Shown here: piece by piece, positions 1 through 64,000 of the stretch
How the letters are laid out: every line of letters starts with the position of its first letter
Numbering within the stretch: position 1 is the stretch's first letter
Assembly (NCBI GenBank): GCA_910589185.1
Contig: CAJUSU010000002.1
Location: 1,831 to 65,830, forward strand
DNA length: 64,000 nt
Direction of reading: 5' to 3'
Source: an uncultured Clostridia bacterium
GTDB lineage: Bacteria; Bacillota; Clostridia; TANB77; CAG-508
Translations under genes and position numbers: made by a program
The notes under the pieces: generated by a model
What the model was told of the DNA's origin: nothing
The model's input: only the letters and a program-made list of their open reading frames with translations
Database searches by the model: none

Positions 1-2
1 TT

Positions 3-296
3 ATAAGGTGCAATAATAAAAAGATAAATAATGAATTTTTAAGGTGGTTTTTAGACAGTAAGGAATCGAGTAGACAATTAGAAACAATTATTATCGGAAC
101 TGTGGTCAAATCAATTCCAGTTGCTAAACTAAGGTTAATAGAAATTCCAAATGTAACATTTAAAGAACAAGAAAAAATATCAAAATTGATTTATAGTTGG
201 AATAAACAAAAAAAATTATACAATCAAATGATAATAGAAAAAGATAATTATTATAATTCAATAGTAAATAAAGTAATAAATGGAGGTAAAAAATAA
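3..296 (+). CDS. hsdS: Type I R-M specificity subunit HsdS, C-terminal part (5' end outside window)
   Basis: The frame is open from the window edge and reads ...NNEFLRWFLDSKESSRQLETIIIGTVVKSIPVAKLRLIEIPNVTFKEQEKISKLI.... This is the typical end of an HsdS target-recognition domain plus the conserved EQxxI helix. Stop TAA 294-296 lies directly before the hsdM start. Confidence 0.7.
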   Translation: MRCNNKKINNEFLRWFLDSKESSRQLETIIIGTVVKSIPVAKLRLIEIPNVTFKEQEKISKLIYSWNKQKKLYNQMIIEKDNYYNSIVNKVINGGKK

Positions 297-297
297 A

Positions 298-1848
298 ATG
301 AATGAAAAACAATTACAAGATAAAATAAATGGAATAATTTGGTCAGCTTGTGATACTTTAAGAAGTAGTATACCTGGAGGAAATTACAAAGATTATGCAT
401 TAGTAATGCTTTTTGTTAAATATTTAAGTGATACATATAAAGAAGAAAAAGAAAAAGCAAATGAAATGTACAATGGAAATGAACAAATGATAGAAAGATA
501 CCTTTCTAGGAGCAAATTTATATTAAAGGAAGAATGCACATTTGATTATCTATATAATAAAAGAAATGAAGATAATATAGGTGAAATTATAAATAAAGCA
601 TTAGAAACAATAACAACTTTAAATGGTGTTAAATTATTAAATTTGTTTGCAGGTGTTGATTTTAATAGTGAAGTTGTATTTGGAAAAAAGAAAGAAAAAA
701 ATGCAATATTAAAAACGTTATTATCTGATTTTAATAATAAAGACATTGATTTAAGACCATCTAAAATAGGAAATTTGGATGTAATAGGAAATACTTATGA
801 ATACTTAATAGCAAGATTTGCAGGAGATTCAGGTAAAAAAGGTGGAGAATTTTATACACCAGCAGAAGTATCTACATTACTTGCGAAGTTAGTTGAACCC
901 AAAGAAGATGACAGAATTTATGATCCAGCATGTGGTTCAGGTTCATTATTACTAAAAGCATCTAAAGAAGTTAAAGATAAAAAAGTTAGTGTATATGGAC
1001 AAGAAAGTAATAGTTCAACTTATAATTTATGCAGAATGAATATGTTTTTACATGGTGTTAATGATGCTCATATTGAATGGGGAGATACTTTAGCTAATCC
1101 ATTACATTTAGAACATGATGATTTAATGAAATTCGATGTAATAGTATCTAATCCACCATTTTCATTAGATAAGTGGGCAAAAGGATTCGAGTCTGCAAAT
1201 TCAACAATTATTGATGATGGTAAAAAGAAAAATACATTTAAAATGGAAGCTTCAATGGATTCATATAATAGATTTGAATATGGAGTTCCACCAAAAAGTA
1301 TAGGGGATTATGCATTTATAGAGCATATGTTAAAAAGTTTAGCTGAAGATGGAAGAATGGCGGTTGTATTACCTCATGGAGCTTTATTTAGAGGAGCATC
1401 AGAAGGATTAATTAGACAAAGAATTTTAGAAGATAATTTAATTGATGCTGTTATAGGATTGCCAGAGAATTTATTTTATGGAGTTTCAATACCAGCTACA
1501 ATAGTTGTATTTAAAAAGAATAGGACTAGAAAAGATGTATTATTTATTGAAGCAAGTCGTGAATATGAAAAGGGGAAAAATCAAAATACATTAACAAAAG
1601 AAAATATTCAAAAAATATTAGAAATATATAAGAATTACAAAGAAATTGAAAAATATTCTTACATTGCAACTATGGATGAGATCAAAGAAAACGAGTACAA
1701 CTTAAATATAAAAAGATATGTGGATACTTTTGAAGAGGAAGAAGAAATTGATATAGAAGAAACAAAGAAAAATATAGAAAAAATTAATGAAGAACTTCAA
1801 GTATTAGAAAAAGAATTACAAGAATCATTGAAAGAATTAGGATTATAG
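298..1848 (+). CDS. hsdM: Type I R-M N6-adenine DNA methyltransferase HsdM
   Basis: GGAGG RBS then ATG at 298 (the track ORF starts at 280). SAM-binding motif IYDPACGSGSLL, catalytic NPPF (VSNPPFSL), and an N-terminal HsdM-type helical domain. Confidence 0.92.
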   Translation: MNEKQLQDKINGIIWSACDTLRSSIPGGNYKDYALVMLFVKYLSDTYKEEKEKANEMYNGNEQMIERYLSRSKFILKEECTFDYLYNKRNEDNIGEIINKALETITTLNGVKLLNLFAGVDFNSEVVFGKKKEKNAILKTLLSDFNNKDIDLRPSKIGNLDVIGNTYEYLIARFAGDSGKKGGEFYTPAEVSTLLAKLVEPKEDDRIYDPACGSGSLLLKASKEVKDKKVSVYGQESNSSTYNLCRMNMFLHGVNDAHIEWGDTLANPLHLEHDDLMKFDVIVSNPPFSLDKWAKGFESANSTIIDDGKKKNTFKMEASMDSYNRFEYGVPPKSIGDYAFIEHMLKSLAEDGRMAVVLPHGALFRGASEGLIRQRILEDNLIDAVIGLPENLFYGVSIPATIVVFKKNRTRKDVLFIEASREYEKGKNQNTLTKENIQKILEIYKNYKEIEKYSYIATMDEIKENEYNLNIKRYVDTFEEEEEIDIEETKKNIEKINEELQVLEKELQESLKELGL

Positions 1849-1855
1849 AAGGAGA

Positions 1856-2753
1856 ATGATAGGGCAGTCATAAATGGGAAGAAAATAGAAATACATTTAA
1901 AAGGTGGATTTTCTGAAAGAAAGGGAATAAAACATTTTCCTGATATAGTACAAGTAGATAGTTTAAATGAAAGAACAAGAAATAAGATCTATTCAGTAAT
2001 AAGTGAAAAATTCGATGAGTTATATATTGATTATAGTAATGCTTTAAAAGATAAATTTATAGAATATCTATACAAAGAATTGTTTTCAAAAACAGAAAGA
2101 GATATTCCAATGTGGGGAAATGATTAGGACTATAGTGAAATTTTCAATACAATATACGCAATCATTATAGAATATGATTATACAGACGTATTTACATTTA
2201 TTGAGGGTATTATTACATTTTTTGTTGTTGCAGATAAGATTACATATAATAGATATAATTATAAAAATGAATATATAGAATCCACTTCAAATGTATTCAA
2301 AAATGAGATGTAAACTATAAAATTATAAATAACAAAGTAACTGATATAGTTGATGAACAACAGATAAATAGCATCGAAGAAACATTAAATAATCCATACA
2401 AAGAAGTTTCAGTTCATTATGCTAAAGCAATAGAACAATTATATAGTGTTAAAGACTTTGATAATTCTATTAAAGAGTCTATATCATCAGTAGAATCAAT
2501 GTGCCAAATAATAACCCAAAATAATAAAGCTACATTGGGAGATGCATTAAAATTATTGAAAGATAAGATACATCCAGCATTAAAAAGTGCTTTTGAAAAA
2601 TTATATGGATATACAAGTGATGCAAATGGAATAAGACATGCAAATGGATTAGGTGAAGGAAATTTAACATTTGAAGAAGCTAAATATATGCTAATTAGTT
2701 GTTCTGCATTTGCAAATTATTTAAAAGGAAATATGAGGAATAAAAATGAATAA
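1856..2753 (+). pseudogene. AbiJ-like abortive-infection gene (AbiJ N-terminal domain plus C-terminal HEPN-like domain), decayed
   Basis: Frame 1 reads GGFSERKGIKHFPDIVQVDSLNERTRNKIYSVISEKF... (AbiJ-NTD-like). It is interrupted by an in-frame TAG at 2125-2127 and terminates at about 2311. The reading continues in another frame as NYKIINNKVTDIVDEQ...GYTSDANGIRHANGLGEGNLTFEEAKYMLISCSAFANYL (HEPN-like end; track ORF 2499-2753). No clean start codon. Confidence 0.6.
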
Positions 2754-4254
2754 ATTGTTTTCAGAAGGATTTGAAATTGAATCAAATATAATAGAAGAAT
2801 ATGGAGCTGTTGATATATCATTAGTGTGTGATATACCATTATTCATAGATCCTTTATTGATATTTAATAGTTCAAAAGATAAATATAAAGAATTGCACGA
2901 TGAAATAATAAAATATTTTCACTTTTTGGCTAGAAAAGCTGAAAAAGAATTAAGCGAATCAGAAATAAAAACGTGGTTTACGTTCAAAGAAGTTTGTAAT
3001 AATTGGTTAGGATATTCTTTGGAAGGAAATAAAGGTTCTGCATTAAATATGGAATTTGCCAGAATTTTATATAAAAATATAGGATTTGTTTTAAATAACA
3101 ATGATATATCTAAAGGAAAGCATGCTGAAAAAATAATGTTACTTTATGATAAAAGTGGAAGAGATAAGATTAGTGATATGACTGTAAATTTAATTAAAGG
3201 TTATCTATGTGAATATACAGAGAAATTTGCTAAGACATATTTAATAGATAAGAATTGTAAAAAAATAATTGTAGATAAAGCAGGATTTAACTACGATACA
3301 GAAACTTTCTTTTCTAATGAATATTATCTTCCTTTTATTATAAATGAAAAGGGAAAAGAAGAGTATATATTATTGACACCAAAAGATATGCTAAGAGAGG
3401 AAGAACCATCGATAAATAAAAATGATTTTGTTAATAGTTTTGATAGAGTATTAAATGTAATAGATAATGATGTTTTAAGAGTTCAAGTAGATAACTATAT
3501 ACAAATTGCTATTGCTAAATATGAAGAAAAAATGCGAAGAGAAAAAAAGAAACCAAAAGAAAAAGAAATAAATAAAATAAAAATGAAAAATTTTGGAGAT
3601 ATTGCAAAAGAAAATCCTATTTTATATGATTATTATATAAAACTAAAAGAACAAGATGCTGAAGAAATACAGAAGGAATGTTTAAAGGAAGTTAATGAGC
3701 AACTGTCAAAATTAATTGAGAATGCTAAATCTTTTTGTAGTATTGTAAAAGACTTAGGGTATATTGCTAATGAAAGTATCTCAGCTAAAGATGAGTCAAG
3801 GGAAAGAATTAAATTTTTTAAGCATGTTATAGAAGATTGCGATGCATATAAAAATTTATATTATAATGGGAAAAGAATAGCAAAAGAAGATGATTTAAAT
3901 AGAATGTTTAGATTTGTGTGGATGAATAGTAAGTTTAAAGCAGATTTTGAAACTAATAATGGTAGAGGAGAAGCTGATGTTGTTGTATCAAAAGGAAGTG
4001 ATAATCAATGTGTTGCAGAATTTAAACTTGCAAGTAATACACGTGGGTTGAAGAAAGTGTTTGAACAAGCAGAGATATATTGTAAAGCTAATGGATGTAC
4101 AGAAAAAATAATAGTTGTATTTTACTTTGAAGAAAAGGAATATGAAAATATTCAGAAATGGATAAATGAAAATAATTTAGGAAAGCTTGTTAATCAAGAC
4201 ATATTTTTAATTGATTGCAGAGATGATAATAAATTATCAGGTTCTAAATTGTAA
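2746..4254 (+). CDS. Hypothetical 502-aa protein with a C-terminal PD-(D/E)xK-like nuclease motif, nested in the type I R-M operon
   Basis: Intact ORF that overlaps the AbiJ remnant by 8 nt. The C-terminus reads GRGEADVVVSKGSDNQCVAEFKLASN (D...ExK spacing, nt 3961-4030), comparable to the HsdR N-terminal nuclease motif in this window. I do not recognise the N-terminal ~380 aa. Confidence 0.5.
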   Translation: MNKLFSEGFEIESNIIEEYGAVDISLVCDIPLFIDPLLIFNSSKDKYKELHDEIIKYFHFLARKAEKELSESEIKTWFTFKEVCNNWLGYSLEGNKGSALNMEFARILYKNIGFVLNNNDISKGKHAEKIMLLYDKSGRDKISDMTVNLIKGYLCEYTEKFAKTYLIDKNCKKIIVDKAGFNYDTETFFSNEYYLPFIINEKGKEEYILLTPKDMLREEEPSINKNDFVNSFDRVLNVIDNDVLRVQVDNYIQIAIAKYEEKMRREKKKPKEKEINKIKMKNFGDIAKENPILYDYYIKLKEQDAEEIQKECLKEVNEQLSKLIENAKSFCSIVKDLGYIANESISAKDESRERIKFFKHVIEDCDAYKNLYYNGKRIAKEDDLNRMFRFVWMNSKFKADFETNNGRGEADVVVSKGSDNQCVAEFKLASNTRGLKKVFEQAEIYCKANGCTEKIIVVFYFEEKEYENIQKWINENNLGKLVNQDIFLIDCRDDNKLSGSKL

Positions 4255-4272
4255 AAAAGTAGGAGTAATAAA

Positions 4273-5490
4273 ATGAATAAAGAAATAATTCCAAAAGATT
4301 GGAAAAGAATAAAACTAAAAGAAGTTTTAACTGAAGTAACTGAAAGAAATAAGGAAGAAAAAGTAAAAAAAGTTTTGAGTGTTACTAATTCACAAGGGTT
4401 TGTAAATCAAGATGAATATTTCGAAGGAACTGTGCATAGTGCAGATATATCTAACTATAAGATAGTAAGAAAAAATCAATTTGCATATAATCCTTCAAGA
4501 GTAAATGTTGGTTCGATTGACATACTTGAGGATTATGATGAAGGAGCTTTAAGCCCAATGTATGTGGTTTTCGAGGTAGATAAAGATAAGCTATTGCCTG
4601 AGTATTTTAAGTATTATTTTAAGACTCAAAGATTTTATGAAAATGTAAAAAATAATACTCAAGGAAGTGTAAGAAATAGTTTGAGCTTTAAAGCTCTAAC
4701 TGATTTTGAGTATTTACTACCACCAATAAAAGAACAAGAAAAAATCGTTAACATATTGTATAATATAGACAGAATTTTATTGGTGATTGATTCTAATATA
4801 AATAGTGTTATTTTAGAAAAAAATAACATTATAGATGAAACACTAAATGATAATAATTGCATAGAAAAGACTTTTAATCAATTAATTGATAAAAAAATAA
4901 TTGAAGATATAATGGATGGAAATCATGGAGAACTTCATCCAAAATCATCAGATTATGTAGATAGAGGAATTCCTTTTATAATGGCAAATAATATACATGA
5001 TGGAATTCTAGATGTATTAAATTGTGTATATTTAAAGAAGGAACAAACAGATAAATTAAGAAAGGGTTTTGCTAAAAAAGGAGATATTTTATTAACGCAC
5101 AAAGGAACAATTGGAAATGTAGGATTCGTACCATATAACATAGAATATGATTACATTATGTTAACTCCACAAGTGACATATTATAGAGTATCTAGCAACA
5201 ATAAAGTTTTACATAAAAGTTTTGTGTATTATTATTTACAAAGTAGTGAGTTTCAGAGAAAAATAAAGCTATTATCTATGCAATCAACTAGAGCATATAT
5301 TGGGATAACAGAGCAGAAAAAATTGAAAATAAAAATTCCAAAATATGAAAAACAAACTCAAATATGTAAAATTTTAAATAGAATAGATCACAAAATAATG
5401 TTAATGCATGAAAAAAAACAAAATTATCAAAAACTAGAAAAAGGATTAATACAACAATTATTAACTGGAAAAGTTAGAGTAAAAATATAA
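4273..5490 (+). CDS. hsdS: Type I R-M specificity subunit HsdS (two TRDs)
   Basis: 405 aa with two variable halves, each followed by a conserved helix (LPPIKEQEKIVNIL and IPKYEKQTQICKIL). C-terminal LLTGKVRV. Lies between hsdM and hsdR. Confidence 0.9.
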   Translation: MNKEIIPKDWKRIKLKEVLTEVTERNKEEKVKKVLSVTNSQGFVNQDEYFEGTVHSADISNYKIVRKNQFAYNPSRVNVGSIDILEDYDEGALSPMYVVFEVDKDKLLPEYFKYYFKTQRFYENVKNNTQGSVRNSLSFKALTDFEYLLPPIKEQEKIVNILYNIDRILLVIDSNINSVILEKNNIIDETLNDNNCIEKTFNQLIDKKIIEDIMDGNHGELHPKSSDYVDRGIPFIMANNIHDGILDVLNCVYLKKEQTDKLRKGFAKKGDILLTHKGTIGNVGFVPYNIEYDYIMLTPQVTYYRVSSNNKVLHKSFVYYYLQSSEFQRKIKLLSMQSTRAYIGITEQKKLKIKIPKYEKQTQICKILNRIDHKIMLMHEKKQNYQKLEKGLIQQLLTGKVRVKI

Positions 5491-5514
5491 ATTTAATTTA
5501 TGGGGGCAAATTAA

Positions 5515-8500
5515 ATGGGAGAAAAGATACCAGTAGCTAATGAAATGTCTACAAGTCAAAGACCAGCTATAGAAGTATTACAAAAATTAGGATATAAATA
5601 CATATCAGAAGAGGAAAATAAAAATTTAAGAAATAATATTTTAACAGATGTAATATTTAAAGATATATTAGCTAAAAAATTAAATGAAATAAATAGTTAT
5701 GAATATAAAGGGGAAAAATATAAATTTTCAGCAAGTACTATAGGACAAGCAATTAAAGATTTAAATGAAGATTTAGTAACTGGGCTTATTAGTACAAATG
5801 AAAAAATATATGATTTATTAACATTGGGAAAATCTTATCAAGAAAATATGGTAGATGGAACAAAAAGGTCATTTGATATAAAATATATGGATTTTGAACA
5901 TCCTGAAAATAATGATTTTTATGTTACAGAAGAATTTTCAGTGTTAAGAATGAATGGTAAAGATTATGCAAGACCAGATATTGTTTTATTTGTAAATGGT
6001 ATACCATTAGCTGTAATAGAGTGTAAAGATGCATCAGTACCAATCATTCAAGCTATTTCCCAAAATATAAGAAATCAAAAGCCAGACTATATTCCTCAGC
6101 TATTTAAATTTATACAAATAGTTATGGCAGCGAATAAAAATGAAACAAAATATGCCACATGTGGTACACCAGATAAGTTTTGGTCAACATGGAATGAACA
6201 ATATGTAGAAAAGCAAAAGGAATTATTCAATAAAACTGTAATGGGGAGGCAGGTAACTAAGCAAGATAGAGATATAATTTCACTATTTGAAAAAGAAAGA
6301 TTTTTAGAATTGATAAAAGACTTTATCATTTTTGAAGCGGGAAAAAAGAAAATATGCAGATATCAACAATATTTTGCTGTAAAAGCAATGCTGGAAAGAA
6401 TAAAAAAAGACAAAAAGGGTGGAGTCGTTTGGCATACACAAGGTTCGGGTAAATCTATAACAATGGTATATATAACGAAAAAATTAATGGAAGATAAGGG
6501 AATACGAAACCCACAAGTAGTTATAGCCACAGACAGGGTGGACTTGGATAAGCAAATTCATAAAACATTTAATAGAATTGGAGTAGAAGCAGCAAGAGCA
6601 TCAACAGGAAACAATCTAACAGAACTAATTAAAAATGAAAAAGTAAGAGTGATAACAACTGTTATCAATAAATTCGAAACAGTAGTAAAGTCAGGAATAT
6701 CAGTAGATACACCCAATACATTTATATTAGTTGATGAGGGACATAGAACTCAATATGGTGAGATAAATAGAAGAATGCAAGAAGTATTTAAAGGGGCAAT
6801 ATATATTTCATTTACAGGAACGCCTATTATGAAAAAAGATAAAAATATCTTTGATAAATTTGGAGGATTAATACATAAATATTCTTTAGATGATGCTTTG
6901 AAAGATAAAGCTATAGTACCATTGGTCTATGAAGGAAAAATGGTTGATCAAGAGGTTTCAAAAGATGCTATTGATATGAGACTAGATATGTTAACAAGAA
7001 ACCTTACAGAAGAACAAAAAATGGATGTAATGAAAAAATGGAGTAGATTTGAAAAAGTTGCTTCATCTGAACAAAGATTGGAATTGATTGCATGGGATAT
7101 AGCAAGTAATTATAATCAAACATTAAAAGGAACAGGTTTTAATAGCATTCTGGCATGTAACAAAAAAGTAGAAGCAGTAAAATATTATAACATTTTTAAA
7201 GATGAATTTCCTGAATTAGAAGTTGCAGTAGTAATATCTGCTCCAGATATGAGAGAAGGAGAAGGAAGTATTGATGAAGATACAAATGATATTGTGAAGA
7301 AATTTTATATAAATGCTATTTCAAATTATAAAAATGAAGAAGAATATGAAGAAACTATAAAATATAAATTTATAAATGGAGATATAGACATACTAATAGT
7401 TGTAGATAAACTACTTACAGGATTTGATGCACCAAAAGCTTCAACATTATATTTAGATAAGCAAATAAAAGAACATAATTTATTACAAGCTATAGCAAGA
7501 ATAAATAGGCTTTGTGATGGAAAAGATTATGGTTATATAGTTGATTATAGAGGACTTTTAGGAGAATTAGATAAAGCATTAACAATGTATCAAGAAGCGG
7601 GGTTAGAAGAATTTAATGAAGAAGATATTAAATCATCTGTTTATTACATTGATACAGAAATAAATAATATGTTTGAAGCATATGAAGGACTTAAAGAGTT
7701 ATTTAAAAATATAAAGAATAAAAATGATTTAGAAGAATATGAAATACTTCTAGAAGATGAAGAAATAAGAAAAGATTTTTATAATAAACTATGCAAATTT
7801 GGAAGTATGTTAGGTGTAATTTTACCAAGTGACCAAGCTTATTACAAAGTTGGAAAAGAAAAAATAAGTGAATTAAGAAAAGCATTAGCTTTTTACCAAA
7901 AATTAAGAGCAATAGTAAAATTAAGATACTCTGAGACTATAGATCATAAAGAATATGAAGCCAAGATGCAAAAATTATTAGATAATTATGTAGTTGCAAA
8001 AGAAATGATGAGAATAACAGAACCAGTAGATATAACAGATGCAGAAAATTTTGATAAAGAATTAGAAAAGATGGGTACAGATAGAGGAAAAGCAGATAGT
8101 ATTAGGACAAGGTTAACAAGAACTATTAGTGAAAAATCAAAAGAAGACCCAGCATACTATAAGAAATTTTCTACAAGAATTGAAGAAACTATTGAAGCAT
8201 ACAGGAACAGAAGAATTACAGACGGTGAATACCTACAAAAAATGCAAGATATTAAAGAAGACTTTAGAAAAGGAAATTCTGGAATAAGTTATCCAACTAA
8301 TATAACAACGGAAAATTCAAGAGCTTTTTATGGAGTTATATATGACAAATTAATTCCAAGAATGAAAGAAAATGCTAATATAGAAGAAATAGGAGAAATT
8401 GCTTTAACTATTCAAAAAGAGATTGAAAGTAAAATAAAAAGAGATTGGCATTATAATACAGATATTCATAATGAAATTGCTCAAGCAATAGATGATACAA

Positions 8501-8598
8501 TATTCATGTATGTAACACGAAAAAGTATTAATTTAGACCTTGAAGAATTAGACAAACTAATAGAAGAAATTATAAATATAGCACTAATGAAATACTAA
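5515..8598 (+). CDS. hsdR: Type I restriction enzyme R subunit HsdR
   Basis: 1,027 aa. N-terminal PD-(D/E)xK motif (RPDIVLFVNGIPLAVIECK), Walker A HTQGSGKS, DEGHR box, and helicase C-terminal motifs (TGFDAP, QAIARINR). Confidence 0.93.
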   Translation: MGEKIPVANEMSTSQRPAIEVLQKLGYKYISEEENKNLRNNILTDVIFKDILAKKLNEINSYEYKGEKYKFSASTIGQAIKDLNEDLVTGLISTNEKIYDLLTLGKSYQENMVDGTKRSFDIKYMDFEHPENNDFYVTEEFSVLRMNGKDYARPDIVLFVNGIPLAVIECKDASVPIIQAISQNIRNQKPDYIPQLFKFIQIVMAANKNETKYATCGTPDKFWSTWNEQYVEKQKELFNKTVMGRQVTKQDRDIISLFEKERFLELIKDFIIFEAGKKKICRYQQYFAVKAMLERIKKDKKGGVVWHTQGSGKSITMVYITKKLMEDKGIRNPQVVIATDRVDLDKQIHKTFNRIGVEAARASTGNNLTELIKNEKVRVITTVINKFETVVKSGISVDTPNTFILVDEGHRTQYGEINRRMQEVFKGAIYISFTGTPIMKKDKNIFDKFGGLIHKYSLDDALKDKAIVPLVYEGKMVDQEVSKDAIDMRLDMLTRNLTEEQKMDVMKKWSRFEKVASSEQRLELIAWDIASNYNQTLKGTGFNSILACNKKVEAVKYYNIFKDEFPELEVAVVISAPDMREGEGSIDEDTNDIVKKFYINAISNYKNEEEYEETIKYKFINGDIDILIVVDKLLTGFDAPKASTLYLDKQIKEHNLLQAIARINRLCDGKDYGYIVDYRGLLGELDKALTMYQEAGLEEFNEEDIKSSVYYIDTEINNMFEAYEGLKELFKNIKNKNDLEEYEILLEDEEIRKDFYNKLCKFGSMLGVILPSDQAYYKVGKEKISELRKALAFYQKLRAIVKLRYSETIDHKEYEAKMQKLLDNYVVAKEMMRITEPVDITDAENFDKELEKMGTDRGKADSIRTRLTRTISEKSKEDPAYYKKFSTRIEETIEAYRNRRITDGEYLQKMQDIKEDFRKGNSGISYPTNITTENSRAFYGVIYDKLIPRMKENANIEEIGEIALTIQKEIESKIKRDWHYNTDIHNEIAQAIDDTIFMYVTRKSINLDLEELDKLIEEIINIALMKY

Positions 8599-8618
8599 TT
8601 ATCTAGAAAGGATGAAAT

Positions 8619-9344
8619 ATGGAAAAGGATTTTATTGAATCTAATGGAGAGAAGATATATTTTTATGTTCAAAGAAAAAATATTAAGAATATTAATCTAA
8701 AAGTGAACATAGATAAAAAAGTAACTTTATCAATACCTATGAAAATGCCATTAGATAAAGCAAAAGACTTTGTCAAGAAAAAAGCAAATTGGATAAAAAA
8801 ACAACAAGACTTTTATGATACATTTGCAGAACAAAGAGAAAATATAACTTTTGAAGATGGAGAAACAGTTTACTTATTAGGAAAGCAATATAAAATGAAA
8901 GTTATTTCAGATAATTATAACAAGATTGTTATAAATAATAAATATATTGAAATCCATATAAAAGAAAAATATATAGCAAATAAAACTTATATAAAAAAAG
9001 TTTATGAAAAATGGTTAAAACAATATGCTTTGGATGTTCTAGAATATATGGTGATAAAATATCAAAAAACATTAAAAAAATATGGTATAAAAATTCCTAA
9101 AATAGAAGTAAGACAGATGAAAACAAGATGGGGAAGTTGTATACCAGCATGTAATAAGGTTATATTTAATTTGAATTTAATAAAGACTCCAATGTGTTGC
9201 ATTGAATATGTTGTTTTACATGAATTATCTCATTTTAAACATCAAAATCATAGTAAAAATTTTTATAATTTTATTACAATATTCATGCCGGATTGGAAAG
9301 AGCGTAAGAAAATATTAGATGAAGAATTTATGGGAGTAGTATAG
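8619..9344 (+). CDS. DUF45/YgjP-like (M48-type) zinc metallopeptidase
   Basis: HExxH motif in VVLHELSHFKHQNHSKNF near the C-terminus. 241 aa, typical size for the family. Sits directly after hsdR, a common position for it. Confidence 0.75.
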   Translation: MEKDFIESNGEKIYFYVQRKNIKNINLKVNIDKKVTLSIPMKMPLDKAKDFVKKKANWIKKQQDFYDTFAEQRENITFEDGETVYLLGKQYKMKVISDNYNKIVINNKYIEIHIKEKYIANKTYIKKVYEKWLKQYALDVLEYMVIKYQKTLKKYGIKIPKIEVRQMKTRWGSCIPACNKVIFNLNLIKTPMCCIEYVVLHELSHFKHQNHSKNFYNFITIFMPDWKERKKILDEEFMGVV

Positions 9345-9417
9345 CGTATGAATAACTTTAAAGAATTTTTGGAAATACCAAAAAAATAAATAATTGTATT
9401 TTTTGGGGGAAAGAATT

Positions 9418-11214
9418 ATGCCAAATTTTGAAGTGAATAATGTATCAGTAAACACTTTATTAGGTTTTGTAAGTGATGGAACAATTGCAATACCTGAAAT
9501 CCAAAGACCATTTGTATGGGATTCTACAAAAGTAAGAAACTTAATTGATTCTTTATATAAAGGTTATCCAGTAGGATATATAATTACATGGAAAAGTCCA
9601 GATGTAAAATTAAAAGATGGAGCTGCATCTGAAGGAAAGCAAGTATTAATAGATGGACAGCAAAGAATAACAGCATTAACAGCTGCTTTATTGGGACAAG
9701 AAGTATTAGATAGTAATTATAAAAAGAAAAGAATAAAAATTGCTTTTAATATTAAAGAGGAAGAGTTTCAAACTTTGAATCCTGCAATAGAAAAACAAGA
9801 TGAATGGATACCAGATATATCAGAATTTATGAAGGACGGAAATATAGATACATGGCAATTCGTTACTGATTATTCAAATAAATATGAAATGAGTCCAAAT
9901 GAAGTTAACAAAAGAATTAATAAGCTATTAGCTATAAAGAATGTTACTATTGGAAGAATTGAGTTGGGTTCGTCACTAGATATAGATACTATTACTGAAA
10001 TATTTGTTAGAATAAATTCAGAAGGTGTAGTATTATCTCAAGCTGATTTTGCTATGTCTAAAATAAGTGTTAATGAACAATATGAAGGAAATGATATAAG
10101 AAAAGCAATTGATTATTTCTGTCATTTTGCTAAAACACCAGTTGATTATGACAATATTAAAAATAATGATATTGAATTTAGTAAAAAGGACATATTCAGA
10201 AAAATAGAATGGATAAAAGAAAAAAACGAAGATTTATATTTGCCTTCATATACTGATGTTTTAAGAGTAGCTTTTACATATAAATTTAAAAGAGGCAAGT
10301 TAGCCGATCTAGTAAGTTTATTATCAGGACGTGATTTTGAAACTAGAGAATATAGGGAAGATATAGTTGAAGATAGCTTTAAGACATTATATGATGGGAT
10401 AAAACAATTTGTAAATCAAAGTAATTTTGAAAGATATATAATGATATTAAAATCTGCTGGTATAATAGATAATAGTTTAGTAGGATCTCAAAATGTATTA
10501 AACTTTGGATATATATTGTATTTAGTATTGAGAGAAAAGAATGTTGAGCCTAATAAAATACAAACTTTGATAAGAAGATGGGTTATAATGTCAATTTTAA
10601 CTCAAAGATATACATCATCACCAGAATCAGCTTTTGATTATGATATTAGAAGATTAAATAATAGTTCAGACATTGAAAAATACATTAGAGAGGAAGAAGA
10701 AAGACAATTATCTGAATCTTTTTGGACAAATTATTTAGTAGACAGATTAAATACACCTGTAACAAGTAGTCCTTTTTGGAAAACATTTCTAGCATCACAA
10801 ATATTTTTGGGAGATAGAGGATTTCTATCAGATAGTATTAAAGTACAGTATTTGATTGAAAATAGAGGAGACGTGCATCATATTTTTCCAAAAGATTATT
10901 TACAAAAAAATGGATATAACAATAAACAACAATATAATCAAATAGCTAATTTTGCTATGCTACAAACAGAAATAAATATAGCGGTAAGTAATAGAGCCCC
11001 AAAAGATTATATGTCAGATGTAAAAGCCCAATGTAATGGAGAAAAAAATAAATATGGCTTAATAAATTCAGAAGAAGACTTATATAAGAATTTAGAGGAA
11101 AATGCTATACCTAAAGAATTAATTAATATGTCTGTTGCAGATTATGAGGAATTTCTACAGAAAAGAAGAGTTTTAATGGCTAATAAAATTAGAGAATATT
11201 TTTATAAATTATAA
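9418..11214 (+). CDS. GmrSD-like DUF262/DUF1524 protein (candidate type IV, modification-dependent restriction enzyme)
   Basis: N-terminal DUF262 motifs IPEIQRPFVWD and IDGQQRITAL (nt ~9652). C-terminal His-Me/HNH-like motif GDVHHIFPKDYL (nt ~10875). RBS GGGGGAA precedes ATG 9418 (the track start at 9394 is over-extended). Confidence 0.8.
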   Translation: MPNFEVNNVSVNTLLGFVSDGTIAIPEIQRPFVWDSTKVRNLIDSLYKGYPVGYIITWKSPDVKLKDGAASEGKQVLIDGQQRITALTAALLGQEVLDSNYKKKRIKIAFNIKEEEFQTLNPAIEKQDEWIPDISEFMKDGNIDTWQFVTDYSNKYEMSPNEVNKRINKLLAIKNVTIGRIELGSSLDIDTITEIFVRINSEGVVLSQADFAMSKISVNEQYEGNDIRKAIDYFCHFAKTPVDYDNIKNNDIEFSKKDIFRKIEWIKEKNEDLYLPSYTDVLRVAFTYKFKRGKLADLVSLLSGRDFETREYREDIVEDSFKTLYDGIKQFVNQSNFERYIMILKSAGIIDNSLVGSQNVLNFGYILYLVLREKNVEPNKIQTLIRRWVIMSILTQRYTSSPESAFDYDIRRLNNSSDIEKYIREEEERQLSESFWTNYLVDRLNTPVTSSPFWKTFLASQIFLGDRGFLSDSIKVQYLIENRGDVHHIFPKDYLQKNGYNNKQQYNQIANFAMLQTEINIAVSNRAPKDYMSDVKAQCNGEKNKYGLINSEEDLYKNLEENAIPKELINMSVADYEEFLQKRRVLMANKIREYFYKL

Positions 11215-11222
11215 AACTAAAG

Positions 11223-11272
11223 AAAAGCAAAATAATTTTGTAAGACTAACTACATTATTATTTTGCTTTTTT
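11223..11272 (+). terminator. Rho-independent terminator after the GmrSD-like gene
   Basis: 14-bp perfect stem, aaaagcaaaataat (11223-11236) with attattttgctttt (11257-11270), followed by TT. Confidence 0.7.
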
Positions 11273-11349
11273 ATAAGAAATAATATATTGATACATAATA
11301 TAAAATTAATTGGAAAATAAGAGCATGAAAGGAATGAAAAAAATTAGAT

Positions 11350-14106
11350 ATGAAAAGAATAAGTGCTGAAAAAGAAATAACATATATATCAAATGTAATA
11401 GAAAAAAATATTGAATATTATGAACAAATAAAAGACAAGGGCTTTTTATCTGAGAATATTCTTGCTCAATTAAGGAATCTGATTGAAGATGTTGCAATAT
11501 TAATAAATAATAGAGAAAACAATCAAAGTTTAGATACGCAATATGAAAATGTATCACCATCTCTAGATTTTTTAAAAGGAAAGTCAAAGTATAAGTTCAT
11601 ATTAGATTTCTATAATTTTTTAAAAGGAACATCATCACATTATACACCAAGTGAAGATGGGGCAGAAAAGTTAGTAGCATATTATTTTAGATATATTTGT
11701 TTAACTAAGAAATTATTACATTCTGATTATAATATTGAAATAATAAAAAACATTGATAAATTTCCGATATATGACGATAAATCAATGAGAGAAAATTATG
11801 ATCTTATTTGTAATGTAGTTGAGAAAGAGAAAGATACTCCATCTAAATTCATAAAAGGGAAATTTTATGTACAAAAAGTTAATACTATTTATTCTAATGG
11901 AGATATATATTATGAAATAACATTATCCAAAGCAACTGATTATCAAAATAAATTTGAGCATATTACACTTTATTCTAAAAAATACATACCAAATAATTAT
12001 TCGGTGAATGTTTCAGTCTTAGACAAAGATGTTGATTTAAATATTGGAAAATCAAGAATAAAAATTATTAATGATTATAAGGTAGCAATTAGAATATGTG
12101 AATTAAAAAATATATTTTTATTCTTGGGAGGAAACAAACAATTTGGTGAAAGTTACAGAGAGTATAGAAACTTAATGGAATATTTAACTGATAGCCAAAA
12201 CACAATTACCAATATACTTTGTATGGATAATGAAAATTATATAAAGATAAAGAATAAACTTCAAGATGGAGCAGAAAATCACTATATTACAGAGATGTTT
12301 GACAAAATGAGAGATATTATAATAAATAATAAAAAAGGGCATAACATATTAAGATATTTTACTACTAATATGGAGAACATTGTAATTAGAGATCAGAAAG
12401 ACGATAACACTAATTTTGTGTTTCAAGACTTATACATATTACCTCAAAGTGGGATGTTTGATAGTATGCCGTATGCAATGTCCTTATATAAACATAATAT
12501 ATCATGGCAACATTTAGCTAAAGCAATTGATATGTATAATAAAGATGAAGAACTACTGTATAATCTTGTAAAAAATAATATTGAAAATGAAAATAAACTT
12601 TATACATCAACCAAGGATATTAATTATTTTGAAAATATTCCAGGTTTAATAGATAAATTTAATAAAAGGCTTCTAAATATAAAATCAAGAAGTAATAATT
12701 TATTAAAATTAGAAAATGAAATGATTTATATAGATTCTTACGAAAAAGATACAATTGAAATTATCTCATTAATAAAGAATTATTCAGAGACTTATAATGT
12801 AGACTTGAGAAACACAATTGATATATATAAGTTATTCGAATCCCAAGATGATGTTTCAAAAGATAAGGAAGATATTCTACAAAAAATATTTAGAACAAGT
12901 TCTGTTGCATTTATATATGGTCCTGCTGGAACAGGAAAGACAAAAATGATTGAAATATTATCGGCAGCATTTAAAAGTTACAATAAGTGCTTTCTTGCAA
13001 ATACAAATACAGCAGTAACTAATATGAAAACAAGGATAGGAAACATAGAAAATTCATTTTTTTTAACAATCTCTAATTATATAAGAAATAATTCAATTGA
13101 ATGTGATATTTTATTTATAGATGAATGCAGTATGGTAAGCAATGCAGATATGATTAAAATACTAAGAAAACAAAGATACCAAGCAATAATACTAGTAGGA
13201 GATATTTATCAGATAGAATCGATAAAGTATGGCAATTGGTTTCAATTTTGCAATAAGTATTTTAATGATGATATTGTTTATAATTTAAAGGATACCCATA
13301 GGACATCAGATATTGATTTGATGGAGTTATGGGAAAGTGTAAGATTTAATAATAAAAAGGCAATAAATATTTTAAGTAATCAGGAATACACTCAGCCATT
13401 ATCAAAAGAAATATTTGATAAAACTTCGTCTGATGAAGTTATATTATGTTTGAATTATGATGGGATGTATGGAATTAATAACATAAATAGAGTAAAACAG
13501 CAATTAAATCAAAATAAAGAATATAATTTTGGAATAGACACATATAAAGTGGATGATCCAATATTATTTAATGATTGTCCAAGATTTAATAATTTTCTTT
13601 ATAATAATTTAAAAGGAATTATAAAAAATATAGAAGAAGATAAAGATAATAATTGTATGTGGTTTACTATTGAAGTAGATAAAGACTCTATAAATGAATT
13701 TTTTAGACCATTTGACGTTGAAATTCTGGAGAGTGAAATTTTAGGAAAAGTAAATATTCGTTTTAAGGTAAATGAATATATAGATAAAGAAGATGATGAG
13801 AATGAATATGATCACATTATTCCTTTTAATTTATCTTATGCTATTTCTATACATAGAGCTCAAGGATTAGAATATGATAGTGTAAAGATTGTAATAACAT
13901 CTAACATAGAAGATAGAATTACAAAAAACATATTTTATACTGCAATAACTAGAGCAAAAAATAAATTGAAAATATATTGGAATTCAGATAGTCAAACTAA
14001 AATATTTGATAATTTTGATAAGAGAGAGAATAGTAGAGATTTATCAATATTAAGACAAAAAATAGATAAAAAGGAAGCAGATGAGAGCAAATTCAATGTT
14101 TTTTAA
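11350..14106 (+). CDS. SF1 (RecD/Dda-like) helicase with an unassigned ~500-aa N-terminal region
   Basis: Walker A FIYGPAGTGKT (nt ~12919), Walker B LFIDECSMV, and C-terminal SF1 motifs YAISIHRAQGLEYDSVKIV and FYTAITRAKNKLKIY. No motif recognised in the N-terminal half. Confidence 0.8.
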   Translation: MKRISAEKEITYISNVIEKNIEYYEQIKDKGFLSENILAQLRNLIEDVAILINNRENNQSLDTQYENVSPSLDFLKGKSKYKFILDFYNFLKGTSSHYTPSEDGAEKLVAYYFRYICLTKKLLHSDYNIEIIKNIDKFPIYDDKSMRENYDLICNVVEKEKDTPSKFIKGKFYVQKVNTIYSNGDIYYEITLSKATDYQNKFEHITLYSKKYIPNNYSVNVSVLDKDVDLNIGKSRIKIINDYKVAIRICELKNIFLFLGGNKQFGESYREYRNLMEYLTDSQNTITNILCMDNENYIKIKNKLQDGAENHYITEMFDKMRDIIINNKKGHNILRYFTTNMENIVIRDQKDDNTNFVFQDLYILPQSGMFDSMPYAMSLYKHNISWQHLAKAIDMYNKDEELLYNLVKNNIENENKLYTSTKDINYFENIPGLIDKFNKRLLNIKSRSNNLLKLENEMIYIDSYEKDTIEIISLIKNYSETYNVDLRNTIDIYKLFESQDDVSKDKEDILQKIFRTSSVAFIYGPAGTGKTKMIEILSAAFKSYNKCFLANTNTAVTNMKTRIGNIENSFFLTISNYIRNNSIECDILFIDECSMVSNADMIKILRKQRYQAIILVGDIYQIESIKYGNWFQFCNKYFNDDIVYNLKDTHRTSDIDLMELWESVRFNNKKAINILSNQEYTQPLSKEIFDKTSSDEVILCLNYDGMYGINNINRVKQQLNQNKEYNFGIDTYKVDDPILFNDCPRFNNFLYNNLKGIIKNIEEDKDNNCMWFTIEVDKDSINEFFRPFDVEILESEILGKVNIRFKVNEYIDKEDDENEYDHIIPFNLSYAISIHRAQGLEYDSVKIVITSNIEDRITKNIFYTAITRAKNKLKIYWNSDSQTKIFDNFDKRENSRDLSILRQKIDKKEADESKFNVF

Positions 14107-14136
14107 TTAAATTTATATAAAATATTTTTATAATCG

Positions 14137-14180
14137 AAAGTGCAATTTCTTGTTATTTAAAGTGCAAAAATTGCACTTTA
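14137..14180. promoter_or_regulatory. AAAGTGCAA operator-like sites: one half-site plus a 10-bp-arm palindrome upstream of the fic promoter
   Basis: aaagtgcaa at 14137-14145. Palindrome taaagtgcaa-aaa-ttgcacttta at 14158-14180. The same 9-mer arms recur inside fic at 15069-15077 and 15103-15111. Confidence 0.45.
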
Positions 14181-14184
14181 AATA

Positions 14185-14213
14185 TTGATATTATATCTTA
14201 TAATTGATATAAT
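14185..14213 (+). promoter_or_regulatory. Sigma-A type promoter for fic
   Basis: -35 TTGATA (14185-14190), 17-nt spacer, extended -10 TGaTATAAT (14205-14213). Lies 20 nt upstream of the fic start. Confidence 0.55.
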
Positions 14214-14233
14214 ATATATAGGAGGTATTTCTA

Positions 14234-15292
14234 ATGAATAAAAAGAAAAATTGGAATTTAGAATTATCAGAATATATTAAACAAGGTGAACCAAATCAAG
14301 TAGAGAAAACTAAAACATGGGAAACAGCAATTGGTTTGCAAGATGTTGATGGATTAAAACCTTCAAAATACTTAATAAAAACTGCTAAAGAACATATTGA
14401 AGGAACAATAGATATTGAAGAAGTCAAAGCAAGAATAGATGAATATTATGAAGTTCAAGGTAGCAGAAAAAAATTTGAAAAAGAAAATGAAGAAGCAGAT
14501 AAAGTTGCAGTAAGGATAACAGAAATATTAAGTGAAAAAGCATTTAATTTTTCACCAACAGAATTATTAAATATTCATAAAAGATTATTTAAAGATGTAT
14601 TTGATGGAGCAGGGGTATATAGAGATTATAATTTTACTAAAAAAGAATGGGTATTAAATGGAGATACAGTAATATATGCATCATTTGATACCATTAAAGA
14701 AACATTAGAATATGATTTTGAGCAAGAAAAAACCTTTTCATATAAAGGATTAAGCTTAGATGAATCAATCAAACATCTATGTAGATTCACATCAAATATT
14801 TGGCAAGTACATCCATTTTGCGAAGGAAATACAAGGACAACTGCAGTATTTATAATAAAATATTTAAGAACTTTTGGATTTAATATTAATGATGAAGTAT
14901 TTGCTGATAATTCATGGTATTTTAGAAACTCATTAGTAAGAGCTAATTACAAGAATTTTCAAAAAAATATATTTGAAGATACATCGTTTTTAGAAAAATT
15001 CTTTTATAACCTGCTAACAAATGCTAATAATGAATTAAAGAATAGATATACACATATAGATAATATTCAAAGTGCAAATGAAAATAATTTAAATGGCAAC
15101 AATTGCACTTTAGAAGAACAAGCAATTATAAACATATTAAAGAAAGATTCAGGTGCTATACAAGAAGAAATAGCAAAGCAAATAAATAAATCTGTTAGAA
15201 CTGTAAAAACATATATGGCAGAAATGCAAGAAAAAGGTTTAATTGAAAGAAAAAATGGTAAAAAGAATGGCGAATGGATAGTGAACGAGTAA
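14234..15292 (+). CDS. Fic/DOC family protein with a variant active-site motif and a C-terminal winged-helix domain
   Basis: Motif HPFCEGNTRTTA at nt 14810-14845, against canonical HxFx(D/E)GNGRxxR. The C-terminal ~70 aa (EEQAIINILKKDSGAIQEEIAKQINKSVRTVKTYMAEMQEKGLIERK) look like a wHTH domain. Confidence 0.8.
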   Translation: MNKKKNWNLELSEYIKQGEPNQVEKTKTWETAIGLQDVDGLKPSKYLIKTAKEHIEGTIDIEEVKARIDEYYEVQGSRKKFEKENEEADKVAVRITEILSEKAFNFSPTELLNIHKRLFKDVFDGAGVYRDYNFTKKEWVLNGDTVIYASFDTIKETLEYDFEQEKTFSYKGLSLDESIKHLCRFTSNIWQVHPFCEGNTRTTAVFIIKYLRTFGFNINDEVFADNSWYFRNSLVRANYKNFQKNIFEDTSFLEKFFYNLLTNANNELKNRYTHIDNIQSANENNLNGNNCTLEEQAIINILKKDSGAIQEEIAKQINKSVRTVKTYMAEMQEKGLIERKNGKKNGEWIVNE

Positions 15293-15317
15293 TAGTAAGT
15301 TATCGAGGTGTTAATAG

Positions 15318-16078
15318 ATGAAAGTATTACATATTGATATGGATTTCTTTTTGAATGAAAAAACTTCTTTTGAATCTCCTAGAGCATCTTCAGATTTTTA
15401 TTACCCTTGGAAAGAATGTGGTGTAATTAATTTTTTAGAAGAAAGATTAGGTTTAAACAAAAATAATAAAATAGAAGGGAGAATATATATAAAACATTAA
15501 GGGAGTTTTTATTTTTGAAAAGAACAAATAGAAAATAAAACATTAAAAATTCCTTTTGAAGTAATTCATATAGATTCACACATGGATTTGGGATTAGGTT
15601 ACGGAAGTTGGAGAATAATAATGGATGATCTTATTAGCAAGGATATGGATAAAAGGTTAATGTATATGAAAGAATAATCTTAAACCAAATGAAGGGGACT
15701 ACCTTCTCTATGCTATTTCCCTTCGTTTGGATTAGTAAATTAGTTCATGTTCCAAATATAAATGATAAGCAAAGAAATGATTATATTTTATATACTATGG
15801 AAAACTGTAAGGATGGAGCAGATAATATTCAATTATGCCATCATACTAGAGTATCATCTATTTTATTTAATGATATTTATGATAATGAAGTACAATTGCA
15901 AAAATATTATAAATATTGTATTTTTGAACCAAAAGTAAAATTTAATATAATTGACGCTAATAATGATTATTTACATAGTAGCTATGATTTTATTACTTTT
16001 GCTATATCTCCAAATTATACACCTAAAGAAGCGGATTTTATTATTAATATTATGAAAGAATACATTGATGAAATATAG
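15318..16078 (+). pseudogene. Decayed conserved hypothetical gene (possibly UPF0489-like)
   Basis: The frame starting MKVLHIDMDFFLNEK has in-frame TAA (15498-15500) and TGA (15516-15518). It then continues ...IPFEVIHIDSHMDLGLGYGSW.... A frameshift near 15670 joins it to the 15689-16078 ORF. Confidence 0.45.
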
Positions 16079-16178
16079 TTTTATAATCATATAAAAATTC
16101 CAATTTCTATAGATAAAAAAGTGTGAAAATGACTTTTAAGATAAAAAGTCATTTTCACACTTTTTATTTTAGATTGTT

Positions 16179-16475
16179 CTATTCCTCAAAACATCCCATA
16201 ACTAACTGAGCCCCATCCACAAATTCATTTCTATAATACTTCTCAGTAATATAAGTCAAATACCTCATAAAATCATCATAAAGAAGACTAAGTTGTTTCT
16301 GGGCATAAGTTCTATTCTGCTTAGGAATATTCTTCAAAATATTCTCCCTAAAAAAATCAAATTTAAAATTGTTTTCTCTATCTTGCTTATCTGCATAACA
16401 CAAATAAGTTTCTTCTCTAAAATCAAACTAGTCCTTCAAAATATCATTTTCATTTACTTCTCTAAAATTAACCAT
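16179..16475 (-). pseudogene. Small mobile-element-associated ORF downstream of tnpV, with an in-frame stop
   Basis: RBS TAGGAGG then ATG at 16475: MVNFREVNENDILKD*FDFREETYLCYADKQ...EKYYRNEFVDGAQLVMGCFEE. In-frame TAG at 16428-16430, consistent with TGG->TAG. Confidence 0.5.
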
Positions 16476-16487
16476 ATCTGATTCCTC

Positions 16488-16840
16488 CTATACATATAAA
16501 ATATCATTAAAAACAATTTCTTCAGCTCTATTTTAATATTATTCATAGCCTGAACCCACTCCATTTGATGATGTTCTTTTAAATTTTCATCAATATGTTC
16601 AACTTCAGCAAGTTGTTTTATGAGTTCATTCACTTTGTCAGTAGTATTTTCATCTATCTCAATTAAATGTTGTTTTTAAGTAACACTTATAAGTAATTCA
16701 GTATATAAACCCTTTTTATGTTCTTTAATAAAATGTAATCTTAAGCGACCATATTTTCCAATATGTTTTTCAGGTTGCTTAGGTAAATATAAGTCAGGAA
16801 TTAAATAATCTCCCTCTCTATGATAAGTAATTTCATTCAT
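16488..16840 (-). pseudogene. tnpV: TnpV-like transposon protein gene, decayed
   Basis: The reverse strand reads MNEITYHREGDYLIPDLYLPKQPEKHIGKYGRLRLHFIKEHKKGLYTELLIS..., the characteristic TnpV N-terminus, preceded by a GGAGG RBS. Nonsense TAA at 16676-16678. A 1-nt deletion in the A-run near 16531-16534 is needed to restore ...MNNIKNRAEEIVFNDILYV*. Confidence 0.7.
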
Positions 16841-17158
16841 TTTCAAAACCTCCAAATTATAAAAAATTAAAATGTCCCCAATTTATAAATGCTATTTTTG
16901 ACTTCTTGTGCGACAAGGTTTTTCAGACCTCGGGGACACAATGGGGACAAAAGCACCCAAAATTGAGCTAAAAACGCACAAAAGTTCTTAAAATAAAAAT
17001 AGCTATAAATGTTGATATTTAGATAAAAACTTAATTTTTCATTAAATTACAAAAAATGCTGCTTAAATTCTCATAACCCGAAGGACATAAGATTAAAGGA
17101 GTGGCTGAAAGTGTAAAAATTTAAGAAAAATGACGATAATATAAAATCAAAGTAATTG

Positions 17159-17187
17159 TTGAGAAAAAAGTCATTTTATGGTATAAA
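17159..17187 (+). promoter_or_regulatory. Candidate sigma-A promoter for the AEP-RT gene
   Basis: -35 TTGAGA (17159-17164), 17-nt spacer, extended -10 TGgTATAAA (17179-17187). About 70 nt upstream of ATG 17259. Confidence 0.4.
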
Positions 17188-17258
17188 CTATACTAAAGCT
17201 ACTAAAATAAAGAAAAAATAAGGTGAGTTGTGAAAGATAACTATAGAAAGGAATATAA

Positions 17259-20200
17259 ATGGAAGCAGCAGAAAAGATATATAGAGAAATATCAAAAGAA
17301 CTATTAAATACATTTTTTTACAATCGAAGAGTATTTGCAAAACAAGAAAAAGAAGATAGCGGAAAAGTAATATTTTTAACTAAATATCAAAGCATTGACA
17401 GTGTAAAAATAAAATATGCATTGCAAAATAAGCTTGCACTTATGACTTATCAACAAAATCAAAATAATTTAAGATGGGTTTGCTTAGATTTTGATATTCA
17501 AAAATGTGTGCAAAAAGAAAAGTACGATTTTTTGCAAGATATGCAATATAGAGAAAAGTTAATTGAAGATGTTGAAATTGCAATAAAAAAATTGAAAGAA
17601 TTAAATATTAATTATGTAATGGAATATTCGGGAAATAGAGGAATACATATTTGGATTTTCTTTGAAGAGGAAGTTAGTAAAGCTTTAGGATACACAATTA
17701 TAGAAAAAATATTAGAAAAAATAAAATTTAGATATACTTTTGTAGAAGACTCAGGAATTATGCTTGATAAATATCCTAAAAACGGAAATGCAGAAGGAAA
17801 TAGAATTGGATTAGGGGTAAAGATGCCTTTATCGTACCATCAAAAAAGTGAGTGTTATAGCTATATAATCGAAAAAACATCAGATATAAGAAGAATACAA
17901 GATTTAGACGTGGATTTCCTAAAATTTCAATTAGATATGTTAAGAAAAATAAAAAGGAATTCAGTCGATGCATTAATTAAAGTATTGAATATATCTAATA
18001 TTTTAAATTCAGAACAATTTAGTCGTATTAATGGAATGATAGAAAGAGAATATTCATTAGATGAAATCAAAAATATGCTAAAAAAGTCAAAGATATTTCA
18101 AAATATATTTAATAAGAGCAATCTATCAGAATACGAAAGAGATATATTAGTTGGAACACTAAGCCGAATAAGAAGTAGAAATAATCCAAGCTATGGAAAA
18201 GAGATTTTAAAAGACTTTTTTAAGACTTTAGATAACTATAACGAAGATATAACGACAAAAAAATTAGAAAAACTAGAAAATTTGTATCCCATTAAGATTG
18301 AAGAGATAGAGAAAAAATTAGGAATAAAATGCGAATATTGTAAAAAATATAAAATAAATAATACGATGGAATTAATTGATGGAATTGAGTTTGCTAGTTT
18401 TAATGAAAATAAAGTTTTGATTAATTGGGTTACCAAAGCAGAAATAGATTATTTAATAAATAATGATGAAGTTCCTTTAGAATTTATACAGAATAGATTA
18501 CAGAGATTAAAAGTAGACGAAATAGAGAAAAAAATAGAGAAAGTCAAAAAAGGAGAAGAACATCAAAGAATATTGCCATATAAGTATATACGTCATGAAA
18601 AAGAGAAGGATAGAATTTTATATTCTTATTCAGCTGAAGATAGAGTGATTTCAACTACCATTATGTTCTTAATAGATAATATTTTAGGAGGAGAGTACAC
18701 AAACAGTTCAAGTTATAGCTATAAAATAAATAGATATAAATATAAGAATTATAAAATATTCGAGCCATGGAATAACTTATGGATGAATTATAAGAAAGAT
18801 ATATCAGACAAAATTTACGATCCTAGTTATGATAATTATTATTTACTCAAGCTCGATTTAAGAAATTTTTATGATAGCATCAACCATATATTTTTAAGGG
18901 ACTATTTATATAATAGACCAACAGATAATATCAAGATGGTATTAAATAATATGGATTCAAAACAGAGAAATGAATATAAAAACTTATGTGAATTTTTGAT
19001 CCAATTATGTGAGTGTACAAATCCAGAACGTGGAGTGCCACAAGGACCAGCCTTTGCAAGATATTTAGCTGAGATATATATACACCAAATTGATTTACTT
19101 ATAAAAGCAGAAATAAATGAATATACTGAATTTTATTATAGATATGTTGATGATATTGTGATTTTAGTGGAAGATGGAGAAAAGGCTAAGAATATACTAA
19201 AAAAGATCACTGATAAATTAAAAGTATTAGATTTAGAAATGAACTATAAAAAGCAAATATTTGGGCAGGTAAAAGATATAAAATATGAAGTTATAAGTGA
19301 TGATATTGAAAAATACTTTATAGATGGAATTGAAGAAGAAACACCACAATTTATAAAAAATAAAGCTAAGTATATTTTGCAAAATATGTTTGAAAAGATT
19401 AAAAAAGATGAAAATGGAGAGTTAGATTATAAAAATATTCCATTCTTTCTTACTCATTTAATGGATGAAAAATATATAGAAACAAATAAAGAGGATATTA
19501 TTAAGTGCATTACTAATGCTAATATAGGTAGAGGAAGTATGTATAAGCATTTTTACAACAATATTATATTCAGAAATAATATTGAAGATTTAGGGTTCTA
19601 TGAGAAAATAGAGGGATTGTCTAGAGCTAATTTTATTGATGCACTACTAAAAAATTCTTATAGAGTAGAAAAATATATCTTACAGAAAATATATAATGAT
19701 TACATAGAAATAGGAGACCTACAAGAGTACGAAAAAATTGAACTATATATGTTAGCACTTCAAAATAATCTTACTTTCAATGAAAAGAAGATAGACTATA
19801 AGCTATTGCTAGATTGTATAAAATATACAAGTAAATTAAATTTAAATCAATCTATATTACATAACATATTAATAGAAATACAAAAAAACGACAACAAAGA
19901 AGAAAGATTAAAAGTTTTAGAAGAAATTCTTGGTAAGGCTGAAAGGATTGAGAGGATTGATGAATTTATTGATACTGTAGTATCAACAATAGAGCAAATT
20001 GATAATAACAAAGGTGTAAAAGTAGAAAATATGCAGGTACTATATAATTTAATTGCTTTTGCTACCTTATATCTAAATAATACACAAAAAGTAAGACAGA
20101 TATGGGAAGTATTACTAGATCAATATAATGAGCAGACATTAAATAAAAATGAATGGTATCGATATAGAGGAGTAATGTTGCAACATAAATATAATGACAG

Positions 20201-22445
20201 TACTATAATATCATTTTTAACAAGTGAATTATCAGGAGAAAATATAGTAGAAAATGAAGAAATTTCATATATAGAGTTAATGTATATAGCAAGTTTAATA
20301 ATTTATATATCCAAAATTGATATTGAAAATAAAATTCTTAATAATGAAGATTTAAAAGAAGCAATTAAGAAAATTGCTGAACAGAAGAATATGCTTATAT
20401 TAAAGTGGTGTATTGATGGGAATACAGAGTATTTTCCGAATAAAGAAATTGCATTATTAAATAGTCAATACAATGACAGAATAGTCATGATATGCAATAG
20501 GAATCAGTTATTAGTACGAGGGAGAAAAGAGATATTCGGGGACTCAAAAATCCAAAAAGAAGAATGTTGCATAGATGGAGAAGAGAGATTTTTTAAGATA
20601 TATAAAATAGATTCTCCTTTAGCAGATATATATCAAGTGCTGGATGGAAAAAACTTTTTTGAAGCATTAAAGTTGTTAGAAAATATTTTTTATGAAATTG
20701 AGAAAGAAACATTAGTTAATATTTTTGAAAAGGGAAGTATCGATTGTTTAGGAAAAGTAAAATATCAATATTCAAAATATGATAAAGTTTTTGTAGTAGA
20801 TGAAAGAATGATAAGCGAAAAGAGGATGGAGGAGATCTCAAGAATTATTATAGAGAAAATTTTACAACAAAATAAACTAGAGCCTTTCAAATATGAGTAT
20901 GGTAGAATTATTGAGTCTAATAATATATGCAGAGAATTTGTACCTAATATACTAAAAAGTTATTATGAGAAAATAGAATTTTTAATTGAATTGAATAAAA
21001 ATATAGAAGAAATACCGATAAATATGAGAAATAATGATTATGAAATTGAAAAAGCGAAAATACTCACATTAAAAAATTCTAAAATAGAAGTACTAAAAGA
21101 TAGAGAGGATTATGCTAGTAATTATAAAATTCTTAAATTATATAATACATTTAAAAATAGTAATACAGACAAAATTTTGTATGGAAAGGTGAAAGTTAAA
21201 GAGAATAATTTATTTGATGTAATTGACACTTTGAAAAATAGTATTTCTATGAATATAGACCATGATATAATAAAAAGTATACTAGAACAATTAGATAAAG
21301 ATTTAAATAATATAGAAGAAATAATAAAAATAGAAAGTAATCAAATTCAAAAAGTAACCTTTGAAACTAGTGAAGATGAAGAAACGAATAATATATTCAT
21401 TAATAAGACAAAATATAATATTAATGAATTAAGAATAATTGAATTTGGAAAGAAAGAAGGCATTGTAGGATTAAGTGAGAAAGATATCTTAAAACTAGCA
21501 ACTAGAAAATATACTTTTTTTGCAGAAAAGAATATTATTATATTGCCAGAATTTATAGAGAAGGTCTTAGAAATAATAAAAAATAAAGAAGATATATATG
21601 ATTCTAATAATATACTAAAAGAGGAACAACTAGGAAATAGCGCGTATTATAAACAAGCTATAAAAAATATAGAAATGCAAAATGACATATCAAAAGAAGA
21701 AGCAGAAAAGAAATTAAAGATGTTTTTAAGAAAATATGATTCTAAGTATTATGATGCAATAATAGAGCTAATTTCTAAATATAAAATTATAGATGAAGAA
21801 GATAGAAAAAATTTTATAAAGGAGCTAAAAAAATATTTAGATGATAATAATTATGTAGTTTGTTCCCTCAAAAATTATATTAATGACAGGAACGGACTGG
21901 ATTGTATCTTAAGAAAGGAAAAAGGGTTTGATAGAAGTGAAAGATATGCTAAACGATTGAGATTAAATTTATGTGAGAAAGAAGATAGTACGAAAGAAAA
22001 GATTGTTATAGTATCAGACATAGGAATAAGTGGAGGTCAAGCGAAAAAGAGACTAAATGATTGTAAAGTAAATTTAGCAAAATATAAAGAAGTGATATTT
22101 TTAAATTGCATATATACTGATAAATATAAAGAAAACATGACAAAAGAATGGAAGGAGTTAAAGATAAAATTTAAGGGTAGAGAGATAAAATCAAGCCAAT
22201 ATATGTATAATAAGTTGCATAATAAGTCTAAAGTAAGATTAGAAGAATTTTTTCAAGAAGAAGAAAATAGAAAAATATTAGAATTGAAAATGCCATTTAA
22301 CGAAAAGGTGACTTATAGACGATATATTCAAGAGATAGAAAAAGAAGATACTATAAATATATTATTAGGAAGATTTAAAAGTATGCCAAAACCTCATCAT
22401 ATTATATTTGATGATACTATCTTTAAGTATAGAAAAGATAAGTAA
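17259..22445 (+). CDS. Giant multidomain protein (1,728 aa): N-terminal AEP primase-polymerase domain, reverse transcriptase domain, long unassigned C-terminal region
   Basis: AEP motifs: WVCLDFDI (DxD, nt 17487-17495), YSGNRGIHIW (nt 17628-), and LDKYP...GVKMPLSYHQKS. RT motifs: DRILYSYSAEDRVISTTIMF (RT1/2, nt ~18600), YLLKLDLRNFYDSINH (motif A, nt ~18841), RGVPQGPAFARYLAEIY (motif B, nt ~19031), YRYVDDIVILV (YxDD, nt ~19141), and AKNILKKITDKLKVLDLEMNYKK. Near the C-terminus is KIVIVSDIGISGGQAKK (nt ~21996-22050), which is PRTase-loop-like. Confidence 0.85.
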   Translation: MEAAEKIYREISKELLNTFFYNRRVFAKQEKEDSGKVIFLTKYQSIDSVKIKYALQNKLALMTYQQNQNNLRWVCLDFDIQKCVQKEKYDFLQDMQYREKLIEDVEIAIKKLKELNINYVMEYSGNRGIHIWIFFEEEVSKALGYTIIEKILEKIKFRYTFVEDSGIMLDKYPKNGNAEGNRIGLGVKMPLSYHQKSECYSYIIEKTSDIRRIQDLDVDFLKFQLDMLRKIKRNSVDALIKVLNISNILNSEQFSRINGMIEREYSLDEIKNMLKKSKIFQNIFNKSNLSEYERDILVGTLSRIRSRNNPSYGKEILKDFFKTLDNYNEDITTKKLEKLENLYPIKIEEIEKKLGIKCEYCKKYKINNTMELIDGIEFASFNENKVLINWVTKAEIDYLINNDEVPLEFIQNRLQRLKVDEIEKKIEKVKKGEEHQRILPYKYIRHEKEKDRILYSYSAEDRVISTTIMFLIDNILGGEYTNSSSYSYKINRYKYKNYKIFEPWNNLWMNYKKDISDKIYDPSYDNYYLLKLDLRNFYDSINHIFLRDYLYNRPTDNIKMVLNNMDSKQRNEYKNLCEFLIQLCECTNPERGVPQGPAFARYLAEIYIHQIDLLIKAEINEYTEFYYRYVDDIVILVEDGEKAKNILKKITDKLKVLDLEMNYKKQIFGQVKDIKYEVISDDIEKYFIDGIEEETPQFIKNKAKYILQNMFEKIKKDENGELDYKNIPFFLTHLMDEKYIETNKEDIIKCITNANIGRGSMYKHFYNNIIFRNNIEDLGFYEKIEGLSRANFIDALLKNSYRVEKYILQKIYNDYIEIGDLQEYEKIELYMLALQNNLTFNEKKIDYKLLLDCIKYTSKLNLNQSILHNILIEIQKNDNKEERLKVLEEILGKAERIERIDEFIDTVVSTIEQIDNNKGVKVENMQVLYNLIAFATLYLNNTQKVRQIWEVLLDQYNEQTLNKNEWYRYRGVMLQHKYNDSTIISFLTSELSGENIVENEEISYIELMYIASLIIYISKIDIENKILNNEDLKEAIKKIAEQKNMLILKWCIDGNTEYFPNKEIALLNSQYNDRIVMICNRNQLLVRGRKEIFGDSKIQKEECCIDGEERFFKIYKIDSPLADIYQVLDGKNFFEALKLLENIFYEIEKETLVNIFEKGSIDCLGKVKYQYSKYDKVFVVDERMISEKRMEEISRIIIEKILQQNKLEPFKYEYGRIIESNNICREFVPNILKSYYEKIEFLIELNKNIEEIPINMRNNDYEIEKAKILTLKNSKIEVLKDREDYASNYKILKLYNTFKNSNTDKILYGKVKVKENNLFDVIDTLKNSISMNIDHDIIKSILEQLDKDLNNIEEIIKIESNQIQKVTFETSEDEETNNIFINKTKYNINELRIIEFGKKEGIVGLSEKDILKLATRKYTFFAEKNIIILPEFIEKVLEIIKNKEDIYDSNNILKEEQLGNSAYYKQAIKNIEMQNDISKEEAEKKLKMFLRKYDSKYYDAIIELISKYKIIDEEDRKNFIKELKKYLDDNNYVVCSLKNYINDRNGLDCILRKEKGFDRSERYAKRLRLNLCEKEDSTKEKIVIVSDIGISGGQAKKRLNDCKVNLAKYKEVIFLNCIYTDKYKENMTKEWKELKIKFKGREIKSSQYMYNKLHNKSKVRLEEFFQEEENRKILELKMPFNEKVTYRRYIQEIEKEDTINILLGRFKSMPKPHHIIFDDTIFKYRKDK

Positions 22446-22458
22446 TAAGGAGCTAACA

Positions 22459-23043
22459 TTGGAAGAACAAAAACTAAACTATCTTTACGCACAATGTCTA
22501 AATGAACTGATATTCATAGGAATTGATATAAAGAATCAAGAGTTAATAGGAAATATTGACATCAAACTAACAAAAAGAGCAAGCAAAAGATATGGATGTT
22601 GTAAACAGGAAAATCCAGATAAAAAATATAAAATCATACAAAAGAGAGGACATCATAAAATAATCAAATATGAAAAATTTCAGAGCCATCATATTGAGAT
22701 TAGTAATTGGGTTATGAAATTAAACGATGATATCATCAAAAATACAATTATGCATGAACTAATACATTGTATTCCATTTTGCAATAACCATGGAAAAGAA
22801 TTCAAAAAATATGCTAACTATATTAATGAAAAATTAGATTATCATATTACTACAAAAGGAAATATAGAGGAAGATTATAAAGCAAGCCAGCTAGAATATG
22901 TAGAAGTAAATGACTACAAATATAAAATTCAATGTGAAAATTGTGGTCAAGTTATTTACCGAAAAAGATTTAATCCTAGCTTGATAAAAAGATATCGTTG
23001 TGGAAAATGTAAGGGAAAGCTAAAATTAGTAGAAGCAAAATAG
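22459..23043 (+). CDS. SprT-like zinc metalloprotease with a C-terminal zinc ribbon
   Basis: AAGGAG RBS (22447-22452) then TTG at 22459, 14 nt after the RT stop (the track start at 22408 overlaps the RT gene). Motifs RASKRYGCCK and HExxH in IMHELIHCIPFCNNHGKEF. Zinc ribbon CENCGQ...RYRCGKCKGKL. Confidence 0.75.
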   Translation: MEEQKLNYLYAQCLNELIFIGIDIKNQELIGNIDIKLTKRASKRYGCCKQENPDKKYKIIQKRGHHKIIKYEKFQSHHIEISNWVMKLNDDIIKNTIMHELIHCIPFCNNHGKEFKKYANYINEKLDYHITTKGNIEEDYKASQLEYVEVNDYKYKIQCENCGQVIYRKRFNPSLIKRYRCGKCKGKLKLVEAK

Positions 23044-23078
23044 CAAGGGTAGAAGAAAATATGCTCTTGCTATTTTTT
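23041..23078 (+). terminator. Terminator closing the RT-SprT unit
   Basis: Stem tagcaag (23041-23047) with cttgcta (23066-23072), followed by TTTTTT. Confidence 0.55.
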
Positions 23079-23314
23079 GAAAAAATTTTGATAAGAATAA
23101 ACTTTTGATAAAATTTGATTAGGGTACTTATCTATTAACATAATTATAACACTAAAGCAAGGTCGAAATTTGTAGAAATCGGTCAACAGACTGCAAAAAG
23201 GTAAAAAACATAATAAATACTATAACGAACATTAAAAAACTTGTCAAAAAAAGTAGAAAATTGACGAAAAGAAGCGAGGGAACAAACTAAATGAAATAAA
23301 ATTTGCAAAAGTGC

Positions 23315-23343
23315 TTGCAAAAGGAAATACAATTCGTTACAAT
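23315..23343 (+). promoter_or_regulatory. Candidate sigma-A promoter for comM
   Basis: -35 TTGCAA (23315-23320), 17-nt spacer, -10 TACAAT (23338-23343). Confidence 0.4.
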
Positions 23344-23412
23344 AACATTATTATTTCAATTGATTTATTTCAAAAAATTATTTCGAAAAACAATCCAAAG
23401 GAGAAATTTAAA

Positions 23413-24951
23413 ATGTTATCTATTACAAAATCTATGACCTTGCATGGACTACAAGGCTTTTTAATTGACGTGCAAGTAGATGTTTCAGCAGGAATGCCAG
23501 CATGGGATGTTGTGGGGCTCCCAGATATTAGTGTAAGAGAAGCTAAAGAAAGAGTTAGGACAGCTATTAAAAATTCAGGCTATGAGTTACTTAGTAGGAA
23601 AATTGTAGTTAACTTAGCACCAGCAGATATTAAAAAAGAAGGATCCACTTTTGATTTGCCAATTGCAGTTGGTATATTAATGAGTTTAGAAATCATCTAT
23701 GGCAAAGGAAATCAAGACACTTTATTAATAGGAGAACTATCTTTAAATGGAAACCTTAATCCAATTGAAGGTGCATTACCAATTTGTATTGAAGCTAAAA
23801 AGTTAGGAATTAAGAAAGTAATTTTACCACAAGCAAATGCAAAAGAAGCGTCCATCATAGAAGGGATAGAAATACTAGGAGCCTATGACTTAACAGAAGT
23901 AGTAAACTATTTTAATGGAGATAGCAAAATACAAAGTTATCATACAGACTGGAAAGAATGTACAAAGAATAGGCAACAAGAGTCATTAGACTTTGCAGAT
24001 GTCAAAGGACAAGAAAATGTTAAAAGAGCAGTAGAGGTTGCTGCTGCAGGAGGACATAATTGTTTACTTATTCGGAAGCCCAGGTTCCCGGAAAAACAAT
24101 GATAGCTAAAAGAATCCCATCCATATTACCAGATTTGAGTTTCGAAGAAGCTTTAGAAATTACTAAAATTCATAGTATAGCAGGAATTTTAAAATCAGAA
24201 ATTCCAATCATTACAACTAGACCATTTCGTTCACCTCATCATACTATCTCAGCCACCTCATTAATAGGAGGTGGAAGAATTCCAAAACCAGGAGAAATTA
24301 GTTTATCCCATTATGGTGTTTTATTCTTAGACGAACTCCCAGAATTTAATCAACATACTTTAGAAGTCCTGCGAGGACCATTAGAAGATGGAACAGTTAC
24401 AATTAGTAGAGTAAATGCTAGCTTTACATATCCTTGTGAGTTTATGTTTGTTGCATCCATGAATCCATGTCCTTGCGGATATTATGGTTCACCAGATAAA
24501 GAATGTTCTTGCAATCCGCAAACAATCAGTAAATATATGGGAAAGATAAGTCGGACCTTTATTAGATAGAATTGATATTCAAATAGAAGTAAGCCCTGTC
24601 AAATATGAAAAATTAGGAAAAGAAGAAAAAACAGAAACCTCACAAGAAATTAAGAAAAGAGTAAACCAAGCAAGAGAGACTCAGAGGAAGAGATATAAGG
24701 AAGAAGCAATTTTCTCTAACGCAGCACTAACTCCAAAGCTAATGGAAAAATATTGCAAATTAGATGAAGAGAGCAAGAAAATACTAGAAATGGCTTTTGA
24801 AAAATTAGGACTTAGTGCTAGAGCTTATGGACGTATTTTAAAAGTAGCAAGGACCATTGCGGATTTAGCAAGTTCAGAGCAAATACAAAAAAATCACATA
24901 GCAGAAGCTATACAATATAGAAGTTTAGATAAAAAATATAGGAGGAATTAG
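23413..24951 (+). pseudogene. comM: ComM/YifB Mg-chelatase-like ATPase, frame broken three times
   Basis: AAGGAGA RBS then ATG 23413 (MLSITKSMTLHGLQGFLIDVQVDVS...). Track ORFs 23311-24102, 24060-24569 and 24742-24951 are consecutive pieces of one gene. Removing single C residues at 24073, 24087-24089 and 24552 restores ...[18 protein letters not shown]... (Walker A) and ...[16 protein letters not shown]..., giving 511 aa. Confidence 0.9.
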
Positions 24952-24990
24952 TGTCAGATTGGGAACGTTCCTTTTTCTGACACTTTTGTC
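24951..24990 (+). terminator. Terminator after comM
   Basis: Stem gtgtcaga (24951-24958) with tctgacac (24976-24983), enclosing the ggaacgttcc palindrome, followed by TTTTG. Confidence 0.55.
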
Positions 24991-25025
24991 AGGTTGGGGA
25001 CACACCTTATAGCACGAAAAAGAAA

Positions 25026-25871
25026 ATGAAAGTTATCATACAAAAAGACGAAAACTATCCAAAGCGATTATTACAAATACAAAATCCACCAAAAAAATTA
25101 TATGTAGAAGGAAACGAAAAGTTATTAAATCAAGATGCCATAGCAATAGTTGGCACAAGAAATTGTACTAAATATGGTGAAAAATGTGCTAGCAAATTTG
25201 CAAGAGAATTATCTAAAAAAGGAATATGCATTGTCAGTGGACTAGCCAGAGGCATTGATTCCACTGCACATATGAATTCCATGGAGCAAGAAGGAAAAAC
25301 AATTGCAGTATTAGGAAGTGGATTTAACCATATTTATCCTAAAGAAAACCAATATTTATACCAAAAAATTATAGAAAACGGTGGATGTATTGTGACAGAA
25401 TATCCACCAGAAACACCAGTAGACAAAGCAAAATTTCCTAAGAGAAATCGAATTATTAGTGGCTTAGCTATGGGGGTATTAATTATAGAAGCAAGATATA
25501 GAAGTGGGACATCTATTACGGCAAAATATGCAATGAGTCAGCACAAAGAGGTATTCTGCATACCACATCCATTAGACACTCCAACAGGATATATACCAAA
25601 CCTATTCATTCAGCAAGGGGCTCAATTAGTTACATCAGGAAGTGATATTTTACAATATTATAGCGAAGACGATAAATATCAAAACCAAGAAGTAGCAGAA
25701 GAATACGAAGAAATCTATAACTTAATTGGGCAATTACCAATTTCAGCTAACAATATTGCTCAAATACAACAAATAGATATTGCAAAAGTAACTGAAAGTT
25801 TATTTATGTTGGAATTAGACGGCTTTATTAAGCAATTACCAGGGAATGTGTATATTAGAAATAATAAATAA
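25026..25871 (+). CDS. dprA: DNA-processing protein DprA
   Basis: Rossmann-like DprA core: AIVGTRNCTKYG, VSGLARGIDSTAH, FPKRNRIISGLA. A winged-helix-like C-terminal domain follows. Confidence 0.9.
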   Translation: MKVIIQKDENYPKRLLQIQNPPKKLYVEGNEKLLNQDAIAIVGTRNCTKYGEKCASKFARELSKKGICIVSGLARGIDSTAHMNSMEQEGKTIAVLGSGFNHIYPKENQYLYQKIIENGGCIVTEYPPETPVDKAKFPKRNRIISGLAMGVLIIEARYRSGTSITAKYAMSQHKEVFCIPHPLDTPTGYIPNLFIQQGAQLVTSGSDILQYYSEDDKYQNQEVAEEYEEIYNLIGQLPISANNIAQIQQIDIAKVTESLFMLELDGFIKQLPGNVYIRNNK

Positions 25872-25892
25872 AATTAAAAAAGGAGTGAGACG

Positions 25893-26246
25893 ATGTATGC
25901 AAGACATGAAATAGGAAAAGAAGGAGAAGAAGAAGCAACAAAATATTTAGAAAGGCAAGGCTATCAAATTGTGCAAAGAAATTTTTCATGCAGACAAGGA
26001 GAAATAGATATTATTGCAAAAGACAAGAAAGAATATGTTTTTATTGAAGTAAAGACAAGACAAAATAGGCATTATGGTATGCCATGCGAAGCAGTTGATG
26101 AAAGAAAACAAAAGCATATCTGGAATGCCACAAAATATTATTTACATATTTATAAATTAGAAAATCAATATATTCGATTTGATGTGATAGAGGTGTATAA
26201 GAAAAAAGGTGAGTTTTTTATTCATCATATTAAGCAGATAATGTGA
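25893..26246 (+). CDS. yraN: YraN family (UPF0102) endonuclease-like protein
   Basis: 117 aa. GEEEATKYLERQGYQIVQRNFSCRQGEIDIIAKD...FIEVKTR is the signature of UPF0102/YraN. Confidence 0.85.
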   Translation: MYARHEIGKEGEEEATKYLERQGYQIVQRNFSCRQGEIDIIAKDKKEYVFIEVKTRQNRHYGMPCEAVDERKQKHIWNATKYYLHIYKLENQYIRFDVIEVYKKKGEFFIHHIKQIM

Positions 26247-26395
26247 TTCTAAAAATGTAAAACATTTCGACAAAATATGAAGACAAAACAAAAATAATAT
26301 GATAGAATTAAACCGCAAAATTCATAAATAAAAGTATTATTTTTACCTAAAGGATAATGAAATCAAAAAGTAAAAGAACAAGAAAGGAGGAAAAA

Positions 26396-27116
26396 ATGCG
26401 TTATCAACTAACATTTGAATTAAACAATGAAAAATTTCCATTGGATTACAGAAGAACCATTATGAGTTACATCAAAAATGCTTTATCGCAACATGACAAA
26501 GATACTTATCAAAAATATTATCATGACAAAGATCCTATTGTAAAACCATTTACTTTTTCAGTGTATTTTAACAGTCCAATATTTGAAAAAGAAACTATTA
26601 TCATTAAAGATCACACAATTAAACTCAATCTTTCCATTCAAGACTATTCTCTAGCTATTATCTTATACAATAGCATCAATCACCAAAGAAATATTCCATT
26701 TCCAATTGCAAATAATAATATGACTTTAAAAAATATTACTATGATACCAGAAGATGAAATTGCAACAAATCAAATTACAATTAAATTTATGTCACCACTT
26801 GTAGTACGTGAAAGAAAAGCGCAAAAAGACTGGTATTACTTCTATAGTGAAGAAAGTAAATTTCAAGAAGTTTTAAAACAGAATTTAAAAGAGCAATTAT
26901 CCATTAGTAAAATTCCACTAGAAACAATAGAGAATTTTGAAATACGAGCAATACAACCAAAGAAAACAATTATCCAATTTTATGAAAAGAAAATAGAAGC
27001 ATCTGTAGGTACTTATGTTTTAAAAGGCGATAAAGACTTGCTTAAATTTCTCTATCAATGTGGTATGCGGAAGCAAGCACTCAGCAGGATTCGGAATGTT
27101 TTCAATTATCAAGTAA
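26396..27116 (+). pseudogene. cas6: Cas6 (type I-B crRNA endoribonuclease), frameshifted near the 3' end
   Basis: AAAGGAGG RBS then ATG 26396. As written, the frame runs on to 27154 and loses the glycine-rich motif. Deleting C27068 gives ...LYQCGMGSKHSAGFGMFSIIK* (canonical Cas6 GxGxxxSxGFG end) with stop at 27114-27116, just before the cas8b RBS. Restored length 239 aa. Confidence 0.85.
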
Positions 27117-27128
27117 AGGAGGTGCCAA

Positions 27129-28994
27129 ATGAAAAAAAGAATATACTTAAATGATTGGACTATCAATAGTGGTATTATTGGCTTCCTAAATATTTTAGAA
27201 GAAGCAGGAAAAGACATTGAAAACATGATGAAAGAAAACTACATAGAATTTGACACAGAAATTTTAGCAACATTTTCACAAGACTATTTTTCCTATTTTT
27301 TCAACAAATATGATGTAGCAAAGAGAACAAGAAAAAAGGTAATAGACAATTATTACAAAACAATAGAAAGTGCTATAAACAGTATGATATTGGAAGCTAG
27401 TACCAAAGAAGATAAAGAGAAAAATAAAAGATTTCAAGATACCATTAAAAAATTCACAAAATATATCAAAGAAACAATCAAAACACAAAAAGATAAAATT
27501 AAAAAATTTAATGAAGATAGCTATCAAGTAATAGACGAAGAATATAACAAAATAAAAGAACCTAAAATACCAGAAGAACTACAACAGTTATTACAAGTAC
27601 TAGAAAAGATTGTACAAGAAATAGAAAAAGAAGAAAATAATTCAAGAATAACTTTAAATTATTTCAAAAATATCCTAAGTACTAACTATTTCGGCCAACC
27701 AAGTTTTATGAATGTGGTAAAAAGCAGTTGTACCATAAAAGAGCAACAAGAATTGATGCAAAAAGACTACGTTAGTAATATTTTAGAAAATGCCTTTTTA
27801 CAAGAAACTTTAGAAGGCAATTATACAATTGAACAAATACAAGAACATATTCAAAAAGTTACTAATATGACTAAGGAAATAGAAACGATTTACAATAATA
27901 TACAAAAGCAAATAGACAAGCAAAAAACACTAGAAGAAATACAAACATACATAAAAACAAAATTAAATTATTGCTTGGTATGTGAAGAAGCAAAAACTAT
28001 TACAGAGAATTATACAGAAAGTAATTTTGTTCCATTAGCGGTTAGTAGTGAAAATATGACGAACTTCTTTTGGAACCAAAAGCCACAAGTACCAATTTGT
28101 AGCTTATGCAAATTAATGATGTTCTGTATTCCAGCTGGTGTAACGCTCATTTCTAAAATAGAAAAAGATAGTAATATGAACTATAAAGAAACAGAATTAT
28201 ATAGTTTTATTAATTGCGATACTAGTGTAAAGAAATTGCTAAAAACGAACCGAAATCTTAGTGACAATTCTAAAAAAGAAAAAGCAACCATAAACCCTTA
28301 TGTAGATTGTATTTTAGATATGATAGATAGTAAAGAAGAAATTGCAAGATGGCAATTAGAAAATATTTTTGTCGTAGAATTTGAAACAGAATATTTAGGA
28401 TATAGTAGAATACAATATTTTCACATATTACCAAATGTTGCTAGATTCTTAACAGGTAAATATGTCAACGTATTACAAGCCGTATCAAATTATCAATTTA
28501 GACTACAATTAACTGATATGATGCTAAAAAATGAAGACACAGCAATGGTCATTAATAATAGGTTAAGAGAAAATTTTAATGATGCCAAAGTAAAGCAAGC
28601 ATTTAATTGTTATTTAGCAACCAAAGTACGATTTGATTTAAATATGCTAAAAAAGGAGGGAAATAAAATGGAAGAAGAAATTCAAAAAGGAAACAAGAAG
28701 ATTTATGCACTATACAATATTGGACAAGATATTAGAAAAACATTAAAAAATAAGAAAGAAGAAAATAAATTAGATAGTTATGTATATAGAATGATAAACA
28801 GCATCAAAGCAAACAATAGAAAAGAATTTATGGATGTGGTAATTCGTTTGCATTTATATATGGCAAAAGATGTATCGCCAATTTTCCTAGAAGTAATGCA
28901 AGATGGCAATTTAGATTTTGCCACAATAGGTCATAGCTTTTTATCAGGTTTAATATCTGACGAATATCGTAAGGAAGAAAAAGTAGAAGAATAA
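27129..28994 (+). CDS. cas8b: Cas8b (Csh1-type large subunit, type I-B)
   Basis: 621 aa, positioned between cas6 and cas7. Cys-rich segment CLVCEE...CSLCKLMMFC. Assignment rests mainly on operon position and size. Confidence 0.7.
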   Translation: MKKRIYLNDWTINSGIIGFLNILEEAGKDIENMMKENYIEFDTEILATFSQDYFSYFFNKYDVAKRTRKKVIDNYYKTIESAINSMILEASTKEDKEKNKRFQDTIKKFTKYIKETIKTQKDKIKKFNEDSYQVIDEEYNKIKEPKIPEELQQLLQVLEKIVQEIEKEENNSRITLNYFKNILSTNYFGQPSFMNVVKSSCTIKEQQELMQKDYVSNILENAFLQETLEGNYTIEQIQEHIQKVTNMTKEIETIYNNIQKQIDKQKTLEEIQTYIKTKLNYCLVCEEAKTITENYTESNFVPLAVSSENMTNFFWNQKPQVPICSLCKLMMFCIPAGVTLISKIEKDSNMNYKETELYSFINCDTSVKKLLKTNRNLSDNSKKEKATINPYVDCILDMIDSKEEIARWQLENIFVVEFETEYLGYSRIQYFHILPNVARFLTGKYVNVLQAVSNYQFRLQLTDMMLKNEDTAMVINNRLRENFNDAKVKQAFNCYLATKVRFDLNMLKKEGNKMEEEIQKGNKKIYALYNIGQDIRKTLKNKKEENKLDSYVYRMINSIKANNRKEFMDVVIRLHLYMAKDVSPIFLEVMQDGNLDFATIGHSFLSGLISDEYRKEEKVEE

Positions 28995-29049
28995 AAAAGG
29001 AAAGGAGCAAGAGAATTCTAGGAGATAAAAGAATTCTCAAATAGAGATT

Positions 29050-29955
29050 ATGAAAAATGGATTAACAATAACAATGATTTTTAAAGCGCAAAGCTTAAAC
29101 TATGGAGAAGGAATTGGAAATATTTCAGAACTAAAAAAATTATCAAGAGGTGATGGAAATGTATATACATTTGCGTCAAGACAAGCACTACGCTATGATA
29201 TAGCAAGATTAGGACACCAAATGTTTGACTGGAATTTAGAAGTAGTAGACAAATCAAAAGGAACAGTACAATTTTCAGACAAATACAGCATTAAAGACTC
29301 AGAAGAAATGGATCTTTTCGGCTATATGAAGACCTCTAAGAAATCAGACGATACAGAAGGCGGTTCAGACATTAGAAGTGCAGCAGTTAGAATTAGTAAT
29401 GCCATTTCATTAGAAAGCTATAGAAGTGATTTAGAGTTTTTAAGTAACAAGGGACTAGCAGATAGAATTAACGAATTTCCTAATTTGGCTAATTTAGAAC
29501 AACATTTAAGTTTTTATACCTATACAGTAACTATCGACTTAGACAAAATTGGAAAAGATGGAAATATAGAATTAAGCAAAGAAGAAAAAGCAAAAAGAGT
29601 AACACAGCTATTAGAAATTATTAAAGTATTAAATAGAGAAATTAAAGGAAGACAAGAAAATTTAAGTCCATTATTCGCCATTGGTGGAATTTATCTAATC
29701 AATACACCATTCTATTTAGGAAGAGTAGACTTAGAGGGAAAAGATGGTGAATTTAAAGTGAAATTAGATGCACTAAAAGAAACAGGTACATTAAAGATTG
29801 GAGAAAATACAATTGAAAACGATACTATAGTTGGACTAGTAGACGGAATTTTTGCCAACCAAGAAGAAATAAACCAAGTATATGCAGGAAAAACATATCA
29901 TATACAAGAATTTTTCGAGAATTTAGAAAACAAGGTGCAAGAATATTATCAATAA
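29050..29955 (+). CDS. cas7: Cas7 (Csh2/DevR-type, type I-B)
   Basis: 301 aa. The N-terminus ...KAQSLNYGEGIGNISELKKLSRGDGNVYTFASRQALRYDI... is typical of the DevR/Csh2 Cas7 family. Confidence 0.85.
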   Translation: MKNGLTITMIFKAQSLNYGEGIGNISELKKLSRGDGNVYTFASRQALRYDIARLGHQMFDWNLEVVDKSKGTVQFSDKYSIKDSEEMDLFGYMKTSKKSDDTEGGSDIRSAAVRISNAISLESYRSDLEFLSNKGLADRINEFPNLANLEQHLSFYTYTVTIDLDKIGKDGNIELSKEEKAKRVTQLLEIIKVLNREIKGRQENLSPLFAIGGIYLINTPFYLGRVDLEGKDGEFKVKLDALKETGTLKIGENTIENDTIVGLVDGIFANQEEINQVYAGKTYHIQEFFENLENKVQEYYQ

Positions 29956-29970
29956 AAAGGGGGAAATGGT

Positions 29971-30618
29971 ATGAAAGTATTGAAAATGAAATTATTTCAA
30001 GAAACAGCGTGCTATAAAAAGCCATTTGCATATAAAGTAGCAGAAACATATCCACTTCCACCTTATTCTACAGTAATAGGGATGTTTCACAAAATATTAC
30101 AAGCCAAAAATGGAGAATACTTTCCTATGGAAGTATCTGTTCAAGGGAGATATGAAAATATTTTTTCAAATTATCAAACCCTAAGGATGTACAAGAAAAA
30201 CAAGGTAACTTCTATGCCTAGAAATGTACATCAATTATTAAATGTAGAATTAGTCATTCACGTTTGCGCACAAGATGAAATTATTGATAAGATATATTAC
30301 AATGTTACTCATGGAGTAGAAACATTTACATTAGGAAGAAACGAGGACATTGTAAGACTAGATGATATCAAGATTTGTGAGCAAATGCAAGAATTGGACG
30401 AAGGAATTTTACAATATAATGCCTATATTCCAAGTGAAAATAGAGAACTTAATGGAATTAAATATCGTATTCCAACTACTTACACAATTCAAAATGAATT
30501 AAGAATTTGGAACAAAGAAAATGTAAAATATGTAGAAAAAGGTAAAACAATAGAAGAAGTATTACAAGACGAAGACGGAGATTTGGTATTCTTAGCCAAT
30601 AAAGAAAGCAATTTATAG
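29971..30618 (+). CDS. cas5: Cas5 (type I-B, Cas5h)
   Basis: 215 aa. The N-terminus MKLFQETACYKKPFAYKVAETYPLPPYSTVIGMFHKIL matches the Cas5 pattern (ferredoxin-like; YPxPPxSTxxG). Confidence 0.85.
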   Translation: MKVLKMKLFQETACYKKPFAYKVAETYPLPPYSTVIGMFHKILQAKNGEYFPMEVSVQGRYENIFSNYQTLRMYKKNKVTSMPRNVHQLLNVELVIHVCAQDEIIDKIYYNVTHGVETFTLGRNEDIVRLDDIKICEQMQELDEGILQYNAYIPSENRELNGIKYRIPTTYTIQNELRIWNKENVKYVEKGKTIEEVLQDEDGDLVFLANKESNL

Positions 30619-30632
30619 TGCTTCTCAAAATA

Positions 30633-30684
30633 AAAAACTGCTTTAAGTATTACTGATACAATACCAAGCAGTTTTTATTTTTCT
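30633..30684 (+). terminator. Hairpin terminator between cas5 and cas3
   Basis: Stem aaaaactgctt (30633-30643) with aagcagttttt (30666-30676), followed by ATTTTT. Confidence 0.6.
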
Positions 30685-30700
30685 AAAAAAGGAGAAAAAT

Positions 30701-32869
30701 ATGATAGTAGCTTATGCAAAATCAAAACCAATAGAAACGATAAAGCAACATACCAATGAAGTATTAAAGGAGTTAGAAATATTAAAAAACATATATGGCA
30801 AAAAAATAGTAGAAAACAAAGTAGAAGACGAGGAACAATTTTGGCTTACCATTGAAATTGCGTGTAGATATCACGACTGTGGAAAAATTTTTACCCCATT
30901 TCAAAATGAAATACTAAGAAAATTAGGAGAAAAGTTGTTACCAACAGAATTTGACTATGCTATCAAACACGAACAACTTTCGCCACTATTTATTCCAAAA
31001 GAAGTATTAAAACAGTTAGATATAACACATCAAAAGATTTTACTACAGGCAATCTATTACCATCACGAGAGAAATAGCATTATTCCAGATGCTAATCTCA
31101 TAAAAGAAATATGGGAAAAAGATATCTATCCAAGGATAGACGAAATTGAAAAAGAATTTGTTTTTCCTATTGCAAAACAAGTAAGCACAATGTACTTAAA
31201 TAAGGTTGAGCAAAGAATAGATGAAGAAAGTGCTCATTATTTAGAATATTGTCTAATCAAAGGAATTGTACATCGTTGTGATCACTCTGGTTCTGCACAT
31301 TTACCAATAGAAATAGAATCTCAAAATTGTCTAGGAGAAGAAACAGAAAAATTTGTTATAGAAAAATACAAAAAAACAAATGACTTGCAAGAATTTTGCA
31401 AAGAAAATAGAGAAAATAATATTCTTAGCATTGCATCTACTGGATATGGAAAAACAGAAGCGGCAGCTATTTGGGCAAATCAAGATAAAACTATTTATAC
31501 CTTACCATTTTGCATTAGTTTAAATGATATTTTTGACAGACTAAATAAAATCATGGAATATCAAAATGTAGGACTACTACACTCTACAGCTTTAGACTAT
31601 ATGCTAGAAAATGAAGAAATAGAATATCCACAAGAATTATACGAAGATTCCAAAATAATGGGTGTTAAAATTTTACTTTCTACCATTCATCAATTTTTCT
31701 ATTTTGCATTAAAACATCAAGGATACGAAAAAATATATGCTATGCTAAGTCATACCAAGGTAGTCATTGACGAAATACAAGCCTATCAACCAAAAGTAAC
31801 AGCTATTATTTTAAAAGGACTAAAAATGATAAATGATATAGGTGGAAAATTTATGATTATGACAGCAACTCTTCCGGGAATTTATCAAGAAGATTTAGAA
31901 GAAAGCAAAATATCACTAGCAAAGCAGTATTTCTATTCTGATAGAAATAGGCACAAAATACAACTGATAAATGAAACAATAGAAAGTAGCATAGAGGAAA
32001 TCATAAGTAAAGCTAAAGAAAGCAAAGTTTTAGTTATCGTGAATACAGTAGACAAAGCCATTGAGCTGTATGAAAAATGTAAGGAAAATGCAGAAGTTAA
32101 ATTATTACATGCCAGATTTATAGAAGAAGATAAGTCAAAATTAGAACAAGAAATAAAACAATTTGCAAGAAGTGAGCGAAACGGAATATGGATAACAACA
32201 CAAATTGTAGAAGCATCATTGGATATTGACTTTGACTATCTATATACAGAAATGTCTACTTTGGATAGTTTATTTCAAAGAATGGGTAGATGTTATAGGG
32301 GGAGAGAATACGAAAAAGAAGAAGCGAACATTAAAATTTATACCAAAGAACCAAGTGGGATTCAGTATGTATATAATAAACAAATCAGTGAATTAAGTAC
32401 TAAAATGCTAGAAGAATATAACGAACAAATATTAAAAGAAGAAACAAAGGCAGAATTAGTAAAAAAACTATATTCAAGAGAAGCATTGCAAGGTACTAGT
32501 TATTTAGAAGAATTTGAAGCTGCAAAAAGAGTGCTAAAAAATATTGCGGACCATACTTTAACAGAAAAAGAAGCAAAGAAATTTTTAACTGATATTAAAA
32601 CAATAACTGTAATTCCAAAACAAATTTATGAAGAAAATTTATCACTATTTGAAGGATATGAACAAGAGAAAAATAGTCAAAAGAAAAATGAGATACTAAA
32701 ACAAATTAGAAAACTATGTATGAATATTTTAGAAAGTCAAGCTAAGGGAAGATGTAGAGATGTGGGATATGGAATAAAAGGAATGTTCTTTATTAGTGCA
32801 AAATATGACAAAGAAAAAGGACTATTATTAAAAGAAAAAAATGAAAACTTTGATGATAGAAGTTTTTAA
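30701..32869 (+). CDS. cas3: Cas3 HD nuclease/helicase
   Basis: HD domain (ACRYHDCGK, YYHHER), helicase Walker A ASTGYGKTE, DExx box VVIDEIQAY, and C-terminal helicase motifs. Confidence 0.92.
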   Translation: MIVAYAKSKPIETIKQHTNEVLKELEILKNIYGKKIVENKVEDEEQFWLTIEIACRYHDCGKIFTPFQNEILRKLGEKLLPTEFDYAIKHEQLSPLFIPKEVLKQLDITHQKILLQAIYYHHERNSIIPDANLIKEIWEKDIYPRIDEIEKEFVFPIAKQVSTMYLNKVEQRIDEESAHYLEYCLIKGIVHRCDHSGSAHLPIEIESQNCLGEETEKFVIEKYKKTNDLQEFCKENRENNILSIASTGYGKTEAAAIWANQDKTIYTLPFCISLNDIFDRLNKIMEYQNVGLLHSTALDYMLENEEIEYPQELYEDSKIMGVKILLSTIHQFFYFALKHQGYEKIYAMLSHTKVVIDEIQAYQPKVTAIILKGLKMINDIGGKFMIMTATLPGIYQEDLEESKISLAKQYFYSDRNRHKIQLINETIESSIEEIISKAKESKVLVIVNTVDKAIELYEKCKENAEVKLLHARFIEEDKSKLEQEIKQFARSERNGIWITTQIVEASLDIDFDYLYTEMSTLDSLFQRMGRCYRGREYEKEEANIKIYTKEPSGIQYVYNKQISELSTKMLEEYNEQILKEETKAELVKKLYSREALQGTSYLEEFEAAKRVLKNIADHTLTEKEAKKFLTDIKTITVIPKQIYEENLSLFEGYEQEKNSQKKNEILKQIRKLCMNILESQAKGRCRDVGYGIKGMFFISAKYDKEKGLLLKEKNENFDDRSF

Positions 32870-32884
32870 AAAGGAGATAAAAAA

Positions 32885-33373
32885 GTGCAAGTTACAGGAA
32901 CAATGATTTATTACTATTTCGTTTGTCAAAGAAAGTTATGGTATTTTTGTAATGAAATTACAATGGAGCAAAATAGCGAGTTAGTTTCAATAGGAAAAGT
33001 ATTAGACGAGACAAGTTATCAACGAGAGAAAAAGAGCATTTTAATTGATAATCAAATTAATATTGATTTTATTGAGAACGGAGCGGTTTTGCACGAAGTA
33101 AAGAAAACAAAGGCCATTGAAAAAGCGGGCGAATGGCAGATTAAATACTATATGTATTATCTAGAAGAAAGAGGCGTAAAGGAAATCGAAGCAAAGGTAG
33201 ACTATCCATTGTTAAAACAAACGAAAGAAGTATTCTTAACAGAAGAAGATAGACAAGTATTAAAAGGAGCAATTGAAGATATTGAAAAAATGTTACAAAG
33301 TGAAAAGATACCCAACAAATTAGACGAAAAAATATGTAAAAAATGTGCCTATTATGATTTATGCTATATTTAA
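32885..33373 (+). CDS. cas4: Cas4 RecB-like exonuclease
   Basis: 162 aa with a GTG start. One N-terminal Cys (YYFVCQRKLWY) and the C-terminal cluster CKKCAYYDLC form the four-cysteine Fe-S signature. Confidence 0.88.
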   Translation: MQVTGTMIYYYFVCQRKLWYFCNEITMEQNSELVSIGKVLDETSYQREKKSILIDNQINIDFIENGAVLHEVKKTKAIEKAGEWQIKYYMYYLEERGVKEIEAKVDYPLLKQTKEVFLTEEDRQVLKGAIEDIEKMLQSEKIPNKLDEKICKKCAYYDLCYI

Positions 33374-33391
33374 GGCAAGAAAGGGGGCAAA

Positions 33392-34384
33392 ATGAAACAA
33401 TCCTATTATTTATATAAAAGTGGTAGATTACAAAGAAAAGATAATACGTTACAAATTGAATATAAAGACGGAAGTAAAAAAGTTATTCCAGTAGAAAGGG
33501 TAAATGATATTTATGTAATGACAGAATTTGATATTAACACTACATTACTTAGTTTTCTTTCACAATATGGAATTTCAGTGCATTTTTTTAATTATTATGG
33601 ATTTTACACAGGTACATATTATCCGAAAGAACAATTAGTATCTGGTAAACTATTAGTAAAACAAGTGGAAAACTATACAAATAAGGCTAAGAGAATAAAA
33701 ATAGCACAAAAATTTATTGATGCAGCTTCCTACAATATATTGAAAAATTTAAAATATTATCAAAATAGAGGAAAAGACTTAGAAGAATATATCAAGCAAA
33801 TAGAATCTTTGAGAAAATATATTAATACTTCCAAAGATGTCAAAGAATTAATGGGAATAGAAGGAAACATTAGGAAAGTATATTATGATTCGTGGAATAT
33901 CATTATCAACCAAGATATTGCATTTGAAAAAAGAGTGAAAAATCCACCAGATAATGCGATTAATTCACTAATTTCCTATGTCAATACAATTGTTTATACA
34001 AGAGTGTTAGCAGAGATATATAAAACACAGCTAAATCCAACCATCAGCTATTTACATGAACCATCAGAAAGAAGATTTTCTTTATGCTTAGATATTGCAG
34101 AGATATTTAAACCAATTTTAGCAGATAGATTAATCTTTTCTATGTTAAATAAAAAACAAATTACAGAAAAAGACTTTGAGGAAGGACTAAACTTTTTATA
34201 CATTAAAGAAAATGTAAGAAAAGAAATAACGAAGGAAATGGATGCAAAATTACAAACTGTAATAAAGCATAAGACTTTGAGCAAAGAAGTTAGTTATGAG
34301 TATTTAATAAGACTAGAAATTTATAAACTAATAAAATACTTATTGGAAGATGAAGAATACGAAGGATTTAAAATATGGTGGTAA
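33392..34384 (+). CDS. cas1: Cas1 integrase
   Basis: 330 aa. Conserved GIEGNIRKVYY, PPDNAINSLISY and SYLHEP...SLCLDIAEIFKP motifs. Confidence 0.93.
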   Translation: MKQSYYLYKSGRLQRKDNTLQIEYKDGSKKVIPVERVNDIYVMTEFDINTTLLSFLSQYGISVHFFNYYGFYTGTYYPKEQLVSGKLLVKQVENYTNKAKRIKIAQKFIDAASYNILKNLKYYQNRGKDLEEYIKQIESLRKYINTSKDVKELMGIEGNIRKVYYDSWNIIINQDIAFEKRVKNPPDNAINSLISYVNTIVYTRVLAEIYKTQLNPTISYLHEPSERRFSLCLDIAEIFKPILADRLIFSMLNKKQITEKDFEEGLNFLYIKENVRKEITKEMDAKLQTVIKHKTLSKEVSYEYLIRLEIYKLIKYLLEDEEYEGFKIWW

Positions 34385-34385
34385 T

Positions 34386-34670
34386 ATGTATGTGATTTTA
34401 GTTTATGATATTAATTTAGAAGAAAAAGAGGGACAAAAAGTATTAAGAAATGTTTTTAAAACCTGCAAGAAATATTTAGTACATATTCAAAATTCCACCT
34501 TTGAGGGAGAGCTCCTAGAATCACAAGCATTAAAGTTAAATAAAGAATTAAATAAATATATTCGTAAAGATAAAGATTCTGTTATTATATTTAAAAGCAG
34601 AAATCAAAGATGGCTAGATAAAGAATTCTGGGGCAAAATGGAAAAAGACGAAACTTCTAATTTTTTATAA
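34386..34670 (+). CDS. cas2: Cas2
   Basis: ATG 34386 lies 1 nt after the cas1 stop. MYVILVYDI... with the ...STFEGEL... motif. 94 aa. Confidence 0.9.
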   Translation: MYVILVYDINLEEKEGQKVLRNVFKTCKKYLVHIQNSTFEGELLESQALKLNKELNKYIRKDKDSVIIFKSRNQRWLDKEFWGKMEKDETSNFL

Positions 34671-34681
34671 CCTTGAAAATT

Positions 34682-34829
34682 TTCGTCGACCTATGATAGT
34701 GCAAAAAAGGTGGGGGTTCGACGAATTACTATAATATAGATATACCAACGACTCTCAAGCACGGATATATTATTAGCTAGTATAAATTTGAGAAAAATAG
34801 GTTACATCGACGAATTTGAGTGGTATAAT
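34682..34829 (+). promoter_or_regulatory. CRISPR array 1 leader: conserved hairpin, TCGACGAA boxes and pre-crRNA promoter
   Basis: Inverted repeat ttcgtcgacc...ggttcgacgaa at 34682-34726. -35 GTTACA (34801-34806), 17-nt spacer, extended -10 TGgTATAAT (34821-34829), 30 nt before repeat 1. The same blocks occur in the array 2 leader. Confidence 0.6.
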
Positions 34830-34859
34830 GATTGGAAATAAAGGGTTAAAAAGCGACCT

Positions 34860-35551
34860 GTATTAATTTAAATATATTAGAATTTAAAGTCTGTACCTTC
34901 TATAGCTTGTACATAGTTAAAAGGTATTAATTTAAATATATTAGAATTTAAAGAAAGTTTTTAAATAGGGGGATTTTTTTTATGGATTAGTATTAATTTA
35001 AATATATTAGAATTTAAAGTCTTTTCCGAGCGGTTTAGCTGGCTCAATAGACAGTGTATTAATTTAAATATATTAGAATTTAAAGTTACTACTTAAGACA
35101 ACCTCTGCAGTAATTTGACAGTATTAATTTAAATATATTAGAATTTAAAGGATGGATACGAAGAAATTGAAGATATTAACTTAGGTGTATTAATTTAAAT
35201 ATATTAGAATTTAAAGGTTTTTGAAAATGTATAAAATGGAGGCAAAAAATGCTAAGTATTAATTTAAATATATTAGAATTTAAAGACATCGGCAAGAGGG
35301 AACATAGCATCATCTTCAGCGTATTAATTTAAATATATTAGAATTTAAAGGACGTTTGCAAAAATATCTATCATTTTTCAAACACCGTATTAATTTAAAT
35401 ATATTAGAATTTAAAGACTGAAAGCAAGCTGTATAATTCGATACAACCAATCCATGTATTAATTTAAATATATTAGAATTTAAATTTTCAAAACTTAGCA
35501 ATTGGAATTATATCAGCAATTGTATTAATTTAAATATATTAGAAAAATCCA
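34860..35551 (+). CRISPR. CRISPR array 1: 11 repeats of 30 nt, 10 spacers of 34-39 nt
   Basis: Repeat GTATTAATTTAAATATATTAGAATTTAAAG. Repeats start at 34860, 34924, 34990, 35056, 35121, 35187, 35256, 35321, 35387, 35456 (ends ...AAAT) and 35522 (degenerate terminal repeat). The leader lies on the cas2 side. Confidence 0.97.
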
Positions 35552-35612
35552 TTAACCATTTCCAACAAAACTGTATACAATATATCAAAACAAAGAATAA
35601 AGGAGGCCAAAT

Positions 35613-36572
35613 ATGCTAGGAACAATAGGAAATACGCCATTAATTAAAATTCAATACCAATATAAACAAAAAACAAATTACATATATGCGAAGTTAGAAA
35701 GCTATAACTTAACAGGAAGTATTAAAGATAGAACAGCTTATTACATCATTACAAAAGCCAAACAAAGAGGGACTCTAAAAGAAGGAATGCCCATTATAGA
35801 AGCAACAAGTGGCAATACTGGAATTTCACTATCAGCCTTAGGAAAATATTATCATCATCCAGTATATATTTTTATGCCAAATTGGGTAAGCAAGGAAAGA
35901 ATACAATTAATGAAAAGCTATGGAGCACAAGTCACAACATTTTCACATGAACAGGGAGGCTTCAAAAGGTGTATCCAAGAAGCACAAAAATTAGCCAAAA
36001 GAATGAATGGTTTTCTAGCAAACCAATTTGCGAATCAAGACAACTTATTAGCACAATATGAAACAACAGGGCAAGAGATTGTTAACCAAGTGCCAGAAGA
36101 TATTGGTGGATTTGTGTCGGGAGTGGGAACTGGTGGAACTCTCATGGGAATAGGAAAAAAGATAAGAAGAAGTTATCCAGAAGCAAAGATAATTGCCATT
36201 GAGCCAGATAGTATGCCACTCATTTCAAAAAATAGAGCCATCGCACCACACAAAATAGAAGGAATAGGAGATGATTTTATTCCTGCCTTAATTGACAAAA
36301 ACGAAATAGATAAAGTCATTTTAATTCATGATATGGACGCTATTAATATGTCAAGAAAGTTGTCAGCTGACTTGGGACTAGGAGTTGGAATTTCCTCAGG
36401 AGCTAACCTTTTAGGTTGTATTCTATTACAAGGTGAAATAAAAACACCAGTTGTTACAGTATTTGCAGATGACAACAAAAAATATTTAAGCACAGACTTA
36501 AGCAAACCAATAGACGAAAACGAAAAATATATTTCAAATCAAGTAAAATTAATAACATATGAAGTGTGCTAA
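35613..36572 (+). CDS. cysK: Cysteine synthase A (O-acetylserine sulfhydrylase)
   Basis: PLP lysine motif [21 protein letters not shown], and the [10 protein letters not shown] loop. Confidence 0.9.
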
Positions 36573-36628
36573 TCACACAAATAAGCTTCTCTCATAAGAT
36601 ATATAAAACTTATGAGAGGAGCATTTTT

Positions 36629-37870
36629 ATGGTACAAAGAAAAATAAAAGAAATATTTATCATTTTAGTATGTTTCAGCTTTTTATTTTATGTATTACCA
36701 ACTACATCTCAAGCATTTGGCCCGTCAGATGATGTCCTTTATGAAGGAATAGATGTTAGTAACTATCAAGGTGAAATTGACTTTAAGAAAGTAAAAGAAG
36801 CAGGTATTCAAGTAGTATACATTAAAGCAAGCGAAGGTACCTATTACATAGACCCATATTTGGAAAGAAACTATCAAAAAGCAAAAGAAAACGGGTTAAA
36901 AGTTGGACTATACCATTATGTGGTAGCAAGAAGTGAAGAAGCAGCAAAAAGAGAAGCAAGATTTTTTGTGGCACGAGCCTCAGGCAAAGACTTAGACTGC
37001 AAGTTAGCTATGGACTTTGAAACATTTGGAAGCCTAAATAAATCACAAATCAATAAAATAGGACTTACATTTTTAAGAGAAGTAGAAAGGCTAAGTGGTA
37101 AACAAGCAATTTTATATAGTAATGCCTACACAGCAAGTAATATATGGTCAGGTGAAAACACGAAATATCCTCTATGGGTAGCAGAATATGGAGCAGAGCG
37201 ACCAAGCAATAGTGGTACTTGGAAAAGTTGGGCAGGGTGGCAATATGCTGATAATGGTAGAATAAATGGAATTAGGGGATATGTGGATAGAGATAAATTT
37301 ACAAAAGAAGTATTCTTAGACGACAACTCTACCATTCCACCAGTAGATCCGCCAGATGATGGAGGAGGAAATGAGCCAACACCAGAAAAAACAAAAAAGA
37401 TTACTATTAAGTGGGGGGATACTTTATCAGAACTTGCTGTAAAATACAATACCACAGTATCAGAATTAGTTAAGTTAAATAATATTGCAAATCCAAATCT
37501 CATTTATGCAGGCAATACCTTAATTGTACCAGTGAAAAATACAGGAGGAAATTCTGGCGGAATAGAGATATATACTGTACAAAAAGGGGATACTTTATCC
37601 CATATTGCACAAAGGTATAATACAACAGTCCAGCAAATAGCATCAGACAACAATATTCAAAATATTCATTTAATTCATCCCGGACAAAAACTACAAATAC
37701 GAACTAGCTGTTATGGCGACTGTGGACATAGGCTTTATACTGTCAGAAAAGGGGACACATTATGGAGTATTGCTAGAAGGTTTAACACAAGTATTGCCAA
37801 TATCGTTAGGATTAATCATATCCAAAATCCAAACCGAATTCATCCAGGGCAGATGTTTAGAATAAGGTAG
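36629..37870 (+). CDS. Secreted GH25 muramidase with three LysM domains
   Basis: ATG 36629 follows a GAGAGGA RBS and is followed by a signal peptide. GH25 motif [31 protein letters not shown]. Three LysM repeats ([42 protein letters not shown]). Confidence 0.88.
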
Positions 37871-37931
37871 CACAAAATTATGTAACCTTTCATAAAATAC
37901 AATATGATGAATTTAAAACTAGGAGGTACTT

Positions 37932-38675
37932 ATGAAAGAAGTATTAAAACTAAAGAAAGTAAGCAAAAGGTACCAAGCGAAAAATGGAGAAGTAGAAGCT
38001 TTATCTAATATTAGTTTTGACGTCAAAGAAGGCGAATTTGTCAGCATTATAGGTCCAAGCGGATGCGGAAAATCAACACTCCTTTCCATTATTGCAGGAT
38101 TAGAACCAAAAACAGAAGGGGATATCCAAATAGATGGAAACACAGGGTATATGCTTCAGAAAGATAGTTTATTAGAATGGAGAAGCATTTATGACAATGT
38201 TTTATTTGGCCTAGAAATAGGTCATAAGAAAACAAAGGAAAATGAAGCATATGTATTAGAACTACTCAAAAAATATGGACTCTATGAATTCAAAGACAAA
38301 TATCCAACCCAACTTTCCGGAGGAATGAGGCAAAGAGCAGCACTTATTAGAACACTTGCTATCAAGCCGAATATACTATTGTTAGACGAAGCCTTTTCCG
38401 CATTAGATTATCAAACTAGAATTATGGTTACCAATGATATCTTTCAAATATTGAAAAATGAAAATATAACAGCTGTCATAGTAACACACGACATATCAGA
38501 AGCAATTAGTATGTCAGACAGAGTAGTAGTGCTATCGAAAAGACCAGCAACAGTCAAAAATATATACAATATTGAATTTGAAATGGATAATAGAAATCCT
38601 ATCAATTGTAGAGAAAGCCCTAAATTTAGCAAATACTTTGACACAATATGGAAGGAGCTAGATGTACATGCGTGA
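37932..38675 (+). CDS. ABC transporter ATP-binding protein (NitT/TauT-type)
   Basis: Walker A GPSGCGKST, signature LSGGMRQR, Walker B LLLDEAFSALD. Confidence 0.9.
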   Translation: MKEVLKLKKVSKRYQAKNGEVEALSNISFDVKEGEFVSIIGPSGCGKSTLLSIIAGLEPKTEGDIQIDGNTGYMLQKDSLLEWRSIYDNVLFGLEIGHKKTKENEAYVLELLKKYGLYEFKDKYPTQLSGGMRQRAALIRTLAIKPNILLLDEAFSALDYQTRIMVTNDIFQILKNENITAVIVTHDISEAISMSDRVVVLSKRPATVKNIYNIEFEMDNRNPINCRESPKFSKYFDTIWKELDVHA

Positions 38676-39480
38676 AAAAAACATATCAGAGGATAGAAAA
38701 AAATACTTAAGAAAAGTAAAAAAAGGAAAAATAGCAGTAATTGTTACCCAATTACTCATTCTACTCCTATTTATAATAGGATGGGAAATCCTTGCGAATC
38801 AAGGAATAATCGATAGTTTCATCACAAGCCAACCTTCTAGAATTTTAAACACATTTTTAAATTTATCATCCAACGGATTATTAGAACACTTAGGAGTTAC
38901 CCTAACAGAAACCTTAATTGGTTTCATTTCTGGTGTTCTCTTAGGAATTGCCATTGCCATTTGCCTATGGTGGTCACCATTTTTATCAAAAGTGTCAGAG
39001 CCATACTTGGTAGTATTAAATAGTCTGCCAAAAGTTGCACTTGGCCCAGTTATCATTATTTGGGTAGGTGCAGGAATGGGAGCTATTATCACAATGGGGC
39101 TTGCAATTTCCTTAATTGTAACTGTGTTGGAAATTTTAAATGGCTTTTTAAATACAGACAAAGAATTAATCAAAATGGCGCAGACCTTTGGAGCAAGCAA
39201 ACTCCAAACGTTAACGAAAATTGTTATTCCTGCTAATATTACTACCTTTTTTAACTCATTAAAAGTTAACATTGGTTTATCATTAGTAGGAGTAATTACA
39301 GGAGAATTCCTAGTATCTAAAGCAGGTTTAGGATACCTAATTGTTTATGGTGGTCAGGTATTCCAACTAGATTTAGTTATGACAGGTGTGATTATTCTAG
39401 CTATTATGGCTGCTGTTATTTATGAAGCAATTATACTTCTAGAAAAATTTGTGATGAAGAAAATGTCAAAGAAAGGATGA
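38662..39480 (+). CDS. ABC transporter permease (NitT/TauT-type)
   Basis: About six predicted hydrophobic segments. An EAA-like loop (FGASKLQTLTKIVIP). Overlaps the ATPase stop. Confidence 0.85.
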   Translation: MYMREKNISEDRKKYLRKVKKGKIAVIVTQLLILLLFIIGWEILANQGIIDSFITSQPSRILNTFLNLSSNGLLEHLGVTLTETLIGFISGVLLGIAIAICLWWSPFLSKVSEPYLVVLNSLPKVALGPVIIIWVGAGMGAIITMGLAISLIVTVLEILNGFLNTDKELIKMAQTFGASKLQTLTKIVIPANITTFFNSLKVNIGLSLVGVITGEFLVSKAGLGYLIVYGGQVFQLDLVMTGVIILAIMAAVIYEAIILLEKFVMKKMSKKG

Positions 39481-40502
39481 AAAACTTGAAAAAATATTTA
39501 ATTACTATTTTAGTTATTGCAGTAGTAGCAGTTGTAATGACTACTTGCATATTATTAAATAAAAAGGAAGAGACAGCAGAATTAAAAACAATTCGTGTAA
39601 ACGAAGTAACACGTTCTGTATTCTATGCGCCACAATATGTAGCTATTAACAATGGTTACTTTGAAGAAGAGGGGCTAAAAATAGAATTAACAACTGGTCA
39701 AGGAGCTGACAAAGTAATGACAGCAGTCTTAGCAGGTCAAAGTGATATAGGATTTGCCGGACCAGAAGCTTCTATTTATGTATATAACGAAGGAAAAGAA
39801 GACCATACACAAGTATTTGCACAAATGACGCAAAAAGATGGTTCTTTCTTAGTAAGCAAAGAAAAAACAGATAAATTTAGTTGGCAAGATTTAAAAGGAA
39901 AAACTGTTATCCCTGGAAGAAAGGGTGGAGTTCCTTATATGACTTTTGAATATGTACTTAAGAAAAATGGATTAAATCCACAAAAGGACTTAGTATTAGA
40001 TGACAGTATCAAATTCGACTTAATGGCAGGAGCTTTTGCAGGTGGAGATGCAGAATATGTAACACTATTTGAGCCAACAGCTTCCATGACAGAAGCAGCA
40101 GGAAAAGGTTATGTAGTAGCGTCAGTAGGAGAAGCATCAGGAGAAATTCCATATACAGCTTATTTCGCAAAGAAAAGCTACATGGAACAAAATTCAGAAG
40201 TTATCCAAGGATTTACAAATGCCATTTATAAAGGAGAAAAATGGGTGAAAGAACATACCGCAGCAGAAATTGTAGAAGTAATTAAAGACTTTTTCCCAGA
40301 TACAGATGTAAAAATGCTTGAAGCAGCTGTTCAAAGCTATATGGACATTGACGCTTGGAAAAGCGATCCTATTTTGAAAAAGGAATCTTTTGACTTACTT
40401 CAAACTGTAATGAAAGAAGCAGGAGAATTAGAAAAAGAAGGAGACTATGACAAAATAGTTAATAATAGCTATGCAGAAAAAGCAATTAAAGAAGTAAAAT
40501 AG
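39477..40502 (+). CDS. ABC transporter substrate-binding protein (NMT1/THI5-like)
   Basis: N-terminal membrane anchor or signal. VFYAPQYVAINNGYFEEEGL is typical of NMT1-like SBPs. ATGA start/stop overlap with the permease gene. Confidence 0.8.
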   Translation: MKNLKKYLITILVIAVVAVVMTTCILLNKKEETAELKTIRVNEVTRSVFYAPQYVAINNGYFEEEGLKIELTTGQGADKVMTAVLAGQSDIGFAGPEASIYVYNEGKEDHTQVFAQMTQKDGSFLVSKEKTDKFSWQDLKGKTVIPGRKGGVPYMTFEYVLKKNGLNPQKDLVLDDSIKFDLMAGAFAGGDAEYVTLFEPTASMTEAAGKGYVVASVGEASGEIPYTAYFAKKSYMEQNSEVIQGFTNAIYKGEKWVKEHTAAEIVEVIKDFFPDTDVKMLEAAVQSYMDIDAWKSDPILKKESFDLLQTVMKEAGELEKEGDYDKIVNNSYAEKAIKEVK

Positions 40503-40512
40503 AAAATGATAT

Positions 40513-40657
40513 TTCGTCGACCTATGATAGTGTAAAAACACTGGGAGGTCGACGAATTTTCAAATATGCCTGTGGAGAGCATTTTAGGAAGAAGCTAGAA
40601 TTTTTAATAATAAAAATAGATAAAATTGGTTACATCGACGAAAATAAGTGATATAAT
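40513..40657 (+). promoter_or_regulatory. CRISPR array 2 leader (a duplicate of the array 1 leader architecture)
   Basis: Perfect 12-bp inverted repeat atttcgtcgacc...ggtcgacgaaat (40512-40558). GGTTACATCGACGAA box. -35 GTTACA (40629-40634), 17-nt spacer, extended -10 TGaTATAAT (40649-40657). Confidence 0.6.
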
Positions 40658-40687
40658 TTAGAAAATTCAAGGTGTTTAGAGGTACCT

Positions 40688-41967
40688 ATTTTAATGTAAA
40701 TATATTAGAATTTAAAGTTAATTAAAAACCCCCTCTTTATTAATTTACGTACATTTTAATGTAAATATATTAGAATTTAAAGTAAGTAGTAATGGTGATA
40801 GATGGCTTAGCAATGTAATTTTAATGTAAATATATTAGAATTTAAAGTTCTCTGAATTAGAACTTGAAAAGGTAACAAATGTATTTTAATGTAAATATAT
40901 TAGAATTTAAAGTTTGAATGGAAAGAAGTTATATGAAATGTAGTGCATTTTAATGTAAATATATTAGAATTTAAAGAATTACAATGATGGCAAGCTTAGG
41001 CTTTTTGTAATAATTTTAATGTAAATATATTAGAATTTAAAGGAGCTTTATAACAGTTATGATACATATGCAAAAATGAATTTTAATGTAAATATATTAG
41101 AATTTAAAGACAGAGAGATCGTAATTACAGTTTATATAAATGGATTTTAATGTAAATATATTAGAATTTAAAGGCACCTTGCTGTTCTGCTTCCATATCT
41201 TTTCTTGAATTTTAATGTAAATATATTAGAATTTAAAGTAAATATGCGATTTGTTCGTAAGTAAAAGGACTTCTTGATTTTAATGTAAATATATTAGAAT
41301 TTAAAGCAAACAAATATAAATAAATCTATTACTCATTATTTATTTTAATGTAAGTATATTAGAATTTAAAGGTGTCAGCACCGGACGGAAAATCACTTCA
41401 CCTGTAATTTTAATGTAAGTATATTAGAATTTAAAGTTTTTTATATTTGACGGCAAATCCTTTACAAATGTCTGATTTTAATGTAAGTATATTAGAATTT
41501 AAAGACTGATAATGCAGAACTTATTGACTCACTAGATTCTAGATTTTAATGTAAATATATTAGAATTTAAAGTCTACTAAATAATACTTTTTTTATGTGA
41601 CACTCTTTATTTTAATGCAAATATATTAGAATTTAAAGATGAAGTTATTGCAAGTATTTAGATAATCTGCTTTTGTTTTAATTTAAATATATTAGAATTT
41701 AAAGCAAGATTGCGAGAAATATGCACAATCAATAGAAAACAGTTTTAATTTAAATATATTAGAATTTAAATTTTATGACAGCATTGTCAGCTTCTTTTAC
41801 TTTTATATTTTAATTTAAGTATATTAGAATTTAAAATTTGAAATGCCATCTTCTGTGTATATACTTGTGAATATTTTAATGTAAATATATTAGAATTTAA
41901 AGACTCTTTCTTACACTTATCACATATTCTTTTTCTTGTTTCAATCTAAATATATTAGAACCCAAAC
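40688..41967 (+). CRISPR. CRISPR array 2: 20 repeats of 30 nt, 19 spacers of 34-38 nt
   Basis: Dominant repeat ATTTTAATGTAAATATATTAGAATTTAAAG, which differs from array 1 at positions 1, 3 and 9. Repeats start at 40688, 40753, 40818, 40883, 40947, 41013, 41080, 41144, 41209, 41277, 41342, 41407, 41475, 41543, 41609, 41675, 41742, 41807, 41873 and 41938 (degenerate terminal). Confidence 0.97.
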
Positions 41968-42124
41968 TCAAAAAATAGAAATTCTTTAGTAAAATATTTA
42001 ATAAAAAAACACTGGAAAATTTCCAACAAATTTCTTGCAATTTCGACTAAAGAAAATTATAATAAAGGTATCAAAAAGAGAGAAAGTCCCAAAACAAAAA
42101 TAAAAAAGTAAGGGGAAATAAAAT

Positions 42125-44296
42125 TTGCAAGTAATAAAAAGAGATGGAAGAGTAGTTGAATTTAATATAGAAAGAATAGTTAAGGCGGTAACAAAAGCTA
42201 TGGCGCAAACACCAGAAGGAATAGATATCGACTTAGCTAACAAAATAGCGATATCTGTACAAAAACAATTTGAAGATAAGCCACAAACTACAGTTTATGA
42301 AATTCAAGATGCTGTAGAAAAAAAGTTAATGGCATCTGCTAGAAAAGAAGTAGCCCAAAGTTATATTACATATCGCTATAATCGAGATGTAGCAAGAAAA
42401 TCCAAAACGAAAGAAGTATTTTTAGATATCATTAGTGCCAAAGCAAATGAAGGAAATAAAGAGACATTCAGTAGAAATACAGATACTCCTACTGGTATGA
42501 TGATGAAATTTGCATCAGAAACAACAAAGCCATTTGTAGATGACTTTTTATTATCTCGTGAAGCAAGAGAAGCAGTAAAAAATAATTATATTTTTGTTCA
42601 TAACGAAGACTATTACCCAACTAAATCTTTAACTTGTCTACAACACCCCCTAAACAAAATATTAGAAAATGGATTTAATATAGGAACAAGTAGTTCGAGA
42701 CCAGCACAAAGAATTGAAGCAGCATGCGCACTGGCATTTATCACTATGGGAATTGTTCAAAACGAAATGCACGGAGGACAGGCTATACCTGCATTTGACT
42801 ATTATTTAGCACCATATGTTAAAATGACTTTTCGTGAAGAAGTAGAAAAAATTGCAAATTTATTAGGAAAAGATTTATCAGACTTATTAGATTATCAACC
42901 AGAAGAATATATTACTAAAGACTTAAATAAATTGACAGGAAAACAAAGAGACTTACAAGCAGCAATGAATAATACAGTATTTCGTGTACATCAAGCAATA
43001 GAGGGTTTTATTCATAATATGAATACGATCCATTCTAAAGGTGGAAACCAAGTAGTAGATAGTAATATTAATTATGGAACAGACACTTCCCCAGAAGGAA
43101 GGTGTATTATCAGGGAATTGCTGCTTTCCACAGAGCAAGGAATAGGCAACCAAGAAACACCAACTTATCCAACTCAAATTTGGAAGAAAAAGAGAGGAAT
43201 TAATTATTTACCACAAGATAAAAACTATGATTTATATCAATTAGCCTGCCAAATTGCAAGTAAACGCTACATGCCAAACTTTTTAAACTTAGACGCAAGT
43301 TTCAACCAAAACGAAAATTGGCAGGAGAAAGACAGTAACAGATATCAATACGAATGTGCAGTCATGAGAGGAAGAACAAGAGTATTTGAAAATAGACATG
43401 GTGAAAAGACAGCTATAGGAAGAGGAAATCTTTCATACACCACTATAAATTTACCTAAAATTGCTATAAAATCAGCCATAGAAGCACAAGAAAAGTTAGG
43501 GATTTCTTTTGAACTAGGCAAGGTGTCAAACAGAGTAATACCAGATTCTTACCATAAAACCGTAAAAAAGATTTTTATACAAAAATTAGAAGAATATGCA
43601 GAAATAGCAGGAAAACAATTATACGAAAGATACAACTTTCAATGTACAGCAATTGCTAAACAATTTCCTCTTCTTATGTCAGGGCTATGGCAAGAAAGTG
43701 AAAAATTGAAAGCATTTGACAAAACTGCTGCTGTTTTAAAACATGGAACTTTAAGTATCGGTTATATAGGACTAGCAGAATGCCTAGCTGCATTAACAGG
43801 AAAACACCATGGAGAAACGAAAGAAGCCCAAGAACTAGGAATAGAAATAATTACAGATTTAGAAGAAATAGCAATGCAATTATCAGAAAAATATAATTTA
43901 AATTATAATATAATTGCTACTTCACATTCAAAGTTACAAGAAAAGTTTTTAAAAAGAGATCAAAATAAATTTGGAATAATTATAGGAGTAACAGATAAAG
44001 AAGCATATACCAATGGAAATTCCTTACCAGCAGATTATAAGGGAACTCTAGAAGAAAAAGCTAAAATAGAAGGTCCGTATCATAAGCTAACTAAAGGAGG
44101 AAATAAGTTCTGGGCAATAATGGAAACACAAGAGATAGAAAATCCAGAAAGCTTACAGAAATTAGCAGATCTAATAGAACAATATGATATCGGTTATACC
44201 AGTGTTCAAGTAAAGAAAATGCAATGCTCACATTGCGGCTATGAAAGTACTAATTTTCATTTAGAAAATTGCCCAAAGTGTGGAAACAATCTCTGA
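42125..44296 (+). CDS. Anaerobic ribonucleotide reductase (NrdD)-like protein lacking the glycyl-radical C-terminus
   Basis: TTG start after an AAGGGGA RBS. ATP-cone N-terminus (VIKRDGRVVEFNIERIVKAV). NrdD core blocks (GRGNLSYTTINLPKIA). C-terminal zinc ribbon CSHCGY...CPKCG, followed by a stop after 3 more codons. Confidence 0.75.
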   Translation: MQVIKRDGRVVEFNIERIVKAVTKAMAQTPEGIDIDLANKIAISVQKQFEDKPQTTVYEIQDAVEKKLMASARKEVAQSYITYRYNRDVARKSKTKEVFLDIISAKANEGNKETFSRNTDTPTGMMMKFASETTKPFVDDFLLSREAREAVKNNYIFVHNEDYYPTKSLTCLQHPLNKILENGFNIGTSSSRPAQRIEAACALAFITMGIVQNEMHGGQAIPAFDYYLAPYVKMTFREEVEKIANLLGKDLSDLLDYQPEEYITKDLNKLTGKQRDLQAAMNNTVFRVHQAIEGFIHNMNTIHSKGGNQVVDSNINYGTDTSPEGRCIIRELLLSTEQGIGNQETPTYPTQIWKKKRGINYLPQDKNYDLYQLACQIASKRYMPNFLNLDASFNQNENWQEKDSNRYQYECAVMRGRTRVFENRHGEKTAIGRGNLSYTTINLPKIAIKSAIEAQEKLGISFELGKVSNRVIPDSYHKTVKKIFIQKLEEYAEIAGKQLYERYNFQCTAIAKQFPLLMSGLWQESEKLKAFDKTAAVLKHGTLSIGYIGLAECLAALTGKHHGETKEAQELGIEIITDLEEIAMQLSEKYNLNYNIIATSHSKLQEKFLKRDQNKFGIIIGVTDKEAYTNGNSLPADYKGTLEEKAKIEGPYHKLTKGGNKFWAIMETQEIENPESLQKLADLIEQYDIGYTSVQVKKMQCSHCGYESTNFHLENCPKCGNNL

Positions 44297-44348
44297 TTTC
44301 ATAAAAAATTATAATCTATAATTTAAAATAAAAATGGGAGGAAAAAGA

Positions 44349-45296
44349 ATGAACCAAATTAAAGTTTTTGCTTGTCCAACAGCTGAGAAATTTACAAAAG
44401 AAGTTTGTGAAAGTCTAGAATTACCAATGGGAGAGGTAGAGTGTTACAAATTTGCGAACGATAATAACTTTGTACAATACAAAGAGACTGTCAGAGAACA
44501 AGACATTTATCTAATTCAAACTACTCAGCCACCAGTTAATGAAAGAATTATGGAATTACTCATCATGGTAGATGCTGCTAAAAGAGCATCAGCAGGAAGA
44601 ATTAATGTAGTATTACCATATTTTATCTATTCTAGATCAGACAAAAAGGATCAGCCACGTGTGCCAGTAACAGCAAGATTATTGGCAGAATTATTAGAAG
44701 CAGCAGGAGTAGACAGAATAATCACATGCGATTTACACAATCCAGCCATTCAAGCATACTTTAATATCCCTTGTGACCGTCTAACAGGACAACATTTGTT
44801 ACAATCTTATTTTGACGCTAAAGATATTGAAAACAAAGTGGTTATTGCAACAGATGCAGGAAGTTCTAAAAAAGCCTATAAGTATTCTACATATTTCAAA
44901 TGTCCAATGGCTCTTATTGACAAAAGGAGAGCAGGAAATGATGATAAAGCAGTTGCAGCTAATATTATAGGAGAGGTAAAAGACCAAACAGCTCTTATCT
45001 TTGATGATGAAGTTAGTACAGCAGGAACTATGGTAGAGGCAGCAAGAATTTTAAAAGAAAATGGAGCAAAAGAAATCTATGCAGCTTGTACGCATGGAAT
45101 CTTATGCGGACCAGCAATTGACAGAATACAAAACTCACCAATCAAAGAATTAGTCATAACCAATACGGTACCATTAACAGAAGAGAAACAAATAGAGAAG
45201 ATAAAAGTATTATCTATAGCTCCACTATTTGCAGAAGCAATCAAAAGGATAAACGAAGCAAAACCATTAGGAGATTTATTTGAATTTGATAAATAA
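44349..45296 (+). CDS. prs: Ribose-phosphate pyrophosphokinase
   Basis: GGGAGG RBS then ATG 44349. Motifs YSRSDKKDQPRVP, DLHNPAIQAYF and the PRPP loop LIFDDEVSTAGT. Confidence 0.9.
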   Translation: MNQIKVFACPTAEKFTKEVCESLELPMGEVECYKFANDNNFVQYKETVREQDIYLIQTTQPPVNERIMELLIMVDAAKRASAGRINVVLPYFIYSRSDKKDQPRVPVTARLLAELLEAAGVDRIITCDLHNPAIQAYFNIPCDRLTGQHLLQSYFDAKDIENKVVIATDAGSSKKAYKYSTYFKCPMALIDKRRAGNDDKAVAANIIGEVKDQTALIFDDEVSTAGTMVEAARILKENGAKEIYAACTHGILCGPAIDRIQNSPIKELVITNTVPLTEEKQIEKIKVLSIAPLFAEAIKRINEAKPLGDLFEFDK

Positions 45297-45310
45297 AGCT
45301 AGACAACCTA

Positions 45311-45339
45311 TTGACAAAATTCATGGATAAATGTATAAT
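45311..45339 (+). promoter_or_regulatory. Consensus sigma-A promoter upstream of rpsU
   Basis: -35 TTGACA (45311-45316), exactly 17 nt, -10 TATAAT (45334-45339). Confidence 0.7.
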
Positions 45340-45426
45340 ATGTAACGTACGAAAGTTTAGAAATATCGTACAACAAGAAAATCCCACACGTAAGAGTGTA
45401 ATTACTGAAGGGAGGGGAATAAAATT

Positions 45427-45597
45427 ATGTCAGAAGTTAAAGTTAATAATGGAAATATAGAAGATGCCTTAAAAAGATTTAAAAGACAATGCGCAAGAAA
45501 TGGAGTATTGCAAGAAGTTAGAAAAAGAGAACATTATGAAAAACCAAGCGTAAAAAGAAAAAAGAAATCAGAGGCAGCTAGAAAAAGAAAATTCTAA
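45427..45597 (+). CDS. rpsU: 30S ribosomal protein S21
   Basis: Absent from the ORF track (56 aa). [56 protein letters not shown] is the canonical S21 sequence pattern. RBS GGGAGGGG upstream. Confidence 0.93.
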
Positions 45598-45666
45598 GAA
45601 AAAATGGGAGGGTTGAAAGTTAGATAAATAATTTTCAACCCTTTTTTGAAAAAAGGAGAGAAAAGT

Positions 45667-46107
45667 ATGCTAAAAGAAAAATTATTAGAAGACTTAAAAG
45701 AATCTATGAAAGACAAAAATGTAACTCGTAAAAATGTAGTACAAATGGTAAGAGCAGCAGTTTTGCAAGTAGAAAAAGACAAGCAAATAGAAGTAACAGA
45801 TGAACAAATTGTAGAAATTATTGCAAAAGAAGCTAAAAAAAGAAGAGACTCCATACCAGACTATAAAAAAAGTGGAAGAGAAGATTTATTAAAACAAATT
45901 AATGAAGAAATCGCTATTCTAGAAGAATACTTACCAGAGCAATTATCACAAGAAGAAATAGAACAAAAAGTAAAAGAGATTATACAAGAAGTAGGTGCTA
46001 GTTCTATAAAAGATATGGGAATGGTAATGAAAACAGCAAAAGAAAGATTAGGAGCATCCGCTGATGGAAAAGCAATCAATGATGCAGCTAAAAAATTATT
46101 AAGTTAA
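45667..46107 (+). CDS. yqeY: GatB/YqeY domain protein
   Basis: AAAGGAGAG RBS then ATG 45667. MLKEKLLEDLKESMKDKN...RRDSIPDYKKSGREDLL...EYLP are typical YqeY motifs. Conserved rpsU-yqeY pairing. Confidence 0.88.
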   Translation: MLKEKLLEDLKESMKDKNVTRKNVVQMVRAAVLQVEKDKQIEVTDEQIVEIIAKEAKKRRDSIPDYKKSGREDLLKQINEEIAILEEYLPEQLSQEEIEQKVKEIIQEVGASSIKDMGMVMKTAKERLGASADGKAINDAAKKLLS

Positions 46108-46117
46108 TAAAAATGAG

Positions 46118-46150
46118 AAATGTGAAATCAGCAATGATTTTACATTTTTT
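46118..46150 (+). terminator. Terminator after yqeY
   Basis: 12-bp stem aaatgtgaaatc with gattttacattt (one G-U pair), followed by TTT. Confidence 0.6.
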
Positions 46151-46277
46151 GCATTTAAGAAGCATATAGAAAATTTACTCTAATTTTTCATAAATCAACT
46201 TGTATAAATTTACAAAAATAGATTATAATGTAAATATGCGTTAGCGAAATCAAAGATAAAAGAAAAGAGGAAAAAAC

Positions 46278-47552
46278 ATGAATTACCAAAAAGAAGAAAT
46301 CAAACAAGGAATTACTCTTCATCAAATTCATACAGAAAACTTTAAAACTAATTTATATGCCATCTTTCTAGCTATTCCATTAGAAAGGGAAAAGGTTACT
46401 TTAGATGCATTAATAGGAGCTGTGTTAAGACGAGGAACACAAAGATTTCAAACTCAAGAAGCTATTAGTAAAGAATTAGAGGGAATGTATGGAGCTAGCT
46501 TCAACTGCGGAATTGAAAAAACAGGCGATAACCATATACTAAAATTCTATTTAGAAACATTAAGTGAAGAATTTTTACCAGAGCCAGAAAAGCTAAATGA
46601 AAAATGCTTATCTATTCTTTTTGATATAGCGTTCAACCCTTTAATGGTAAATGGAGCTTTCAAGCCAGAATATGTGGAAGGTGAAAAGAAAAATTTAAAA
46701 CAAATTATTGAGTCAAAGATAGATAATAAAGCGAAATATGCTTATGATAGATGTATTGAAGAAATGTACAAAAATGAGCCATATGGATTATATAAATTTG
46801 GTTATATAGAAGATATAGATAGTATTACATCAGAATTATTGTATCAACGCTATCAAGAATTAATTGCAAAATGTAAAGTGGATATCTTTTGTTCAGGAAG
46901 GTTAAATGAACAAGAAACCATAAAGCAAATCAAAGAAAACGAAAATATTCAAAAATTACAAGAAAGAAAACCACAATATGTAATTAATAACGAAATCACA
47001 GAAGGCAAAAAAGAAGTTCAACCAAACACCATAGAAGAAAGCATGCAAATAACACAAGGAAAGCTAGTAATAGGATTAGATATTTTAAACACGCAAGAAA
47101 ACTCTCGCTTTATAGCATCTGTTTATAATGCTATCTTAGGTGGAGGAGCTAATTCAAAATTATTCCAAAATGTACGCGAAAAACAAAGTCTAGCATACAC
47201 AGCAGGATCTAACTACTTAAGAACTAAAAACAGCATTTTCATTCGTTGCGGTATAGAAATTGCAAATTACCAAAAAGCACTAGAAACGATAAAACAACAG
47301 CTAACAGATATCGCAAATGGAGAATTTTCAGAAGAAGACTTAGAGAATGCCAAAAGACTAATTGTTTCTTCAGTAGATGCTATTTCAGAAGAACAAGATA
47401 CAGAAATTACGTATTATTATGGTCAAGAACTATCAGATAGATTTATGAGTATAGAAGACTACAAAAAACAAATTTTAGAAGCTACAAAAGGGCAAGTAAT
47501 AGAACTTGCAAAAGACGTTAAAATCAACACAATTTACTTTTTAAAGGATTAG
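46278..47552 (+). CDS. M16 (pitrilysin) family peptidase-like protein, non-catalytic type
   Basis: 424 aa with M16 fold features but no HxxEH motif. Paired with the catalytic-type paralog downstream, like YmfF/YmfH pairs. Confidence 0.75.
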   Translation: MNYQKEEIKQGITLHQIHTENFKTNLYAIFLAIPLEREKVTLDALIGAVLRRGTQRFQTQEAISKELEGMYGASFNCGIEKTGDNHILKFYLETLSEEFLPEPEKLNEKCLSILFDIAFNPLMVNGAFKPEYVEGEKKNLKQIIESKIDNKAKYAYDRCIEEMYKNEPYGLYKFGYIEDIDSITSELLYQRYQELIAKCKVDIFCSGRLNEQETIKQIKENENIQKLQERKPQYVINNEITEGKKEVQPNTIEESMQITQGKLVIGLDILNTQENSRFIASVYNAILGGGANSKLFQNVREKQSLAYTAGSNYLRTKNSIFIRCGIEIANYQKALETIKQQLTDIANGEFSEEDLENAKRLIVSSVDAISEEQDTEITYYYGQELSDRFMSIEDYKKQILEATKGQVIELAKDVKINTIYFLKD

Positions 47553-47570
47553 TGAAAGGAAATAAAGTAG

Positions 47571-48848
47571 ATGAAAATCATAGAAAGTTCAAAAATAAAA
47601 GAAAAAGCTTATATTGAGAAATTAGAAAATGGAATGACAGTCATCATTATTCCGAGAAAAAATACAAAAAAGAAATACATTATTTGGGGCACACATTTTG
47701 GATCAATTGATAATCACTTCATCATGCCACAAACAGGAGAAGAAGTATATATTCCAGATGGAGTAGCACACTTTTTAGAACACAAAATGTTCGAACAAGC
47801 AAATGGAACAAATAGCTTAGACACATTAATGGCATTAGGAATAGACGCAAATGCCTATACGACGAATGATCATACAGCATATCTATTTGAATGTACAGAA
47901 CATTTTTATGAAGGACTAGACGAATTAATGGATTATGTACAAAACCCATACTTCACAGACGAAAATGTAGAAAAAGAAAAAGGAATTATTGGGCAAGAAA
48001 TTAAAATGTATGATGATGAACCAGCATGGCAATTATACATGAATGCACTAGACTGTATGTATCATGAAAATCCTATTAAAATTGATATAGCAGGAACAGT
48101 AGAATCTATTAGCGAAATAACACCAGATGTATTATATAAATGCTATAACACTTTTTATCACCCATCTAATACAACAATGGCAATATGTGGAGACTTTGAA
48201 CCAGAAGAAATACTAAAAGAAGTAAAGAAACGTTTAATTTCTAAAGAAAATCAAGGAGAAATAAAAAGAATTTATCCAGCACAAGAAGACAAAATAAACA
48301 AGAAAGAAAAAACAGTACAAATGGAAGTGAGCCTTCCAATGTTTATGATAGGATATAAAGATATAGAAAACAGCAAAGAAAACAGAATTCAAAAGCATAT
48401 TGCAATTGAAATATTACTAAATATGATAATTGGAAAAAGCTCAGATTTATATCAAGAATTATATGAAAAAGGAATACTCCTTAGTCAACCAGATTTAGAT
48501 TATGAATTTGCAGACCAATATGCACATATATGTATATCTGGTTTTACAAAAGAGCCACGCTTGGTAAAAGAAAAGATAGACCAAATAGTAAAGCAAATGC
48601 AAGAAAATGGCATAGATGAAGAACATTTCAATCGCATCAAAAAGAAAATCTATGGAGATTATGTAGTAGAATATAACAGTACTTCAGAAACAGCAAGGAT
48701 GTTTTTAGCAGATAATATGAAACAAATAAACAGTTTTGACTATATTGAAGAATTCGAAACTGTAACAAAAGACTATACACAGACTGTGTTAAACAACATC
48801 TTCAAAGAAGAAAATGAAGTTCTTTCTATAGTAGAGCCAAATAAATGA
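47571..48848 (+). CDS. M16 family zinc peptidase
   Basis: HxxEH zinc-binding motif in GVAHFLEHKMFE. 425 aa. Confidence 0.85.
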   Translation: MKIIESSKIKEKAYIEKLENGMTVIIIPRKNTKKKYIIWGTHFGSIDNHFIMPQTGEEVYIPDGVAHFLEHKMFEQANGTNSLDTLMALGIDANAYTTNDHTAYLFECTEHFYEGLDELMDYVQNPYFTDENVEKEKGIIGQEIKMYDDEPAWQLYMNALDCMYHENPIKIDIAGTVESISEITPDVLYKCYNTFYHPSNTTMAICGDFEPEEILKEVKKRLISKENQGEIKRIYPAQEDKINKKEKTVQMEVSLPMFMIGYKDIENSKENRIQKHIAIEILLNMIIGKSSDLYQELYEKGILLSQPDLDYEFADQYAHICISGFTKEPRLVKEKIDQIVKQMQENGIDEEHFNRIKKKIYGDYVVEYNSTSETARMFLADNMKQINSFDYIEEFETVTKDYTQTVLNNIFKEENEVLSIVEPNK

Positions 48849-48855
48849 TAAGACA

Positions 48856-48890
48856 AAACCAAACCTAATGTACTAGGTTTGGTTTATTTA
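48856..48890 (+). terminator. Terminator after the M16 pair
   Basis: Perfect 12-bp stem aaaccaaaccta (48856-48867) with taggtttggttt (48874-48885), followed by a T-rich tail. Confidence 0.7.
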
Positions 48891-49109
48891 TTAAATAGCA
48901 GTTAATTTTGAGATTTGGTGTCATCAAAAATCAAACAAAATCGAAAGAGAAAAAATACTGTCGAAAAAAATAAAAAAAAGAAGAAAAATGTCATACGAAA
49001 ATCACTGAAAATACTACAAAATAAGCAAAAAACGATTGACTAATATGTAAAAATATGGTATTTTAAATATATACTAAAGACGAAAAAACAAAAAAGAGGA
49101 GTGATTCAT

Positions 49110-49292
49110 ATGTTAAATGAAGAAATTTGTAAATTAAGGGAAAAACTAAATGACAGTATACTAAATGAACCAGATTACAATATCACTTATCAAATCAGTG
49201 TGGAGCTAGATCAATTAATAGCACAATATTATAGCTCACAAATGAAACTAGCAACACAAACAAATGGAAAACAAATGGTAACAAAAAAGTAA
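49110..49292 (+). CDS. Spo0E-like aspartyl-phosphate phosphatase (sporulation regulator)
   Basis: AGAGGAG RBS then ATG 49110. MLNEEICKLREKLNDSILNEPDYNITYQISVELDQLIAQYY fits the Spo0E family helix-hairpin (SxELDxLI). Confidence 0.7.
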   Translation: MLNEEICKLREKLNDSILNEPDYNITYQISVELDQLIAQYYSSQMKLATQTNGKQMVTKK

Positions 49293-49322
49293 ATGAATGA
49301 TGCAGATATGCAGAATATATAA

Positions 49323-49360
49323 AAAAGCAATTAGGATAAGATGTATCCTAGTTGCTTTTC
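49323..49360 (+). terminator. Terminator after the spo0E-like gene
   Basis: Stem aagcaattaggata with tatcctagttgctt (one mismatch), followed by TTTC. Confidence 0.55.
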
Positions 49361-49515
49361 TGCATAATAGAAAATTATTACAAAAACATAACATTTTTAT
49401 GACATTTCTGTGACAATGAAGAAAAAGTTAAAAAGATATGCTATGATAAAAGTACTTGAAAACAAATAAAAAGTAAGGTATAATAAGAAACAATATCAAA
49501 AGAAAAGGAAGAAAA

Positions 49516-49890
49516 ATGATTAAGAAAAAAAGCTTATTTATCATAGTTATCTTAATATTAAGTTTTATGATGATTTTTCCAAGTATTACAACAGCAATTA
49601 GTGACCCAATTACAGACCCAAATGCATATAAACCAGGTAGCATTAATACAAGTGATGCAAATGTAGTTGCTCAAAAAGGAGGAATCATATTTAATATACT
49701 ATCTACGCTTGGCATTATTGTTGCAGTAATTACGATTATTGTAATTGGAATTAAGTATATGGTTGGAAGTGTTCAGGAAAAAGCAGAATACAAAAAAACA
49801 ATGATTCCATATTTAGTAGGAGTTGTTATGATAATAGGAGTTAGCGGAATTTTAAAACTAATAGCAAAATTAGCAACTAATATTGAATAA
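49516..49890 (+). CDS. VirB2/TrbC-like small membrane (pilin-like) protein, paralog 1
   Basis: Signal peptide plus two hydrophobic helices. Block GIKYMVGSVQEKAEYKKTMIPYLVG is shared with paralogs 2 and 3. Confidence 0.55.
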   Translation: MIKKKSLFIIVILILSFMMIFPSITTAISDPITDPNAYKPGSINTSDANVVAQKGGIIFNILSTLGIIVAVITIIVIGIKYMVGSVQEKAEYKKTMIPYLVGVVMIIGVSGILKLIAKLATNIE

Positions 49891-49976
49891 AAAAACATAA
49901 AATATTGAAAAATAAACAAATATATTGTATAATAATATACAAAAATAAAGAATTAAAAGAAAGGATAGTAATAAAA

Positions 49977-50369
49977 ATGAAAATTTGGAAATACTTTGCT
50001 GTAATTTTAATAGCCACATTTTTATTATTATCATTTTCTATGAGCTATTCTCGTACTAATGCTGCAACACTCAGTAATATAGTATCAGGGGCAGATAGTT
50101 TTATACAAAATGGACAAGGTGATTCTAAGATTGATAATGAAGACATTCATAATTTATCAGACTCCATTTACAATATTTTATTAATAATTGGAACAATTGT
50201 AGCCATGATTGTAGGAGTAGTCTTAGGTATTCAATTTATTACAGGAAGTGTAGAAGCAAAAAGCAAAGTAAAAGAATCTTTAATACCATATGTAGCAGGT
50301 TGTGTTGTTATTTTTGGAGCATTTGGTATTTGGAAACTAGTAATCACTATCTTACAGGGGCTTAATTAA
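49977..50369 (+). CDS. VirB2/TrbC-like small membrane protein, paralog 2
   Basis: ATG 49977 (MKIWKYFAVILIATFLLL). Same architecture as paralog 1. Block GIQFITGSVEAKSKVKESLIPYVAG. Confidence 0.5.
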   Translation: MKIWKYFAVILIATFLLLSFSMSYSRTNAATLSNIVSGADSFIQNGQGDSKIDNEDIHNLSDSIYNILLIIGTIVAMIVGVVLGIQFITGSVEAKSKVKESLIPYVAGCVVIFGAFGIWKLVITILQGLN

Positions 50370-50465
50370 TTTATAGTTAAACTAAAAAATAAAAAGATTT
50401 TAATATTATTCCAAAAATAATTGGAATAAATCAAATAAATATAAAAATAAAGGGAGGAAAAAACT

Positions 50466-50828
50466 ATGCAAAAAACAATGAAACTAATTAGTATTTTATT
50501 AATGGTTGTAATGATTTGCTTTACATTAAGTACAGTTGCTAAAGCAGCTCCTAATGTTGATAGTATCGTAGGAATAATGGATAACCAAACTGCTAATGGC
50601 GCAGAAAATGTTGCATCAATTGGTGGACAAATTGCTGATATTATTACAACAGTAGGAATCGTTGTAGCTGTTATTGTTATATTAATTTTAGGTATTAAAT
50701 ACATGATGGGAAGTGCATCAGAAAAAGCAGAATACAAGAAAACAATGATTCCATATGTAGTTGGTGCTATGCTAATTTTAGGTGGATCAGCTATTGTAAA
50801 AATTTTATTTTCAATTCAAATTGTTTAA
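50466..50828 (+). CDS. VirB2/TrbC-like small membrane protein, paralog 3
   Basis: Signal peptide. Block GIKYMMGSASEKAEYKKTMIPYVVG is nearly identical to the block in paralog 1. Confidence 0.55.
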   Translation: MQKTMKLISILLMVVMICFTLSTVAKAAPNVDSIVGIMDNQTANGAENVASIGGQIADIITTVGIVVAVIVILILGIKYMMGSASEKAEYKKTMIPYVVGAMLILGGSAIVKILFSIQIV

Positions 50829-50868
50829 TAATATTACAAAAACATTACGAATATATTACAAACATATT

Positions 50869-50900
50869 AAAAGTGCACAAAAAGTGCACTTTTTTTTGCT
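50869..50900 (+). terminator. Terminator after the pilin-like genes
   Basis: Stem aaaagtgcac (50869-50878) with gtgcactttt (50884-50893), followed by a T-run. Confidence 0.7.
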
Positions 50901-51004
50901 TTTTAGTTACAATTTTCGTGTTTATTTGCTATAATATATGATAAGCATAAATAGAATTATGAAAAACAAAAGAGACTTAAGAAACAAAGGAGGACAAGCA
51001 GCTT

Positions 51005-51349
51005 ATGGGCACATATAATTTACCCAGAAATGTAAAAGGTGAAGGCAGAATTTTATTTATTTTTACGACTAAAAGTTTAATATATTCTGTAATAGCAGCA
51101 GCCATAGGTTTACCATTTTATTTTATCTTCTCTAGCTTTGGAATGACAATGGTTGGAATTGCCTGCGTAGCTATTTTTGCAGTAATTGGGTTTACAATAG
51201 GAACTCTAAAAATGCCAGAATTAGGAAAGTTCGAGTTTTCTAAAAAAACAGGTGGAGAAAATTTGGACGATATTATCAAAAGAGCAATTACTTTCAAAAT
51301 GAAAGGAAAGAAAGTATATATCTACAAGGAGGGTGAAAATAATGATTGA
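51005..51349 (+). CDS. PrgI/VirB3-like T4SS membrane protein
   Basis: 114 aa. MGTYNLPRNVKGEGRILFIFTTKSLIYSVIAAAIG plus two TM segments, as in PrgI-family proteins of Gram-positive conjugation systems. Confidence 0.55.
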   Translation: MGTYNLPRNVKGEGRILFIFTTKSLIYSVIAAAIGLPFYFIFSSFGMTMVGIACVAIFAVIGFTIGTLKMPELGKFEFSKKTGGENLDDIIKRAITFKMKGKKVYIYKEGENND

Positions 51350-52577
51350 AATGATTACAATAATATTAGCAATTGTATTAATTGCCATGGTAATGCTACT
51401 TGCCGTCCTTTGTATGCTATATTTTAAATCAAAAAATAAACAACCAGAAACCGCTAAAAGTACTTCAACAATTTCAAATAAAAAAGAAATTAAAACCAGT
51501 AAAAACTATTCAGTAGAATCTGCTTTTGATTTTATGGAATTTGATACTGTAGAAGATAATATGATTTCTACAAAAAATGGTGGAAAATATGTCATGGTAG
51601 TAGAATGTCAAGGTATTAACTATGATTTGATGTCAGAAGTAGAAAAAAATGCAGTAGAAGAAGGATTTATTCAATTTTTAAATACCCTAAGACATCCTAT
51701 TCAAATTTACACACAGACGAGAACGATTAACTTAGAAAGTAGTATTCAAACTTATCGCGATAAAGTAAAAGAAATTGAAGAAGAATTAGAAAAAGAAAAA
51801 AGAAAATATGAGCAAATGGTTAATTCAGGAAACTATACGCAAGAACAACTAAATGCAGCATTTTATGATTTAACCAAAACTACTAATCTATATGAATATG
51901 GAAAAGATATTATCTATACTACTGAAAAGATGAGTTTAAATAAGAATGTACTAAATCAAAAATATTACATCATCATTCCATATTACCCAGAAGAACTAGG
52001 AGAAAACAACTTTGATAAGCAAGAAATTAGAAATTTAGCTTTTTCAGAATTGTACACAAGAGCACAATCTATTGTGAGAACTTTATCTGTATGTGGTGTT
52101 ACAGGAAAAGTACTAGACTCTAATGAATTAGTAGATTTACTATACATAGCATACAACAGAGATGATGCAGAAATTTATGGAATTGATAAAGCAATAGAAG
52201 CTGGATATAACGAACTATATTCTACAGCACCAGATGTAGTAGATAAAAAAATGAAAGCACTAAATGAACAAATTGAAAAAGCAGCTTTTGAAAAAGCAAA
52301 CCAAAAAGTAATAGAAGCAAAAACAGAAAAGCAAAAAGCTTTTGAACAAAAACAAGAGAATCAGGATGATTTAATAGCACAATTAGCTTCCATCATTGTA
52401 GAGCAAAATAGAGGCGCTATTGGAAATGATATTGCAGATAATGCTATTGAAAAAATTCAAGAAGAAAAACAAAAGAGAAGAGGAAGGCCTAAAAAACAAA
52501 CTTCAGAAAGTACAGAAGAAGGAGGCGTAGGAGCAAATGAGAAAGAAGGAAGAGATAGAAGTACAAAAACAGCATAA
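51342..52577 (+). CDS. T4SS-associated membrane protein with a VirB4-N-terminal-like domain and coiled coil
   Basis: N-terminal TM segment. Segment YVMVVECQGINYDLMSEVEKNAVEEGFIQFLNTLRHPIQIYTQTR resembles the N-terminal domain of VirB4/TcpF ATPases. No Walker motifs. Lys/Glu-rich tail. Confidence 0.4.
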   Translation: MIEMITIILAIVLIAMVMLLAVLCMLYFKSKNKQPETAKSTSTISNKKEIKTSKNYSVESAFDFMEFDTVEDNMISTKNGGKYVMVVECQGINYDLMSEVEKNAVEEGFIQFLNTLRHPIQIYTQTRTINLESSIQTYRDKVKEIEEELEKEKRKYEQMVNSGNYTQEQLNAAFYDLTKTTNLYEYGKDIIYTTEKMSLNKNVLNQKYYIIIPYYPEELGENNFDKQEIRNLAFSELYTRAQSIVRTLSVCGVTGKVLDSNELVDLLYIAYNRDDAEIYGIDKAIEAGYNELYSTAPDVVDKKMKALNEQIEKAAFEKANQKVIEAKTEKQKAFEQKQENQDDLIAQLASIIVEQNRGAIGNDIADNAIEKIQEEKQKRRGRPKKQTSESTEEGGVGANEKEGRDRSTKTA

Positions 52578-54507
52578 TGATTACACAAAACCAAATGAAT
52601 ATAAAATTTTGAAGAAAAAAACGATTAAAGAATTAATCTCACCAGCAGGAATAGACACAAGTAATATTGACCATTTAGAAATTATTTCTAATGTCACAAG
52701 GTATGCAAGGAGCTTCTTTGTATCAGCACTTCCTAGAATGTGTACCTTCCCTGAATTATTTAGAGATATGTATTTATTCGGAGATATTAATACCTCTATT
52801 TATATTAATCCAATTCAAGAATCTAGATCACAAAACGAATTGAATAGAGTTATCAATGAATTGGAAACAGAAAGAATTGTAGCAGCAGACAAAGGAAATA
52901 TTAATAGAGAAAGTACATTGGGTCAAAAAAGATTAGAAGCAGAACAATTGAGAGATGAAATTGCAGCAGGATTTAACAAACTGTATGAAGCATCCATTGT
53001 TGCAACTTTATTTGCCTATAGCTTAGAAGACCTAGATAAATACACAAAATTATTAGCAACAGAAATGTCAAAATCATTAGTAAATATTAAAACTGCATGG
53101 GGAATGCAAGAAGAAGCATTTAAGTCCAATTTACCTTTAATGGAAGATAAAATTAAAAAGACACATACTTTTGATAGACGTTCTATGGGAACAGTTTTCC
53201 CATTCACAACATCAGAAGTAGGACATCCAACAGGAATTCCTTTAGGAATCAACAAACAAACAGGAGTGCCAATTCTTTTTGATAACTTCCATAACTCACT
53301 TACTAACTACAATATGGTTATTTTCGCTAAATCTGGTGCTGGTAAATCAGTAACTATGAAAACTTTAATTTCTCGTAGCGCAGTGTTAATGGGAATTCAA
53401 AGTTTGGCGCTAGACGCTGAAGGTGAGTATAGTATTGTAGCAGAGAGTCTAGGGGGTATTAACGTTGTTTTATCACCTACTTCAAAAACAATTATTAATA
53501 TCTTTGATATTGAAACAGAAGTAGTAAAAGATGAAATTACAGGAAAAGAAAGACTAGTATTAAATGTAGAAAATAAGGTGGAAGACGTAACACAAGCTCT
53601 ACTTACTATGGCAAGAGGAAGTACTAGAAGTCAAGAAGTAAACGAACTTACGAAACAAATCATAGCCGAATCAGTAGCAGAAGAATATATAGCACACGGA
53701 ATTAACAGCGATCCTAACAGCTTATACGACGCAACCTCTGGTTTAGCAAATGGAAATATGCTAGGAAGAGAAAGAAAACAAATGCCTACCATTGGTTCTT
53801 GGTACAAAAGAATTCAAGCAAAAGCAGCAGCAAATACAAATCAAGATTATAGCTTCCATTATAGTTATTTGCTAAAGGTTATGAAACAATATATCAGAGA
53901 GTATGATGGGCAAATGGCATACTTTGATGGACAATCTACCTTTGATCTATTAGATGGAACACTATTCATTAACTTAGATATTTCGCAACTAGAAGAAAGA
54001 TTTGCAAGACCTTTAGCACAACAAATTCTACTTGCTTGGATTTGGGAAAAGTATGTTAAGAAAAATAGTGAAGATAGATCAAAAGCTTCTAAGAAAAGAG
54101 TTTTAGTAGATGAAGCATGGATGTTATTACCATATCCAGAGGCAGTAGATTTCCTAAATACCATGGCAAGACGTGCCAGAAAAAGAAATGTATCTTTAGC
54201 TATTATTTCTCAAAGATTTCAAGACTTTTATGAGAAACCAGAAGCACAAGCGGTACTAACTTCTTCAGACACAAAATTATTCTTAGCACAAGATAAATCA
54301 GAAATTCAATACTTAAAAGAAGTATTCAAATTAAGTGAAGGGGAATCAAGCTTTTTAATTACTTGTTTCAAAGGAGAAGGATTATTAAAAGTAGGAGCAG
54401 ATAGTGCTATTATTCAAATACAGCCAACTGCAAAAGAATTTGAATTCGTAGAAACAAACTTAAATAAATTAGCACAGAAGAAAAATAAACAAGCAATAAA
54501 TTATTAG
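52537..54507 (+). CDS. VirB4-family T4SS ATPase
   Basis: Walker A FAKSGAGKSVT, Walker B RVLVDEAWML. 656 aa. Position follows the VirB3-like gene. Confidence 0.88.
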   Translation: MRKKEEIEVQKQHNDYTKPNEYKILKKKTIKELISPAGIDTSNIDHLEIISNVTRYARSFFVSALPRMCTFPELFRDMYLFGDINTSIYINPIQESRSQNELNRVINELETERIVAADKGNINRESTLGQKRLEAEQLRDEIAAGFNKLYEASIVATLFAYSLEDLDKYTKLLATEMSKSLVNIKTAWGMQEEAFKSNLPLMEDKIKKTHTFDRRSMGTVFPFTTSEVGHPTGIPLGINKQTGVPILFDNFHNSLTNYNMVIFAKSGAGKSVTMKTLISRSAVLMGIQSLALDAEGEYSIVAESLGGINVVLSPTSKTIINIFDIETEVVKDEITGKERLVLNVENKVEDVTQALLTMARGSTRSQEVNELTKQIIAESVAEEYIAHGINSDPNSLYDATSGLANGNMLGRERKQMPTIGSWYKRIQAKAAANTNQDYSFHYSYLLKVMKQYIREYDGQMAYFDGQSTFDLLDGTLFINLDISQLEERFARPLAQQILLAWIWEKYVKKNSEDRSKASKKRVLVDEAWMLLPYPEAVDFLNTMARRARKRNVSLAIISQRFQDFYEKPEAQAVLTSSDTKLFLAQDKSEIQYLKEVFKLSEGESSFLITCFKGEGLLKVGADSAIIQIQPTAKEFEFVETNLNKLAQKKNKQAINY

Positions 54508-54515
54508 GGGGAATT

Positions 54516-57201
54516 ATGGAGAAATTAATTGCAAACCATAAGTTAACACAAAAGATATTTCTATCAATAATCGTGGTGTTATTGCTTAGTTTTGCTGTGC
54601 CCGTAAAATCACAAGCGGGAATAGGAGGAATCTTATTAGATCCACTCTTTGACTTAGTAGGAACGATATTAGATGTTTTTGTAGGAGCACTGCAAGCATT
54701 TTTAGTAGATGGAGAATTTAATAATAGTGAAGATTCAAGTGGATTGAACTTTTATTTAGCAGACAAAGATGATTTTATGTCGAAGATAGATGATGAATAT
54801 AAAGAATTTAAATATTCTACTGGAAACGGAGAGGCACAAATTACAATCAATGCCGATGAGTTAGATAAAAGTATTTGGCGGAAACAGTACATATGCAATT
54901 CCAGTTATGAGATATTCACCAGAAAAGATTTTCTCAGGAAAAATTCCAGCTTTAGATATTAACTTTGTTGATCCGGTTGACTGGGAAAATGAAGACATGA
55001 ATGAACGTTCTATTACACAAGCATTACATAGTACCATTGCTTCTTGGTATGTATCATTAAGAAATTTAGCAGTAGTAGCATTAATGCTAGTATTAGTATA
55101 TGTAGGTATTAGAATTGTTATTAGTAGTACAGCATCAGACAAAGCAAAATATAAGCAAATGTTAATAGATTGGCTTGTTGCTCTATGTATTCTATTTTGC
55201 TTACATTACATTATGACATTTACAACAACAATTGTAAATGAAATTACAGGAGCAATTACAGGAGCACAAGATAGCAATGGAAATAATGTAGCAGTTAAAG
55301 TAGAAGGAGACTCAGATGGAACTGTAGAATTTAATACAGATTTGATGGGATTGATTCGTTTTAAAATGCAAGCACCAAATGTATCTGGCAAGATTTTGTA
55401 TTTGATTTTATACTTAGCAATGGTAATTTATACATTCATGTTCACATTCTATTACTTAAAGAGGGTACTGACAATTGCATTTTTAACACTGATTTCTCCA
55501 CTAGTAGCAATGACTTATCCAATAGACAAAATAAGAGATGGAAAAGCACAAGCTTTTGATATGTGGTTAAAAGAATATGTATTTAATGCATTATTACAAC
55601 CATTCCATTTAATTATTTATAGTATTTTCGTAGGATCCGCAATTGATTTAGCAGCTAAAAATCCATTATTTGCAATTGTTGCATTAGCGTTTATTACTCC
55701 AGCTGAAAAAATACTTCGTAAATTCTTTGGATTTGAAAAAGCAAGTACAGCGGGAGCATTAGGAGCTGTTGCCAGCGCAGCAGGTGGAGCTGCTGTTATG
55801 AATCATATGAGAAATCTTATGGCACCTAAAAAAGGTGCTGGAGGTGGTGGAAATAAGGGGATTAAAACCAAAAATAAACCAGAGGGTTCAGCACCATCTC
55901 TAGAAGATGCATTTGGCAACGGAAGTAGTGGCAGTGGTACAAACGATTCAAACGATGCACAATCTCCAAGGGAAGCTAATCAGCCAACATTAGGAGGAGG
56001 ACAAGACTGGGACCAAAATGGAGGTGGCGGAGGAGAAAGTTCAAATACACATGAACCGACACAAACACCTTCAGAAGGAGGAAATGGAGGACAAGGAGGA
56101 AATCCTCCACCAGAACCAACGCCTCCACCAGAACCACCAGATTCAGGTTCGGGTTCAGATGGCATCCATTTAAAAGATACTGCTTTTGAATGGTCTGATA
56201 ATGATACAAGAGGAGCAGGAGCATATCTAGGAGGAATTGCAAGATCAGGCGCTTCGTGGGCAGGTAACAAAATTGCCAATTCAGCTGCGGGACAAGGAGC
56301 TATAAGATTTGGCAGATCTGTAGCGGGTAGTGCAAGAAGTGTAAGAGATATGGCTGCTGCAAGAGCACGTCAAGTAGGTGCATTAGCATCAGCAGGAGCT
56401 CATAAAGTAGGAGATTTCGGAAGAACTTATATACCAAAGCCTATTAGAAATACAGCAGGTACTTTAGCAAGAGCAACTGGACAGGCAGCAGTTGGTGCAG
56501 CAAAAGCAGCTGGACATGCTGCATTAGGAGTAGGAAATGTAGCATTACAAACTGGAAAGGCAGCAGGAAAGGCAGCGCTAAAAGCAGCACCTGGAGCAAT
56601 ACTAGGAATGGCAGCAGGTATTGCAAGTGATGACTTAAGCGATATTGGAAAATATACATTAGCAGGAGCGGCATTAAGCAGTACAATTGGATCAAGTGCA
56701 GTAGCACAAGCAGGATCTTTTGTAGCAGACAGTTATAGACAAGGCTCTGGAGGGGCTTATGAAGCAGCGCTAAAGCAAAGAAAAGAAAATTATATAAAAG
56801 ATAATGAAGAATTGTATAGTCAGAAATACCCAGATGCTTCTAAGAAAGAACTAAAAGCAAAATTGGAACAGGGAGCATACTATGACAGTATTGGAATCGA
56901 AGGAAAAGATACCTTTAAAGCTGTAAAATTAGAAGATAAAATAAAGAAAGAAATGGCTCAAGCAGGAGTAGCCGAAGAGGAGGCAAACAGAAGAGCACAA
57001 GCACAAACAGCAGCGATTATGAAAGAAGTAAAAGATTATAGTGCAAAAGACTTAAGAGAAGAGAGCACAGTAAGAGATTTAAGAACAGACTTATCAAAAC
57101 GATTAGAAAGCCAAGGATTAACAGGAAATGAAAAAATGAAAACAGTTGACATGATTGTAAGAGAAATGAAATCTGTTCGTGGAGTTAAAAACGATTTTTA
57201 A
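54516..57201 (+). pseudogene. VirB6/TcpH-like polytopic membrane protein with a long Gly/Pro/Ala-rich C-terminal region; one frame break
   Basis: Track ORFs 54516-54962 and 54907-57201 join if C54879 (or a T in 54874-54876) is removed: ...DELDKSIWGNSTYAIPVMRYSPEKIF.... Multiple TM helices at 55050-55720. Low-complexity region at 55800-56750. Restored length 894 aa. Confidence 0.7.
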
Positions 57202-57224
57202 AATAACAAAGGAGAGCTATAACA

Positions 57225-58175
57225 ATGATTAAGTTATTAAGATACTGGAACCAAAACAAAAGAAAGATATTAATAACGATTGCAGTCATAGCTCTCATTA
57301 TTATTATCATACAAATAGCCAATAGTGTAATAAAAAGGCGAAATGAAAAAGATAGGAATGAAATAAAACAAGGTACAGTAGCAAATGATATTACAAAGCC
57401 AAACGAATCTATTATATCGCAAGATAAATTAACAGAAAAAGAAACAAAAGAAAGCTCAGATTTTATAGAACAGTTTGTCAGCTTTTGCAACCAAAAAAAA
57501 GCGGATGATGCTTATCGTTTATTATCAGATGATTGTAAAAATGAGTTATATCCAACAAAAGAATTATTTATTAGTAATTATATGAATCAAATTTTTGAAG
57601 AAACAGTCAACTATGAATTACAGTTATGGTATACAGTCTCCAACTGCTATACATACCGCATTACATATAATAAAGGAAACTTACTTCAAACAGGTGGACA
57701 AGGTAATAGCGGAAACTTTTTAGATTACATTACTTTGCTAAAACAAAATGGAGAATATAAATTAAATATTAATAAATTTATTCGTAAGCAAACATTAAGT
57801 AAGCAGGGAAGCAGTAACGGAATTGATGTTACTATTAATAGTAAATGCATTTATGTAGATTATGAAATTTATAACATGACGATACAAAACAATACACAAA
57901 ATACTATTTTATTAAATGATGGAACTGATGCGAACAATTTTAGTTTAATAGGAAGAAATAATAGTACCTTTTCTTCTGTTATTTCAGAGCTGCCAATCAG
58001 TAGCTTAACATTGAATCCACAATATAGAAAAACGGTAGATATTAAATTCAACAAAATCTATATGACAAGAAGCGAACTAGAAGCTATGCAAATGACAAAT
58101 ATTTATTTAAACAAAGAACAATATGACACAAAACAAGAAAATGCAGAAAAAATCACAATCAAAATAAATCTATAA
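57225..58175 (+). CDS. Membrane-anchored protein, possible VirB8/TcpC-like (NTF2-like) T4SS component
   Basis: N-terminal TM segment. Module ADDAYRLLSDDCKNELYPTKELFISNYMNQIF recurs in ORF 60886-62262. Assignment rests on context and architecture only. Confidence 0.35.
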   Translation: MIKLLRYWNQNKRKILITIAVIALIIIIIQIANSVIKRRNEKDRNEIKQGTVANDITKPNESIISQDKLTEKETKESSDFIEQFVSFCNQKKADDAYRLLSDDCKNELYPTKELFISNYMNQIFEETVNYELQLWYTVSNCYTYRITYNKGNLLQTGGQGNSGNFLDYITLLKQNGEYKLNINKFIRKQTLSKQGSSNGIDVTINSKCIYVDYEIYNMTIQNNTQNTILLNDGTDANNFSLIGRNNSTFSSVISELPISSLTLNPQYRKTVDIKFNKIYMTRSELEAMQMTNIYLNKEQYDTKQENAEKITIKINL

Positions 58176-58195
58176 AAGTAAAAAAGTAAAGGCAG

Positions 58196-60863
58196 GTGAG
58201 GCAATTGAATGACGAAGAAAAACAAAAAGATAGTTTAGGAGACAAACTAAAACAAGCAGGAAAAGAAGAAGCAAAAAATAAAGCAAAATCCACAATTAAA
58301 AAACTTTTAATCAAAGCAATACCATTTATTGCCATAATTTTAGTAGGGCTTATGGTAGCATCTTGCCTTATTGCTTTAGTAAATATTATTAAAGAAACAG
58401 CACAAGGAATTATTAATGCCATTGTAGACTTCTTTAAAGGACCTCAAACTATAATCGAAATTAGTGATGAACAATTAGATCAACTCATAGCCGTCATAGA
58501 GGCTACGGGAATAGACTTAGAAGACCTGGAATTGCTGCGGCGATATTGATTATGAAGTACCAGACAGAGAAGAGGAAATAAAAAAAGCAAAAAGAAAATA
58601 TATTAGAATGTTTTTCGAAGCACAAATTATGACACAAGAATTAAAAAGAGGAAATGATCATTTAGACAAACAAGGACGTGTATTCCTGTATCCAGAATCA
58701 ACATTAGGACAAGAAAATCTTACACCATATCAAACTCTAACTTATCTTAAGTACCAATCAGATGATGCAAATGAAAATACATTCAAAAAGAAATTAGAAG
58801 CAAACGCAAAAGATATACAAAATTATTTCTCTGTAAATGATAATGGAGAGCTAGTTTTAGCAACTTTGCAAACAACAGTAGTCAAAACAGAAAGTAAAAC
58901 AGATGGAGATTGGTTTGCTGATAAAGATACTACTACAACTTATTTTGCAACAGAAGTAACCGTAGATTACAAAAGTATGATTTCACAATATGCAACACCA
59001 ATGAACTTCTTTTTAGAATTAGGAATGGTAGTGAGAAATCCAGAATTTTTAGCAGCAGTGGTAGATTTAGTAAAGACTAAAACGAATATACAATTAACAG
59101 TTTTAAATACAACATCAGTAGATGTTACCACACAAGTAGACAAAACAACTAATCATGTTCGTACAAGAATAATTGTTACAGACCCAACAGGTCAAGCACC
59201 AGACACACCGATGGAGACTAGTTCGGATAAAACAACGACAACAACAACTACTACAACAGTAACAACCGTTTCACCAGTAGTTAGAGTAACTTCAGTAGAT
59301 ACGTGGTTATGCAGTCAGAAAATTACATATAGTAAAATTCCAGGAACAGCAATAGAAGACAATTATCTCATTCCACAAGAAAGTGAAGATCCAAAATCAT
59401 TAGGGGATGACGACACAGTGGAAGAATCAGTTTCTTGGATAACAAGAGAGGATTCCACTGTACATACTTCAATTACTAGCGATACATATGATTCTGGTAT
59501 TGCATCAGACTATACAGATAATACAGACGAATTTATTAAACTATTAGATGTCAAATATAGAATTCCAAACTCAAAAGAAAAGAGAACAGCAGGTGAATAC
59601 TTAAAAACAGATGCAGAACTATTTTTCCAATTATTAAGTCAAAACCCAGAAACACAAGGTATGGAATTAGTCATGAGGTATATTATGCAGAAATATACTG
59701 GCAAAGACTACGGTGCAGAAGATTTTAATTTTAATATGTTTGATGTACGTGATTTCCAAAATATTTTATCAGGAGGAGTACTTAGCAACTATATTAAAGC
59801 TTGGGAAAATTTAGCACTATGGAAATATGAAGTAGGAGAAAGCACAACACCGCCTACAAAGTATATTACAACAAAAGACGGAGAGCAATATTATATTGTA
59901 TATGAAGATGGTAGTGCAGGACATAACAATGTTGCTTACGGAATTGCAACTTATATATCCAATAGCAGTAATGCAAAAGAAAATCACCCAAAGTATGGAG
60001 TAGGGTACTATAACTGGGAAACGGATTTTTTGGCCTATGGAGTAAATGTAAGAACATTAAATACAGGAGATTTAGTAAGTAAAGAAAGTGCAATGGCAGT
60101 ATTTGCACTAGTTTTACAAGGATTTGAAACGAAAGTAGATACTTATTTGAGCAATAATGGGATTAGTTTAGAACAATCACAAAGAGATGCATTAGTAGCA
60201 GTATGCTACCAATATGGAAACATTGGAAACTTTGCAGAAGCATATAGGCGATATGGAAATACAGAAGCATTAAAAACTGCTTTTAAAACAGCGAGTGGAG
60301 CACAACCTTTTAATGGTAGTACAGATAGAAAAAATGCGAATTGGCAACTATTTTATACTGGAAAATACTATACAAAAGAAGGAAACGAAATATCATCAGG
60401 TATTCTAGGAATAGCTGACCAAATACACAAATATATGGAGCAAAATAACTATTCATATTGTGTATATGGAAGTAATCGTTACGAAGAGTGCGGTAAATTA
60501 GGAAAATCGCATGCACTAAGTACCACTTTTGAGGCATCTAAAACCAATAAAAATACATGTTGTGCTACTTATGTATCATGGGTTTTACAAGAAGCTGGAT
60601 ATTTTACAGCGGCTGATCATACAAATGGTGCTACTACTATGAGCAACAAGTTAAGAGCAAAGGGATGGAAAGTGATAACCAATTCTTCTGAACTTCAACC
60701 AGGAGATGTTGTTTATTTTGGTTATGGACATGTTGAAATTTATGCAGGAGATGGTAAAGTATATAATGCAGGAAGTGGTAACTCTATAAGAGGAGTATCA
60801 CCAGCAACAGACAATGGTATCTATGGTTCGAATTTTACATGTGGATTTAGACCACAAAATTAA
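58196..60863 (+). pseudogene. Bifunctional T4SS cell-wall hydrolase (lysozyme-like plus NlpC/P60 domains); one frame break
   Basis: Track ORFs 58196-58549 and 58608-60863 join if C58538 is removed (...DLELLGDIDYEVPDREEEIKKAK...). N-terminal TM segment. Poly-Thr linker (nt ~59225-59280). Phage-lysozyme-like block SQRDALVAVCYQYGNIG. NlpC/P60-like CCATYVSWVLQEAGY...GHVEIYAG. Restored length 888 aa. Confidence 0.75.
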
Positions 60864-60885
60864 GCTAATGAGGAGATTTATCAAT

Positions 60886-62262
60886 ATGAAAAATATGAAA
60901 AAAATGATAATAGTAATAGCCATATGCATTGCCATAGTTGCAATAGCTCTCCTTATTTTACTGCAATATGCAAAATCGAATGAAAATGATCCAAGCAAAG
61001 AAATATTTGAGGTAGGGCATGAAACAACAGAAGAAGTAAATAGAACTTATACAAAATTAACTTTAACAAATGACTATTTTAGAGTAAAAGAAATTGTAGA
61101 TCGATATTATAGCAATATTGCAACCATGAATGGCGAGGGAGAAGAAATAATTGAATATGAAGTAGAAGATGAAGAATACGGAGCAGAAGGAATGAACTTA
61201 CAAACATATAAGAAGCAAGAGCAAGAACAGGCTCAAAAAGCCTTATATGCTATGTTAGGAAATGAATATATTCAAGAATTTCAAATAACACAGAGCAACT
61301 TAAAAGAGAAATTAAGTCAAGATGTGAGTGAAGAAATATTATTAAAAAATATTTATATATTAGAAAATTCATTATTTGTAAGTTCTTATTATATTTATGG
61401 AGAAAAATTACAGCAAGGAAAGATGACGGAATTTTCAATGTTAATTAGTATAGATTCTAAAAATGAAACCTTTGCTATCTATTTAGAAGACTATATGAAA
61501 ACACATGATTTGAATTATAAAGAGAATCAAAATGTAGATATCAAAATAGAAAACATAGAAGACAAGAGTTATAATAAAACTAAATATAAATCAATAACAG
61601 ATAACCAAGTAGCAAAAGAGTATTATGACAATTACAAAAAAATGCTAAACTACGATACGAATTTATTATATGAAAAATTAGATAAAGAGTATCAAATAAA
61701 GAAATTCAAAAGTGTAGAAGACTTTAATAATTATATAAAGACAAATAAACAAATTTTACAAAGTAGAAATATTACACAATATAACAAGATAAATCGTGGA
61801 AATTATACGCAATATATATGCTTAGATCAGACAGGGAAAATGATTGCATTTAATGCTAATTCTTTAACAGAATATAGTGTTATTTTAGATACGTATACCA
61901 TTGATTTGTCAGAATTTACAACGAAATACGCTAACGCAACAGAAGAAGATAGAGTACTTATGAATATTCAGAAAGTATTTGAAGCAATCAATGATGGTGA
62001 TTATAAATACGTATATGATAAATTAGATGAAACATTCAAAAGCAATAACTTCAGGACACAATCAGAGTTCCAGGAATATGCAAAGAAAAACTTTTTTGTA
62101 CAAAATAAATTAGCAGCAGGAAAGGCAGAAAAGCAAGGAAACCTTTATTTATATGATATTACAATAAGTGATGCAACAGGAAAAGAAACTAGTGCAAAGA
62201 AAAAGAATTTTGTTATGCAATTAAAAGAAGGTACAGACTTTGTAATGTCCTTTGGAATTTAA
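60886..62262 (+). CDS. Membrane-anchored protein with repeated NTF2-like modules (possible TcpC/VirB8-like)
   Basis: ATG 60886, then the TM segment IIVIAICIAIVAIALLILL. Repeated Y..L.....F.S.E.F..Y-type modules similar to ORF 57225-58175. Confidence 0.35.
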   Translation: MKNMKKMIIVIAICIAIVAIALLILLQYAKSNENDPSKEIFEVGHETTEEVNRTYTKLTLTNDYFRVKEIVDRYYSNIATMNGEGEEIIEYEVEDEEYGAEGMNLQTYKKQEQEQAQKALYAMLGNEYIQEFQITQSNLKEKLSQDVSEEILLKNIYILENSLFVSSYYIYGEKLQQGKMTEFSMLISIDSKNETFAIYLEDYMKTHDLNYKENQNVDIKIENIEDKSYNKTKYKSITDNQVAKEYYDNYKKMLNYDTNLLYEKLDKEYQIKKFKSVEDFNNYIKTNKQILQSRNITQYNKINRGNYTQYICLDQTGKMIAFNANSLTEYSVILDTYTIDLSEFTTKYANATEEDRVLMNIQKVFEAINDGDYKYVYDKLDETFKSNNFRTQSEFQEYAKKNFFVQNKLAAGKAEKQGNLYLYDITISDATGKETSAKKKNFVMQLKEGTDFVMSFGI

Positions 62263-62274
62263 GGAGGCGAGGAA

Positions 62275-63612
62275 ATGCCAGAAAATAAACAACAAGATAC
62301 ATTGAAAAAAATGCTAGAAATAGGAGAACTAATTGAACAAGGAAGAGAAAATGAAGATACACAAGTAGGAACCATCAATTATTACAAAGACTTTATTTTC
62401 CAAGGGAGCAATTTAGCCGAAACCGATATCTTTGTAGCAAAAATAGAAAATACAAAAGAAAATACAAATACATATGAGCTATATTCTGGTAAAACAAATA
62501 CTTTAATTGCTACTGTAGATGAACAAGGAAAATTACATTTCATGCCAGAATATATAGAAAGTTTAAAACAAATTGATGAAGGACTTGCACAAATGCTTCG
62601 TTTAGAAGATCTAGATTTTCAACTTCCAGAGGAGCTAGAAAAAGAAGATAGAGTACTAACAAGAGAAGAAAGAATATATCTTTCTTCTCAAAAAATAAAA
62701 ACAACAAAAGAAGGAAAAGCAAAAGGACAAAACAATGCAGACGGATTAGAAAAAGAAGACCAAGAAAAATCGCCAGAAGAAGACCAAAAACAGCAAATAG
62801 CAAAAGCAAAAAAGGTACCAAGTCATAACATATTAATGATAAGGGAAAATAGCAATTTTTATAAAGATCACCCTAATCTAGAACCAAACCTATACTTCTA
62901 TCGTGATACACAAGGTGTAGTAAAAGCTGAATACATTGACGGTAATGGACAACCTCAGCCTTCCAAATATTTTGAAGCTTCTACTACTTCACTAAGACAA
63001 GAAACCATTAGTATTGGAAATGATGGAAACCCTGTTACTAAAGAAGTACCTCACCAAGTAATGAAAACAAAAGGACTTAATAATGTAGACAAAGATATTA
63101 GAGATATTAGAATTAATATTAAAATTGATAGTTATGGTTATTTAGATATTGAAGAAGCAAGACAAGGACAAAACGGAGATTGGTTATCCCATGATATAGA
63201 AACAAAGGGAAGAAACTATAATTCACATGCAGTCAATCAAACTACTTCTATTCGTACAAGAGCAGCTGATCCAGATAGACAAACAGAGGCATATGAAAAA
63301 GCAGCAAATACAGGACTAAAAGAAGATGGAATAGAATATAGCGAAATGTATTTAATTCAGCATCCAAATGAATTTATCGAAAGTTTAATACAAGAAGGAT
63401 ATCAGAAACCAGAAGCAGTACAGATTTTAAATTATATGGTAGGACAAGAGGGCTTAAACTTAGAACAGGCAAAACAAAGAGTAAATGAAGAAATTGAACA
63501 AGGAAAATTTGAAAAAGAAGAGCAAAAAGAGAAAGAGCCAATAGAGCAAGGAGATGAAGAAGAAGGAAGAACACCTTGGGGAGATGCAGAAGACAGAAGA
63601 AGTAGAAGATAG
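62275..63612 (+). CDS. Hypothetical acidic/lysine-rich protein at the end of the T4SS cluster
   Basis: Intact 445-aa ORF with an AGGAGG RBS. Charged low-complexity stretches. No motif recognised. Confidence 0.4.
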   Translation: MPENKQQDTLKKMLEIGELIEQGRENEDTQVGTINYYKDFIFQGSNLAETDIFVAKIENTKENTNTYELYSGKTNTLIATVDEQGKLHFMPEYIESLKQIDEGLAQMLRLEDLDFQLPEELEKEDRVLTREERIYLSSQKIKTTKEGKAKGQNNADGLEKEDQEKSPEEDQKQQIAKAKKVPSHNILMIRENSNFYKDHPNLEPNLYFYRDTQGVVKAEYIDGNGQPQPSKYFEASTTSLRQETISIGNDGNPVTKEVPHQVMKTKGLNNVDKDIRDIRINIKIDSYGYLDIEEARQGQNGDWLSHDIETKGRNYNSHAVNQTTSIRTRAADPDRQTEAYEKAANTGLKEDGIEYSEMYLIQHPNEFIESLIQEGYQKPEAVQILNYMVGQEGLNLEQAKQRVNEEIEQGKFEKEEQKEKEPIEQGDEEEGRTPWGDAEDRRSRR

Positions 63613-63701
63613 ATAAAGAAGAGAAGCAGCAGAATGAAAAATAAAATAAAATTACGTATAAAAATCACTTTTTAAAATATAATTTAAAAGGTGATTTTTT
63701 T

Positions 63702-64000
63702 ATGATTATAATAAACAAAAAAAGACTAATTGCAATTTCAAGTCTATTACTCATAGCCGTATTTGCCTTCACTTTTCAAAAAGCAGAATTAAATAAGACT
63801 GTACAGACAGTGACACTTCCAGTATCTAATAAAGTAATAGTATTAGACGCAGGACACCGGAAAGCCAGACGAAGGAGCACAATCAAGTAGTGGGACAACA
63901 GAGGCAGAAACAAATTTAAAAATTGCATTAAAAGTACAAAGCTTATTAGAGCAATCAGGAGCAACAGTCATTTTAACTCGTAGTGATGAAAATGCTATTT
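63702..64000 (+). pseudogene. cwlD: N-acetylmuramoyl-L-alanine amidase CwlD (germination-specific), frame-broken and truncated by the window end
   Basis: MIIINKKRLIAISSLLLIAVFAF...KVIVLDAGH, after which the frame breaks. Removing one C at 63857-63858 gives DAGHGKPDEGAQSSSGTTEAETNLKIALKVQSLLEQSGATVILTRSDENAI, the CwlD/Amidase_3 signature. Confidence 0.75.

Follow-up and report, generated by a model that had tools for sequence, protein, structure and literature searches.

UG10-large, also known as DRT7 or PPRT, is a Class 1 UG/Abi defence reverse transcriptase that was named and validated in 2022 (PMC9226505), and its mechanism was described in 2025-26 (10.64898/2026.02.16.706125; 10.64898/2026.04.18.719102). 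In the Escherichia coli enzyme, the reverse transcriptase (RT) produces poly(dT) in a Tyr-primed, protein-templated reaction, the primase domain copies or extends this product into poly(dA), and a covalent protein-DNA conjugate is formed (10.64898/2026.02.16.706125; 10.64898/2026.04.18.719102). The anti-phage activity of the E. coli enzymes depends on both active sites, that of the RT and that of the primase, and the enzymes synthesize poly(dT)/poly(dA) linked to protein (PMC9226505; 10.64898/2026.02.16.706125; 10.64898/2026.04.18.719102); E. coli DRT7 needs no second gene to defend (PMC9226505; 10.64898/2026.04.18.719102). An exonuclease activity and a role in oxidative damage have also been reported for E. 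coli PPRT (Lambowitz preprint, PMC12439943), and a description of DRT7 as "defence only" may be incomplete.

The window analysed here is a 64,000-nucleotide stretch of DNA from an uncultured Clostridia bacterium. Positions 17259-22445 of its forward strand hold a primase-reverse transcriptase gene that is real and intact, reading from ATG through 1,728 codons with no interruption. The original prediction of a single reading frame with both AEP primase-polymerase and RT motif sets was borne out, each motif lying where it had been placed. By profile search both folds are significant, with Pfam RVT_1 matching aa 520-676 (56.6 bits, E 3.7e-15) and Pfam AEP-TOTE matching aa 38-217 (E 3.6e-14). The novelty claimed for the system did not hold, since the protein is a full-length member of UG10-large/DRT7, a named and validated group (PMC9226505) that is defined by this very AEP-RT fusion. 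The PADLOC profile RT_UG10_large (PDLC03746) covers the protein in one unbroken stretch (aa 8-1727 against profile positions 2-1686 of 1688; 1233 bits, E=0) that takes in the C-terminal ~1,000 aa of the 1728-aa protein, and the best-scoring RT profile in PADLOC is of the UG/Abi type, not a Cas-associated RT. Homologues share 26-68% identity with the protein, and identity to the studied E. coli-type DRT7 is ~23% over the whole length and falls to 17-18% in alpha-Rep and MID. The gene very probably encodes a divergent Clostridia representative of the DRT7 group of single-gene anti-phage systems (UG10-large, Class 1 UG/Abi, PPRT), with a SprT gene downstream that has no specific functional link to it. 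Searched by sequence against the PDB, the whole protein matched only CAPP Prim-Pols and DRT2, with no DRT7 entry. For a Class 1 RT the absence of an ncRNA is expected, and an Rfam scan of 15000-23500 found none, its sole match being a spurious sub-threshold mir-122 on a hairpin at 16117-16164.

To relate the protein to published residues, an Erwinia homologue (1776 aa) served as a numbering proxy for E. coli DRT7; it is usable as such because all 20/20 named E. coli DRT7 residues are found in it at identical numbers. Aligned in this way, 17 of the 20 named residues are identical in the window protein, namely the DxD, the motif A Asp, Y538, YVDD, the priming Tyr, four Arg, D689, H733, N491 and F501. 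These represent all of the named catalytic, priming and thymine-pocket positions of PrimPol, RT and alpha-Rep, and across 22 homologues their columns vary little or not at all. None of the three MID DNA contacts of E. coli DRT7 (N1399, T1401 and S1435) is kept. Since these poly(dT) contacts are not conserved, the length or sequence of the product, its regulation and its trigger may differ from those in E. coli.

The AEP primase-polymerase (PP/PriS) domain spans aa 1-248 (17259-18002) and is identified by Pfam AEP-TOTE. Its catalytic DxD is D77/D79 (LDFDI, aa 76-80), equivalent to D68/D70 of E. coli DRT7, in columns that are invariant among homologues. Motif II reads SGNRGIH at aa 124-130 (within SGNRGIHIW, 124-132), the motif III region corresponds to D170, and GVKMPLSYHQKS follows at aa 186-197; in the alignment of homologues, S124, G125, R127, G128, H130 and D170 are invariant. 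Against the PDB, the domain matches the CRISPR-associated Prim-Pol entries 7NQF and 7NQD (E 7e-11). A putative PriL-CTD-like (PP-CTD) linker domain comes next at aa 249-384 (18003-18410), the stretch earlier described as PriCT-like. Within the UG10_large match it aligns to residues 240-381 of E. coli DRT7 at 27% identity, and its borders were transferred by alignment from the published E. coli domain borders (10.64898/2026.04.18.719102).

The RT fingers and palm occupy aa 385-670 (18411-19268), as placed by Pfam RVT_1 and residue mapping. In motif A (LDLRNFYDSI, 532-541), D533 and Y538 correspond to D526 and Y531 of E. coli DRT7; the RT GVPQGPAFARYLAEIY is found at aa 592-607, and YVDD at 629-632 corresponds to 624-627. 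The thymine-pocket residues R445, R452, R601 and R758 are equivalent to R440, R447, R595 and R750 and lie in invariant columns, and a 13-sequence alignment is likewise invariant at the RT catalytic and pocket columns (D533, Y538, YVDD, R445, R452, R601). An alpha-helical repeat (alpha-Rep) domain at aa 671-1018 (19269-20312) stands in place of a thumb. It contains the predicted priming residue Tyr686 (19314-19316), equivalent to Y682 of E. coli DRT7 and invariant in 13/13 sequences and also in A1, together with the conserved D689, H733 and R758 (D685, H725 and R750 in E. coli). The MID/arch domain (aa 1019-1454; 20313-21620) lies within the UG10_large profile match at 18% identity to the Erwinia/E. 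coli-type protein, and the C-terminal domain (aa 1455-1728; 21621-22442) completes the chain.

Within the C-terminal domain, an alpha/beta module at ~aa 1530-1690 (21846-22328) looks phosphoribosyltransferase (PRTase)-like, with a modelled fold resembling that of the type I enzymes. The PRPP-binding loop consists of four hydrophobic residues, two acidic residues and xxTGxT at a strand-to-helix junction. A PRPP-loop-like KIVIVSDIGISGGQ occurs at aa 1581-1594 (21999-22040), and the motif IVIVSDIGISGGQ spans strand, loop and helix in an AF2 model, with Ser at the first acidic position and Gln at the last Thr. For both AF2 models of the domain (pLDDT 86.9 for the first and 72.1 for the second), the best 50 Foldseek matches in the PDB were all type I phosphoribosyltransferases, the best of them with a probability of 1.0 and an E value of only 3e-3 over a core of ~65 aa. 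Pfam PRTase-CE matched 6 of 15 homologous segments, the segment from the window scoring 26.1 bits against a cutoff of 27. Foldseek and Pfam PRTase-CE are in line with the PRTase-like loop that had been noticed near the C-terminus, and the signal was seen only with these two; when the C-terminal domain was searched against the PDB by phmmer and by profile, chance-level matches alone came up (AcaB, BLUF). The C-terminal module of E. coli DRT7 was left unresolved by cryo-EM, the DRT7 papers compared make no mention of a PRTase-like module, and a literature search on PRTase-CE/TOTE found nothing relevant. The module could offer a testable lead on DRT7 regulation or nucleotide sensing.

The biochemistry and defence phenotype proposed for the window protein would be those of the E. 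coli DRT7 papers. By this analogy, the RT-like domain would begin by joining dTMP to Tyr686 of the alpha-Rep domain. The poly(dT) strand would then be extended without a nucleic-acid template, thymine being chosen by the pocket of R445, R452, R601 and R758. A phage trigger may next displace the arch/MID and C-terminal domains, upon which the N-terminal AEP could make poly(dA) with poly(dT) serving as template and primer. The resulting protein-linked A/T duplex-like DNA would lead to abortive infection. A nucleic-acid-synthesizing immune protein in a defence island, as had been foreseen, is supported, and the suggested coupling of AEP and RT activities through second-strand synthesis agrees with what was demonstrated for E. 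coli DRT7 (10.64898/2026.02.16.706125; 10.64898/2026.04.18.719102). This very divergent Firmicutes protein (~23% identity) has lost none of the catalytic, priming or thymine-pocket residues, which speaks for the E. coli mechanism being a general one.

The borders of the cassette were set by DNA comparison with two relatives (L017 and L018) and with a locus that contains an RT homologue (L009). Positions 16163-17097 are 89.6% identical to L017, and homology stops at ~17097, where a cassette-specific upstream region begins (17098-17258, forward strand). This region has a promoter-like site, recognized by eye, consisting of TTGAGA (17159-17164), a 17-nt spacer and TGgTATAAA ending at 17187, and the ribosome-binding site (RBS) of the RT, GAAAGGAA, at about 17246-17253. 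At the other border, RT homology with L009 ends exactly at the stop codon. The cassette (~17098-22446) comprises its own promoter region and one gene only, and it occupies a defence slot of variable content, with a Fic gene on one side and SprT on the other. In L017, whose DNA is ~90% identical, the slot is filled not by the RT cassette but by an MkoA-like helicase-DUF2726 protein and ArsC; farther upstream, a bSEFIR protein lies between Fic and the tnpV remnant. The decayed tnpV to the left of the cassette (16480-16850, reverse strand) has an in-frame stop and is common to the RT-less relative; the gene fragments called in identical loci match Pfam TnpV. Defence families assigned by PADLOC around the RT are GmrSD/HEC-05, PDC-S53, PDC-S72, type I R-M and CRISPR-Cas. 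The defence island of the original prediction stands with respect to type I R-M, GmrSD, Fic and the decayed tnpV, but not its "AbiJ remnant" (15318-16078), for which there is no Pfam or PADLOC match.

The gene for a SprT-like zinc metalloprotease of 194 aa (22459-23043, forward strand) lies directly behind the RT. It has its own AAGGAG RBS (22448-22453) and TTG start, as predicted, and the start follows the RT stop codon by 13 nt rather than the 14 nt first given. The protein matches Pfam SprT-like (PF10263; 40.3 bits against a cutoff of 25.6), with HELIH at aa 99-103 and CxxC...CxxC at aa 159-186 (pairs at 159-162 and 181-184), while scoring below the cutoff for Zn_ribbon_SprT (17.2 against 28.1) and well below that for the NCBIfam SprT equivalog (29 against 113 bits). 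The HExxH protease is followed by a terminator, also as described: folding reveals an intrinsic terminator-like hairpin and U-run at 23037-23076 on the forward strand (-17.6 kcal/mol, z -4.74; 0/200 shuffles fold as well), which would end the RT-SprT transcription unit. Neither this terminator nor the RT promoter-like site was reported by a consensus promoter/terminator scan. Folding found no structure between RT and SprT (z -0.5), and no terminator separates them. The exact RT protein is carried by 15 contigs, in all of which the RT-SprT arrangement is identical. Since the pair is fixed in these contigs and lacks an intervening terminator, local co-expression is likely, and at this locus transcripts from the RT promoter probably run on into SprT. 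A SprT match of 99% identity with a Helicase_C Pfam flag (P0092) was considered as a strain with a different upstream gene and rejected; its locus, L176, proved to be this RT-SprT locus again, interrupted by an internal gap of 162 bp.

Such an arrangement invites the reading of a two-gene system, with the SprT-like protease as a dedicated partner of the AEP-RT that releases or resets a Tyr-DNA adduct or acts as the effector. The short gap without a terminator, the terminator directly 3' of SprT and the recurrence in 15/15 contigs all speak for it, although these contigs represent one lineage and therefore count as one event. Covalent protein-DNA conjugates, of which DRT7 makes one, are the substrate class of Spartan/SprT-type proteases. 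The partnership was nevertheless not upheld when conservation of the gene neighbourhood was checked across genomes. A six-frame hmmsearch found SprT near none of 79 UG10 loci, Pfam SprT-like matched 0/63 ORFs downstream of UG10 loci, and SprT was downstream of none of the three closest RT homologues (P0001, P0002 and P0003); the ORFs 3' of UG10-large loci differ from one another in family and size and in how far away they lie. Conversely, the RT was found at none of ~50 SprT-orthologue loci from ~50 Clostridia species, in ~20 of which SprT sits in a conserved SprT-ComM-DprA-YraN block. The genes upstream of these orthologues are unrelated (type I R-M with HATPase, cas genes, or ArsC), and RT-less relatives have natively the same SprT RBS with TTG or GTG as start codon. 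Equivalent searches returned at least 740 homologues for SprT and 26 for the RT. Homology to the L009 RT stops exactly at the stop codon, E. coli DRT7 defends alone (PMC9226505), and a two-gene system is very unlikely. SprT belongs to a lineage-specific Clostridia orthologue group and, as junction mapping and its synteny show, is a resident core-genome gene at the edge of the variable slot, not part of the DRT7 system. Still less probable is a lineage-specific two-component DRT7 variant in which read-through SprT would clear DRT7-Tyr-DNA conjugates and so limit autoimmunity or reset the enzyme; each of the comparative tests speaks against a conserved link. A literature search joining SprT, reverse transcriptase and defence found nothing relevant. 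Novelty had been made to depend on the pair not falling within a characterised DRT group that has the same partner gene; the RT does fall within a characterised DRT group, and with no SprT partner the second part of that condition does not come into play. The locus illustrates how two genes may be taken for a "system" falsely, on nothing more than close spacing and likely co-transcription; SprT is here the fixed right border of a defence-gene swap site.

Two further readings concern the RT protein itself. A type I-B CRISPR-Cas locus lies ~4 kb downstream (block 26312-35525, with cas6/cas8b starting at 26357), and the protein could be a CRISPR-associated RT/Prim-Pol (CAPP/CART-like) that serves it as an adaptation factor. 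The closest solved AEP relatives being CRISPR-associated Prim-Pols would fit with such a role, as would an NCBIfam PrimPol_Msp match; however, that match reaches 99 bits against a cutoff of 200, the full-length UG10_large match extends over alpha-Rep, arch and C-terminal regions absent from CAPPs (~1,000 aa), and the best RT profile is UG/Abi. Four conserved housekeeping genes (SprT, ComM, DprA and YraN) separate the RT from the cas genes, and the RT cassette and CRISPR-Cas block are independent insertions relative to L017, leaving an adaptation factor as the least probable of the alternatives. There is a slim chance, comparable to that of the two-gene system, that the gene is a decayed or inactive relic or an enzyme mainly for DNA-damage tolerance, as partly proposed for E. 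coli PPRT. Decay is visible in the neighbouring tnpV, in the fragmented ComM nearby and in the nearest homologue (L009), which is frameshifted near aa 161, and a damage role would be in line with the oxidative-damage phenotype and exonuclease activity in PMC12439943. Yet the 5.2-kb ORF has stayed intact in DNA of ~25% GC, a composition in which stop codons form readily, none of the catalytic and priming residues has been lost, and the gene sits among the PADLOC defence families named above.

Among known systems, the SprT of the window resembles bacterial SprT and eukaryotic Spartan-Wss1 in its HExxH zincin core and C-terminal zinc ribbon, and departs from bacterial SprT in scoring well below the NCBIfam equivalog cutoffs. 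The RT protein shares its AEP catalytic core with the CRISPR-associated Prim-Pols but differs from them in domain order, in partners, in having no cas1 link and in its sub-cutoff NCBIfam score. The Class 1 Abi RTs AbiK, Abi-P2 and AbiA, unlike the window protein, are without an AEP primase, an arch, a C-terminal domain and second-strand synthesis. UG10-small systems, such as Streptococcus salivarius UG10S with its arch protein, probably have the same AEP/PriL-CTD/RT/alpha-Rep core, and PADLOC RT_UG10_small matches aa 5-774 of the window protein at 367 bits. In UG10-small the arch is encoded on its own, by an overlapping ORF of 850-1040 aa that lies downstream, whereas here it is fused and the ORF downstream is the unrelated 194-aa SprT. 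From DRT7/UG10-large (PPRT) of E. coli SC366 and LN97, the window protein differs in sequence (~23% identity), in its host, a low-GC uncultured gut Clostridia rather than a gamma-proteobacterium, and in the MID poly(dT) contacts. With that same enzyme it has in common the order of AEP PrimPol, a putative PriL-CTD, thumb-less RT, alpha-Rep, arch/MID and C-terminal domains, the length class (1728 aa here, 1776 aa there), the DxD, motif A Asp, YVDD, priming Tyr, four-arginine pocket and further DNA contacts, and its organization as a single-gene cassette in a defence island.

The original prediction described a giant AEP primase-reverse transcriptase (RT) fusion followed by a SprT-like protease gene, in DNA with a GC content of roughly 25-30%. 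An uninterrupted open reading frame (ORF) of 1728 amino acids occupies positions 17259-22445 of the forward strand and contains Pfam AEP-TOTE (residues 38-217, E 3.6e-14) and RVT_1 (residues 520-676, E 3.7e-15) domains. The SprT ORF follows at 22459-23043, its realistic start being the TTG at 22459, which is preceded by AAGGAG (22448-22453) and lies 13 nt beyond the stop of the large ORF; the product scores 40.3 bits against Pfam SprT-like (cutoff 25.6). At 23037-23076, a 15-bp hairpin with a U-run behind it is a credible terminator, as folding bears out (-17.6 kcal/mol, z -4.7), and no comparable hairpin was found between the two genes. Since the ORFs, the Pfam domains, the terminator and every quoted motif were found where expected, the observation itself is confirmed.

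The defence island around the RT gene is real. A type I restriction-modification (R-M) operon comprises hsdM (280-1848), a PDC-M36A-like ORF of 502 amino acids (2746-4254) between hsdM and hsdS, hsdS (4273-5490), hsdR (5515-8598) and, directly after hsdR, a YgjP-like zinc peptidase gene (8619-9344). GmrSD/HEC-05 follows (9394-11214), as do two candidate defence genes encoding a 918-residue SF1 helicase (11350-14106; PADLOC PDC-S53, full length, 937 bits) and a Fic-HTH protein (14234-15292; PADLOC PDC-S72, 419 bits). A tnpV remnant with an in-frame stop lies on the reverse strand at about 16480-16850, and type I-B CRISPR-Cas genes begin with Cas6 at 26357 and continue with Cas8b from 27129 onward. 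The R-M, GmrSD, Fic and decayed tnpV context had been read correctly; the supposed AbiJ remnant, at 15318-16078, consists of two small ORFs (60 and 129 amino acids), lying between Fic and a hairpin at 16117-16164, with no Pfam or PADLOC match. Short CRISPR-like arrays at 35256-35418, 40687-41109 and 41342-41504 have a common repeat of about 30 nt, ATTTTAATGTAAATATATTAGAATTTAAAG. The 9.2-kb block with the cas genes (26312-35525) is missing from L017, a relative of about 90% identity that lacks the RT and jumps from 26312 to 35525. The competence gene comM (Mg-chelatase-like, 23311-24951) is broken into three ORFs of 263, 169 and 69 amino acids and is split the same way in L017 and two other loci (L010, L178), either as a conserved pseudogene or through a recoding event.

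The proposed coupling of AEP and RT activities stands, but its novelty does not, as it is already established for a named and characterised group, UG10-large/DRT7, whose PADLOC profile the protein matches end to end. A single RT_UG10_large match (1233 bits, E=0) runs through residues 8-1727 and covers positions 2-1686 of the 1688 in the profile. Judged by its sequence, the protein is a new, divergent member of this family. UG10 is DRT7, a Class 1 UG/Abi defence RT.

The N-terminal PriS/AEP domain of UG10 was described by Mestre et al. (2022, PMC9226505), who found a C-terminal region of about 800 residues fused in UG10-large and separately encoded in UG10-small, protection against T2 and ZL-19, and loss of that protection upon mutating the RT's catalytic domain. 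A functional primase domain is also needed, according to a passage of Figiel et al. (10.64898/2026.02.16.706125) that cites Mestre et al. 2022. The same 2026 preprint resolves primase, PriL-CTD, RT, alpha-Rep and 'arch' domains and shows the primase copying RT-made, protein-primed poly(dT) into poly(dA). Song et al. (2026 preprint, 10.64898/2026.04.18.719102) report abortive infection, priming on Y682, thymine selection that needs no nucleic-acid template and is made by R440, R447, R595 and R750, and an iterative hand-off between RT and primase yielding palindromic poly(A)/poly(T) DNA. The same protein goes by the name PPRT in a preprint of 2025 (PMC12439943), which adds exonuclease and oxidative-damage roles.

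SprT had been proposed as a functional partner of the RT, yet four independent tests (frequency, RT neighbourhoods, SprT neighbourhoods and junction mapping) speak against this, and the link is an accident of position. Word-indexed searches of the same kind returned only 26 homologues for the RT (best 68%, 54% and 53% identity) but 740 for SprT, of which many share 60-91% identity. Conservation of the pair as neighbours fails from both sides. The RT homologue of 54% identity (P0003) is followed by AAA_15/RloB and that of 53% (P0002) by ORFs of 57 and 260 amino acids. At 79 UG10 loci from species-representative genomes, a six-frame search with a SprT-orthologue HMM gave no match, and Pfam SprT-like was hit by none of the 63 ORFs lying downstream; these ORFs are heterogeneous, with YhcG, AAA_15/RloB, McrBC and transposases among the families, and UG10-small loci carry the expected overlapping arch ORF of 850-1040 amino acids. 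Conversely, some 50 uncultured gut Clostridia species have the SprT orthologue, at identities from 87% to 54%; none of them has the RT within 8 kb of it, and about 20 keep the order SprT-ComM-DprA-YraN found in the window. The content upstream of SprT varies, with type I R-M and a HATPase protein in L010, cas3/cas4/cas1/cas2 in L013, and a deaminase with ArsC in L012; in L018 and L022 SprT has the same TAAGGAG ribosome-binding site, a GTG or TTG start and no RT.

The junctions point the same way. Homology to the nearest RT homologue (L009:401-5601; 76% nucleotide, 68-77% amino acid identity) stops exactly at the stop codon, and the 187 bp beyond it hold no SprT. This homologue is split near residue 161 by a frameshift, so that it is a pseudogene or else misassembled. 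L017 and the window, at about 90% DNA identity, have three segments in common: Fic at 14102-15285, the tnpV remnant at 16163-17097, and SprT through YraN at 22492-26312. In place of window positions 17098 to ~22458, L017 encodes ArsC and an MkoA-like SF1 helicase whose C-terminal domain is DUF2726; its whole Fic-to-SprT slot (L017:2342-7992) holds, further left, a bSEFIR (TIR/SEFIR) protein, then the shared tnpV remnant, the helicase and ArsC. The SprT neighbourhoods and junctions together show that the RT cassette (~17098-22446) has no gene other than that of the RT, preceded by an upstream region of its own, and the content of the L017 slot shows the site to be a defence-gene exchange hotspot with SprT as its fixed right-hand border. 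The exact RT protein is found on 15 contigs, flanked in the same way on each; as these are one lineage, they count as one event. The orf129 region and the tnpV remnant are separated by a perfect 20-bp inverted repeat (16117-16164) that resembles a terminator on either strand, and its right arm is where L017 homology resumes (16163).

A remark on a phosphoribosyltransferase (PRTase)-like loop near the C-terminus was borne out by AF2 models, Foldseek and Pfam PRTase-CE, which place a PRTase-like module at 21846-22328 (residues ~1530-1690). The model of residues 1440-1728 (pLDDT 86.9, pTM 0.84) gave type I PRTases as all of its best 50 PDB matches (E 0.016 or weaker, probability up to 0.99). The model of residues 1527-1728 (pLDDT 72) again gave only PRTases in the top 50 (best E 3e-3, probability 1.0, a core of ~65 residues at 2.5 Å). 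Of 15 homologous segments, 6 are hit by Pfam PRTase-CE (best E 7.8e-7); the segment from the window scores 26.1 bits, below the cutoff of 27. The motif KIVIVSDIGISGGQ (residues 1581-1594, positions 21999-22040) spans strand, loop and helix, like a PRPP loop, and would be a degenerate PRPP loop of the module (IVIVSDIGISGGQ); its D1587, G1592 and Q1594 are conserved across the family. Because these statistics are modest, a type I PRTase fold is graded no higher than likely. By position within the C-terminal domain, the module appears to be the counterpart of E. coli 'module 5' (residues 1528-1681), invisible in the cryo-EM map (Figiel et al., 10.64898/2026.02.16.706125); a PRTase fold goes unmentioned in the three DRT7 papers considered.

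Because a sequence search of the PDB copy gave no DRT7 chain, a 1776-residue Erwinia persicina homologue (L127) served as numbering proxy; in it, all 20 residues singled out in E. coli SC366 DRT7 occur under precisely their published numbers. Borders transferred by alignment are PP (1-248), PriL-CTD (249-384), RT (385-670), alpha-Rep (671-1018), MID (1019-1454) and CTD (1455-1728). The 'PriCT-like stretch' of the original prediction would therefore be PriL-CTD, and its ~1,000 unassigned residues correspond to alpha-Rep, arch/MID and the C-terminal domain. The window protein belongs to DRT7 and, in a 13-sequence alignment, is identical at 17/20 named residues: D68/D70 (D77/D79 in the window), R440/R447/R595/R750 (R445/R452/R601/R758), N485 (N491), F494 (F501), D526 (D533), Y531 (Y538), YVDD 624-627 (629-632), the priming Y682 (Y686), D685 (D689) and H725 (H733). 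All 17 matching columns are invariant or nearly so in a 22-sequence family alignment.

By homology with the E. coli work on chemistry, trigger and phenotype, Y686 would prime poly(dT) synthesis at the active site of the RT, where the pocket of four arginines would serve as 'template', while the arch/MID and C-terminal domains would keep the primase in check until a cue from a phage. The AEP domain would then make poly(dA) on the poly(dT), and the protein-linked, duplex-like A/T DNA would lead to abortive infection. Compared with the enterobacterial type, the MID-domain contacts N1399, T1401 and S1435 are not conserved in the window protein, and identity is about 23% overall, 17-18% in alpha-Rep and MID, and 33% in the RT domain.
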